A DNA stretch of 62,970 nt, the filler included, from Hausera hauseri (lineage: Eukaryota), in NCBI GenBank assembly GCA_046269625.1. It is 12 parts of 12 records of this genome, joined end to end, with 100 filler letters (N's around TTAATTAATTAA, not from the genome) between each part and the next. Parts side by side here need not be neighbours in the genome. Positions count along the whole stretch, not along the records: positions 39,462 to 48,700 come from JBJURY010421030.1; 11 more parts are not named here. One strand, given 5' to 3'. The notes under the pieces are model-generated. The model saw only the letters and a list, made by a program, of their open reading frames with translations, searched no databases and was not told the origin of the DNA. The stretch's first letter is position 1, and each line of letters begins with the position of its first letter. The translations under genes were made by a program, and so were the position numbers. Positions 1-62,970 of this stretch are shown one piece after another.

Positions 1-10
1 ATAATAAGTA

Positions 11-494
11 ATGGCGACAGGATTTATAGATATTGGAGCTTTCCAAGATGATAATGCCCGGTACATAATAAAGAAATTATGCATTTTGGACGTAGGTAAC
101 ATTTTCAAACCGCTTGTCTACATATTCAAGCCCGGTATAGTGTGGAAAGACCTGATGGAAAAAGCAAAAATTACAAATGGATTTCTCTTTCGACATCGTC
201 ATGGACTTCATTGGTATGAAGGAGATTCAAACTTCTATGTGGCGTGTATTATGGAAGTGATTTGTTATCGTTTTGACATTGAAAATACAATATTTCACAT
301 TAAATATCAAATTAACGAACAAACGTTTACACAACTTTATTCACAGTTCCCCGTGTTGCAAATGACGACGTATTGAACAGCATCGAATGGCGATAGTATC
401 TGACAATATTAGATGTCAGTATCGTGATCATGGACCGAATTGTGCTTACAAAAAATGTCTAGGGCTTTGTACTGACTATATTTTATGCAAATAA
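11..494 (+). pseudogene. Maverick accessory gene, RNase H-fold/DEDD (Maelstrom-like) nuclease family, frameshifted
   Basis: IDIGAF...YIIKKLCIL...YIFKPGIVWKDL...NGFLFRHRHGLHWYEG, then after a frameshift CQYRDHGPNCAYKK (C-x4-H-x3-C). Matches my recollection of a family common in invertebrate Mavericks; the fold call is inference. Confidence 0.55.
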
Positions 495-496
495 AT

Positions 497-1025
497 GAAT
501 GTATTTCTCTTTTTCTTATTTCTTTCCGTAAATAAGGTCCACCGTGTTGGTCAATTGAATAATTCAAAACTATAAACACGGGTAAGTTACAGTAGTGACA
601 GTCATCTTCATTGAAATCGTTAATCAACTGAAGCAATTACAAAATTTTGACGAATTACCAATTTTAGACTTGGTACGATGGTGGCAAGTACTTGATAGTG
701 AGCTGCTTGCAAGAGCAGCATGTAATTTTGAATTTAAAGAATATTTAGCGTTAATAGCATCGATGAAAGCAACAGATTGTAGCTCTATATAAAAATCTAA
801 TTATTGTGTTAAATCAAATGTACATTCACCGATTGTAGGATACACATTACTTAAATACTGTTGAAAAGGTACGCGGTGAATTAGAGAACCTGAAAGCAAA
901 AACAATGGACAAAATACTAGACTGCCAGTTTGTGTGTACTATGTAAACAAAGAAAAGTCGATACGATATCTGTAATGTGCGGCCATCTCGTTGTCTGTCA
1001 AATGTGTTACACCACCAAAGTAACA
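497..1025 (+). pseudogene. IAP-type C3HC4 RING finger protein (Maverick cargo), 3' deleted
   Basis: CVLCKQRKVDTISVMCGHLVVCQMC at ~930-1010; homologous to the copy at 9207-9800. Confidence 0.7.
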
Positions 1026-1039
1026 CCATGTGTTACACC

Positions 1040-1198
1040 ATGGCGCAAATTGTCAGTTCTCACGGAGGAGAAACAGCAGCAGCAGCTTGGCCACCGGAAG
1101 GAACTAAAGGTCATCTAACATTGAAGTTTAAAGGATACAAGGAACGGTACGGCGTTAAATCACCAATATGGAAGCTGGGGAAGTTTACGCTGATTTGA
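1040..1198 (+). pseudogene. C-terminal remnant of unknown Maverick ORF (homolog of 8531-9000)
   Basis: MAQIVSSHGGETAAAAWPPEGTKGHLTLKFKGYK...WKLGKFTLI aligns with MAKLVSSYGGETATATGVLPQERAKGYL*LKLKGYK...CKLGKFTLI. Confidence 0.7.
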
Positions 1199-1318
1199 TT
1201 TCCCCTGTTTTTGATTTTAGTTTATGATGATTAATAAATTTTATTCACTTTTTTATTGTTTCTCGTCACAGTAAGTTAAATAGACAAATGTATGTAGATA
1301 AATTAAATGATAATAAAA

Positions 1319-3964
1319 CTAAAGGCAAATAGAAGGAACAATATTGCATGATAAAGCGACTTTTGTATTGGTCACCGTATACAGCTGATGCTCAATCGAT
1401 CGGATGATCGTTTGCGACACAACAACCTTTGATTGTCCTTCTTCTTCTTTATAGATACGGCGATAATCACCGTGGTTAATTTCCATCTGCTTCAGATGGA
1501 CACCTTTCGCATGCATTTTCGGTCCATAGTCCGTTAGACGACTGTAGCACTTTTGGCGTAGGAATATCCATTACCGATACTGGACACGACCTTCACTTTC
1601 ATTCTTGAAGCAGCCGATTTTGTTGGTGATAACGCTGCTGTACAACGTATGATCTGGAGCATAGTTGGGCATGTCCAGTTATCCATCTGCCATCATTTAC
1701 CGGAGCCGTTTGTTGTGATTGATGTTTTTCAGGTCAAAGAAAAAGCTGTCTGTGTCACCGTCAACGATACTGATCTCACAGCCGTCGAACATTTGCCGGT
1801 AGCGCGATACTGGAGCTCGTACATTCGCAACTTTTTCAGATACAATAAGACTTGTCTGATGTAACTTGGCCGGTCCAGAACAACTTCTTCCTGGTTTAAC
1901 AGCACCGTAATTAATCCATCGACATTGTGCATTACCGCCGAAACTGTGCCTTACTGGTGTACGTGACCAACCGCTTTTCACTATTGCACAGGCATGCATT
2001 AAGCCGCTTTTTCAGATTCTCCACTGTATTTCCGTACAGATAATTATTTTTTTAGCTTGTAATAGTCCTTTTCGAACTTCGTACAAGATGCGGCTTGTTT
2101 CTCCGAATTTCCATCTATGTACGTCTTGAATATGGGCGCCTAAGAAAATCGGATTGCACGATGCAGCTGTGTGACGCGCACACCGAGCTGCATGTAGAAC
2201 TGTAGCAGATGCTAATGAACCACGTAATTTATATTCGGTTCATGCGTCATGAGCAGTTTGTTCACTTTTGAGCCTAGCAAACATCGGTTAAATTTTGCGA
2301 CCGGTAAATAGTTTAAAATGTCATGAAGCTCATCTAATACCACGAGATCGACCTACATCAGGTATCCGACTGAGCCTGCCATGTCTGCTGGTGGTAGGTT
2401 GACCATTATGATGTCTAGATTTTGTCTGTCGACAACTCATTCGAATGAAGCGTACGGCAAGGGTTGCGAAAGCGCCCAGCCATATAGTTTATTATATCAA
2501 TATACAGCAGTTATGTGTTATCGGTAGCACTGACCTGATGCTTGTTGATAAATGTCATGCCGCCGCAAATACCAACATCAAACAGCCGGTACATTTTCGG
2601 GTCTTGCAGCAGCTCAATGTCTCGATTCTGTGATATTAGTGCTGACGCCGAACTCATTCTCGGTATGGAATAAAAGTTGAGTAACTCCAGTCTATCTTCA
2701 GCCAACGCTTTCACCAAAAACTCCTGGAACACATCAGCCAACAGGTACACGTCCAGTTTAAGATACTGCAGCATGTAATCCAACATGTTTATACAGCCGA
2801 GTTCTGTCCAACACCTCTGTGCTTTCCGGTATTCATCTTCTGCGATACCTATTCGTCGCGGCGGTAATTTCTCTGCTTTCTAAAGTCGCTCATACGATGT
2901 TGCAAAGTCATATGGGAATATGCCTTTGCTGCGTGCAATATGTGCAGGGAACTGACTCAGTGCTATCGGCACATCTGGCAAGGCATTTACCAGCTTTGTA
3001 AATGAATCGTTGAGAAATTGCAATGAATTAAGGAAGTGTACCTAGAACCGGTTTACACATGCAGACAGTGGCAGGTATATCTCCATCGTAGTCCGAATTA
3101 TGAATTCGCGGAAATTCGTTTTATTGCCCATTTCAAAATATGGTGACAATCATAATCCCTGAAGTTATGAAATACAACCGGCGGAATAGCCGCACATGCC
3201 TTGCCGAATTGCATTAATTACATGCTGCTCCAAGATATTGACCGGTAAAATGATCGTTGTCTAGTATGAGCTGTTCCTGTGCATCAAACGGTAATATTTT
3301 GTGGCACAGGTAACATTCATCTGTGACTGCAAACGTCAGGCGTTCATCCTCATCTGTCCACATCAAGGGTTTATTGCTATTTCTACTGTACCAGGATGCG
3401 ATTTCAGTTTTCGCCGTGGTTTGTAACTGCTGCAAGAAATCGAGTACAAAATTCCATCCATGGAAAACAAAATATTGATGTTGACAACCTGCGGCTTTTA
3501 TTGGGACAACCAACATACTAACGGCGATTGGAACATGTTTTTAGTCATGTATGTTTTGCCGTGGTAAGATAGCTTTGATATCGGCATATACTACATAAGC
3601 CGGACTGTCTGTTTTGACCAATCAATAAACGTGAGTTCATGTTTGCAAGCATGACATACATTGTGGTTCCTGACGAATTTTGTCTGCACAGAGTCACATG
3701 TTAATCCCATGTTGTTTCCGATCTGAATCAATGAAGACATACAGTACACCATCTACACTGTGTCCGTTTTTGAAGGAGAATATCATGCTCCACGTTCAGT
3801 AGTCTGTCTAGATTTATCACTGAAACGTAATGGTACTTTTCTTTTTGTTCCAGTAGCAACAAATTTACTGAGCGACTATTTGGGTTTCGACTACGATAGA
3901 TTATATCCACATGAGGATTTTTGTAAATTTCTTCATCCGCCGGTATTTCTACGATTGTGTTGTA
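1319..3964 (-). pseudogene. polB: Protein-primed family B DNA polymerase (Maverick/Polinton), many stops and frameshifts
   Basis: YVVYADIKAIL (ExoI), CYLCHK..DNDHFTGQYLGAACN (endoVII-like insert), FHNFRDYD (ExoII), YLKLDVYLLADVFQEF (ExoIII), IVDGDTDSFF (motif C), KVALSCN near the C-terminus. Confidence 0.93.
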
Positions 3965-4064
3965 NNNNNNNNNNNNNNNNNNNNNNNNNNNNNNNNNNNN
4001 NNNNNNNNTTAATTAATTAANNNNNNNNNNNNNNNNNNNNNNNNNNNNNNNNNNNNNNNNNNNN
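3965..4064. other. Artificial contig linker (N44-TTAATTAATTAA-N44). The same linker occurs at 9845, 15444, 20398, 25533, 30522, 34642, 39362, 48701, 52766 and 58827.
   Basis: Identical 100-nt spacer with stops in all six frames, repeated 11 times. Confidence 0.99.
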
Positions 4065-4267
4065 GTATCGAGGGTGAAATGAGACGAGAATGGCAACAAA
4101 GACAGCGGATTAATTTCCTCATTGGACTTGTATTTTCTGCTTCGCTTTTATTGTAATAAAAACGTTGATTGACCGTATTTAATCATATATATATTATTTT
4201 GATATGTTTGTTTTCGTGAATCAATATAATTTATTTTTTATATTTCAGTACAAATACTTGTGCTTCG

Positions 4268-4453
4268 TTACAGTATGACATCTTCAATACGTTTTATGAA
4301 GAGATATCGGACTATCAATTCAATATACTCACTCCTGCTCATTATCTTGGTTTCTGTAAACTCACATAAGTATTGAACATCATAGACATGTCCAGTCATT
4401 ATCTCATCTGTCAATTTCTGAATCTCGCTTTCTATGTACTCTTCAATTTTAAC
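4268..4453 (-). CDS. Small open frame divergent from polB, unknown product (no ATG; preceded by a possible acceptor ctatag)
   Basis: VKIEEYIESEIQKLTDEIMTGHVYDVQYLCEFTETKIMSRSEYIELIVRYLFIKRIEDVIL* is open for 61 codons. Confidence 0.3.
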   Translation of the reverse strand, partial: VKIEEYIESEIQKLTDEIMTGHVYDVQYLCEFTETKIMSRSEYIELIVRYLFIKRIEDVIL

Positions 4454-4613
4454 CTATAGCAATGTGCGCTGGAAATAAATGTTTATAGCCGAGTAAAGCT
4501 ACGTCTGAAACCACAATGGGGCGTGATAAGTTGTAATTTACGCGTATTTTAATTTTAATTATAAATTATTTAATATATAGCATTTAACATTACTTTAATT
4601 TATTTCAATTTAG

Positions 4614-7600
4614 AAATGTGTTCAATACCCTATATACTGCATCTCCAGCAGACATGAAGGTGATCAGTGTCGTAAACTGATGGCTAAATATTACACAATT
4701 GGCACGGACACATATGTGTGGCCAACGTGTATTGTTTCATCCAAAGGCCTGTACGCCAACTTTTATGAGGTGCGCAAGCGTCATCTCGGACCGTTTACTC
4801 GGTCTAAGAAGATGATGGTTATGAATTGCCCTTCCTACCAACGCCACTGCAATACTAAAGTGCACAACGTTAGTGGTTGTCATAGTGCAATGGAGCAGTA
4901 CTATGGCACCACAACGCTGCACAATAAATAGGCCTACGTGAGTCCGGGTTGTTCACTAGTTGCTGAAATCAACAGTGAACAATTATATAATCTGCACAAG
5001 GACCACTTAAACCAGTTTAAGCGGTCCAAGAAACAGCTAGTTATAGACTCAATGAAAAGCAGCAGCAACATCACCTCAAACCACCAGTAGGAAACGACAC
5101 GCCTCAACAAGTCTTGACTACTTAATCAGAAACAGTACCGAGCAGCAGCAGAAACAAGAAGAACAGGAGCAACAGGAACAGCAGCAACAGGAATCTGACA
5201 TTACTGTCAGGCACGATCTGAACAGATCGTACGTGGACATTGAGATACACATGTCAACAACAATAGCAACACAACTGAGACATGTACCGTCCAATGTGCG
5301 CCACCGGCTGGAATTCGAAGTGATGAAATTCCAACACAACTGTAAAGTGCAATATTATACACTTACAGAATTTGAAAATTTTTAAGGCGAAAGAAAACCG
5401 TTATACCTGTCATACCGAGCCATGCCATATTCAGAGGATTTTATTACTGACGTAGGCGAAAAACGCAACGAATAAATAACCACCTGTAACAAAAAGGGCG
5501 GTGGTTGGCGAATAATAAAAATTGTCACTCTCGGCTTTATCATAAAAAAGTTGAGTTACATAATATATTCGTCCGGATAATCATTCATACCGACACTTGC
5601 AGCTCTGAAGCAGTTTCTGATGGTGGTAGATGTACAAAACAAGAACGATGAATGCTGTTTTTTACAGTATTCTGGCTGTATTAAAATATGACAAAGCGGA
5701 CAGAAAACATACTAATCGTCCAAATCAGTATCGGCAGTATTTTTCCGAATTGGATTTCGATGAAACCTAGATGCCGATGCAACTAAAAACCACACCGACC
5801 TCTGAACGGCGTAATTTGACGTTGTCAATCAACGTTTTCCGGTAAAACTCAGTAGTCGAAATACCGGTAGATAAAGAAATCTATAAGAATCCCCATGTTG
5901 ATATAATCTATCGAACCAAAAAATCCAAATGGACGTCCAATAAATGTTTTGCTGTTGGAGCAGGCGGCAAAGTATCATTACGTGGCAGTGACAAATTTGG
6001 ATAGCTGGCTGAACATGGATTATGATCAGTTTATCAAAAAATGAATACGATGCAAATGGTGTCCTGTGTCTGCACGGCTTTAGATCAGAAACGACATAGA
6101 AAAAGCATGTTACGCTGTGCAGACAGAATGCAACACGAACAATAATATATGTCATGCCAGTAAAAAATAACTGGGGTTCAATGACTGGTGGAAACCTGTC
6201 AGTCCGGCATATGTGGTATATGCTGATATTAAGGCAATCCTACTATAGGACAGCGTCTATGATCAAAAACGTATTCCAGTTACCCTGGGGACCCTGATTG
6301 TCCCCATAAATGCCGCAAGGCAACTGCGTTTTTCATGTCTAGAACTGTGTATTCGATTTCCTGCATCAGTTGGAAACAATAGTTGAATCGGAATTTGTAC
6401 CGTGGTATCGTATTAACAGCAGAAAACCTCTGATTTGGACAAATGATGACGAACGCCTGACGTTTGCAGTCACATACGAATGTTACTTGTGCTACAAAAT
6501 ATTATCATTCAATGCACAGGAACGGCTCGTACCTGATCATTATCATTTACCTGTCGATTCCTAGTAGCAGCATGAAATTCATGCAATTTGGCAAGGCGTG
6601 TGCGGCCACTCCTACCGGTGGTCCTTCATAACTTCCGGGGTTATTATTGCAACATATTTTAAAATGGACCATAAACGGATTTCCGTACTGGGAGCTATCC
6701 GTAATCCCGACAACAATGGAGAAGTATTTGTCGTTGTCTCCACGTATAAACCGGTTAGAGATACGCTTCATTGATTCATAGCAGTTTCTGAATGAAACAT
6801 TGGCGAAGCTAGTTAATGCCGTGCCAGATGTACTGATAACAATGACTCAATTCTCTGTGCATATTGCGCGGCAGAGGCATATTCCCCTATGTCCCGGCGG
6901 CTCTAATATCACTGGACCGGGACACTGAGCTGTTGCAAGACCCGGAGATGTTGATATTCTCAGCGGCATGACTTTTATCAACAAGAAACACGTAACCAGT
7001 GATGATATAACGTCAATACTGTACATCGATATTAATAATATGTGCGGTTGGGCGCTTTCACAACCTTTGCCGCACAGTTCATTCAAATGGACAAGCAAGA
7101 GCTGGACGCAATAATAGAGAATCTGCCGACAGCATACACGGCAAAAGCAGCTCAATTGGTTACCTGATGAAAGTCAATTTCATTGTACCAGATGAGCTGC
7201 ATGACTTTCTGGATGAACTGCCGATCGCACCAATCATCAAATGTCCGCCGGGCTCAAAGGTGAGAAAACTGCTTATGACGCATGAATTCAATGTGGAATT
7301 ATATGGTTCATTGGCGTCTGCTGCAATTTTACATGCCGCTCGGAGTACAAGTCTACAATTGCATCGCGCAATCATGTTCAACCATGCGCCGACATTCAAG
7401 CCGTACATTGACGGGAATTTACAGAAAGGAGCCGCAGCTTGTACAAAGTTCGAAAAGGATTATTACAAGCTGAAAAAGAATTCCCTGTACGGCAAAATAG
7501 TTGAAAACATGAAAAAGCGACTTAATGTGCGCCTATGCACCAGCCAAACCGTTTGGTTACATACACCACCAAGAGGCAGTTCAAGCAGTCAATGCACATT

Positions 7601-8277
7601 GCCGATGGATTGGTTGCCGTGCTTTTAAACAAGGAAGACGTCGTACTGGACCTGCCAAGTTATATAGGACAAATGTTATTGGATCTGAGCAAGTTTCGGA
7701 TGTATGAGCTGCAGTACCGCAATTTGGCACGATACCGGTAAATGTTCGGCGGATGCAAGAGCAATATAATTGCCAGTGACACAGGTAGTTTTTTCTTGAA
7801 ATTAAAAAACGTCAATTGCTGACAACTACTGCAGGAAATGATGGCACGCTAATTACTGGACACGTCCAATTCTCCACAGAATGATCCAGTGTACAGCATT
7901 GACATCAGAAACAAAATTGTCTGCTTCAAGGATGAAAGTGAAGGTCGGCTTCAGTATCGGGAATGGATATTTCTACGGCCAGAATGTTATAGCCTCTTAA
8001 CTGACTGTGGACAAAAATGCGCGCAAAAGGAGTTCAGTTGGCCCAAATAGAAATAAATTACGGTGACTATCGCCATATCTATGAAGGAGGGGCAGAAGAA
8101 GGCGGAGGAGGAGGAGGACAATCAAAGTTTGTTGTGTCTCAAACGCTCATCCTATCAGTTGAGTACCAGCTGCATATGGTGACCAATAAAAAAGTCGCCT
8201 TATCATGCAATGATGATAAGCGTAAGTGGGTGGAGCGGAATAAAAGTTTGGCGTACGGACATTGGTATTTGGAATAA
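4614..8277 (+). pseudogene. polB: Near full-length Maverick pPolB, with N-terminal Cys/His repeats and Q/E-rich linker
   Basis: GGGWRIIKI..SFIPT..VDVQNKNDECCF (N-terminal region), YVVYADIKAIL, HNFRGYY, LYIDINNMCGWALSQPLP (motif A), KLKKNSLYGK (motif B), IASDTGSFF (motif C), KVALSCNDDKR..LAYGHW. The ExoIII region is deleted near 6890-6930. Confidence 0.95.
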
Positions 8278-8530
8278 AACCCTCACACGCACACACATGA
8301 ATTTGGTGCTGACGATGCAGAGAGATCAAAATGACCCATTTACTGTGACAATTCATTGTGATCTGTGTTTTGTAAATAGTGCATATTGTTTGTTATTTTT
8401 GCGTTTTGTTTTATTATTATTTAATTTATCTATATATTTATATATTTAACTAAATGTGACGAGAAAAAATATGAAAAACAAAATAAATAAAATTTATTAA
8501 TCATAAGCTAAAATAAAAAACAAAGCAAGT

Positions 8531-9000
8531 CAAATAAGCGTAAACTTTCCCAGCTTGCATATTGGTAATCTAATGCCGTGCATATCCTTGTATCCTTTCA
8601 ACTTCAATTATAGGTAGCCTTTAGCTCTTTCCTGTGGCAAAACTCCTGTTGCTGTTGCTGTTTCTCCGCCATATGAACTGACAAGTTTTGCCATATTTCC
8701 TTTAAGAAAAATTGATGGTGTATCTCGGATATCGTTACTCAACACCAAATCACTGTCAACTTTTCTAATTATGTCTTCCATCGTATCCAAATCATTGTCG
8801 TTAATCTTTTTCACCCATAGGCCATATTTAACTGGTTTGATTTTGACCGTTTGCGTTAATGGCAATTGAATAGCGATGTGTAAATAATGAAAGTTGTACC
8901 CATTATACAACCGAGAATTTCTGAGTTGATATTCTCTATATCTTGGCTTTTTTGAGAGACTCGCGGAACTGTCGCCTGAATTGTTTTCCAAAGACATTTT
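8531..9000 (-). pseudogene. Unknown Maverick ORF convergent with polB
   Basis: 139-aa ORF 8608-9027 continues in frame past one stop; its C-terminus is conserved in contig 1. Confidence 0.6.
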
Positions 9001-9206
9001 AAAGACAAACGTGAAATGAAATTGCATCCATGTTTATATAGAATTTGTTCATACCGGTTTGTTTTCATTGTAAGTAATAAACATTTACTTTGTGAGTATT
9101 GTCTCATATTACAATGATTCAAATATCTCATCACAATGGTACATACTAGATAAAATTACCCCCATGTCGTGGAAGCCAATGGCACTGTTTAGTTCCATTA
9201 TTTAAG

Positions 9207-9672
9207 TCATTCGTAATAAATATGTACAATTTCCATTATAGCACATTTACATTCTGGATACTGGGCTACTTTGGTGGAACACATATGACAAACAACGAGA
9301 TGGCCGCACATTAGGAATACCGTATCAACTTTTCTTTGTTTACATAGTACACATAAACTGATAGTCTCGTACTTTGTCCATTATCTTCTCTTTCAAGTTT
9401 TTTAATTCACCGCGTACCTTTTTAACGGTATTAACATAATTTGTGTCATACAATAGGTAAATGTACATTTAATTTACACAATAACCAGATTTTCTATAGA
9501 GCTGAAATCTTTTGTCATCAATGCTATTGATGCCAAATCTTCTTTCAATCAAAAATTACATGCTGCTGATACAACCAAATCACTATCAAGTACTTGCCAC
9601 CATCGTATCAAGTGTGAAATTGATAATCCATCAAAATGTTGCAATTGCTTCAATTTATCAACTATTTCCATG

Positions 9673-9710
<38 letters not shown>

Positions 9711-9800
9711 AACTACCCGTATTTATAGTTTTTGAATAATTCAACTGACCAATACGACTAAACATGTCATGGACCTTATTTGCAGAAGGAAACAGAAATG
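9207..9800 (-). pseudogene. IAP-type RING finger protein (Maverick cargo)
   Basis: LCVLCKQRKVDTVFLMCGHLVVCHMCSTKVAQYPECKCAIMEIVHIYYE*, a C-terminal RING with the IAP/MDM2-like VFLxCGHLVxC signature. Confidence 0.75.
9673..9709. repeat. (ATT)n microsatellite
   Basis: About 12 ATT units; absent from the homologous position in contig 1. Confidence 0.9.
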
Positions 9801-10936
9801 CGTATATATATGCATGAAGCATAGTCAATACAAAGCCGTAGACANNNNNNNNNNNNNNNNNNNNNNNNNNNNNNNNNNNNNNNNNNNNTTAATTAATTAA
9901 NNNNNNNNNNNNNNNNNNNNNNNNNNNNNNNNNNNNNNNNNNNNAAAATAACATTAGTCGAAATAGTTCACGATAAAATCAATTTTATTTAGTTTTCTGT
10001 CAAACAATTCTTTAATCCATTCAGACCTGATGTCCACTGTATGGACACCTACTATTTATGGAATATTTTGTATCTTTATCTGAGCGTATAAAACTAGTTT
10101 AACGTAGAACGGAGACATTTTCTACCGATTCAAATTGAAAAATAAACGTTCACACTTATTTTAGTCACGCGCAGCAGTTAACGGATTTTCGTTAAGATAC
10201 TTGAACGCAAATATAGAACTCATTTTGTGAAAAATGTCGTGTCCATTTATACCAGTACGTAGAAGTGTCCTCTCCACCGCACTCTTCTGATTAGTCCGCC
10301 AACCACTTTTCCCCACCTGATTGGTTATCCCTATCGTATCACTACAATTTTCTCACGATCCCCCCCTGGCCAAAAAGGAGGTCAAGTAATGAAGTTCTGA
10401 CCAAGGGATATCGATAGCTCGTGACTAGATGAGCACAAGATATTCGAGGTGCGGCTTATACAAATGTAAGGGAAAGGCACTAGAAGAGAAAGAAGCAAAA
10501 CAGGAAATGTGTAACGTATAAAGGAAAACATGTTGCTAGCACTCAGAAAATGTGTACAATGGATAAATCGATATTGGTAATTGCAATAGACACGGTTACA
10601 ACGTTGTCTCACCATGGGAATATGGGGAAAAATCGATGGGAAAATTTCAAATTGGTACAATTTCCCCTTGAACAAGTCAGGCAGTAATGGAAATGGGTTG
10701 AGCACAAAGGCCATAATTAGTTGAGCATTTCATATTATAGCCACCTCATGCTCAGACGATTAAGTCGGTGAAAAACGCCGTTGAAAATCAACATCATCAT
10801 TATTGTTACAAGTCAAATTTGAAGTTTGCATTTGCTTACAAAACCGATAATCGGTTTTCGTAACGTAATTTCACTAGGAACAAACCAAAAGCATCAGCAA
10901 CAAAATAATATATTCCACAAAACACAAAACGTTTTT

Positions 10937-11314
10937 TTACAAAAGCCATTGTAATGTACGCCACAATAAGCAGTAATGTCCATATAGTATAGTCATTGGA
11001 TGTTGATAATGAAGTCTATTATATTCAACACGGTATGATGCCGATGATTGTCTTTCAATTTGAGAAACTAACGATGACGGATACTAAAATCCGAGCAGAT
11101 AGAATACTCTGACAACGGTCGGATAGACGTATACAGCAATCCAATGATCGCCCGGCAAAGATGAAGTGTGTGTATTGGCAATGAAGCCGCCAGTTTGTCG
11201 TAAATCACGCGGCACACAGTACAGTGGAAACACGCCACGAAATATCGCGCATAAGGGCAATTTTCAGTAGTGACTGAGCTCAGTGGCGCTAAATGTAAAA
11301 TGTGATTCAAGCAT
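10937..11314 (-). pseudogene. Adenain-like cysteine maturation protease (Maverick PRO)
   Basis: Not in the ORF track. Read through two stops: FRGVFPL..FIANTHTSSLPGDHWIAVY..RVFYLLG..YQHPMTILYGHYCLLW. Confidence 0.88.
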
Positions 11315-11387
11315 AAAAATAGTAATCAAAATTACTTCATAGTACGACAAATAAGACGAAGAAAAGGTGAGACACAGCGGAATTTAT

Positions 11388-12620
11388 TTATACAATGACG
11401 GTTCCGTTTTTCGTTATTTCAACTTCGGCATCAAATACACCGTAAATGTACATCACGGTATACTGTTCCAACGCTTTAGCAAAGTGAATCTCCAGTCGTA
11501 GGTTTCCCTGCTGAGGTAGTTGCGTCTGTTCTACGTCATACTCCGGAGCCAAGACAAAGGTGAAGAATGGATAGATCGACTTGAACAAATACATCGATAT
11601 GCCATTGTTGACATTTTTGTTCAACAAACCCATGTTGCGTACGATAGATTGCTCATATGTGCAAACAAAATCGTTGGTCTCCAAATCATGCTTGTATATT
11701 TCAACAAAATTCGCATTCTTACCCAAACTGATGTAATTCACATTGCTATGCGTAAACGTTTCCGAATCGGTGGTATAACTGTCCGTTTGTTAAACAGTCG
11801 TTTCAAATTTAACGAGCACAAATTTCGGCAATCGCATGTCGCAAAACAGTACATCTTTGTAACACGTAGTTCAACTTTGGGTATGGTGTATAACACGAGT
11901 TCTGCGCGTTGTATCGGGTAGCAGGCATTTTGCGTTTCCAAGCCCAATTGATGTGCATTGAGCACAGATGGTTCCATCTTTACTCGATGTACGTATAATC
12001 GTGCCTCGGTAATTGTTAGTATGAGTTTGAGATTTGCAACGGCGTTTTCAAACAAAAGGCATTGTTACTGCGTTTGGGCCGAATCATGGCTTTAACACCG
12101 GGCAGTAGGTATTTCAGCTGATCGAAAAAGTCAAAGTACAGCGGTCCACACATTGTAAGTGCTTTTGATTCTTCCACCCATGCCTGACGGTTTGCTGCAG
12201 TGGCGTCATATCCTATGTTTTTCGTCAAATGAGTCGTTCCCGTGTCTGCACTGTAATTCAGAGCCGTTTCAATGAGTGCTTTGATACTGTATGGACTGGT
12301 GTTGCCTTCGATTTTGACGCTATTTAGAGTCAGTGAAACCTCCTGGAGCAGTGTGAGGAAAAGGTAATTGGCCGGTGTGACAGTGCCTGTTGAAGCGAGA
12401 ACCGTTGATGCATCCTTTTAACAATGACTTTTACATAGAGCAGCGTGTCATTAAAATCGAGATACTCTTTGTCCGATACCATAATCTGGATTTGAATGTC
12501 AATGTTATCGTCCGTTGAAAAAGAATCAACGGGGCAGATATCTTCAAATCCTGCATTGTCAATAACAACTTGTAGCGCGCCTTTGTCAAATATGCACAAT
12601 TCAGATTTTCCAGATGCCAT
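11388..12620 (-). pseudogene. Major capsid protein (double jelly-roll, Maverick PY/hexon-like)
   Basis: KSELCIFD..EYLDFNDTLLYVKV; GPLYFDFFDQLKYLLPGV; LTITEARLYVHRVK; GNLRLEIHFAKAL..YIYGVFDAEVEITKNG. Confidence 0.92.
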
Positions 12621-12635
12621 TTGTCTGTCTGTCTG

Positions 12636-12991
12636 TCAATCGAAAATCGTACGACGACGACGTTTGTTTATAGTTGAAAAGATAACTGACCTACCACGTT
12701 TTCTCAAGCCACTACCAGCAAATTGTTTTTTGACTGATTCAACGACTCCTGGTGCAGTGGTTTTTATTTCTGTCAAGGCGTGTTCCTTCAGTGATGATAA
12801 AATCGATTTGTTTTCATATAGTACATCCTGTGCTGTTTTTGTTGCCACGGCTCCAATACGCTTCAACACTGGAAATGCTAAACGTGCCAATGTACGCAAC
12901 CATCCAGATCCATACTGTTTACCAACGAAATAGGCAGTTCACCGCTTTGCTAGGGTTTACTGTAAATGGAAACGATTTCAGAATCAATCAT
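12636..12991 (-). pseudogene. Small basic core/membrane-active virion protein (QxGxG motifs, amphipathic helix, Arg-rich tail)
   Basis: MIDSEIVSIYSKP*QSGELP/YFVGKQYGSGWLRTLARLAFPVLKRIG...KQFAGSGLRKRGR..KRRRRTIFD; lies between penton and MCP. Confidence 0.75.
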
Positions 12992-14041
12992 GTTGGTTTC
13001 GACGGAAATGAAGAGTTATAGTGGTTGTGGTACCGTACGAAAATTCAATAAGGTAGCCCGCGTAAAATCGGATATTCACTTCAACATTTTATAGATGTAT
13101 ATGCTACAGGTAGGTACATAGGATAGTCGAGCTTCACAGTTACATTGTCTACAGCAGTATACTTGCTGCTTTCGGGATAAACTGCACGGAGTAGCAATAC
13201 ACGTACTCCAACGTCCAAAATCGGTTAGGTGACGTTAACGTAAATGTATATTTGACTTAATCTAGTTTTCAGTTTGGGTTTAAGTGTTGCAACATGTGCC
13301 TTCTTATTCACTTCAAACCGATGTTTTTCAAAACCCAATACCATGCCCAAAGCTTTGTCCAATGAAATGTCGACAATATCCTAAGCTAGTTCAAATTTAA
13401 TGTACCCATTTGTACCTGACTCGAAAACTTTAAATATCGCCTTGTACTTTTGATTTGAAGAAATGTTGACAGAGATATGTTACAAATTCGCAATATACAG
13501 TCTCCAATCGATACGTATGACGTTGACATCCTTTCCGCTATATAGGAAAATTTCACCGTTGCCTGGTAATATACGGGACTTAATCTTGGACTAACTCCAT
13601 ATTCACTTTTAATATGTTGACCTTTGTACTCTATTTTTGAATCAAAATTTATGTGCCATATCAGAGGAAGCAAAGGTAACAGTAAATTCAAAATCTGCCA
13701 TAAAATGTAAGTTTTGATCTAAAATAAAAACACCGATCTTGCCGTATAAATTGTAATTTGTACTGGTCGTGCAAATGGCCGATTCTCCAACTGTTATTTT
13801 ATTGTTAGTATGTGTAAGAGGACAAGAATGTGTTTTGGTTTCAGTAACAGTCTTGTTGTACGTTATTCATCCTACCTTTCAATGACACCGGTACGTAGGG
13901 AAAATTAAATTCCGTCAGTGCAACCTCCAATTTTCCAGATAAATCCAAAGGATTGTTCCAATCTACAAAGTATTCACTGGCGGAATTGTTCGGACGAGTC
14001 GTCGGACAACTGTTGCTCGGCAACACTATGTAAATACTCAT
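12984..14041 (-). pseudogene. Minor capsid protein (penton-like, PX), copy B
   Basis: N-terminus IYIVLPSNS..PNNSASEYFV..PLDLSGKLEVALTEF; C-terminus IYIYVNVT..DVGVRVLLLRAV..PMYLPV..TLHFRR. Confidence 0.88.
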
Positions 14042-14063
14042 GATCTCGATGATGATGACGACG

Positions 14064-15115
14064 TCAAAAATGTAACGTCAATTGTGTCGTTGACCCAAAC
14101 AGAAATTTAATGGGTCCCCAAAATTCATCAAGCATATACACGGAAATGCTGTGCACAATATTGATAAGTACATGGGTCTGAGAATATTAATGCGAACAGT
14201 TTCACCCGATATTTTGTACGTGTCAGAATACAGTTCGATAGAAGCCAGTAGTTGTTTACGTTCTCCACCAACGAGTACGGATTCGTTTAAGTCCGTTAAA
14301 ATGTTGATTGTATGTAATGCTCAATAGAGTTGTGGTTTCTATTTGGCAACAATAATCGTCCAACAATGTTTTGATAGAATTCGCCTTTTGAAAAACCCAG
14401 ATTCCGGGCCAATAATTCATCAAAGGCAAAATATGTAACACTGTCATGTAGTATGATCGAAATATGACCATCTGTGTTTATTTCACATGTCTTTACAGCT
14501 AATGTAGCCGTTTACTTGGCGCATTCACACAATTCCAGTTCCGTTTCCATTAATAAATCGTGTGGTATAATATGAGCGGAAGACTGATTCTGACTTAGTC
14601 CACTTTACTATAATATCGGATTCCGCATCGGATGAAAGGTCCAATTTTTCACCAATTATAACATGTCCACCAAGCCGTAGACATTTTGAATGTACATTGA
14701 CTGATTGAAAACCCCATGTCTGAGCATCAGCTATACATTTAAACTGCATTTCCATGGGATTGCGACGCATTAGTTTCATACGGTAGTTTAAAAAATAAGC
14801 ATAAACCGAAAGATTTTATTGCGAATAATTGCGAAAAATATATCGGTTATTGTGTCGGATTGTCCGCAAACGATTTGAAATAAGGTTCGTTTCTTGTCGG
14901 GTAAAGTAAATACCACTGTTCTGACGCACTGTCATTGGTGAAAATGTAAATGTGAATTCCGTCAAAACCACTTCCCAGACTCCGTGGCGTAAATCGATTG
15001 GTTTGTCCAAATGCACGGTAAACTGTTTAGCGATATTGTCGTCATTGTCGTCGTCATGTTGTGTTAATGATCTGTTACTATCAAGTACCAAGTAAATGCT
15101 GCTGCTACTGCTCAC
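14064..15115 (-). pseudogene. Minor capsid protein (penton-like, PX), copy A
   Basis: N-terminus IYLVLDSN..NIAKQFTVHLDKPIDLRHGVWEVVLTEF; C-terminus LVGGERKQLLASI..RPMYLS..ISVYMLDEF..FGSTTQLTLHF. Confidence 0.82.
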
Positions 15116-15443
15116 TGAATCTGCGATGCAAATATGCAACTCGGTGCAATGTATCCGTGCTACTTGACGAGATATTGTTTAATCGAACCTTTGTCGCGTG
15201 AACGTAGAATTTTCTGAATGCGATATACATCGGGTTTCTATGGCAAAACCTGCAGTTCTTGTTCGTAGAATTTAGTGCGTATTTCCTCACCGTTTTCATC
15301 CTCCAAAACGTACATGACATGTGTTTGTTTTGTGTTGATTGCCGAAATGCGGAAAACTTCGTCGCACCAGTTCTGATTGAAATTCTTAATGAATGGCGTC
15401 GTACTTATTTTCGAAATACGTACGTAAGCACCGATTTTATATT
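15112..15443 (-). pseudogene. C-terminal part of retroviral-like Maverick integrase with chromodomain
   Basis: Not in the ORF track: YKIGAYVRISK..FIKNFNQNWCDEVFRI..YVLEDENGEEIRTKFYEQELQ..VYRIQKILRSR..KQYLVK*HGY. Confidence 0.9.
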
Positions 15444-16021
15444 NNNNNNNNNNNNNNNNNNNNNNNNNNNNNNNNNNNNNNNNNNNNTTAATTAATTAAN
15501 NNNNNNNNNNNNNNNNNNNNNNNNNNNNNNNNNNNNNNNNNNNACAGCTTTAGCTATCACAGGCAGAGAATACTAATGGGTCTGTAATTACTAATCATTG
15601 GTGTTAATCAGATTTAAATAGAGGTGTGATCACTGAAAGTTTTCGAGCACTACATAATTGGCTCACTTTAACTAACCAGTTGATAATCACTACCCACCAC
15701 AACAAAATGCAACCAGACATGTAATTTCTGGGTTTTTTGTCTTTTACCAAAACATCTCATGAACTACCCAACAGAGTTAAACAAAGCTCTCAAAAACTAA
15801 CCAATAGAAGCACACATTCAAACACTTAAAATTAAGTTAGTAATTATGTTGCCTTGAATGAAGATTTTATACAGTATTTCCCACAATAGTTGCAACTAAA
15901 TTGTAAGTTTGCTACTCCTTTTAACACCACTGACATATCACAGAGAGTAGGTTTCAAAACAATTGATTAGTTTCTAACATGTAGACTGCATTATTTTCAC
16001 TTGTTTTTTTTCTTCCTTCAG

Positions 16022-16155
16022 ATGACTGGGATGCTGCAGTGGCCAGTCTACTTCAAGTGTCACCTCACGTGCCCCAGGCCTTGTGGAGTAACACCGTGCG
16101 CTGCTACCTAATCTCCACACAAGATACCAAAGCAGAGATGGAGATCTTTATCAAG
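16022..16155 (+). CDS. Isolated internal exon of an unidentified host gene
   Basis: Polypyrimidine tract and ttcag acceptor, open frame [44 protein letters not shown], then AAG/GTCAGT donor. Confidence 0.6.
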
Positions 16156-16239
16156 GTCAGTTTGATTGAAATTTAAAGTCTCTTCCGACCTTTCATGTGA
16201 TGTATGGGATAACTGGCCAAAACTTAGTGGAGATTTGTC

Positions 16240-18757
16240 AAACGGTGTAGATTTGTAATATTCACTCACACACAGATACGGGTTCTGTTTTATATAGTAG
16301 ATAATCAGTGCCTGTGGTGTGTGTCAAAGGGGTGGGAGTCTCAGTTTCATGACTTTATAAAGAGACATGTTTTGTACTCTGATATTGTGTCTGACAGAAA
16401 AACACTCGAATCGACCACATGAAAAGTTTAAATCGAGGTTGTTCTTCGTCATGTAAATCTCATAGGTTTTCGGCGGGTATAACGACCAGAACACTAGTCG
16501 AACAATCTGATTATTTTCGAAAGAAAAGTATCTTTTTGGGGTCAAATTAAAAAGAAAGTTCTTATTGTTTTCAGTGGGCAGGCTAATTATCGAAGAGGGG
16601 ATAGTATAGTTTACAATTCGCCATTGAAGTCCTGTTTTGTTGATCACTTTATCATGGACGCATCCTATAGGTGAGTGAACGTTGTCACCTATCAGGGAAT
16701 AACACAAGAACATCCATGTCTTATACTGAATTTGGACAGTGGATCCAACGATCCACAAGTTGCCTGCGCATCCACTAAGGCTCCCGGGTGACCAATAATA
16801 ATAATAAAACTAAAAAAGGTAAAAATCGCTTGAACAACAAATATTTCAAAAGCAAAATAAAACGAAATGAACAATGAATTACAATACAAATGACCGGTGC
16901 AGTACTCCGACCCTATACTGCCATCTGTCTATTGTGTACTAACGCCCCTTAGGCAATTTAGACAAAAAAAAAATACATGTGCCCCTTATCAATATATACT
17001 CGCATATTCACAACATTCATACCCAAACATCAGTGGCGTACCTAGGTGAGGATGCAAAGGGGCCATATGCACCCAGCCTCAAGAATTTCTTTTCTAGTGG
17101 TCAAAATTAGAAATTGTTGTTTATGAAATTATCGATTATATTATTATACAATCGTAGTTTCGATAGCCCCCCCCCCAAAAAAAAACGATATACGCACCCC
17201 AAAATGAATTTCTGGGCACGCTACTGCCAAACCTAATAGACAAGTAAGCGCCTCATTTTTCTAGTGCCCCTAGGCGATCACCTAAGGTCGCCTAATGATA
17301 AACTCGGCACTATCAGTACAACTAATATTCGGGATTTCTAAAAAAGAGCTTTGAAGGCCTTTACAGTTAGAGAAAGATTTGTAATGTGCGATTTTTAAAT
17401 CACTAAAAGTATTCCAGTATTCCGTGCTAAAAAGATGTTGAAGTCACTGGTATAAGAAATAAAGATGTCATTTTTTTTTTTTTTTTTTTGGAAAGAACTT
17501 TTCTTTTCAGAATGTTTTTAAATTATATACATAAAAGTTAACCAAAGCTAAATCCCCCCCCCCCCAAAAAAAAAATCCGTCATTGAACTGTGATTTTATT
17601 TGGTGCTGCATGCGACATAGCATTCAGGGAAAAGTTTCAAATTGTAGAATGAATTTTAAAATATTTGCAATGAAGATTCTGTGATGAACGTCGAAATGAC
17701 TTTTTAAAAATATCAGCGTAAAATTGTGTTGAGCTTTGGGGCGATTGAAGAAATGCGAATAAATATGTAATAAAGGATGTGCATTTCAAAATCTTCTTAT
17801 GTATATTTAATGCTGCAATAAATTCCGAGTATTGGAAGCAAACGGGTTTCATTTAGGAAGATCAAAAGACATAGAAAATCAACACATTTAATGTGAAAGG
17901 GGCGCAAATCGTTTATTGAGTTATTTCTAAAAATTTAAGTTGTGTAATATGCGTACCAATTTTCGTGGAAATTGCTCCTGCCGTTTGAGTTTTTGTTTCG
18001 CACCCCCCTCCTCCCGAAGAAGGGGACATGTTTACATCGATTAAACCCTAAAAATTTTATTAGTCGGTTAATGAAGAATGAGGAAAACGTGAACAAAATT
18101 TAATGTAAATGATTGCAGCTGTTCAGAAATTATTCAAGAACATACACACTTTCAACACCCTCCCCCAAGTGGGGTAATGCAAATTTGACTCCAGAATAAT
18201 TTTAGTTGAATAATAAGGAACATGTGTACCAATTTCCGTGGAAATAGATTCTGCCATTCGTAAAGTTTTCGTCCCCCGCCCCCCTGTGCAAAAAATAATT
18301 ACGACATACATGATGACTTATGGAATAACTGACCACACATTAATGAACTCTGATTTATATAGTAGATTAAGGAGCATATGTACAAATTTTTATTGAAATC
18401 TTCCCAGAAAAGACTCCCGATTCCCTGTCTAATTTCTCAAAAATAACATTTCAGAATATTACAATTTCCAACTGTAAATCCCTTCCACTATAAACTTCAT
18501 CCTGACATTTTGCCGTCCCGTAAGCACTTTTCTTATTAGCTGATACCAACACTTCCCTCTTGCTCCTTCAATGTTCGGCAGCAAGAAAATACATTGAAAG
18601 TTGCATTTCAGATTTTAATCTTCCCAGATTAATGAAATAAAAATTAATTTAAAAAGGGAGTGGTTTGTTTAAAAGTATCCTAAGACCTTGGTCAATTGGT
18701 GTGGATTTGTATAGTTCACTCACATCACACACGCGGGTTCTGTTTTATGTAGTAGAT
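16240..18757 (+). repeat. Dispersed copies of a Helentron/HINE-like non-autonomous repeat end
   Basis: gatttgta..ttcactcaca..cgggttctgttttat(a/g)tagtagat at ~16250-16302 and ~18704-18757; repeated gtaccaattt(t/c)cgtggaaat at ~17954 and ~18226. The family call is tentative. Confidence 0.4.
17031..17226. mobile_element. MITE with imperfect TIRs and 8-bp TSD (hAT-like)
   Basis: cagtggcgtacc...gggcacgctactg, flanked by ccaaacat / ccaaacct (7/8 match). Confidence 0.65.
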
Positions 18758-19454
18758 TATAGCACATTCACCAGAAATGAAGCTATATGCAAAATTTCGG
18801 GGTTCTACGACATAATTCTCTTCTTTTTTTATTTCCCGTATATTTTCTCTAAACAAAATTAATTAGTATTTCAGTAATTAATCAAAATTAACCTTGTTAA
18901 TGATGGATTTCGCAAATGTACAATTTTAGGAATTGAAAGCAGATTTGTTCCAGATAAACACTCACAGTTGAAGTTCAGTAAAAGGTTTTAGAAATAAAGG
19001 TGTCTACTTTTCTCAATCAGGATGATCCAGATGGAATAAATTTCATAAATGAGTAAATAATTTATTCGTTGTAATACATTCAATGATGGTTGTGGGTTCA
19101 TGGAGTGATTCGGAAATCTGAACATTTTTATTTACATGTAATTTTTTTTTTTTAATTTTCGAAGTCGATTTCTATAGGGAAGCTAAACTATAAAATTGAA
19201 CAAACGTGCTTTTAGTAAGCAGCATTATATGGAAGGCGAAATTCTATATTTGAATTAATCATTCTTTTGTCTATTTCATAAATTGAAGCAATTAAAGATA
19301 ATTTCAAACTATTGATCCATTTTTCAACAGTTTAAAAGTATTGTATTTTGCATGCGACGTGTTTAAAGTTATTCAATGGTGTCCAAAATTAAGAGAATTT
19401 TCACTCTTGGTCGATTATCTCCAGAACTACTGGACAGATTTTAATGACATTAGG

Positions 19455-19810
19455 GACTTTATGACTGCTGTGAGGTATAAGAATGAGATCTTGGAAACAT
19501 GTGAACACCTTTTCAGGGGTGCAATTGGCCCTGATTTCATTTTAATGGACAACAATAAGCGTTCACATAAGGCTAATCTGGTAGACGATTTTCTGGAAAG
19601 TCAGGATATTTGCCGGATGGATTAGCTAGCTAGATCTCCAGACCTGAACCCTAAAGAGCATGTCTGGGACGTTCTTGGGGGGCAATTGGAACTTGCCTTC
19701 CATTTTCCAGAACCATCTAGGACATGAAAACAGCTTTGGGACCGACTGAAAGAGGGAATAATAAATAAACTCTCTGATTTCCGGCATGAAATCACGTTGT
19801 GAGACCTATA
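19455..19810 (+). mobile_element. Tc1-like transposase remnant
   Basis: FILMDNNKRSHK...MD*LARSPDLNPKEHVWDVLG. Confidence 0.85.
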
Positions 19811-20497
19811 AAATTGAAAGAGGGGACCTTGCTCACGATAAACCCATCTTTGTGTTCGAAATTATAAGCTCTGTTTTAGACCTTCTGCCGCTCATGCATG
19901 TGTACCATAACTGTCCTGTGTGTTTTTTTTTTAATCATATCAACCTATCTACATGTCTAATTTCATTCAAATCTGTTCAGTAGTTCTGGAGATAATCGAC
20001 CAAAGGTGGAAATTATCTTAATTTTTAATACCAGTGAATGAAGCTCTATAAAATTATCTGGATAATAATAACGAGCATTTCAATGAACAGGTTGTAGAAG
20101 AATTTTTAATTTGCTTTCCTTACATATGCATACACGAGTTCTTACTTTTACTCAAACGTACAATTCACCAGTTTCCAGGAATCAAAAACTAATAGCTAAA
20201 CTGTCAGCCCCACCACAGATAAGCGATCATGGTCCGTAATATCTTTTTCTTTTCTTTTTGCCCTTCAGTAAGCATTCCAATTAGGAAGAGCTCGTAATAG
20301 TCCAGAGGTGCGATAGATGACCCCCAGAGCTGTCAAATCCCCCTATGCTTCCTTCTCCAACAAAAGGGGAGGAGTTCCAGCAAGGGCGTGTTTTTTCNNN
20401 NNNNNNNNNNNNNNNNNNNNNNNNNNNNNNNNNNNNNNNNNTTAATTAATTAANNNNNNNNNNNNNNNNNNNNNNNNNNNNNNNNNNNNNNNNNNNN

Positions 20498-21410
20498 AGG
20501 ATGGGTATGATATTGGCTGTTTTCCATCCTGTAGGTACAGTGCCTTGTCTCCATGTTTTGTTGATAAAATTTAGGATTGTCTGTGATCCTTCTTTACCAC
20601 ATTTGGGTAGCATTTCATTGGTGATGTGGTCTGGCCCTGGTGCTTTTTTGAGTTTCTTCTTGTTGAGACTAGACTTGAATTCTGATGTAGTGAATTCTTC
20701 ATAAAATGCGATATTATTGGTTTTCTATGTTTTCATCATGCGTTTAGTCAGACTACTGGATGGCTTTGTCCGGCTTGGGTCTTTTACATTTCTTTTGACT
20801 TCAGCAAAGTAATTATTCAATGCTTGGGCTTTCTGTGTTGTTGTTTTGGGATCTGCATGGGTGTGGGATTCTTCCTCTTTGAGGTCCCTGCCATGCCATC
20901 GTGGAGTTTCCATGCCTTCCTCCCATCTTTCCTGAGGTCTAGGTTATCACACTTTTTCTTCCCTGCCTCCAGTTTGACTTGTGCGATGAGCCTGTTGTAC
21001 GCAGTTTTGTTTTCCGGACTTGGATATAGTTGTGCTTCTTTCCTTGCCTTGCGTCTTAAGTGGACTATACATTCAAGTTGTGGATTCCAAAAGACATTGT
21101 ATTTTCTGCGGTTGCCTTTGGGAATTGTTCGTTTGGCTGCCTTCATTATAGCTGTTATGATCTGATTGTTTACAGCAATGGTGTTTTCATCTGCATTTAT
21201 ATCAATTTCTCCGAGACGTTGGTCTGATATGATTTTGTAGTCTTCCCAGTTGGTTCTGGCATAATTCCATTTTGGTTTTCCTTTTAACTTTGTTCTTGTT
21301 CTGGAAGACAGTGATTAATATGGGCAGGTGGTTGCTTCCAGTGTCTTCCAGAACGCTCCATTTATAATGACTGATAAGGTCTGCAGACACTAACGTTAGG
21401 TCTGGCCGAC
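20498..21410 (-). mobile_element. Non-LTR retrotransposon ORF2 fragment (APE endonuclease end to RT start)
   Basis: RPDLTLVS..EDTGSNHLPILI; KKAPGPDHITNEML..WRQGTVPTGWKTANIIPI. Confidence 0.88.
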
Positions 21411-21424
21411 TGCATGTTCAGGAT

Positions 21425-22272
21425 ACGACCCAGACCATTTTTATAGACACAATTTCCATAACTTGAATTCTATACACAATACTGACCGACACACACAGAG
21501 GCCTAATTACTGATCCCAGCGAACACACAAAACAGAAAATAACTCTGGCAACAATTCTGATAGTATTTTCTAGTGGCACGCGATAGTCAACTTTAATGAT
21601 TGCACTTTTTTTGGAGTGCATAGCTAGAGTAGTGGCTAGACTGCTTGGCTTACTATTGTGGCAAGGCGATGGCGACGTTTCAGTGTTGCGGGTTCAATTC
21701 CCGGAGTGACCAATTTCCTATCTGTTTTTTCTGATGTCCGGTGTGTTCTTCTCTTATCTACTTCTTTCGTTCTATCGAGTGCCCTGTTCATACACATATT
21801 TGTTTGTTTGTTTCACTGTTCAGTCACGGGCCTGGAGTTTCCCTCCCCATTCGCTTGTTTATCAATAATATGAAACTACCATTTCTAATTCCTGTCATGT
21901 GTGTTTGCTGGACTCAGTAACTAGGCCTGTGTGTGTACTGGTCAGTACTGTGTATAGAATTCAACAGTTATGGAAATTGTGTCTATAAAAATAGTTTGGG
22001 TCGTTCCTGGCAACAATTCTGATAGTCATTTTCAGTGGCACACGACAGTCGACTCTAATGATTGCACTCTTTTAGGTTGCATAGTTAGAGTAGCGGCTAG
22101 GCTGCTTGGCTTACTGTTGTGAAAGGCGATGGTGCCGTTTCAGTGTTGCGGGTTCGATTCCCGGAGTGACCAATTTCTTATCTGTATTTTTCTGTTGTCT
22201 GGTGTGTTCTTCTCCTTCTTATCTACTTTTTTCGTTCTGTCGAGTGCCCTTTTCATACACATATTTGTTTGC
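21425..22272. repeat. ~460-bp tandem repeat containing a tRNA-like A/B box, plus an inverted partial copy
   Basis: 21545-21810 is similar to 22007-22272 (direct); 21430-21512 is the reverse complement of ~21913-22000; B box GGTTC(A/G)ATTCC at ~21691 and ~22151. Confidence 0.8.
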
Positions 22273-24470
22273 TCCTCACCTTATTCACAGTCTAAGAGAA
22301 ACTTACTGATTTGCCGACCTCACGAATAACACACCTTTTCTCACTTCTTGAGCTATTTGGCCATGAAGAATAACGAATTTAGTTCTGTCTAGACCCAGCT
22401 TAATTACGCTACAGGGACTGCCATTTTGTCTCTCTGTCCTTCTCTGCCGGTAAAGCTAAAAATAGTTGGCTTTCATCTCAGCTGGAGGCTAGCTTAACAC
22501 GTGATAGATGGCGGGAGGAAAAGGGTTAAGATAGGAGGGGGGCGCAGAAGGGAACTAACATAAACACTAACACGATGACCACTGAATTTTGTACCCACAT
22601 TGAACTAACTACCATTACTATTAATTTTACGCAGTTCTACATGAAATACATTGTATTATTCTTGTATTAAAAATTAGATTAATGGTGTTCATATTTCTCT
22701 AACATTCGTAAAGTAAATATTCGTTCCATATTATAAGATGAAGTTTTGTCTTCAGCGATGCTGATCTCAACTGTAGGTTTTAGCTCGATTAATCATCACC
22801 ACCTGGGTGAAGGATAGGTTATCACAGATCTCTGTTTCTCGCGATTGCTGTTGACTCACTTCTCAACCAATGACGCACAAAACTCAGACATGTCATCGTT
22901 TGTTGACCATTACTTCTAGTTTATGGTATTTTGCCACTGGTGACCAGGTTTTCCAGACCTCCTCTTCTTCAAACATTGCCAGTCATAGATGCTTGCCTCT
23001 TTCTGCTCTTATCGATAAACGTCTTTCTGCATCTGCTTCGTGTAAAAGATAGTCATGTGTTCTCCTTGCTGTCCACGAGACTTTTAACAAATCTGAGGCA
23101 CCACATCGCTACTGCTTTGAAAGAATTGTCTAATTTTTTTACTCATTGGCCAAGATTCACAGCCAAACTGGAGTATGGGCTCGATATATAACACTACAGA
23201 ACTCTCTTTCTGACAGTTCTTTCGTACAAAAGTCTTTTTTATTTTCTGCAATGCTCGATTAATTAATTTGCATTTATTCTTCAGCTAACAAAGTAAATTA
23301 GACATGTTCTGTGGCACCTGACACTTTAAAAGATTTCAAGTTTAAGAACGGCGATAATGGTCTATGTTCATTTTTGTGACCATATATCGTTATCAGACCT
23401 TATTGCAAACGTTAGTCATAACCTACACTATTGTCTCTTCCAGTCATGTAGAGATTTCATTAGTTAGTGTATATACTTTGCTGTCTTCTAGAATAATATT
23501 TTATTGTCTTTACCGCTGATCGAACCACCATTTTACAGCAAATTTTGTATTTCAATTATATTTTTGTTGCTCTCAATATTCCTCGCCCAAAAAATGTTCC
23601 AAACAAAAGAAACCTAAACTAAACTAAACAAATATAAATATTTTATCTTTCTGATTTTTTTTTCCTTCTGTTCTATTAGTCGAAATGTATGCTAACGCAA
23701 TACGCCTCAAAAGGGTATCAGTATTGTTTGTATAACATGTATATCCACACATGTGTATATTGTTCTGTCTTCATTGACATGAACCTAGTTTTAACTGTCT
23801 TTTATTTCAGAGGAAGAGAAAAAAAAAGGTAAGGAAAATTTAGTGAATGTACATAATTGACAGAATATAAATAACAGTAGTAATGTTGATCAGTGAAGTT
23901 TCTCAGTCACATGGAAGCAGTCTTTATGGAAACAAACGAAGAGGGAAGGAACAACGAGGCATCAGATTAAACAATGAAATAAACAAAACAGTCAGCCTGT
24001 CAGAGTGTGGTACTTGATATACTTCCTGTCAGCTTCCTGTGTGATCCACATTTTCCAGTCTGCGTAACACGCAGTCAGTCTGTATTAAGTAGTAAAAGCC
24101 CATCTTTGTTCGAATGGCATATTGTGGCAAGTCATGCCTATCTGTAAATTAGATTTGTTGAATTATTTTTTAAGCGCAAAGCTAATTCTACAAACGAAAA
24201 TCAACAAATTATTGAACGGTTCAGGCGAACATCATATTTCAGAGAAGCTTTCAAAACATCTAACAAATTAACTCTATAGGCTTAATAAAAAGTAAGTATT
24301 CGAGGCGATTGAAACACGTGTTGCCAGTTGTGCTATCATGGAATGTGTATAGTGGTACAAAATAAAATGTGACATCTGAGGGTATGTGAACAAGAAAGTC
24401 TGAATATCTCTATGGAGTTGTTTTTTTTTTTTTCATTTATAGTCAAGCACTCAGTATTTATGATAGCGTA

Positions 24471-24530
24471 GTCGTTAGTACAGACGCCTACCTATCGCAT
24501 ACTCGTGGGTTCAATCCCGGCTGTGGTGGT
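24471..24530 (+). mobile_element. tRNA-derived SINE head
   Basis: A box tagcgtagtcgttag and B box gggttcaatcccgg; no intact cloverleaf. Confidence 0.5.
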
Positions 24531-24739
24531 TTTCGACTAAAACGACTTCAGAAATCAACTCAAGTTTAAAAAGACATTGGGTACCGGAAATTATCTTTGA
24601 AATAAAAGGTAACCTGGCGTTGTGCATAACAACACCACAGTCCAACCATGAGCCGATGTTAAGTAAAAATGTAAACACTAAACCCCACATTTCCCTATAC
24701 ACATTTAGCAGTGAACGGGAGCCTTTTTAACGTTTGCCT

Positions 24740-25532
24740 TTAAACACTGAGCTTTGTCTTATTAATGTAATTTGTCAGTTTGCCAGCCTCCATACAGTCG
24801 TTATGTGATATTTTGAAAGTGCTCCTTTTTATGTGTATTCTGTATTGGATATATTTGCCTGTTCGGCCGTTCTGTTTAATGTTATTACTCATTTGTGAAA
24901 CGTTTCTCTTCTGTTGAGTTTGGTATCTTCCATTTTTCTTGGAATTGTTGTTAGTGTTTATCGTCATATCTCCAGTCTTCTGATTAATTAATAACCCAAC
25001 TTGTTTAGTGTATTCCTTAAGATGTTTTGTTTTTACCTTTAATTTATTCTTATTGTTTCTATATAAACAGCGCATTTTGAAAATAGGCAATGGGAAACTC
25101 TGTAAGGGAATAGATATCAAGGGAAAGATTATTCGGAGGGTGGCGACATGTAAGTGAGTAATGAAAGCAGTATACAAACAATAGGCTGTCTGCCCATGAT
25201 GAACATATAAGCCGACGGTTTGGCTGCAGATGGTCAACAGAATGGTGGTACAGGACTATTCATTAAATATCGGATAAGGAAACTCTGTTCAACATCAAGG
25301 TCAGCTGACTGCCACATTAACTACCTTATTCGGTATCAAATAACAACGCATTTTGATCAAGAATCTATTCATCTTCACAGATTCCGCATCAGTCACGTAA
25401 ACAATGCAGATAATAAAACTGCCGTTTTGTCAGTTTTATAGTAATTAGAGATAGTAACCTATGCAGGCCAAGAGAAGAGACTCAATAGCTTTCATCTACG
25501 CTGCCTTCGCAGAATAATGAATATCAGATGGC
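24740..25532. mobile_element. RTE-clade LINE remnants
   Basis: Minus strand KHLKEYTKQVGLLINQKT; plus strand at the contig end TYAGQEKRLNSFHLRCLRRIMNIRW. Confidence 0.6.
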
Positions 25533-25632
25533 NNNNNNNNNNNNNNNNNNNNNNNNNNNNNNNNNNNNNNNNNNNNTTAATTAATTAANNNNNNNNNNNN
25601 NNNNNNNNNNNNNNNNNNNNNNNNNNNNNNNN

Positions 25633-26990
25633 ACTCTGTTAAATTCGTTTTCTCGAGTCGGGTTTGTTTTAATGACCAAATATAGCAAAACTTTTCTTAA
25701 TTCTTCTATGGTATTCTGTACCATAATTTTCTCGATCACCGTCTTATCGGTTAAAGTGCTATTGATATTCTAAAACGAAAATTTCTCATCATTCTGGCTG
25801 CATTATATACAGCCTTTTCTTTTTCATCCAGTATATCGCCGCGTAGACTAGAATGATTCACTATGCGTATTAAATTTTTCATGAGTTCATTTAATTCTTC
25901 ATTCTCAGCACGGAAGGTAGGTATATACACCTGTCTTAATTCTCTAATCAAATTTCCATTATAATCGATTTCTTCTCGTATTTTCCGTGGTCTACCGACA
26001 GGACGTTTCTGACTCGCTGTAACGGATATGGCTTCGCTAGGGGATACTAAATTTTTATCGTACTGTTCCTTGTCTTCATCGGTTTACAAGTATTCGAAGT
26101 ACATTGATGCATCTGGAATTCCCATAATTCGTCCTACACTGATCAGTTTTAGCCTTTCGCGTGGATTCTTTTGTTTCATCAATTGTGACTATTGCTACTA
26201 TACTGTTTGATTCATCTGGGATGATCCAAACATCCGTTAATTGTTCCAATTCATCTAATTTTATCCGTCTAAAATAGAGTCTATAATTCAGTTCGTTTCC
26301 TCCACCATTGCTTATTAGCCACTGCTTTACGTCACTTACGGAGGAGCGCTTGGTAAACTCACATTCTTTTTCGTCCATCCATTCCGATGACACCACCACT
26401 TTAATCGTCACTTCGGATTTAGCCCTTAAGATTTTAGAATATTCCTTTATTAAAAGTTTCGGCACGGCATTTTAAATGGTACTTTCGCTCGATAATTTAG
26501 TCATGGTAGGAATTAATTGTCTTAACTTATTTTCGGCAATATTTACATTAATTAATTTAATTAAATCTTTTTCAGTTTGCGCCGAATCCAGAAGCATCTC
26601 CACACTGAATCTCCGATCCTGTGGGCACGTCTCCGTTTCGAACAGACGTACAGGAGTTTTCGGATTTTCAGCAACCACTGCATCTAAATATGCATTCAAT
26701 TCTGGATAGCTTTTATTCTCTGGTGTCCGTAATCAATTACTGGAATATTCGCTGGTCGGATTGCGTTCATACTTCGTATCATCTCTCCCCGCAATTTTTC
26801 TGGCATTTTCGCCATTTGTGTAATCCGGAAACAACATGCGTCTCCCGAAGTTTGATGCAATAATGTAAACAAGTGGCCCAATTAGTCGGCCTGGATTAAT
26901 CCTTTTTCTTGGTAATTAGTTAATTCAGAGGCTACGACTCTGCCATATTTGCACAAATTGTGATTTGTGAGCTATTTCTGTCTCCGTAAT
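25633..26990 (-). pseudogene. Disrupted long ORF with ubiquitin-like domain and AT-hook (possibly a retroelement ORF)
   Basis: Collinear minus-strand ORFs 26472-26699, 26076-26465 and 25751-25951; SVSDVKQWL..NYRLYFRRIKLDELEQLTDVWI (Ubl pattern); KRPVGRPRK. Confidence 0.45.
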
Positions 26991-27214
26991 AGCACATTTA
27001 TTTCTATAAACTTCCAACTCTTGGGTTAGTTCATTTATAATAACGATTTCCACAGAAATTAGGTTGTAAAATTGTAGAATGAATTATTATTAATCATTCG
27101 GATTATTAATAATTTTCTTTTCTATACTGATTTAAAATATTGGTTTCACTTTCGTTTTTATTTACAATTTATATATTCTTTTGCGAATTTCGCCTTTTTG
27201 TAACACTCGTATTT

Positions 27215-27870
27215 TTATGCTTGTGGGACAGAAGAGCCTCGAATCAACATTACATTACCCGTGATTGGCCCGCTTGCCCTGACTTAACTGTTGGTCCGTT
27301 CAACATCCGTCATGAGAGCCTGATTGGTCTGACTAAAGTTCTGCTACTACCCTTGCATATAAAGGTCGGTCTCGCCAAGCATTATGCTATTGTACTGGAC
27401 TGTCAGTCAACGGCATTCCAATACATTTGCTCTATGTTCCCGAAACTTTCAGACGCAAAACTCAAAGCCTATGTTTTTACAGGACATCAAATTCGTGCCA
27501 TGTCACAATGTGAAGAGTTAGAAAAGAGGATGTCAGGGATGGAAAGAAAGGCATGACAGTCGTTCAGAGGGGCGTGGTAAATGGAATTCTTGAAAAAACG
27601 GGAATGATAGTTATCAAGATCTTGTTGAGAATTTGATGAAGACATATGAGAGTCATGGATGCCGAATGTCAATAAAGACGCATTTTCGCCATTCAGATTG
27701 AATTTTGGAGCTGTTAGTTAAGAACATTGCGTACAGTTCCACCAGGACATTCAAGTTATGGAAAAGCGTTACCAAGGGAAATGGGATGCGGCTATGATGG
27801 AGGAGTATGTGTGGAGTTTGGTTCGTGATGTTTCTTGCAAAAGACAAGCTCGCTCAAGCACTAATTTTTG
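27215..27870 (+). mobile_element. Chapaev3-like (CMC superfamily) transposase remnant
   Basis: CLWDRRA..HY..WP; KVLLLPLHIKVGL; FPKLSDAKLK; GCRMSIKTHF; FHQDIQVMEKRYQGKW. Confidence 0.8.
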
Positions 27871-28229
27871 ACATTTCTTAATAATGTATATAGTGAAATA
27901 GAATTGTAATTATTTACTTTATTAATTGTCCTGTTCATCAGTATGTAAAATGTGTTTTTTCCACTAGGGCTCATGAGCATATAATTTTATTTTTCAAAGT
28001 TTTGTTTGGACGGTTGACATTAGAAAAAACTGATTGTAGATTATTTTTTTCGCAATAAATTACATATAATATTCCCAAAAATGAGGATAACCATGACTTT
28101 CATGAAAATTTGTGGCGCAGTGTAATTTACGGCAGGACTGGTGCCTACGTCTATAGGTAATGCGTAATTTGTAGTAGGGTAAAATTGGGAAGTCTGCCTC
28201 ACCCTCCGGGGGTGTGAGAATCGATAAAT

Positions 28230-29070
28230 CAATTTGCACATGTGCCAATCGATAGTGCACATGGTGCACTATCGATCGGTAGTGCGCTAGGCGACGGTGC
28301 CGCTAGGCGACGGTGCCGCTAGGCACTGTTGCTATGCACATTTTTGCACATTTCACAAATCGATCGTTGCACGTTGCACAATTGATCTAATCGATCGGGA
28401 CAAAGTGCTAATCGAGTGCACATCGATTAGTACACAGTGCAGGTGTGCAGCACATGAGCAAGTACAAAAATCAATAATATCGGATTTCCATAATGCCAAT
28501 ATTGATGATTAGCATCCGGCACTGGGCGCAATCGAGTGAAAAATCTATTCTCTATATGAATATACAATTAGAATTTAAATATATTGATTGGTTTTCGAAT
28601 AATTGCCAACTGAGACAGACTTCCAACAGGCCTTTACGGTATAAAATAAAAATCGATAATTTTGATCCGGGGCAAGTACTGCTCGGTAGTACATAGGTGC
28701 ACTACCAAATGGGAAATGCTCAATGCTGGGGTGTCTTTGGGCACGGTTGCCATGGCACTTTTACACTTTTCACATGCTTGTTGCTGTACGCCATAGGAAT
28801 GCTCGAATCGATTGGGTCCAAGTGCAGGTAAATAGAGCACATCGAGATGCATCTTGATATGCACTGTGAAAGTGCGCAGCACATGTGCAAGTTTGCAAAA
28901 ATCAATAATATCGGATTTCCGATATTTCCAACATTGATAATTAGGACATGTGACCGGGTGCATTCGAACACAAACATGATGCAGTACATGAATATGCAGT
29001 TAGAATTTAAATGTATCGATTAGTTTTCGAATAATATCGATCCGAAGTGCAACTGAGGCAGAATTCCTAT
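28230..29070. repeat. Repeat-rich noncoding block upstream of polB (16-bp tandem and ~430-bp period duplication)
   Basis: gctaggcgacggtgcc x2.4 at 28286-28324; 28446-28620 is similar to 28873-29065; many ATCGAT/TGCA palindromic words. Confidence 0.75.
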
Positions 29071-29624
29071 AGGTTTTATTTGTACTAGCACTCAAAATTC
29101 GATATTATAATTAGCTGGGACAGATAGGAAGTCGAATATGCGGATCTCGAATCTCAAGTCAGAGATCCCAAATTCGAATATTTTCAAGCTCGAATATCGA
29201 AAGTCGAACTAATCGAAAAATCTAACAAAGGCAATCGATTCCTGATATATTAAAACCTTTTATATATAAAAATTATTCCATGAAAATATACTATATAGAT
29301 ATAACATCAATATTTCGAATTAAGCAAAATATGTATTTAAAGCCAAATGAAGCGGAAATCAATAAATCCATAAGCAGGCGCAGATAGAAAATTATACATG
29401 CCGAATCGGCATATGATGTTAGATATTTGAATTTGAGCTTTCAAGTCGAATACTTAGCTATTAGAACTTAAATATTCGGTCAAGCAAGCACTATTCGAAG
29501 AATATGATAAAGTCATTCGAAGTCCCATATACGAGTACCTATATAGCAATCAATATTAGTGCAGTGCAGCGCATTTCGGTGTATAAAAACAAGGTTTTCC
29601 AATATGGTAAATGTATATAATAAA

Positions 29625-30521
29625 TGAAGCTATTCTCAGATGAGTTCAGAGTTGCAATCATAATCCTCAACATAGCAGCACAACGGCATACCAATATCAT
29701 AAGCTCTTATTGCATTGCATGTATGCCAAAGGACTGGACAGTGAACCATTTCTATTCAGAGGTCTAGGTGCAGCAACACATTTCATGAAGAGACTTGAAG
29801 ACATGGCTCATAAGCTTAAACACATGCTTCAGTAGCATAAGGATAATATGGGCATGTCGAAGCAGCAAGAAGAATGGCGCAAGGTAACAGCATATTACTT
29901 GTGCTCCAAATCATTCACTAAGGAGAATCATAAAGCCAAGAATCATTGCCATTTTACAGGCAAATATTGGAGCGCAGCATGCAACAACTGCAATCTTCGC
30001 TGCAAAACATGTACATTTGTGCCTGTAGTGTTCCATAATCTCAGTGGATATGATTCCCACTTCATTGTTCGGGAACTGTGAAACATTGAGGGGAACACTG
30101 ATGTTATCCCCAACAGTGAGGAGAAGTATATCACATTTACGATGCATGTTGATAAAATCTGGCTTCGCGTCATAGACAGTGTACGTTTCATGTCGTCTCT
30201 ACTTGACATTTTAGTGAAGAACCTCCCTGCAGAAGAACTCAAGGCGAAGAAGCGGTTCTTTCCCATTTTATTTGACCTCGTCAAGAGGAAAGGCGTGTTT
30301 CCTATGGCTGTATAACATCATAGGAAAACAATGGATGAGACCTCACTACCGAACAAAAAGGACTTTTACAATATCCTCTCTGATTACAATATCAGTGATG
30401 CTAACTACCAGTATGCTCAGAACGTCTGGCAGGCATTCCAATGGAGAACATTAGGGGAATATAGTGATATATATCTCCAAACCGATGTGCTGCTGCTAAC
30501 AGATGTATTTGAAAGTTTCAG
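29625..30521 (+). pseudogene. polB: Maverick pPolB exonuclease-region fragment (second family)
   Basis: NHCHFTGKYWSAACNNCNL; PVVFHNLSGYDSHFI; VIPNSEEKYITF; RKGVFP; TLGEYSDIYLQTDVLLLTDVFESF. Confidence 0.93.
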
Positions 30522-30989
30522 NNNNNNNNNNNNNNNNNNNNNNNNNNNNNNNNNNNNNNNNNNNNTTAATTAATTAANNNNNNNNNNNNNNNNNNNNNNN
30601 NNNNNNNNNNNNNNNNNNNNNATTTTTTGACCAATCAGATTACGCCAAGTGGAGGTGGGAATAGTGAAACCACGACCAGATCAGAAAATGCTTTGTTACA
30701 AAAAATTTTTACGCGCCAAATTCAAATTTTTACACGTACCTAAAATCCATACAGTACGCGTGCTTCTGTGTATCCACTTTCTGCTGTGTCTCCTATATCC
30801 ACCCTATTAACCGTGTGTGTGTATCATTTTTTCTACCCCATGACTCATTCGCGAACCAAACCTTTCCTTCCTTCCCCGAGGGGGGGAGGTGGGGCCATGC
30901 ACTCACATCTACCTACTGGCCGAACATGGCTTCCAGGTTGCATATATCTTGCCGTAATGTTTCCGTTTCCGTGAGTTTCCATCCTAGTT

Positions 30990-31950
30990 CTATTCAGAAT
31001 GCCTTTTGCAAATCCAGACCACCTATTATTTCTGGCCGTAAATCCGACACTACCAGAAATGTCACGTCTCCTTAGACCCTTGATTTCTACGTTTGTTGTA
31101 AGTGTGCCCAGGCAATCTAAGGGGCTATTGTTCTCGCATCGTCGTGTGGTATCTGATTCCTCTATGTGTGTGTTTGCAAGTTTATACACGACCTTTTTGC
31201 TTATGACGTTTGCCTTGGCTCCCGTGTCCAATAATCAATCTTCCCATCTGTCTTGTATCTTTATTTTGTTTCCTAGTCGTCCATTAACCTTCCTGTATGA
31301 TATCTGTTCGACATACAATTCGTCTAGCGTTACGATCTGCGTAAGGTTCCCACTTTCCGCCATTTCGTTGGAGGATACTTCTTCTAAATTTTCCGTTTTC
31401 ATAAATTTTCGTACTTTTTCCTGTGACCCTTTATTCATCGCTATATGTCCATGTCCCCTTCTTGATCCGTCTATGCTACTTGGTATTCTACTACTATTAT
31501 AGATAACGATATTTTGAGAGACTGAATCTATTGTAGTGCCCCGATTTGCTCCACTTCTATCGAGGCTCTGCCTTTTGGGGCAACTGACTCCTGTTCCGAT
31601 TTTGTTTCTTCCTCTACATTTGCGATTTTGCCCCGTCTTCTGTTCAGATTATCCCCGTACCGTCTTTTGACGTTGTATATGTCCCATCCTTGTTCTCTTT
31701 TCTCATCCAGCCTGGTGTAGCAATCCTTTTCGGTATGTCCCCTATGGTGACATCTCGCACAACTAAGATTTGTACAATTTCGTCTGATGTGCCCTAGCTG
31801 ACCACATCCGTATCATCTTATTGGTTTTCTTTCGGGACACTGCCTGATTATGTATCCTTCTTTTCCGCATCCAAAGCATTTATTCGGTCTCAGTGTGGTA
31901 CAAGTTCTGCTCGTATATCCTTCCTTCTGGCATGTCCAACACTTTAATCT
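30990..31950 (-). mobile_element. Ty3/gypsy gag-protease remnant with four CCHC knuckles
   Basis: CWTCQKEGYTSRTC, CFGCGKEGYIIRQC, *YGCGQLGHIRRNC, CARCHHRGHTEKDC; protease LLDTGAKANVIS. Confidence 0.82.
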
Positions 31951-33009
31951 ACTATTTTATTGTCTAGTTGAGGTATTACTCAAGTTTGTGAACTTGAAAT
32001 AAATAATTTGGCTGCGAATTTACTACTAAAATTTTCATATCTAATGCACATTTTTTTAAATGTGCTTTAAATGTGGGTCGTCTCAAGCGTCTTAACTAAA
32101 AAGGAATTAACGGAACTAAAATATTTGAGAATTCTTATAACATTGATATCTGCATACGTGACAAATTTTATTGAAATCCCAATAGTGTTCCTTGTGAGTA
32201 AAATATTAGTTAAAAATGAGAATTTTATGAATTTTCAAAATTCTTTTGTACGTAAGTGGGAAATTGAAGAATTGCGAAATGACGTAACATTTAGAAGTCC
32301 ATGTTGCAATATCTTAACTTTGCAAAAACTTCGTTTTTAATCAGCATCACTTTTGTATTACTATATAACCTGTAGACTTTGTAAAACTATAATGTTATTG
32401 AAAACGCATAAAATTTGAATTCTCTTCATAATAAAAATTTTAGATATATAATAGGTAACACGTATTTTGTTAATAATTCCTGCTCACGAGTAGTAGGTTA
32501 TGCTGGGTCGAGGCCAAAACCCCTTTACGTAATAATAATGGGTTTGGCCTCGACCCAGCGTAACATATTACTATCACAAAATTTACTTGATTTTCATTAA
32601 CTAAATTTATGTAAGCTAATCAACAATCGACTTTAACAAAATGGTGCACCAAATTTGTTTAATGTGTTACTATTTTTTATGGTCATTTTAGCTATCATAA
32701 AAATGGCTTACTAATTAAAAATATGTCTGTAAATTTAACAAATTGGTCTGCTATAAAAGTAGTTATCCGGTGACCCAGTAAAATAAATATGGTTAAAAGT
32801 ATCGGGTCTTCTACAAAACAGCATCTTTCTAAAGGTTGCATAAAATGGATGCAGAACCTTTGCGAGGATATAATCGAGAACGGAAATTCTAAAATGGACA
32901 TTTTCGCGAACAATTTGTTGCCCAACAAATTCAGAAAAGGTGACGAGGTGGAGAGGTTCATTAAAGGATGTCAAAAATTCTTTAAATATATGAACATTAT
33001 ATACATGTC

Positions 33010-33281
33010 TTTTTGAGGACAATAATGTTGCAGAATTTGTTTAACGTTCTTTATGTAACGTTCTAATATTTCAATCTTATTAAGATCTTCGTCAGAGAAC
33101 ATCGGTCGAGCAGATATTTCGACACGAAATAAACAATGTCTACTCATCTTTTTGAATCTCGCACACACAGTTCGTTGTACTATAAGTATGTTCTCTGACG
33201 AAGATCTTAATAAGATCGAAATATTAGAAAGTTAAATAAAGAACGTTGAACAAATTCTGCACCATTATTGTCCTCAAAAGA
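33010..33281. repeat. ~95-bp inverted repeat with ~85-bp spacer
   Basis: 33010-33102 is the near-exact reverse complement of 33188-33281. Confidence 0.85.
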
Positions 33282-33348
33282 CCTAGTTTTTAGTATTAAT
33301 AATAAAATGTGTCATTCCCCTCGTTTAATACAACGAAATACGTAATGC

Positions 33349-33960
33349 TTACACTGAATAATGCGGAACCGTTTCTGGATTATTAACCGCCAATTTGTTC
33401 TGTGGATTAGACATCGCTCGAAGTCGGCCAGTAATTGCTCTCATTTTGTATAAAATCAAAATCGTACAAACAGTCATCGTTGCAGCTGGTATTGAATAAT
33501 AAAAAACCAGACTAATTGCCGGTCGAACAACATCTTCATAATATATCATAAATTCTCTCGTAGAACACGTCACCCCATATTTGTCTGACCCAAGAACGAA
33601 CGTGAAAAACGACGATACGTTTTTCAGAAACGCCAGGAGAAATATTATCCCTAAAACGACCAACGTATTTTTTAGAGATTTCCACTTTTGGTTTTGCATA
33701 GGTACAACAACTGCTACGAGTCGATCAATAGTTAAGGCAATCAGAATCCAAACTGCAACATCTCCAGAAAAGAACATAACAAACCGATGGAATATACAAC
33801 TAAACGTTGAAGTCGGAATCATTTCCGATCCGTTATGAAACCCACGGTAAATATTCGGAATGCATCCAGACAGTAACAAAATTGTGTCAAAAACTGCTAA
33901 TATTTTCATGTAAATGGCAATTGTACTATCTCGAAAGTTTGGTCTGAGAAAGATGTAAAA
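33349..33960 (-). CDS. Rhodopsin-family (peptide receptor-like) GPCR fragment, TM2-TM5
   Basis: IYMKILAVFDT (TM2), CIFHRF..ALTIDRLVAVVVP (TM3, DRY variant), SIPAATMTVCTILI (TM5). TM1 is missing; the ORF runs into a probable gtaag donor. Confidence 0.85.
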   Translation of the reverse strand, partial: FYIFLRPNFRDSTIAIYMKILAVFDTILLLSGCIPNIYRGFHNGSEMIPTSTFSCIFHRFVMFFSGDVAVWILIALTIDRLVAVVVPMQNQKWKSLKNTLVVLGIIFLLAFLKNVSSFFTFVLGSDKYGVTCSTREFMIYYEDVVRPAISLVFYYSIPAATMTVCTILILYKMRAITGRLRAMSNPQNKLAVNNPETVPHYSV

Positions 33961-34835
33961 GCATCAGCCTCTGGGACTAAAACATGAAGCTGGTGCAGAG
34001 GAGCAAAAAACATGGCTGGTTTTAAAACAAAGAGCTGCAGGCCGAGAGGAGGATTACTCAGCTGCTGAAGCTAATGAACAGAGGCGTCGCGTCTCGCTAT
34101 CGCTCCGTAACCTCTGTGTGGATGAAAAGCTCAAACCTACGTCTCAAATTTATAGGTCAGAGGTGGAAAAAAAACACTCAGCGGATCTTTTTCCTGCCTC
34201 TTTATTTGGGTATTAACATTGAGACAATGTTAAAGAACTGGGACTGGAAACGGCTGCTCTCACTTTCTTTTTCTTCATATGGGCTCCGATAAGCAGAACG
34301 CAGGAAGCAAAAACTATCCTGCAAGACTTGTTTTTGTTTTTTGCAAATCAATAACTACAAAAGATGCTTAACAGAAAAGCATGGTCTGTGGATATCTAAT
34401 GGTTAGATATGAGGCAATGGGGAAAATATATACTGTATATATATATCAGGTAGTGCAATGTAGCTACTTCATTGTTCAGTCTCCACATCCTGATCCAGTC
34501 AGCTGGAGCTTCTAGAGGAGAACAAGCAGCAGCCAGTGAGTCAGAAACTAACAGGTCAATGATAAAGCAACAATTGTGTTATATTTGGCTGGAAGAAACC
34601 AACAGATTGCACCGATTGACTAAACCAACAGCATCGTGATGNNNNNNNNNNNNNNNNNNNNNNNNNNNNNNNNNNNNNNNNNNNNTTAATTAATTAANNN
34701 NNNNNNNNNNNNNNNNNNNNNNNNNNNNNNNNNNNNNNNNNACAATTGGTGTCAGATTACACTTCAAGGTAACAATTTGTCCAAATTATAACATTCTGGT
34801 GTTTACAAAACTATTGTTCTATAATTGCATGTTAA

Positions 34836-35241
34836 ATGGATGAAATTAATGATATCTATTCAAATGTACTGTTTGGTTTAGAAATTGGTTTGCAAGATTA
34901 TTTTAACAAAGTTCAAAATTAAAGTAAATTTCTGTGCTAAAGAATGTTGACCAACATGAAAAACTTCAGAAAATTGGCCAGGGCACGTTTGGTGAAGTGT
35001 TTAAAATTAGAGAGTGAGAATAAGAAATATTTTGCTTTGAAGCCAATTAAACTTGAGCGGGAAAAAGAGATTTACTATAACTGCATTGCGAAAAATAAAA
35101 ATTCTCCAGCTCTTAATCATCCCAATATTGTATGTTTGAAAGAGATTTGCTGAAGTTCCGCAACAAAGAAAAAAACTTTAAACCGGAGTTCTTTATGCTA
35201 TTTGATCTTTGTGATCACGATCTGGCTGGTTTATTAAGTGA
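34836..35241 (+). pseudogene. CDK9: CDK9 N-lobe fragment
   Basis: HEKLQKIGQGTFGEVFK; TITALRKIKILQLLNHPNIVCLKEIC; FDLCDHDLAGLLS. Confidence 0.85.
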
Positions 35242-37180
35242 TCAGTTGGAAAATCCCAGTTTAGTTCTGCGCATTAATGCTTCATTGCCAAAACTTTTTC
35301 CAATTTTTCTCCCACAAAAATCCAAAATTTCGAGCTAATGCTCTTGCATGTCCAAATCAATTCATCAATGAACGTTCACATACTTTAATGAATAATATAG
35401 ATACATTCCTTCAGAATTTGTTTTTTCTGCCGCATGACAGTGATATTGAAGTCAGAAAATTGGTCTGTTCTGCAATTGTTTTATTGGTTGAAGTTCGAAT
35501 GGATCGATTAATCTTGAATATCAATGATGTTGTTCGATTTATGCTAATTAGAACTCAAGATAGTGATGATAATATAGCATTGGAAGCTTGCGAATTTTGT
35601 TTGTCTTTATCGGAACAGCCGGTATGTCAGAATGCATTGCATCCGTTTATCGGCGAGCTTGTCCCCGTTCTTGTTCGAGACATGAAATATTCAGATACTG
35701 ATCTGATGTTTTTTTCATACGGATATAGAAGAAGATAGCCATATTCCTGAGAAAGAAAGTGATATTCGACCCAGAACTCGTACATCATCAGCCGCTGAGG
35801 AAAGCGATGATGACGGTAAAGATAACGCTTATCTTTCCAATTGGACATTAAGAAAATGTTCCGCAGCTGCTCTTGATGTTTTAGCAAGTGTCTTTCATGA
35901 TGATTTGTTGCAAGTTCTACTCCCTATAATTAACGATACTCTGAACTCCAATGACTGGTTGATAAAAGAATCCGGTATCCTAGTTCTTGGAGCTATTGCA
36001 GAAGGTTGACCAGTTTTTATACATAAGTTCAATTTGTATGTTCAATAAAGGTTGTATGAATGGAATGCTCCAGTACTTATCAGAACTTTGTCCATTCCTC
36101 ATTCGGTGTTTAAGTGATACCAAACCGTTAGTGCGAAGTATTACTAGTTGGGCACTTAGTCGATACGTGCATTGGATTGTAAATCAGCCCCATGATTAGT
36201 ATTTTAAACTTTTGATGGAATATTTGTTGAAAAGGATTCTTGATTCAAACAAACGAGTTCAGGAAGCCGCCTGTTCGGCGTTTGCAACATTGGAAGAGGA
36301 TGCGTGTCCAGAATTGATGCCACATTTACCAAATATTCTTCAAAATCTTGTCACGGCATTTGGGAAATATTAATCTAAAAATTTGTTAATATTGTACGAT
36401 GCTACCGACACGTTAGCGGATTCTGTTGGGAATAATCTTAATAAACAGGATTATATTCAGTTGCTGATGCCTCCATTGTTCTATCAGTGGAATCAATTAA
36501 AAGATGACGGCAAAGACTTATTCCCATTGCTCGAATGTTTGTCCAGTGTAGCAACAGCGCTTGGTGATGGATTTATTCTATATTCTGAACATGTGTTTCA
36601 GCGATGCAATCGTCTCGTTGAAATGACTCTCAGGCATTTTGCGAATCAGGATGGGGTCGATGCTCCGGACAAAGATCTCATGCTCTAGCACTTGATTTAC
36701 TTAGCGGAATTACTGAAGGCCTTGGTAAAAACATCGAGCCTCGTTCGGAAAAGCAACATTATTCACTTGTTGCATCAATGCAACCAGGACGGACAACCGG
36801 AAGTCAAGTAGAGGAGTTTCACGTTGTTCGGTGATTTGACTAAAGCCTGTTTTCCATTGTTGCAACCATATACAACGGAATTCATGCAGATAATAGCAGC
36901 AAATTTAAACAGCCAGCATATTTCGGTGTCGAACAATGCCATTTTGGTTGCTGGTGAAATGGGCATGCAGCTGGGTCCTCAAATCACGATGTGTGCACCG
37001 CTACACGTCGAATATATCATAAACATCATCAATACGCATGTAACACCCAAAACCCTTCACGAGAACACCGCAATTACCATTGGTCGATTGGGTCTTGTCT
37101 TACCCGATGATATTGCTCCCCATTTGAATTTTTTCATTTGCAATTGGTGCATCTCCTTACGCAATATCCGCGATAACGAT
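35242..37180 (+). pseudogene. TNPO1: Transportin-1 (karyopherin beta-2) internal fragment, one retained ~46-nt intron
   Basis: IALEACEFCLSLSEQ; WTLRKCSAAALDVLASVF; [15 protein letters not shown]; [17 protein letters not shown]; [15 protein letters not shown]; TPKTLHENTAITIGRLG; WCISLRNIRDN. Multiple stops. Confidence 0.93.
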
Positions 37181-37799
37181 GTCTTTCTGAGTTCCAACTG
37201 ACAGACTCATATAAAGGTAATCCAACAATTGTTGCAATATATATTAATTGGTATACGAATGTTTTGATGAAAATTGCCTATAAAGATTATTTTGTTTACT
37301 CTCCGCTGTTGCAGTCATTTGCAACCGTGCCCGGTAAAGCCCAGAAACTTGCCTTTAGAGCTGACGACTACGCTGAACTACAAGAGGGGTCATCGGTTAC
37401 CCCGAAATTTTCGACCTGCTGCGGCGAGGCTAAGGTCCCGGCCGCCCACCTTGCGCCGGTGGGTCAGAAAGCGCCTTTCGCTGCCGTCCCACAACACGCC
37501 CCGGGCATATCACCTCTCCCTATTCCATCTTTCTTTTTCTAAACAACAAACATACACATACACAGAATTACACTTACATACTGCAGCCATTCATAACTTC
37601 ATCTTTACCTTACTCCACTCCTCTGACTTCTACCTCAAATACAATGGATCTGTCGTGCCTTTCGCTGAACTTCTCCAACCTTCTACAACTTGTGTCTGCT
37701 TTAACATTCACTTCCGTATCCGTGATAGCATGAATTCATCACCCACAATCTATACCACGGACAAACTCACCACACCACAGATCCCTATCATTCATTTAC

Positions 37800-39200
37800 C
37801 CACACAAAGCGCTTCAATCACCTCAACACAACACACTCTCCTTACGCATTCACCATGCACCGAATACTTCCTCGACAGTCAAAACTCTACTCAAACTTGG
37901 CCAAAACTGCACCAAATTTGGCTCCTATCACAAAACGTCGTCGACTCTTTATCCAAAGCCAACAGCCTTTTTTTTACTTACCAGTTTCCATCAAAATTAA
38001 AATAACCAATATTATCGATATCCTTCAGCACACCGATCAATATGCTCAACTTTACAATGTTGTTCTCAAGCTTACTAAATTTTCAATAGACTCCATCATT
38101 CAAAGCTTCTTCAACGATAACGCCATGAGCCTTCAGAAGCCTTCTGAATTCTGACGTACATCCTTTTCTCACCTCAACACCCTTGGCTTGACATCTGAGT
38201 ATAGTCCAGAACTTGTTTGCCGCTATTTTCTAAATGCATTGTCCCTTCAAATAAGAGCTTTGCCTATTGTGGTCGAAGACTCCACGGCTCTGGAAAAGCT
38301 AACCGAACTGGCAGACAAGGCATATGAAGTACTGCACTCACACACAACACCAACTGTCCCTGCAGCATTGACAACAGACCAACAACAACAAAATGCAATG
38401 GTGCAACAATAAATTGCGCAATTATGCACGGAAAATGAAAAGTTACAGAAGACAATCAACAATATAAACGAAAAATTATACGAATTAACGCTGCCACGAC
38501 GGGTTTTTTTTAGAACTGCTTTCCTTAATGTATTTAATCAACGTCAAAGACGGCCGCCTTCGCCCGCGCGGTCATCTATTTGGTATTATCATAGCAAATT
38601 TGGTAACAATGCTCAGAAATGCTTCATCGGTTGCAAATTTTACTCCACCGATTTCAATACAAGCAACATCGTTTGCATCTATCACTCAAAATTTGTCACA
38701 AAAGCACAAAAATGCCTACCTGTCTGTACCTACAACAAACACAATAAAGCCAACACTACTAAATGCACACAGCACAGTAGGCCAAATTCACCAGCTACAA
38801 AAAACTGATTTCGCCGCCAAGACACAAGGCAAGTCCTAGTAAAGGCATTAACTTGCAAAAAGTTAGCCGACACATTTCTTTTACTGTATTTACGTTGGAA
38901 GCAGCAATCGTCATTCCAACAAAGCAAAACATTAACTTTCTTATAGACACCGGCGTAGCAATCTCTTTACTACCACCAACACAACACATCCAAAACAATT
39001 ACACTTCACAAAAGCAACTGTCACTGCGTCCGGTGAACCTTTACAAATTTTGGAGTTACCAAATTAACATTCCCTCTTTCACACCTTCCAAACACATGCA
39101 CATGGAAATTTACAATAGCCAATGTACGCACACCTATATTTGGTTCAGACTTTCTGTCCCATTACAATTTACTTGTAAATTGCAAGCGATGTTCCTTAAA
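37800..39200 (+). mobile_element. Ty3/gypsy gag-protease remnant with CHCC gag motifs (CsRn1-like)
   Basis: QKPSEF..LEKLTELADK; WYYHSKFGNNAQKCFIGC and CIYHSKFVTKAQKCLPVC; FLIDTGVAISLLP. Confidence 0.8.
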
Positions 39201-40249
39201 ATGCAGAAATAATCTTAATCAAATTAGATGCATTTCGGTGATCACCCCGTCGATCGCGTCCAGTAAGTCAATACTAAAGCAAATGACTTCCGATTTAAAT
39301 TATTTTTACAATCATACATTATACAGAAATTTTTACTACGGTGACAAATGCGATATTGCCANNNNNNNNNNNNNNNNNNNNNNNNNNNNNNNNNNNNNNN
39401 NNNNNTTAATTAATTAANNNNNNNNNNNNNNNNNNNNNNNNNNNNNNNNNNNNNNNNNNNNTTTCTACAACTGGTGTTTACTTTTCAATGAGTAATTTCA
39501 AACGATCCAATTCTGATTCAGCAGACATACCAGAGGGCAAATATTTTCCAAGCTGAGCGATGATGTGGATGGCGTGGATGCTCACGCTGCCAACACAAGC
39601 GTCTACTTGCTTGTACGAGCCACGCTTTTTAGGCATACTTGGAGATACGGCGACAGATGAGGCACACAGACACTGCTTCAGAATAGGCAAAAGTCGAAAA
39701 TTCCATCTAAAAATACATCCGCCTAAGACTATATAACATACTAGTTTGGTGTACTCTCAAAATTCAGCATTCAAAAAAAGTTTTTAAGTCAATTCATAAT
39801 TTTTGATAGTAGATCACAAGGCTACTCTCATTTGAGATTTACATCCTAGTCTACTCCCAAATTTTGAGAGTTGACATGGACACTTGTACAGAGAAAATCA
39901 TAAATATATGCACTGAACTATGGGTGTAGCGCCGCCAAAATAAATAATACAAATTTTAATGTGTAATTTTTCATGATACCAGTTGATATATAAATACATA
40001 CCTTGTATAGAGTCGAAAAATATACCATCAATACTTTAAAAATATTGCATAATCAATTTTTAAAAACATATTACATAATATACCAAGGTCACTACACACC
40101 ATAAAGTTATACACTAACGCACATCAACTTAAAAATGACAATTATGAACTTTCGTTTACAGTAGTATTTATAGAAAATTTCTAACAATGATAAATTTTAA
40201 TACTTATCCAAGAAATATATTTGTAAATGAAATATTTTATTTTAACATT

Positions 40250-41181
40250 AATTAGTTTCCTAAATTCGTTTATTTCGCTGATTACTGAAATGGTGTATGC
40301 CTCAAAGTAAGTTATCTTTAGAGATCTTTCATTTCTAGGTTGAGGCCGCATTGCGTACAATCTCGACTTGATTATTGAGAATACCTTCTCAATAGGATTG
40401 AATTGAGGACAATACGGCGGTAAAAACAGAAATTTTATTCTGTTGGCGAGAAAAATGGCAAAATCTCAAATCACTTGTGGAAGGCACACTTATCCATGAT
40501 GAGTGGAGTATTTCGATTAAAAAGACATTTCTTGGCAAAACTTTTAAGAATGCCAGGAAAATGTCTATTGTATCCTATCTGAAAAGGTGAAATGCTTAAT
40601 TTTTTCTTCAGAAATGCGCAACACAAGTTGCATCCACGGATTACTTAACTTTTGACCAGCCGTATCCAGTGCCATCACTAATTTTGAAGCTGCTTTCATC
40701 CAAGTATAGCAGCTTCATACTTTTGTATATGCCGTCGAAGAAATTCAGCATATTTTGCTCTGTTGGTGATTGCGGCATGTCAGGCATTTCTCAAAGCGGC
40801 TTGTTACTCGTTTTCACGTGAAGCCTACTTGAATATTCTTAGAGTTGACAATGAATAATCTAATCCCTGATTTGCGAATTGTTCCCGAACAGCAATTTGC
40901 GACAGTGTGCAATCTGTTTTTCTTACATCTCTGACGACGCTTACAGCTTCTATATGTGTACAGGGTTTTCTGCCCGTTTTTTGTAAATGTGGTCAAAATT
41001 TTACCCAGAGTCTTATTTTTTTCAGAAGACCGTGTACGTATCGTTCGGATAGATCGCAGCAGTAGGCAATTATTTCTGGATCCAATACGCAACTATGCGT
41101 TCTTTTTAGTACATCAAAAGTTTTCTTCGTAACGAATTTTCCGTTCTTCCTAAACTCAGTAGGACATGTGAAGTTTGCCAT
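40250..41181 (-). mobile_element. IS630/Tc1-family transposase pseudogene
   Basis: LIMDKCAFHK and LFLPPYCPQFNPIEKVFSIIK; upstream HTH-like region. Confidence 0.75.
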
Positions 41182-41630
41182 TTTTACACAAACAATTTAC
41201 TAGTGTGTACAGCTAAATGAGTATAGAAAATAAAATGAATGCAATTATTAAATTTTGATTTCATTTGAATCGTTAATGAAACATTTAACATGTCAGATTA
41301 GCAAATACTGTAATTTACCACCAAACTGCATTGCGAAGGAGAATATGGTACAAGTGCTGACGCATTCTGTGTCCTAAAACGTTTTAAAATAAACCATGCG
41401 TAATATAGGAAAATCAGTGTGAGTCATCTATGGTTCGCTATATCACTGAAAACTATATATACATAAATCTGTTCTTAATGTCCTCTGAGTTTCACATTTT
41501 CCCTACGATTTTCATACAAGACTGTCAAATGAGGCACAAAAATTAGTGCAATTAAATTATTCGACCATAATTTACTCCTGACCATTTCCTCTATAATGGA
41601 TGAATGCACAGTTTATGTCATTTTGGTTGT

Positions 41631-42498
41631 TACGAGGGCAATTCAGAAATTAACTTCCTCTTGTTTATTTCAGAAGTACAAATATTATGAAAAGTCAGTA
41701 TTATACAAAAACGTTACACTTCTCCAAATAATCTCCAGCAGCATTTAGGCATTGATCGTACCTTGGCACAAGCTTTTGGATACTGTCGTCAAATACCTCA
41801 GCCACCAGCACATGCAGCCATTTCTGACAGACTTCCTTGGTCTCTGCATTAATGAACTTGACTTACGTTTCGTCCCCAGTCACAATTTTGTTCAATAAAT
41901 TGTCCGTTTCTTTCAGATATCGCTGAAGAAAAGTCAAGGCGTCGCCACCCTTTGATTTCTGGACGTCATAAAGCTGTTTTGGAACCCATCTTGCACAGTA
42001 CTTATGAAAATCCAATTTGTTGGTAACGATTCCGTAGAGTTGGCTTTGAAATTTGTGGAAATTCCACCGATAGTTCAGAAAGTGAAAAGATGTCTAACAC
42101 GCACCATTTGTTCGACGTCACGAACACGTTCATCAATGACAATAGAATGAAGCCCTTTTCCTCCTTCGTCATGCACATCTGTACGTCGCTCCTTAAACTT
42201 CCTGCACCGGTCCCTTGCAGCACTATTGCTCATCACAGTTTCATCATAAACAACACTCAATCGACGATGGAAACTTGCAGTATTAAGACCTGCTTGCAGA
42301 AAACGAATCACTGCATGAACTTCACAGTTGGCGGGAGATTTAATCACAGGCTCCATCAAACTTTACATAAATCGATTCAGCTTTTTAATTTAAATAAACA
42401 AATGCTTGCTAATAGATACTGCGCATGCGTAGCATCATTTTTAGAACAATTCTTTTTTAAACAACAAATCATATGTTAATTTTTGAATTGCCCTCGTA
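41631..42498 (-). mobile_element. Internally deleted mariner element with intact TIRs
   Basis: TACGAGGGCAATTCA(G/A)AAATTAAC inverted at both ends (23/24 match, TA probably the TSD); EVHAVIRFL, CARWVPKQL, IVTGDET, GIQKLVPRYDQCLN. Confidence 0.92.
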
Positions 42499-42559
42499 TT
42501 TAATTTCAATAACTTAAAAAGGGAATTTTCCAATAAAATTCATTCTACCTGATTCTTTA

Positions 42560-43010
42560 CAATCAGCTTATGTAGCATTGTTCGATGAATTCAGAAATTG
42601 GTAACTGTTTTCATTGTTTTTAAAAATGTAAATCTGTTACAGACGTTTATAGTTACTACTGTAAACAAAAGTTCATAATTGTCATTGAATGTTTGAATTA
42701 GTTCATCTATATTCTTTGTTGATATCTGCTGTTGCATGGTCTGAATAGCATTGAAAAGTCCAAGGTCGAGAACATTCAAATCAGGCCCGTTAGGAGGTTG
42801 GTATTTTAATTTTATATTCCGATCCCTTGAACACCTGCAGTTACTATATCTTCATTATCAATTGCCAAATGAGGCTTTGCGTTGTCTTGTTGGATAATAA
42901 TGGGATTCCGTTTGAAGCTGAGAGGAAACTTTTCATGAATGGCAGAATTAATATTTTCAATCATCTTAATTTCATCTCTACGGATTCTATAGCTATAGTA
43001 ACTTACCGTC
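42560..43010 (-). mobile_element. DD39D-like mariner transposase remnant
   Basis: IIIQQDNAKPH...YQPPNGPDLNVLDLGLFNAIQ. Confidence 0.75.
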
Positions 43011-46000
43011 ACATTTTTTATTATTTTATTAAGATGAGGATGCCAAAGGAAAAGAATTAAAAGAACCTCAACTTTAAGTTAAATCCTATCGTAGACAACA
43101 TTCAAATTCATGAATGTTATAAACAGATGTTATATGTTGGGGTGCCCTTACACAACTCCCTCTATATAACAATAATTGAAAATTCAATTTTATTTTTGTT
43201 ATGCAGTTAAGGATTACTCGTTCTCGAGTAACCAGATTTGTGCATTATATACTTTAAATATTTATTCAACTAACGCGCGTATTTAGTGCAGTCCTTTGCT
43301 CAATTTAAACGATTCTTGTCTTAGTTATATATTTTAAGTAATATTTTGACCCCACTGTAGTCTAATTACCCTAACTATAAGATAATTTGAACAAAAAAAT
43401 TTACTTCAGAAAAATCAAATCCTCACAGACTTACGATGTGAGTGCTTTTGTTTATAAAGAATTTGGAATCCACAAATTAAACAGTTGATTCCTCTTCAGT
43501 GTTCACAAGAATGTCGTCAGTAATTTGTTTTTCGAATTACAATGCGTTTAAGTGTTACGTTCAAGTGTTACGTATTCCGATTTGCTCGAAACTTCTGAAT
43601 TATTCGTCTAGAATTTCGAAACTTCAATGACCCTATGTCAATTCGGTTTTTACTGATTAGTTTGCTGGAAATTAGTGCATTGATCTACTTTTTTACGGTT
43701 GCTTGTATACAGTTTGTCCGATTTCATTCATGACAATTAGAATTTTTCCAACTAATTTTGGTTATTTGTGAATTATTATAAATAATTCCAATTTGATAAT
43801 AATTTCCTCACTGTACAACTCGTTTAAGTAACACATTCTTGACTGCATAATTGATAATTAATGATTTTATTACGATACAATAATTTCGAAATTCATACGT
43901 AAAATGTTTAAATTCTGTTTATACGCTAATACTATTTACAGCGTTACATTTCGATCTAGCTCGGCTAATTTTACGTCATACGCAACAAGATACGCAGGAC
44001 GTAGAGCCACTAAGCCCATATATCTCAAGACAATAATTATGCTCTATAGTACTAAGATATTCACCTGAGAACTTCGTCTTGACGAATATTAAAGTTGAGG
44101 AGCTGAAGCAAAGCTGCCTCAGCTGAGAAATGAAGAAAAATGCTCTAGCTTATATAGTAATTTAAACAAAATTAAAACAAAAATGAAAAAACTTTGACTT
44201 TGTTAAAATATTCATGATTATTTAACAATCAACAGAATTTAATGCTAATTCTGAACAAACCTAATAAATACTGATTTAACGTCAATTTTCAATTAAATAA
44301 TTCGGTAAATCTTATACTAAATATTAACATGCTAAGAAAACTTTAGTAAGGTTGTATTTTTCAAGTGTTCATTTGGGTATCGAGTAATATAAATGAATGA
44401 ATATAAATGTAATCCACCGTTTTTTGCTGACACTTCTGATAAAATTAAATACTGCAAAATTTTCCGTTTGAACTTTGTCAAGGTCGTGTGATGCGCTGGG
44501 GTGTTGCGTAGTCGATTATGCTAAACGTAAACTTTCTCGTTTCTTATTTTCGATTAAGCAAATTGACAAACTGTCCTTCACTGAAATGGGATATACTCAT
44601 TAATCTGTCATCGATTGGTGTTTCTTCGGCCAATTAGATTTATGAAGAGTTACGGAAGATTTTTCAGTCGTTAGAAATGACTTTTACTGAGCAGCGCAAG
44701 AAACAATGTGAAGGAGTAATTGGAAGGGAGGATGTGAACAGGGGGATGTTACTATGGAAACCCGTTGATCACAATCAGCGCGCCAACACCCAAACCCACC
44801 CGAAAAATGGCTGCATACGTTGGAGAGAATATTACACTTAACAACAAAACCATTATCCAGATTAATTCAAGGGATAACATCAGCAATATTAAGGGTCAAT
44901 TTAAGACACCAAGCATCAATGAGAAAAAAACGTATATAAAAACAATACAATATAAAAGACGGTAAATACCATACATGGAAAACAGACTTATTCAAACAAC
45001 GTAAAAAACCACAAACTATAGGGCTACCAAGAATAAAAGCAAAAGACAACGGGAAATTTAAACAAAAAAAAATACTAAACTCGATGAACAACCAGGAAAA
45101 TCAACAGGCGGACCAACACCATACGTAAGTCAATTAAAAACACCGGTAACTAACAAAAAACTATACACACCTAAAAACACCTGAGCAATATAGAAATCCG
45201 TCATATATAGAAATAGAAGAAAGTTCTACAGCTGGTTCTATGAAATGGCGAAAAGAACAATCAGACAAATAGGCAGAATTAGACAAAGGTCAGCCAATCA
45301 CAAGGCGACACGACAGAATACCAAAAGCAAAACAAACATCTAAATTTAAAAAAGAAATAGAAATGCAAAAAATTGACGAAAAAACACCACGATTACCACA
45401 AATAAATAAAACAGTAAACAAAAAAAGTTAATAGCCACAGGAGGAGGAAATTTCGGATAAGGAAAAGCTTTAGGAACATGTTTTGGCCTAGGAATTAAAA
45501 AACTTATGGAACACGAAATGAAAAAGACATTTAGAAAGACGGAAAAGAACAACCAATAGAAAAAAACAAGACATAATAAACACATAAAAAACATGATTCA
45601 AACTACGATATACTCAAACAAGATGAATATAACAAAAAAAAGTTATAACCCGCCGAAAGTTACGCAAATCGAACTGGAAGTTGCAAAATTGTGAAATTGC
45701 GCAAGGTGACCTTCTTGACGCAGAACATACACTTTTACCCTACTGTCTTATAATGAAATTGTATTTTATTCTTCGTTCTATTTCATACCGTGTTTCATTA
45801 TAACATCGTAAATGATCATACATGGAGCGAATAATTGAACATGTTCTGATACGGTTCTTGGTAATTTGGCTTCAGGTAAAATTTTAGATTCGTAAAGTTC
45901 ACTGCTTAAAATCGCATCAGTTAATTGTTCAAGAAGATTGATAATATTGACATCCTTTTGAATTCACTTTTAAGATGTACATTTCGACAGTATGTTAATA

Positions 46001-46302
46001 GTTGATTCACATGCATCAAACGGTTTTTCATCTGAACTTTTAGAATCCTGTAAAAACGAGAGCATGTAGAAAATTAAATTCTACACTTACACTGGTCAAC
46101 ACGCTTGTTGTTTTAACAGTTTTTGGTGTCTCAAATAGACATTTTGATGCTGATCTCTAATGATTTCGAAAATTTTCCATTACGCAAGGAGGCCTAATTG
46201 TGAAGTTTTGAAACATAATTGCAAGAACTTTGATTTTCTTACAGTACCTTATAGTATCTTTCATGATATTTTAGATTAAAGTCGTATTTTTGATGGTCAT
46301 AA

Positions 46303-47013
46303 TCAACTAACATAGTAGCAACTCACTTTATTAAAGTACAATGCACCAAGAAATGGTATGATATGCTAAAACTTGCCCAGCACGTCCAGGAAAATCCAGG
46401 CCCGGTCGCAAAATTCAACGCTGCTACCATGGCAATGCTGCCTTATTTAAATAGCAGCAGAAATGAGTGTTTCTTTGTTATTTTCTGGGCAAATAAACAT
46501 TCCATACCAGTAGAACATTCGAGTTTCAATACTAAAATGTCGCGTCAGTGTCGCAATAGCCGTGAGTTGCCAATCCATGAAGGGTATGATATAATTTTAC
46601 AATGTTAGTAAGTAAAGTATAATCTACGCAAATGCATAATGAAACAAACTAAGAACACTGCTTATAGAACTAGAAATGACCTTGAAACTGATTAAATAAA
46701 ACAAAACACAGAGGAAGCATACATTTACATAACGAGTAATGATAACGGCATGCGAAACTGCAAATAGCATGCAAAATCAGATGACTGGATATCGTCTATG
46801 TTCATAGGTATATCCAATGGTTCAGACTGCACCAAGGGAATACATACCATTATATTATCACGAATAACATTTACACCGGTATCCAGAGGAGTAGGGAAAA
46901 TCTCAGGCGAGAAACACGCGTGTCTTTTTGTGATAAAGACTTCTGACTCTGATCAAGTAGAGACGGCGAATATTCTGGAGTTACAGGCCGAACAATATGA
47001 GGAATATGCATAA
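46303..47013 (+). pseudogene. Disrupted unknown ORF(s) containing a degenerate 2A/StopGo motif
   Basis: KKWYDMLKLAQHVQENPGP at 46348-46407; downstream frames 46363-46608 and 46798-47013. Confidence 0.45.
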
Positions 47014-47051
47014 TAACAATATTGGTTTCTTGAGAAGCAATACATGCCGCC

Positions 47052-47560
47052 TTACGTTTTTTCAACTGCGAGAATGGCAGGTTGTTTTCTGCCAAATTTA
47101 CAAAACTTCTGCCACCACGACCCTACACGAAGTACTCCATATTTCGATATACAAGCTTCCCTAGTCAATAAGTCCATGCTACTAGGACAGAACTTATCTT
47201 CCGAGTTAAACGTAAAAATACATAGCACATTACAGGGAATGCTAGCTGTACCAGAGAATACGAATACTTCGATCAACGCCTTCCCTGTACTGAAGTAAAG
47301 TAAGGAAATCGTCAGTTGGAACATTAAAGACCGAAATATCGTCGAACACGCTTAAGTCATATGAAGAATCCCAATTAGTTGGTATCTTATTCATGGACTT
47401 GATAACCAATGGTTTTTTACTATGACTACGGGCAAAGCTTGTTTTACCTGTAGCAGTACTGTCGAAAATCAGCGCATTATCTATTTCCCTAAACAAGTCG
47501 AAAACGAAGGGATTCATATGACTTCATAGATAAGACCTCTTCCTGAAATTTAGTCGCAAA
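47052..47560 (-). pseudogene. Superfamily 3 helicase domain resembling CRESS-DNA virus Rep
   Basis: Walker A LIFDSTATGKTSFARSH, KPLVIK, Walker B YDLSVFDD, then after a frameshift TASIPCNVLCIFTFN (motif C). Confidence 0.72.
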
Positions 47561-47644
47561 ATCGGGATAATACGCCAAATTTATTAACAAAATCCTGGTA
47601 ATTATTCCGCCAGAAGACGTCTTTGAAGACGATGGGATGCTTAA

Positions 47645-48700
47645 GTCATTCAAAAACTAAGCCTCCATTTTCCCTAACACAATCAATAAAAGGTACTTGT
47701 TCAAACAGGCTAGTTAATTTCTCAAAATAAATCCAAGTCAAATTCGCACATGGTAAAATTTGAGATAAAGCCCAGCCGTACAGATTATTTACATCTATAT
47801 ACAAGAGACTGGTGCTTTTGTCGGTGGTAACTCTGCTTATTTACAAAAGTCAAGCCACCGCGAATACTCGACTAAAAGAACTGATACATTGCAAGGTTCT
47901 TGTATAAGCTCAATCTTACAAGGACTTGATTTCAGTGCTGTTCCCCAAGATAAAACAGGAACAGAAACGAAATTAACTGCCTCTAAACCATATCGCAACT
48001 TAACCTCTTCTAAACCGCCCAAAAACATCATCTAACAAGTATACATCGAGTTTCATGTATACCAACACGTAATCTAAAAGACAGGTACAACTGTATTTCG
48101 TCAAAGTCATTTGTGCTTCCACATAACCCGTATCACTAACTCTATCCCATTTCGGTTGCAACTTCTTAATAGACTGCAAGTCATTGAAAGATTTAGCTGC
48201 AGTATATAGAAAAATACCTTTTCCATTAATAATTTCAGAAGGAAAAGCCGATTCTGTGAATGATTAAATACCTAAGTTGGAAGCCAAAGTCTTCAATGGA
48301 GCCGGTAGAAATTGCAAAGTGTCCAGAAATTTAATAGTAACCGACTTTTTACCCAAACATCTTATCATTGCAAACAGTCAAAATTTTTTCAGTCGTTTGT
48401 GGAATAGCATTTAACTCCCAACTGCTGAATTTACTTAATGCGTGTTTTAAAATATGATGAAGATCGTATACATGCAAATTATGAAACATAACGGGTAAAT
48501 TATATCTAATCTAACGCGTCAAGTTACATTTGTTGCAAGCTGGATCTGAGAATTTACCTGTAACATGGCAGTGATCTAGAACAAAGTCAGATCCGTTTTC
48601 GTGGCAAAGGTAACAAGCTGTTACATTTTTAAACCTATACCATTCAGCAGAAGTTAACGGGATCATCGGTTTTTTAGCATTCTCGTAGAAAGGAAAAACT
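47645..48700 (-). pseudogene. polB: pPolB fragment (ExoII to motif A), truncated after motif A
   Basis: CYLCHE..VLDHCHVTGKFSDPACNKCNL; PVMFHNLHVYDLHHI; KFLDTLQFL; KGIF; YMKLDVYLL; LLYIDVNNLYGWALSQILP. Confidence 0.9.
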
Positions 48701-48800
48701 NNNNNNNNNNNNNNNNNNNNNNNNNNNNNNNNNNNNNNNNNNNNTTAATTAATTAANNNNNNNNNNNNNNNNNNNNNNNNNNNNNNNNNNNNNNNNNNNN

Positions 48801-50146
48801 CTATAATCTTCCAAATCAGCATCGCACATCTGCAGGGGATAGAATTTGTCCGCCTCATCCAATCCAAAGATATTGATGGACATGTTGTTGACTTTTCCAA
48901 ATTGTCTAACTTCACCTATGAATGGAGGGAACTTGATACATCGGAAGTCATAGTTGTGCTGTACATCCTTATACAGCCAAACTCGTGAAGCATGATTTTG
49001 TTCCATTACGAGTTTTGATAGAATGGCATACATGAAACACATGTTGTCGTTATTATGGACATTGACGAATGTTCTTTTATTACCGATCCAATCAGGTAGC
49101 TGAATATATGAACTGCCCCGCATGGAAGAATACTTGTGTATATACACAATCAACATCTTAATGATTGCAAGAGTCCATCCGCTTTTCTTATCCTGGCTTT
49201 CCCCGGCTTCACGGATCAGCTTTTCATGCGCCTCTTGCATCCATTCTGCTAAATTGGTGTATTCCCATATGTGTCTATTTTTGGTCTTGAAGGCCCTATT
49301 AGATTCTTGGCCATCAGCATTGATATATGTGGCGTCCAGTTTCATATTGACCTTAAAGGCTTTGAGCTCAGCCATGTTGTCCTGAAGAATTCCCCCTGTC
49401 TCGTCTTTTGTGTTTAAGAGGAAATCTCGGAGGGTTGTTTGGTACGTTGCATCAATAAAATATCTGCGGCATTTTCTCTTATAGCTGCCGCATCAACTGG
49501 CCGCTCTCTTTAGCTTTTTGATGAAGCATCTTCTGATGCTGCTGCGCTTTTTAGTCCTGTATCGGGCCTTGCTGCCAAAGGAGGCTGTACAACGGGCTCT
49601 GCTGCCGCAGCATTCTGTTCTGCCAAAGACGTCTGTACTGTCAAAGCAGGATGCTACTCATTAAATATTACCTTCTTTGACTTTGACTAGAAGTCTGTCA
49701 AATGGGCAATACGATCTTCGTAAAACTGCATGTATTCTCCATGACATACTGCCTCACATCCTGAGCAAATATAATAGAGGATCCTATTGAATTTTATCCA
49801 TTATAGCGCCTCATAATATTATGGCACATGTGCAATACATGTATGAACTGCATCTTTAATTTTTCTTAGGCATGAAAATCATTATTGACATAGTGGTATT
49901 GAATATATGTTTTCTCTACTTGGTGAAGGAAATCAAGTGTTGTTTATGGGCATTGTAAAAGTCTTCATATTTGGTCTGGCACACAACCTCATATGTAGGG
50001 CTTATATAATACTTAGCCCTGAAGTGTTTCTGCATAATATTGTGGCAATTTTCAGGCCCGTGAATTTGAGCCAAGCACTGTTTATATAGATTGCACATCT
50101 AAAAATCAGCAAATTATTTGAGGAGCACAAATAAAAATCTCACCAT
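48801..50146 (-). pseudogene. polB: N-terminal region of Maverick pPolB, including two Cys/His repeats
   Basis: KSGWTLAIIKMLIVYIHKYSSMRGSSYIQLPDWIGNKRTFVNVHNNDNMCFMYAILS..NNMSINIFG; upstream repeats at 49660-50098. Confidence 0.85.
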
Positions 50147-51683
50147 TCGTGGAAGTGATTTTGGAAATAATGAAACATGTAGCCATGTCAATTCATGCTG
50201 CCTCGTTTAAGTATTATTTAAATTTTGAATTTTCCAACATTCCAGAACACTTTGTTTTAATGCATCAAATAAATTAAATGCACTTGAGCGCCAAATAGGT
50301 TTTCGTACATGAGCAATCGAATACAATGATCGGATTGTTCCAATAAATCATGCTTGACCAAACATTATCGAATTTGTCAATGTTTTATTCATTTCTAGAC
50401 TGTTCCAAACACTTCACAAGCTCTATTTTTGGTCTACAAAGGTTTTTGAACATGGGGAATGCCATGGTACTATTCTAATATTCGAATTCGATCGAAAATT
50501 CGGCTTTTTTATTTAAGCCTCTTTTCGAATATCTGACATCATATTCGGATACAGGGCATGTTAGTTTCTATGTCCGTACGCTTTTACATTTTTCGATTTC
50601 CACTTGCTTGTGTGCTGAAATCAACTTTATATGTTTTATCGGAAAACCGTTATTATTGATTAAAGCATACTTACACGTACGCAACAGATCTGCAAAGTGC
50701 TATGTAGGTGCACTAAGACATGGGTAATCCACTGGCGCTCTCAGATTTCTCGAAAAAATTATGGGCGTCGAGATAATCGATACTATTCAGTGAAAATTGA
50801 CATTAATTCGAGTTGTGCACCAAATTTCGGAAATGAATTGTAACAAAAGACGGTGGGTTTCGGCGACATTAAAATTTTGGCCAAAGCTTCTTCAGAATTT
50901 TGGTTTCTTAGCTTCTGTAATGGCTTCATATTACTTCTTGAATTTAAGACTTGATTCATTTTGTGAAATCCGCATTAATTCTGTATTAAATACTACATCT
51001 CCAACAGTTTCATTTGTTGTGACATCTGATTTGCTGTGTCCAAATTGACTATTAGGAAGTTCTGAACACATGTCAGTATTATCTGGCTTTTTATCCTTAC
51101 GATTAGGATAATGACGTAAATCGAAGCAAATGTGGACCGGCAGACCGCCCAATTCACGGGAAACGGCAAGCACGGACCGGGCGGCAAACGCAACGGTGTA
51201 AAAGCGCCAAAACTAAACGTGGAATTGTGGTGGCGCCCGAGACTATGGCACCACGGGAACATTTCTAACTGTCACTATGGGTTTGCTATAACAAATAGTC
51301 AGAAATGTGCAAAATATGATGGTGATTAATAATATGAAAAACTTTTTGACAACGAAGCCAAAATAGCGCAATTGGAGCTTTTAAATGTGACACCTTACAG
51401 CACTTGTTCAAGTTTATCTTCCATTACGGTTAGGAATTTTGAACTTTACAGAAATACAAACGATAAAAAAATATATAAATCTAAAAAAATATCAAAAGTA
51501 GTGTGGTTCGGACTTAAAGGATTTTAAAAGAAATTGTTCAGCAAAATTAGATTCATGCTATAAACCTGTCTATGAAAAACCGCACTTTAAAAACAGAGCG
51601 CATCATCAAAAACAGTGCACATCTGCAAAAACTCATCCAAGCCAGTCAGGACCAACAACAGATACAGAACCACAGAACTTCCA

Positions 51684-52634
51684 TTAGGACAGAAAGACAA
51701 CTAAACTGAAAAACAGTTCCAGGCTGTCCTCCTCCTTGTGCAAAGGATACTGATCAATTTCTCCAGTCAAGTTAGCAGTCATTAAGAAGTCAGGATATGG
51801 TTTGTCTTTAAGATTTCTTTCAACATCCTCTTTTGGTTCCTGCTCTTGAAAACTACCACCATTATTCCCATTAAGTACAGTCTCACCCCCTGTACTGGTC
51901 ATCATACAAGAGGTAGAAGACTGACCATGTCCTGCATATGTTTTCAGAGAAAATGCATTGGCTTCTGACACATTAGGACAAAGGTTAACAGACTGAAAAT
52001 TACAATTTCCAGTGTCATTAATGAAGTATTCGGCTGAGCTATCTTTTGAACCTATCTCAGCTCTTTGCTTTGGAAATGTGTCACTTCCAATAAATTTACA
52101 AGAAGGTCTTTCTTCACTATCGTCAATATCTGAGCAGCTACTTACAGATGAGTAGTCCTCGAGACAGGATGCGGATGACATTTCACAATTTTGCTTAAGT
52201 CCTTGTAAATCCGGTGTAAAAGAGGATTGAAAAGAGTCTGATGTTGGTAATTCATCTGTGGCAAAATTGGAGAAATTATTTCCACATCTTTGCATGTAAT
52301 CCTTCTCTAGTTGTTCTCCATCAGGTTGCCATTGCGTTTGGCAGAATCTTTCATAAACACAGTCTGATCTTGAATCTTCGGTACGAGGATTTGTGTAGTA
52401 GTTGGTGTTGAAGTTTGTGTGTGATACAGGAGCTTCTTGTGAAGCTGATGTACCTGAGAAACCATGATGTCCAATAAAGTTCTCTGTATGTTGGGACAGA
52501 GTTCCATCCGACTCCGGTGTTCTCCGTAGAGTCCCAGGATCTGATGACAGTGGTGGAAGGCTATGAAAGAATGGATTCCACCTATGAGCCATTCTATACC
52601 AGGACTGGAAATCGATGCTTGTTGCATCCAATCC
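51684..52634 (-). CDS. Large Ser/acidic low-complexity host exon, product unknown
   Basis: 315-codon open frame preceded by a gacttttag acceptor-like sequence; no recognisable domain. Confidence 0.55.
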   Translation of the reverse strand, partial: GLDATSIDFQSWYRMAHRWNPFFHSLPPLSSDPGTLRRTPESDGTLSQHTENFIGHHGFSGTSASQEAPVSHTNFNTNYYTNPRTEDSRSDCVYERFCQTQWQPDGEQLEKDYMQRCGNNFSNFATDELPTSDSFQSSFTPDLQGLKQNCEMSSASCLEDYSSVSSCSDIDDSEERPSCKFIGSDTFPKQRAEIGSKDSSAEYFINDTGNCNFQSVNLCPNVSEANAFSLKTYAGHGQSSTSCMMTSTGGETVLNGNNGGSFQEQEPKEDVERNLKDKPYPDFLMTANLTGEIDQYPLHKEEDSLELFFSLVVFLS

Positions 52635-52951
52635 TAAAAGTCCACAGAAAAATCGTATTACTAGAATGAAAAGGCAACTAATATTTTCCCAAAAGACAAG
52701 GAAATACCCACCTGGTATTGGACATACAAGCCCTAGTCAGAATTATCCAAGCTACATCTCCCAGGNNNNNNNNNNNNNNNNNNNNNNNNNNNNNNNNNNN
52801 NNNNNNNNNTTAATTAATTAANNNNNNNNNNNNNNNNNNNNNNNNNNNNNNNNNNNNNNNNNNNNTAATAATGTAGGGCCTAAATAAGCTTTGGAAAATA
52901 CACACTCCGCCACTGATATATTTATATGTAGCATTTAAGTGGCTTGTAATC

Positions 52952-53130
52952 GCAATAGCTTAGTGGTTAGTGCGCTCGCTTTCGATTGTGTGATCGGGGG
53001 TTCACTTCCAGCTGTAGAGGGTTGAATTGTTCCTATCAAACGGCTCCAGGGGTTCACGCAGCCTCAAAAATGGGTACAGAAGAAATTATCTGGGAAAGGT
53101 AAAAGCCGTTTCACGTTGTGCTGGCAACAA
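52952..53130 (+). mobile_element. tRNA-derived SINE
   Basis: A box tagcttagtggttag, degenerate B box ggttcacttcc, and a conserved-core-like ggttcacgcagcctcaaaaatgggtac. Confidence 0.6.
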
Positions 53131-54400
53131 ATCCTAATCATGCGTCGGGTACAGATAAAATGTGCGCAGTAAGTGCACATTCTATTGTAAGCCTTTAGGC
53201 GCGAATAACCCGGTATCTGTACTTTATATAAGATATATTACCTGGTCTTGTGTTTCTAAATCATCGAGTTGTGAAGGAAATCTCAAGAAGCAGATTCAGA
53301 ATTCACAGATTGTATACACCTTTGATGAGCTGAGCAAGGGTTGGTACCAAAGACATATGTTAGTTGTGGCCTCGACGCCACCATTTGACAGTGCTCCACG
53401 GGCTTTATCTGTGACAGGTTCCGTTAGTTCACAAACAGCTAGTCCATCACCTGGGACAGTATATTTTGCATACGCACCGTAACAGCTAAACCCGTGTTCC
53501 ATATGCACTAAACACACTAGTTGTGTGTCTTGAATTTCCCTCTTGTATGTGTTTAAGTCGGAAGTACTTGAAAGTGTATTGTATTATTTAATTAAGATAC
53601 ACAATGGACATAAATATACAAAATATTGATTGGTGTTTTGAATTTTTGTAATTTACTTTAATTTGTATTATGCAGCTATAATAAAAAGAGTTACGACAAA
53701 TTATAATATGTTAAATATCGAAAATATTCTGCCCATATTTAATACTGTTTCTAATGCTCGTCTCATTTGTCTTGTTTCTTTAGAGAAGTGGTTAGAAGGC
53801 AAATATATTAACTAAGAAATAGAAGTCATTTGTTTCAACTAATCCAAAATGTTTTAGTGCTCACTAAAAAATAAATGTTACGAACAAGGTACGATTAAAT
53901 ACAGAAGTACAATTAGCAAGTAGGTTGAATAAAAGTTTTGATTTTTTTTGTTCTGTATTTTAGAATGTTAAAAATTTGTATTATTAAATTAGCATTTTCA
54001 ATATTGGTATATTCATTATCCAATAAATAAACGAACTGACGTCATGAAACCATAATTTACAGAATTTAAGATTCATCAATTTTATCCCCTTCAATCTTGC
54101 TCCATCGAAACATCCTGGAAGTTTTCAGAAGTATTGCTCTTCGGCTGCCTTATCGGTTCACATTTTGTTACATCCACGCTCCTCTGCATGACGATTTTTT
54201 ATTTTAGTGATATAATGTGGAAAATGGGGAGAAGCTGCTATCTATCACATCACACATATTTCGACTCGCATGATGTGCACGACCCCTCAAGCGCTTGAAG
54301 AAAACTTTAACACTCAGAGGGCTGTCAATGAAACGTTTAATCCATTTGAAAAAAAACTACTGTTTTCTTTAGTGTGCTATCTCCCATAAACAGTCCACAA

Positions 54401-54472
54401 CATGGGCGTTGCCAATGAGGGGCAAGGGGGAGCACTTGCCCTCTCCTGTAAAATTTTCTGCCGGCGCCCATT
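54401..54472. mobile_element. 72-bp mini-MITE with 8-bp TSD
   Basis: catgggcg...cgcccatt flanked by gtccacaa / gtacacaa. Confidence 0.55.
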
Positions 54473-57400
54473 GTACACAACATTTCCTGATGTTGTTCCG
54501 CGGTCTCATAATCGACAACATCAAAAAATGGCGCCACAAAAGAATGTCAACCTTTAACTATTACCTTATATCGACAGTATCCCTCCAAGTACCCCAAACA
54601 TCATCACATGGCAACCCAAGTATCTCAATACGAATTTTGAGTATTATTATATAGTCTAATTAATTCGTCACTTCTATTCTTCTAATCGTTTTATCTTCCA
54701 GTGAATCTCAGTTCTGAGAAAAGTCTCCAAATCATTCCCACAGATGTCCAAGTTGCAATCCGAGAGTAAACAATTGTCTAACATTCATAACATCCTCACT
54801 TGATTGTTTAGAAAAGTTCCCTTGCCAAAACTTCAGCTTGAAGACAATAGCTCAAATGAAGATTTCAATGAAATATGTGATATGCTTGAAGATTTAACCG
54901 AATTACTGGATAAAGAAGTATCGTGATGATTCACGACCTGACATAACTTTATCTGTGATAGACTTTTTGCAGATGGATTATTAATTATAAATTTTACGAT
55001 CTTTTTAATACATTTTATTGCAATTCGATCAGTCATTTCCAAGACTAAATTCGGCTTCTGTTTGAAATACTTCATGAATGTTCGACAAGTTACTAAATTT
55101 CAATAAAGTTGTCATTTTTAAATAAATAATTCTGAAAATATTCAGATTAACTTTAATTATCAGTGTTGAGATATATGGAGTATATGGAATGACCTATTCG
55201 CCACTATGAAACAATGCAATCATGCCTGGCGGTACTTTGGTGAAGCTGCCAAATGACGTGATGAGAAAATTATTTCATAAATTGGAGAGGGAGGAGGAAA
55301 GTTAAAGGAATGGAAGAGGTCGAATGGGAGGTGCACTAATACCTAACACACCCGAGACTTCACTAAGGCTTACAATACCAATGTCCGGTAAGGGCCTTTC
55401 AAAATAGAATTACTGCAAAAACTATATCTGATTCAGTTGTCTTTTTTGTACGTTAAAAGTGTACCCGACTTTACTTGTTAAGCAGTAGTTGAAGCGTGAT
55501 ATCCGAAGAAAATTTGAAGACAATCAGTCAACTTTCATATGGCAAGAAATATTTCGATTTAAGTCATTACAGAATGTGCTTGTGAAATAATTTCAAGCAG
55601 AATTCTAATTAATTTTAATTAACCAGAAATGAAACGCAATTTCCATTTCTCACGGCATATACAATACACACACGCGCGCACAATAGAAATGCCTTTTGAG
55701 TATATATATATATATCTGATTTTCTTAGGGCAAAAAAACTTAATTCAATTTTCATCAAAACTCTCATTTTTCTCCATTAAATAAATTGCTTAAAACACTT
55801 TCCGCTCTATCGTAGATGGAAGCATTGCCGTTATGGAATATTTGATGGCATTTAAGAAATTTCTGTGTTAATTTTATCGGTTTTACTCATTGATTAATTT
55901 AAGTAACAAATATTGTTAAATAAATTAATTAAGATTTAATTTTGTAGTTTCTCCTAATCATTATTAGAATTTTGTATTTTTAGATTTATCTATAATTGAT
56001 TGACTTTTTTAAATTAATGGGTTTTCTGATAATTTTCTGATTTTGTTTCTTTTACTATACAAAATAAAAAATTACTTGATTTTGTTCACAAAATTTAACG
56101 GAAATGAAAAATTATTATATATTAATTTAGCTTAACTTTCTATATAGTCAACACTTATATAGCAAATTTCCAAAATTTTGTTTTTTGTAATTAGCCATCG
56201 TATTCTTTGATCTATAAAAATAATCGACTATATTTAATAGCATATTTAAATAATATTGAAATGCGTCATTTAAACAACAGGTGAAAGTAAAAAGATACTC
56301 TAATACTGTTAGAATAAACTACAGACATCCAATCATGCTTCAGATCCTCTCACAAGGATGCCATGGCAACGAAATGCTGCACAGAACTGAGGTTACGGTT
56401 CCCGTACTGCAGAATTGCATTGAATGAGGAAATAAAGACGACTTGAAGTCAATTATTACAAAGGTTTTGCAACTTGGTTTACATTTATATTAACATCAGA
56501 TAAGACTGAGTTAAATGATCATTGGGTTAAACTGTGTTTGCGTGATGTAGAATCAGGTATTACATCTGGAAAGTGACAAATAATAACATGTTAGTGTATT
56601 CAATCATCACAGAAAAGGAAGTACCAACGGCGCTTAAGTAAAGAACATAAACCCAAACAAAACAAAAGAAAGAAAATAATCTATATAGTTTTAAAATGGT
56701 AGATGAAATTTATATATTATTGATAATTGATAAATGGACGTTTATGAAGGGATGCCATTAAAAATATGCCAAAGAAATATAATCATAACAGAAAAGGCCC
56801 TTCAAGAATAAAAGTGTTTTTTTGGCATTTTTGTTTAATATTTTACCAAATCGAATTAAACCGTCCATGAATTTTACAAAATATCGTGGACAAATTATTC
56901 TAATTATTATCGACATTACCGCAGCAGAGTTGAGATTTACGTGGTACACCCAATAAGTAGTGAGCCTTACCCATATACAGCACAATTTAAAAAATAGAAT
57001 GATGGAATTTGGAATAAAAATAATGGTGAATTTCAAACCAGCTATATTTCTTTAACCTACATACAGTATAGATTCAAATTTTCATTAGATTCGATCGAGT
57101 ATTTCTGTATTAGACTCATGACTTATTGGGCAAACTATGTATTTCAACTTTTGTTCCTGAATAAATAAATAATCGTCTGTTTATTTGTCTTTTATATTTT
57201 ATTTACTATATAGAAATTTCAGTTAAGCTAAAATTTTCCATGAGCTTTGTGAGATAATTATTGTGTTTAATAAATTTTCAATAGTGATGTCCATGATGAA
57301 TTAGTTTGGAGGTTTTAAAGGAGGGTGTTTGACAGGGAAGTATATTCGGTTATCTCTTTTGAGGTCTATTTCAGAATATTGTCGTCAATCTTCTTAGTTT

Positions 57401-57849
57401 TTTTACTCTGCTTTACAAATCGGGCATTTACAAACTGCACAACTCCAATAGAACATCCGATGATAGTGTGAATCTAATCAGAGATGGTGTTATTCGACCA
57501 TATTCGGTCATTCAAATTTCATCCATCATTGACCCGAACGATACCGAAATCAAACAACGAAACGATATTTATTCAATCTCGGGAATGGAATGGTCTGTCG
57601 ATCGAGATATAATGAAAAATCGCCAAACGGAAATGGGTATTCGGTCCATTACGATACCATATTCAATTCGGAATTCAGTGTTGTTATTCATGAAGTGATT
57701 CGTGCTTATTCGTTATAATATGTTCCAATTTGATAGGGCCAGAAAACTTCTCCAAGTGAAACTTTATGAATTTGCACAGAAATTAGAGAAGGAATCGTCC
57801 GGTCAAATGAAAGCCTATGACATTGCATCATCGATCAATTCGTTGATTG

Positions 57850-58086
57850 ATCAATATTTGCTGGAAGTTGACATCATCCAACAAAGAGGCTGAATGCCAT
57901 GATGTACTGGAGATAGTGGATAAATTAATTACCGACAGTGGAATTGATGTCAAATACGTAATGCTCTCTCGATTTATTGTTGATTGTTTTTCATTTCAGA
58001 TGCACGTACGCGGGCATTGCGGCAATGAGAACAATGAGGCTGCCGATCGATTGGCCAATGCCGGTGCCGATCAGTGGCTGTCGTGA
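57850..58086 (+). CDS. RNase H (type 1) C-terminal portion with a 42-nt intron (57958-57999)
   Basis: WKLTSSNKEAECHDVLEIVDKL..VKY|gtaatg..ttcag|MHVRGHCGNENNEAADRLANAGA. The N-terminal catalytic part was not recognised. Confidence 0.75.
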   Translation: MNICWKLTSSNKEAECHDVLEIVDKLITDSGIDVKYVMLSRFIVDCFSFQMHVRGHCGNENNEAADRLANAGADQWLS

Positions 58087-58926
58087 TGTTTTTCTGATGC
58101 ATTTTGTATTGAAATGATAAATTTACCTCTTTGTGTGTGTGTGTGTGATTGCGTAATTTTTATCGGCACTTGTGCAATATCCTTCGTTGTGAGAATGTCT
58201 AGAATACCGTTTTGATTTTCTTAAAATAATGCACCTTTAGCCGGGTGGACAATGAATAAGTGCCGATAAGTAGATCTTTTTATAAAATACAGTGTGCCAC
58301 CAAAGAGGATGCGTTATTTGCGTAAATTCGCATTCATTGTGAAGTAGTCGTACGTAAAATCTTAAATCGCCGTTCATACACGAAAGATTGGTCCAAGGGC
58401 AAAACGGTTGCAAGAGAGAAAGAGTTCCTTTCTATGGATGAACAATCAAACTTTTCATTTTAATTATACAAAGTTTGAGAAAGCATCTCAACATGGACAA
58501 GATGTATTATGTTCTGAATGGAACTCCACATTTCTAGTCAGTGACGTAAAGAATCTGCAGAAAGCACAACAATTAGCTGATGGAAACAGAAACCGCAATA
58601 CTTCAGTTCCATGCAAATGCCAAGTTCGCAATTGAAAGGTCACCAAGATTATTTACAATCAGTATAGACGATATGTCTGCAGCAATCAGAAAAAAGCTGA
58701 GCTGTGAAGTTCCAAGATTGAGTATAAAGACATTCATTTTTGCCATTTCATTACCAATTATAGCATAGTAACTCGAATTTATGTGACAATCTACGCATTC
58801 AGAAATATAAACTCTTGAAATTTAAANNNNNNNNNNNNNNNNNNNNNNNNNNNNNNNNNNNNNNNNNNNNTTAATTAATTAANNNNNNNNNNNNNNNNNN
58901 NNNNNNNNNNNNNNNNNNNNNNNNNN

Positions 58927-59366
58927 ATGGTCATATTTCGATTACACTCCATGACAATGTTACATATTTTGCCTTTGATGAATTATTGGCTCGGAATCTG
59001 GGTATTTCACAACGTGAATTCTATCAAAACATTGTTGGACGATCTACTGTTGTCAAATACAAACCACAACTCTATGCAGCATTTCACCAAATCAACATTT
59101 TAATCGACTTAACCGAATCCTTACTCGTTGGTGGAAAACGTAAACAAATGCTGGCTTCTATTGAACTGGATTCTGATACGTACAAATCATCATCGGGTGA
59201 AACTGTTCACGTTGTCATGTTCAGACCCATGTATTTATCATTGTCTCACAATATTGTGCACATTATTTCCGTGTATATGTTTGATGAATTTTTGGAACCC
59301 ATTAAATTTTTGTTCGGGTCAACGACACATTTGACGTTACATTTAATACGTGGTCAACGTCAATAA
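58927..59366 (+). pseudogene. Penton-like minor capsid copy A, C-terminal half
   Basis: INILIDLTESLLVGGKRKQMLASI..RPMYLSL..ISVYMFDEFLEPIKFLFGSTTHLTLHL; homolog of 14064-14470. Confidence 0.85.
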
Positions 59367-59417
59367 TAAACAAACTGTGTCACCATCATCATTATCACCA
59401 TTATCAGCATCGAGATC

Positions 59418-60515
59418 ATGAGTATATACATGATGTTGCCGAGCAACAGTTGTCCGACGACTCGTCCGAAAAATTCAACCAGTGAATACTTTGTAGATTG
59501 AAACAATCCTTTGGATTTATCTGCTGGACAATGGGAGGTTGCACGGACGGAATTTAACTTTCCCTACGCACCGGTGACATTGAAAGGTAGTATAAAAATA
59601 ATGAATAACAAGACTGTTACTAAAACCAAAACACATTCTTGTCCTCTGACACTTACTAACAATAAAATAACTATTGGAGGATCGGCCATTTGCACGACCG
59701 AAACAGTTTTCGGTTCACACTGCAAAATTGGTGGTAATATTTTATGGGAAAATTTAGTTTTTGTGGAAAATTTTGAATTTACTGTTACCTTTGAGTCTTC
59801 TGAGATGAGGCAGAAATTTGAATTCATAAATATATAGTACAAAGGCAATCATATTAGAAGTGAAATTATAGTTGCTCCAAGATTAAGCCCCGTATATTAC
59901 CAGACAACGGTGAAATTTACCTATACAACAGGAGGGGTGTAAACGTCATACATATCAATTGGAGAAAATGTCTATTGTGAATCTGTAGCACAGCTTTGTC
60001 AACACTTTTCTTCTTCAAATCAAAAGTACAAGGCGATATTTAAAGTTTTCGAGTTAGATGCAAATGAGTACATTAAATTTGAACTGGCTAAGGATATTGT
60101 TGACATTTCATTGGACAAAGCTTTGGCTATTTTATTGGGTTTTGAAAAACAGCAATTTGAGGCATCGAAGACGGCGGTGGCGACGATGGCACATGTTATA
60201 ACACTCAAACCCAAATTGAAAACGGGACTAAGTCAAATGTACATTTACGTGAATGTTACCGAACCAATTTTGGTCAGTGGAGTACATGTACCGCTACTCC
60301 ATGCAATTTATCGGCAAAACAGCAAGTATACTGCTAACGACAATGTCACTGTCAACATCGATAATCCAATGTACCTAACTGTGGCATCTACATCTATAAA
60401 TAATGTTGAAGTGAATATCCGATGTGACGCGGGCAACCTTATTGAATTTCTGTACGGTTCCAAAACCAGTCTAACTCTTCATTTCCGTCGAATCCAACAA
60501 CAACAATCTGATTGA
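59418..60515 (+). pseudogene. Penton-like minor capsid copy B
   Basis: MSIYMMLPSNSCP..PLDLSAGQWEVARTEF...MYIYVNVTEPILVSGVHVPLLHAI..NPMYLTV..VEVNIRCDAG..TSLTLHFRR. Confidence 0.9.
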
Positions 60516-60881
60516 TTCCAAAATCGTTTCCATTTACAGTAAACCGCAGCAGGGCGGGGAACTTCCGTATTTCGTCGGTAAACAGTACGGCTCTGGATGG
60601 TTGCGTACATCGGCACGTTTAGCATTTCTGTGTTGACGCGTATCGGTGCCGTGGCAGCAAAAACAACACAGGACGTACTATATGAAAACAAATCGATTTT
60701 ACCATCACTGAAGGAACACGCCTTGTGGGAAATAAAAAGCGCCGCACCGGGAGTGGTTGAATCAGTAAAAACATAATTCGCTGGCAGTGGCTTGATGATT
60801 ATGAGAAAGCGAAAACATGCAGCATCATTGAGCTCATCAACTATAAACAAACTTCATTGCCGTCGTGCGATTTTCGATTGA
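60508..60881 (+). pseudogene. Small basic core/membrane-active virion protein
   Basis: KPQQGGELPYFVGKQYGSGWLRTSARLAF; homolog of 12636-12991. Confidence 0.75.
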
Positions 60882-60882
60882 T

Positions 60883-62117
60883 ATGGCATCTGCAAAATCT
60901 GAATTGTGTATATTTGACAAAGGCGCGATACAAGTTGTAACTGACTATGCAGCATATGAAGAAATCTACATGGTTGATTCGCTTTCAATGGACGATAACA
61001 TTGACATTCAATTTAACATTATGGCATTGGATAATAAATACCTGGATTTGAACGATACGCTATTCTATGTAAAAGTCATTGTTAAAAAGGACGCGCCAAC
61101 GGTTCTCGCTGCAACAGACACTCTCACACTGGCCAATTACTTTTTTTGCATGCTGTTCCAGGAGGCTTCACTGACTCTGAACAGCGTCAAAATCAAAGGC
61201 AATACCAGTCTATACAGTATCAACACACTTATTGAAACGGCTCTGAATTAACGTGCAGATACGAAAAGGACTCATTTGGCGAAGACCATCGGATACGATG
61301 GCACAGCGACAAACTGTCAGGCATGGGTTATAGAATCAAAACCTCTTACAATGTGTGGATTTCTGTATTTTGACTTTTTCGATCAGCCGAAATACATACT
61401 GCCCGGTGTTAAAGCCATGATTCGGCTCAAATGCAGAACAATGTTTTTTGTTTGAAAACCGCCGTTGCAAATCACAAACCCATATTGAAAATTACCAAGG
61501 CACGATTATCCCTACGTCATGTAAAGGTAGAACCATCTATGCTCATGAGACATCGATTGGGCTTGGAAACGCAAAATGCCTGTTACCCGGTACAGCGCAC
61601 AGAACTCGTCTTTTACATTATAGCGAAAGGCTCAGCTACATTTTAGAAAGATGCACTGTTTGGCGACATGCGATTGCCGAAATTTGTGCTCGATACATTT
61701 CCAACTACTGTTCAACAAACGGGCAGTTATACTACCGATTCGGAAATGTTTACCCATAGCAATGTGAATTACATCAGTTTGGGCCGGAATGCGGATTTTG
61801 TTGAGACATACAAACAAGACTTTGAGTATAATTATTATGTTTGCACATATATGCAATCTATTGTGCACAAGATGGGTATGCTCAACAAAAACATCAACAA
61901 TGACATATCGATGGATTTGTTCAAGTCCACCTATCCATTCTTTACTTTTGTCCTGGCTCCGGATTGATACATTTAGCAGACTCAACTACCTTAGCAGGGA
62001 AATATACGACTGGAGGTTCACTTTGCTAAAGCGTTGGAGCAATCTACCGTGATGTACATTTACGGTGTATTTGATGCTGAGTTTGAAATAACGAAAAACG
62101 GAATGGTCACTGTATAA
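60883..62117 (+). pseudogene. Major capsid protein (Maverick PY/hexon-like)
   Basis: MASAKSELCIFDKG..YLDLNDTLFYVKV..FDFFDQPKYILPGV..GNIRLEVHFAKALE..IYGVFDAEFEITKNG. Confidence 0.92.
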
Positions 62118-62189
62118 ATAAAATCCACTGTGTCTCACATCTTCGTATTATAAAGTAATTTATTACTACTACTATTACCATTATACTTA

Positions 62190-62568
62190 ATTCACATTTA
62201 GTTCCACCGAGGTCAATCAGTAAGGAAAACTGCTCTTGGGTGCAAAATTTCGTGGCATGTTTCTACTGGATGGTGTGCCGCGTGATTTATAATAAACTGG
62301 CGGCGGCGGCGGCGACTTTATTGTCAATACACAAACTTCATCGTTGCCGGGCGAATATTGGATTGCTGTGTAGGTCCACCATCCGACCAACGTCGTCAGA
62401 GTATTCGATCCGCTCGGATTTTACTACCCGTCATCGTTAGTTTCACAAACTGAACGACAATCATCATCATATTGTGTTGAATACAATCGATTTCATTATC
62501 AACGTCCACTGACGGTATTGTGCGGATATTATTGCTTTCTGTGGCTAACGTTACAGAGACTTGAATGA
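62190..62568 (+). pseudogene. Adenain-like cysteine protease
   Basis: FRGMFLLD..FIVNTQTSSLPGEYWIAV..RVFDPLG..YQRPLTVLCGYYC. Catalytic D, Q and C are visible here; catalytic H is visible in the other copy. Confidence 0.88.
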
Positions 62569-62894
62569 ACAATGATTGTACTTTGTGTTCATTTTGAGAC
62601 ATGCAGTATTTTGTTACACATGTGTTATTATTGCCATCACGTCGATGTCCCTTTGCTACACACATGCATACACACGTCGAAACTCATTATTTAATTTTGA
62701 TAGCATGCAAGCATGCATGCAGGCACATTTTCAGTCTAATGCTCAAATTTCGTGTAAAGCACACTTGTTTTACGTCACGCGTCACTATTGCACGTGTCAA
62801 CTCGTCGTACCTGTGCTCACGATCATGATGAAGTAGATTTTGAAAAATTTGCGACTTTCGAAATTTTTACGACGAATAGCATTTTGTGATTTTC

Positions 62895-62970
62895 ATGATG
62901 ATGATGACGATGATGATGATGATGATAATAATGATGATGATGATGATGATGATTATGATGATGATAATGA
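62895..62970. repeat. (GAT)n microsatellite
   Basis: About 25 imperfect GAT units at the window end. Confidence 0.95.

What the first reader, a model, noticed from the sequence alone, without database searches (positions are those of the whole stretch)
46303..48700. pPolB fragment joined to a CRESS-Rep-like SF3 helicase: candidate chimeric Polinton/ssDNA-virus lineage
Seen: within one contig, a Polinton-type pPolB stops just after motif A (~47645). About 130 nt later, on the same strand, is an SF3 helicase with TGKTSFARSH / KPLVI / YDLSVFDD / ASIP..IFTFN. Knowledge: this GKTxxARS-FDD-IFTxN spacing is the CRESS Rep helicase style rather than the D5-like helicase style of dsDNA viruses. Bidnaviruses are the known case of a pPolB paired with an ssDNA-virus (parvoviral) SF3 helicase. 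Inference: this may be the fossil of an undescribed pPolB + CRESS-helicase virus or element, with the PolB C-terminus and any HUH domain lost in one deletion.
Basis: partly seen in the sequence, partly recalled or inferred. Interest (0 to 1): 0.82.

Follow-up and report, generated by a model that had tools for sequence, protein, structure and literature searches.

The report
CRESS helicase abutting decayed Polinton polymerase
In an animal genome, a broken Polinton-virus polymerase gene runs straight into a broken helicase from a small circular-DNA virus, likely a one-off insertion accident rather than the fossil of a new hybrid virus, because only the polymerase piece is highly repeated.

Summary
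Both pieces are real. A decayed Polinton-type pPolB (48700 to ~47633, minus strand) stops shortly after motif A. A decayed SF3 helicase follows on the same strand, and its only relatives among 1.84 billion proteins are CRESS Reps (4 of 4 hits). The claimed chimeric lineage is not supported. In the one run holding this DNA, the PolB part is covered about 10,000-fold deeper than the helicase, which sits at single-copy depth. So the many close PolB copies do not carry a similar helicase. Of 34 distinct pPolB virus contigs, 1 carries a Rep. There (L101) a 1,035-bp Rep circle of another clade sits inside a decayed pPolB between 12-bp direct repeats, which is an insertion and not a replication module. 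The '130-nt gap' weakly resembles the Rep linker, so the helicase is likely a truncated Rep, not a stand-alone gene as in bidnaviruses. Best reading: a dead, one-off composite in a transposon-rich region. No contig bridging the junction was seen. Residual interest: two independent cases of CRESS DNA in Polinton pPolB, the step proposed for bidnavirus origin.

The parts
47633..48700 (-). Decayed Polinton/adintovirus-type pPolB fragment: EndoVII-like zinc motif, exonuclease region and palm motif A. It is cut by the contig end upstream and by the junction downstream; motifs B and C and the thumb are absent. One copy of a highly repeated family.
   Evidence: depth; end at ~47633 by eye
47524..47632 (-). 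Junction and likely Rep central linker, in a different frame from the helicase and with one stop
   Evidence: weak: (shuffle p 0.01 in one of three frames); by-eye match to P0003/P0006
47245..47523 (-). CRESS-Rep SF3 helicase, Walker A (first Gly not conserved) to just past Walker B; single-copy depth
47052..47252 (-). CRESS-Rep helicase motif C and C-terminal part, in a second frame; the arginine-finger position is not conserved
46546..47051 (.). Single-copy DNA downstream of the Rep, unassigned. A + strand frame 46768-47298 with two adjacent stops converges on the Rep as an ambisense capsid gene would, but no match was found.

Best explanation
This is a dead composite in an animal genome, in which one copy of a highly repeated Polinton pPolB gene is joined to the helicase half of a CRESS-virus Rep gene, likely by a one-off insertion of CRESS DNA into that copy. 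Shown: the identity of both pieces, their truncation and decay, and the depth contrast. Inferred: CRESS DNA joined the resident Polinton copy at a break in the Rep linker, by microhomology or end-joining as seen cleanly in L101. The HUH half of Rep and the rest of PolB were lost at or after that event. A later deletion between two neighbouring insertions would give the same picture and cannot be told apart here. Neither piece can work: the polymerase lacks motifs B and C, the Rep lacks its nuclease, and both carry stops and frameshifts.
For: (1) Run X1 laid at >=85%: summed contig depth is 94,163-279,164 over 47778-48700, but 5.1-6.3 over 46854-47469, within the 6-11 seen in most unique-looking bins of 43466-45621. 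A 506-bp contig matches the helicase with 0 differences. (2) Of 34 distinct pPolB contigs, 1 has a Rep hit; the other 33, mostly intact elements, have none. Among 141 Rep-side loci only L116 and L117 have pPolB hits, and both are the L101 locus; 0 of the 66 from the scans with the window's Rep clade do. (3) In L101 a 1,035-bp piece (Rep tail, origin-type nonamer, HUH+SF3 Rep) splits a decayed pPolB between 12-bp direct repeats. (4) The sequence upstream of Walker A weakly matches the Rep linker, so the helicase looks like a truncated Rep. (5) The same contig holds nested Tc1/mariner-like fossils (family names by eye) and repeat-depth patches. Four other contigs of the window hold pPolB fossils, none with a Rep. 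(6) Degraded endogenous CRESS Rep fragments are common in eukaryote genomes (PMC3198968, passages; 20 in one isopod, PMC4231630, passages).
Against: No second crossover end was found: no HUH domain, origin hairpin, capsid or PolB C-terminus lies downstream in the contig, so a further loss must be assumed. Only one run was available, and it may be the source sample. Summed contig depth is not a copy number, and helicase copies under 85% identity would be missed. The 34 pPolB contigs are distant environmental relatives, not the host's family. Most Rep-side loci are only 1-7 kb long, which limits the power to see linkage. Same strand and similar decay in both pieces fit a shared history. No listed contig bridges 47520-47700 (only 8 pieces were shown).
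Confidence: 0.75

Rival explanations
1. Fossil of a real pPolB + CRESS-helicase virus or Polinton subfamily (a bidnavirus analogue), with the PolB C-terminus and any HUH domain lost in one deletion.
For: Same strand, direct contact and similar decay. The helicase is on a very long branch (2.44) within the Rep set, so its donor lineage is unsampled. Bidnaviruses show that such a pairing can arise (PMC4061559, discussion section). Adomaviruses and some parvoviruses carry CRESS-type Reps (PMC11071296, passages).
Against: The helicase is single-copy while the PolB family is highly repeated. No intact pPolB contig among the 34 carries a Rep. The 3 long (>=561 aa) helicase relatives show no Pfam polymerase hit, and one has a weak Viral_Rep hit. 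The likely linker remnant points to a whole Rep, not a stand-alone helicase.
Confidence: 0.08
2. Assembly mis-join: unique DNA carrying a CRESS fragment was joined to one path through the high-copy PolB repeat.
For: The contig ends inside the repeat. None of the 8 listed pieces spans the junction, and at 47648 all laid depth (166.5, 2 contigs) differs from the window by a small indel.
Against: At 47994 all but ~13 of 43,939 depth units carry another letter, which fits the window's PolB being one particular copy present at single-locus depth. Depth is low (5-6) and the tool warns that holes prove nothing.
Confidence: 0.1
3. The helicase belongs to a third mobile element that had already captured a CRESS helicase, and that element abuts or inserted into the PolB copy.
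For: An unchecked earlier AI note describes helicase-only capture by a LINE-like element in another genome (e1-7633506; a lead only). The minus-strand frame stays largely open for ~300 nt past the Rep end.
Against: No transposase, RT or endonuclease hit in any frame of 44000-47525. Single-copy depth argues against a mobile family.
Confidence: 0.07

Closest known systems
Endogenous CRESS-DNA virus Rep fragments (Liu et al. 2011, PMC3198968; isopod survey PMC4231630; passages read)
   Same: A truncated, degraded Rep fragment in a eukaryote genome, with stops and frameshifts and no complete genome.
   Different: Here the fragment is in direct contact with a Polinton pPolB. The words Maverick and Polinton do not occur in the main text of PMC3198968; its supplements were not seen.
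Polintons/Mavericks (adintoviruses; Starrett et al. 2021, PMC8502044, passages read)
   Same: The pPolB is colinear with intact Polinton-type pPolBs such as L090; high copy number.
   Different: Only about a quarter of the gene is left. No integrase, ATPase, capsid or terminal repeat was seen in this contig. The intact relatives checked carry an A32 ATPase but no Rep-type helicase.
Bidnaviridae (Krupovic & Koonin 2014, PMC4061559, abstract, passages and discussion read; PMC13595969, section 7 read)
   Same: pPolB together with an SF3 helicase from an ssDNA virus. Their proposed origin is an ssDNA virus integrating into a Polinton.
   Different: The bidnavirus helicase is parvoviral and a separate gene beside a complete PolB, a capsid and terminal repeats. 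Here the helicase is CRESS-type, appears to be a Rep remnant and replaces the catalytic end of PolB.
CressRep adomaviruses and parvoviruses with an auxiliary CressRep (Buck et al. 2024, PMC11071296, passages read)
   Same: A CRESS Rep in a non-CRESS genome context.
   Different: The passages read describe no CressRep paired with an adintovirus pPolB. The paper's supplementary genome maps were not seen and may hold such a case.

Membership tests
CRESS-DNA virus Rep (Cressdnaviricota) | SF3 helicase whose closest relatives are CRESS Reps | tested here: met
   4 of 4 phmmer hits are Reps, E 1e-4 to 1e-3, one named Cressdnaviricota Rep WAE42541.1; profile E 9e-10
CRESS-DNA virus Rep (Cressdnaviricota) | N-terminal HUH endonuclease | tested here: not met
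   No HUH hit anywhere in the window with two Rep profiles; PolB occupies that position
CRESS-DNA virus genome | Capsid gene and stem-loop origin with nonanucleotide | tested here: inconclusive
   Best flank match to 125 non-Rep ORFs E 0.009, and not next to the Rep; fold pLDDT 33.5; two nonamer-like words 2-4 kb away with 2-5 bp stems
Polinton/Maverick (adintovirus) | Polinton-type pPolB | tested here: met
   Profile positions 566-907 of 1298, colinear; fragment only
Polinton/Maverick (adintovirus) | Integrase, ATPase, capsid genes and terminal inverted repeats in the same element | tested here: inconclusive
   Among the 15 best matches of 43400-47900 to ORFs of 21 Polinton-type loci, all were PolB; no long inverted repeat near the junction; the contig ends inside PolB, so the upstream side cannot be seen
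Bidnaviridae | Parvovirus-derived SF3 helicase as a stand-alone gene | tested here: not met
   Relatives are CRESS Reps; no Parvo_NS1 hit; linker remnant likely
Bidnaviridae | Complete pPolB | tested here: not met
   Motifs B and C and the thumb are absent from the contig
New pPolB + CRESS-helicase lineage | Both genes linked at more than one independent locus | tested here: not met
   Helicase single-copy in run X1; the 1 linked case of 34 is another Rep clade at another site. The host assembly was not available.
Polinton/PLV D5-like SF3 helicase | Groups with D5-like helicases in a tree | not tested
   The tree held only CRESS Reps, 63 domains; 20 of 83 input rows, including one NS1-like protein, were dropped by the motif filter or as duplicates. 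Indirectly, no D5-like hit.

The most novel reading that the evidence does not exclude
The locus is the fossil of an undescribed virus or Polinton subfamily that paired a protein-primed polymerase with a CRESS-Rep helicase, a second, independent bidnavirus-like invention. A milder version, about 30% likely, is that CRESS circles integrate into Polinton DNA more often than chance, with this locus and L101 as snapshots of the step proposed for bidnavirus origin.
Probability: 0.08. Interest if true: 0.85.

Novelty: new variant of a known kind. Interest (0 to 1): 0.3.

Why it matters
As a single dead locus it matters little. It records a divergent, unsampled CRESS lineage in an animal germ line. 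With L101 it gives two unrelated examples of ssDNA-virus DNA sitting in a Polinton polymerase gene. Krupovic and Koonin proposed such an integration as the first step towards bidnaviruses (PMC4061559). I found no paper showing such a CRESS-in-Polinton locus (searches; supplements not seen). Whether it happens above chance is now a countable question.

Tried and rejected
Word-index homologue searches for longer relatives of the helicase found nothing. Direct viral-contig scans with the helicase and with the motif A piece found nothing. PDB sequence, PHROGs and Pfam gave no helicase hit. No RNA holder was listed, which says nothing about expression. No own genome is held and the Atlas gave no result for this sequence. 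A finer look at the junction in run X1 was not obtained, so bridging stays open. A single-sequence fold of the + strand frame 46768-47295 was uninformative (pLDDT 33.5) and was not searched. An 11-bp word shared by the PolB end and Walker B is treated as chance (my estimate: about 0.5 or more such words expected). An in-frame PolB-helicase fusion was rejected: it would lack polymerase motifs B and C, and the 3 long relatives have no polymerase hit. Weak Rep-profile hits in intact Polinton loci were A32 ATPases in all 5 checked. The tree placement is weakly supported (0.2-0.88 at the inner nodes) and is not used as evidence of a donor. Earlier-findings look-ups by sequence and place returned nothing.

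Full report
Setting. The window is 12 contigs of 4-9 kb joined by N spacers. The host is an animal by inference: a rhodopsin-family GPCR hit and mariner/Tc1-like fossils recognised by eye. Five contigs hold pPolB fossils and two hold what look by eye like Polinton major capsid genes. The finding is at the right end of contig 39462-48700. No host assembly was available.

The polymerase. A profile built from 14 natural pPolBs fetched from IMG/VR hits 48675-47709 on the minus strand in five colinear pieces, positions 566-907 of 1298, with four frame changes and three stops. Comparison by eye with intact L090 extends homology to ~47633, past another frame break near 47648. Motifs B and C and the thumb are not found anywhere in the contig, so this is not a simple insertion with the rest of PolB on the far side.

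The helicase. phmmer of 47245-47523(-) against 1.84 billion representatives returned 4 proteins at E<=0.001. Three carry a HUH-domain Pfam match (one weak, E 0.017) and the fourth a geminivirus Rep central-domain match; one is named Cressdnaviricota Rep. The alignment keeps Walker A, Walker B and motif C in register. A 77-sequence Rep profile gives E 9e-10 against a background of about E 2 or worse, and finds no HUH domain in the window. In a tree of 63 Rep helicase domains the window sequence falls among this Rep group on a long branch with weak support; D5-like and NS1 helicases were not in the tree. The ~110-130 nt before the helicase frame resemble the Rep central linker weakly (p 0.01 in one frame, 0.29 and 0.40 in the others; top 5% by profile). 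If so, the helicase is the stump of a whole Rep and PolB is joined to it with no spacer.

Is the pairing a lineage? One public run holds the DNA (58% of sampled words); it may be the source sample. Laid at >=85% identity, 17,266 contigs matched the 9.2-kb contig. Summed depth is 94,163-279,164 over 47778-48700 and 5.1-6.3 over 46854-47469, like the unique-looking flank. Summed depth is not a copy number, but the contrast shows many close PolB copies and no more than one close helicase. A subfamily that natively carried the helicase would have spread both, unless the repeats are all PolB-only derivatives, which I cannot exclude. Outside the host, 51 pPolB loci (34 distinct contigs) were scanned with two Rep profiles: 1 of 34 hit. 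Among 141 Rep-side loci, only two records of that same locus had pPolB. These sets are distant from the host family and many are short, so their weight is moderate.

The one linked case, L101, is informative. In an AT-rich, chromosome-like contig with an RNase P Rpr2 gene next door, a decayed pPolB is split at profile position ~503-517. The insert is 1,035 bp, bounded by a 12-bp direct repeat, and holds in order the Rep tail, a TAGTATTAC nonamer (origin motif recalled from knowledge) and a HUH+SF3 Rep. That is the permuted layout expected if a Rep-only circle recombined once at a microhomology. L116 is the same locus, identical over 10,945 bp. The Rep is of another clade and the site differs from the window's, so this is an independent event and a precedent for the mechanism, not a second member of a lineage.

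Mechanism. Shown: identities, truncations, decay, depth contrast, and the L101 anatomy. Inferred: CRESS DNA joined one resident Polinton copy in the germ line, breaking Rep in its linker, and the distal parts were lost. With so many PolB copies as targets, and a window rich in PolB-bearing contigs, one such neighbour is not surprising (inference). A deletion between two adjacent insertions gives the same result. Against this reading, the expected far end (capsid, origin, HUH, PolB C-terminus) was not found. The junction itself is unverified: none of the 8 listed pieces spans it, and all laid depth at 47648 differs from the window by a small indel.

Comparison with what is known. Degraded CRESS Rep fragments are common in eukaryote genomes (PMC3198968 and PMC4231630, passages). 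Bidnaviruses pair pPolB with a parvoviral helicase as a separate gene, and are proposed to have arisen by a parvovirus integrating into a Polinton (PMC4061559, passages and discussion). A 2026 commentary lists only that case of HUH replacement by pPolB (PMC13595969, section 7). CressRep occurs in adomaviruses and some parvoviruses (PMC11071296, passages). PMC8502044 (passages) mentions D5-like and virophage-like S3H in MELD viruses. Searches showed no paper on CRESS DNA inside a Polinton pPolB; most hits were seen only as listings, and no supplements were read.

Verdict. Observation confirmed; interpretation partly supported. One-off dead composite 0.75, mis-join 0.10, true chimeric lineage 0.08, third element 0.07. 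Interest 0.3.

Noticed in passing
L101:9400-12200 (same locus as L116, L117, L219): A 1,035-bp Rep-only CRESS circle sits inside a decayed pPolB between 12-bp direct repeats in an AT-rich eukaryote-like contig filed in IMG/VR. Tandem ~89-bp repeats resembling the circle's intergenic region (83% identical) lie upstream of the first PolB piece.
   Followed up: partly
window 1-3964 and 4065-9844: Two longer decayed Polinton pPolB copies about 72% identical to each other, reaching the C-terminal part of the profile; no DNA-level match to the PolB of the finding and no Rep nearby.
   Followed up: partly
window 10950-14471 and 58927-62555: Two decayed Polinton virion-gene blocks (hexon-like and penton-like by eye), 81% identical over 3.6 kb.
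   Followed up: no
window 29611-30521 and 48801-49495: Further pPolB fragments cut by contig ends; 48801-49495 is an N-terminal part on a different contig, next to the finding only through the spacer.
   Followed up: partly
window 40134-43100: Nested Tc1/mariner-like fossils with inverted repeats (40134-40172/42648-42686; 41631-41675/42454-42498).
   Followed up: no
window 44640-45700: A-rich, single-copy, coding-looking stretch on the + strand with no family hit.
   Followed up: partly
window 35265-37200: Apparently intronless, decayed HEAT-repeat (transportin-like by eye) gene copy, probably a processed pseudogene.
   Followed up: no
L063:9503-11874: A 58-kb metagenome contig with two converging, divergent Rep-like genes of the same helicase clade among genes with no Pfam hit.
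   Followed up: partly
L058:1704-4559: A Rep of this clade next to a PIF1-like helicase on a 6-kb contig.
   Followed up: no
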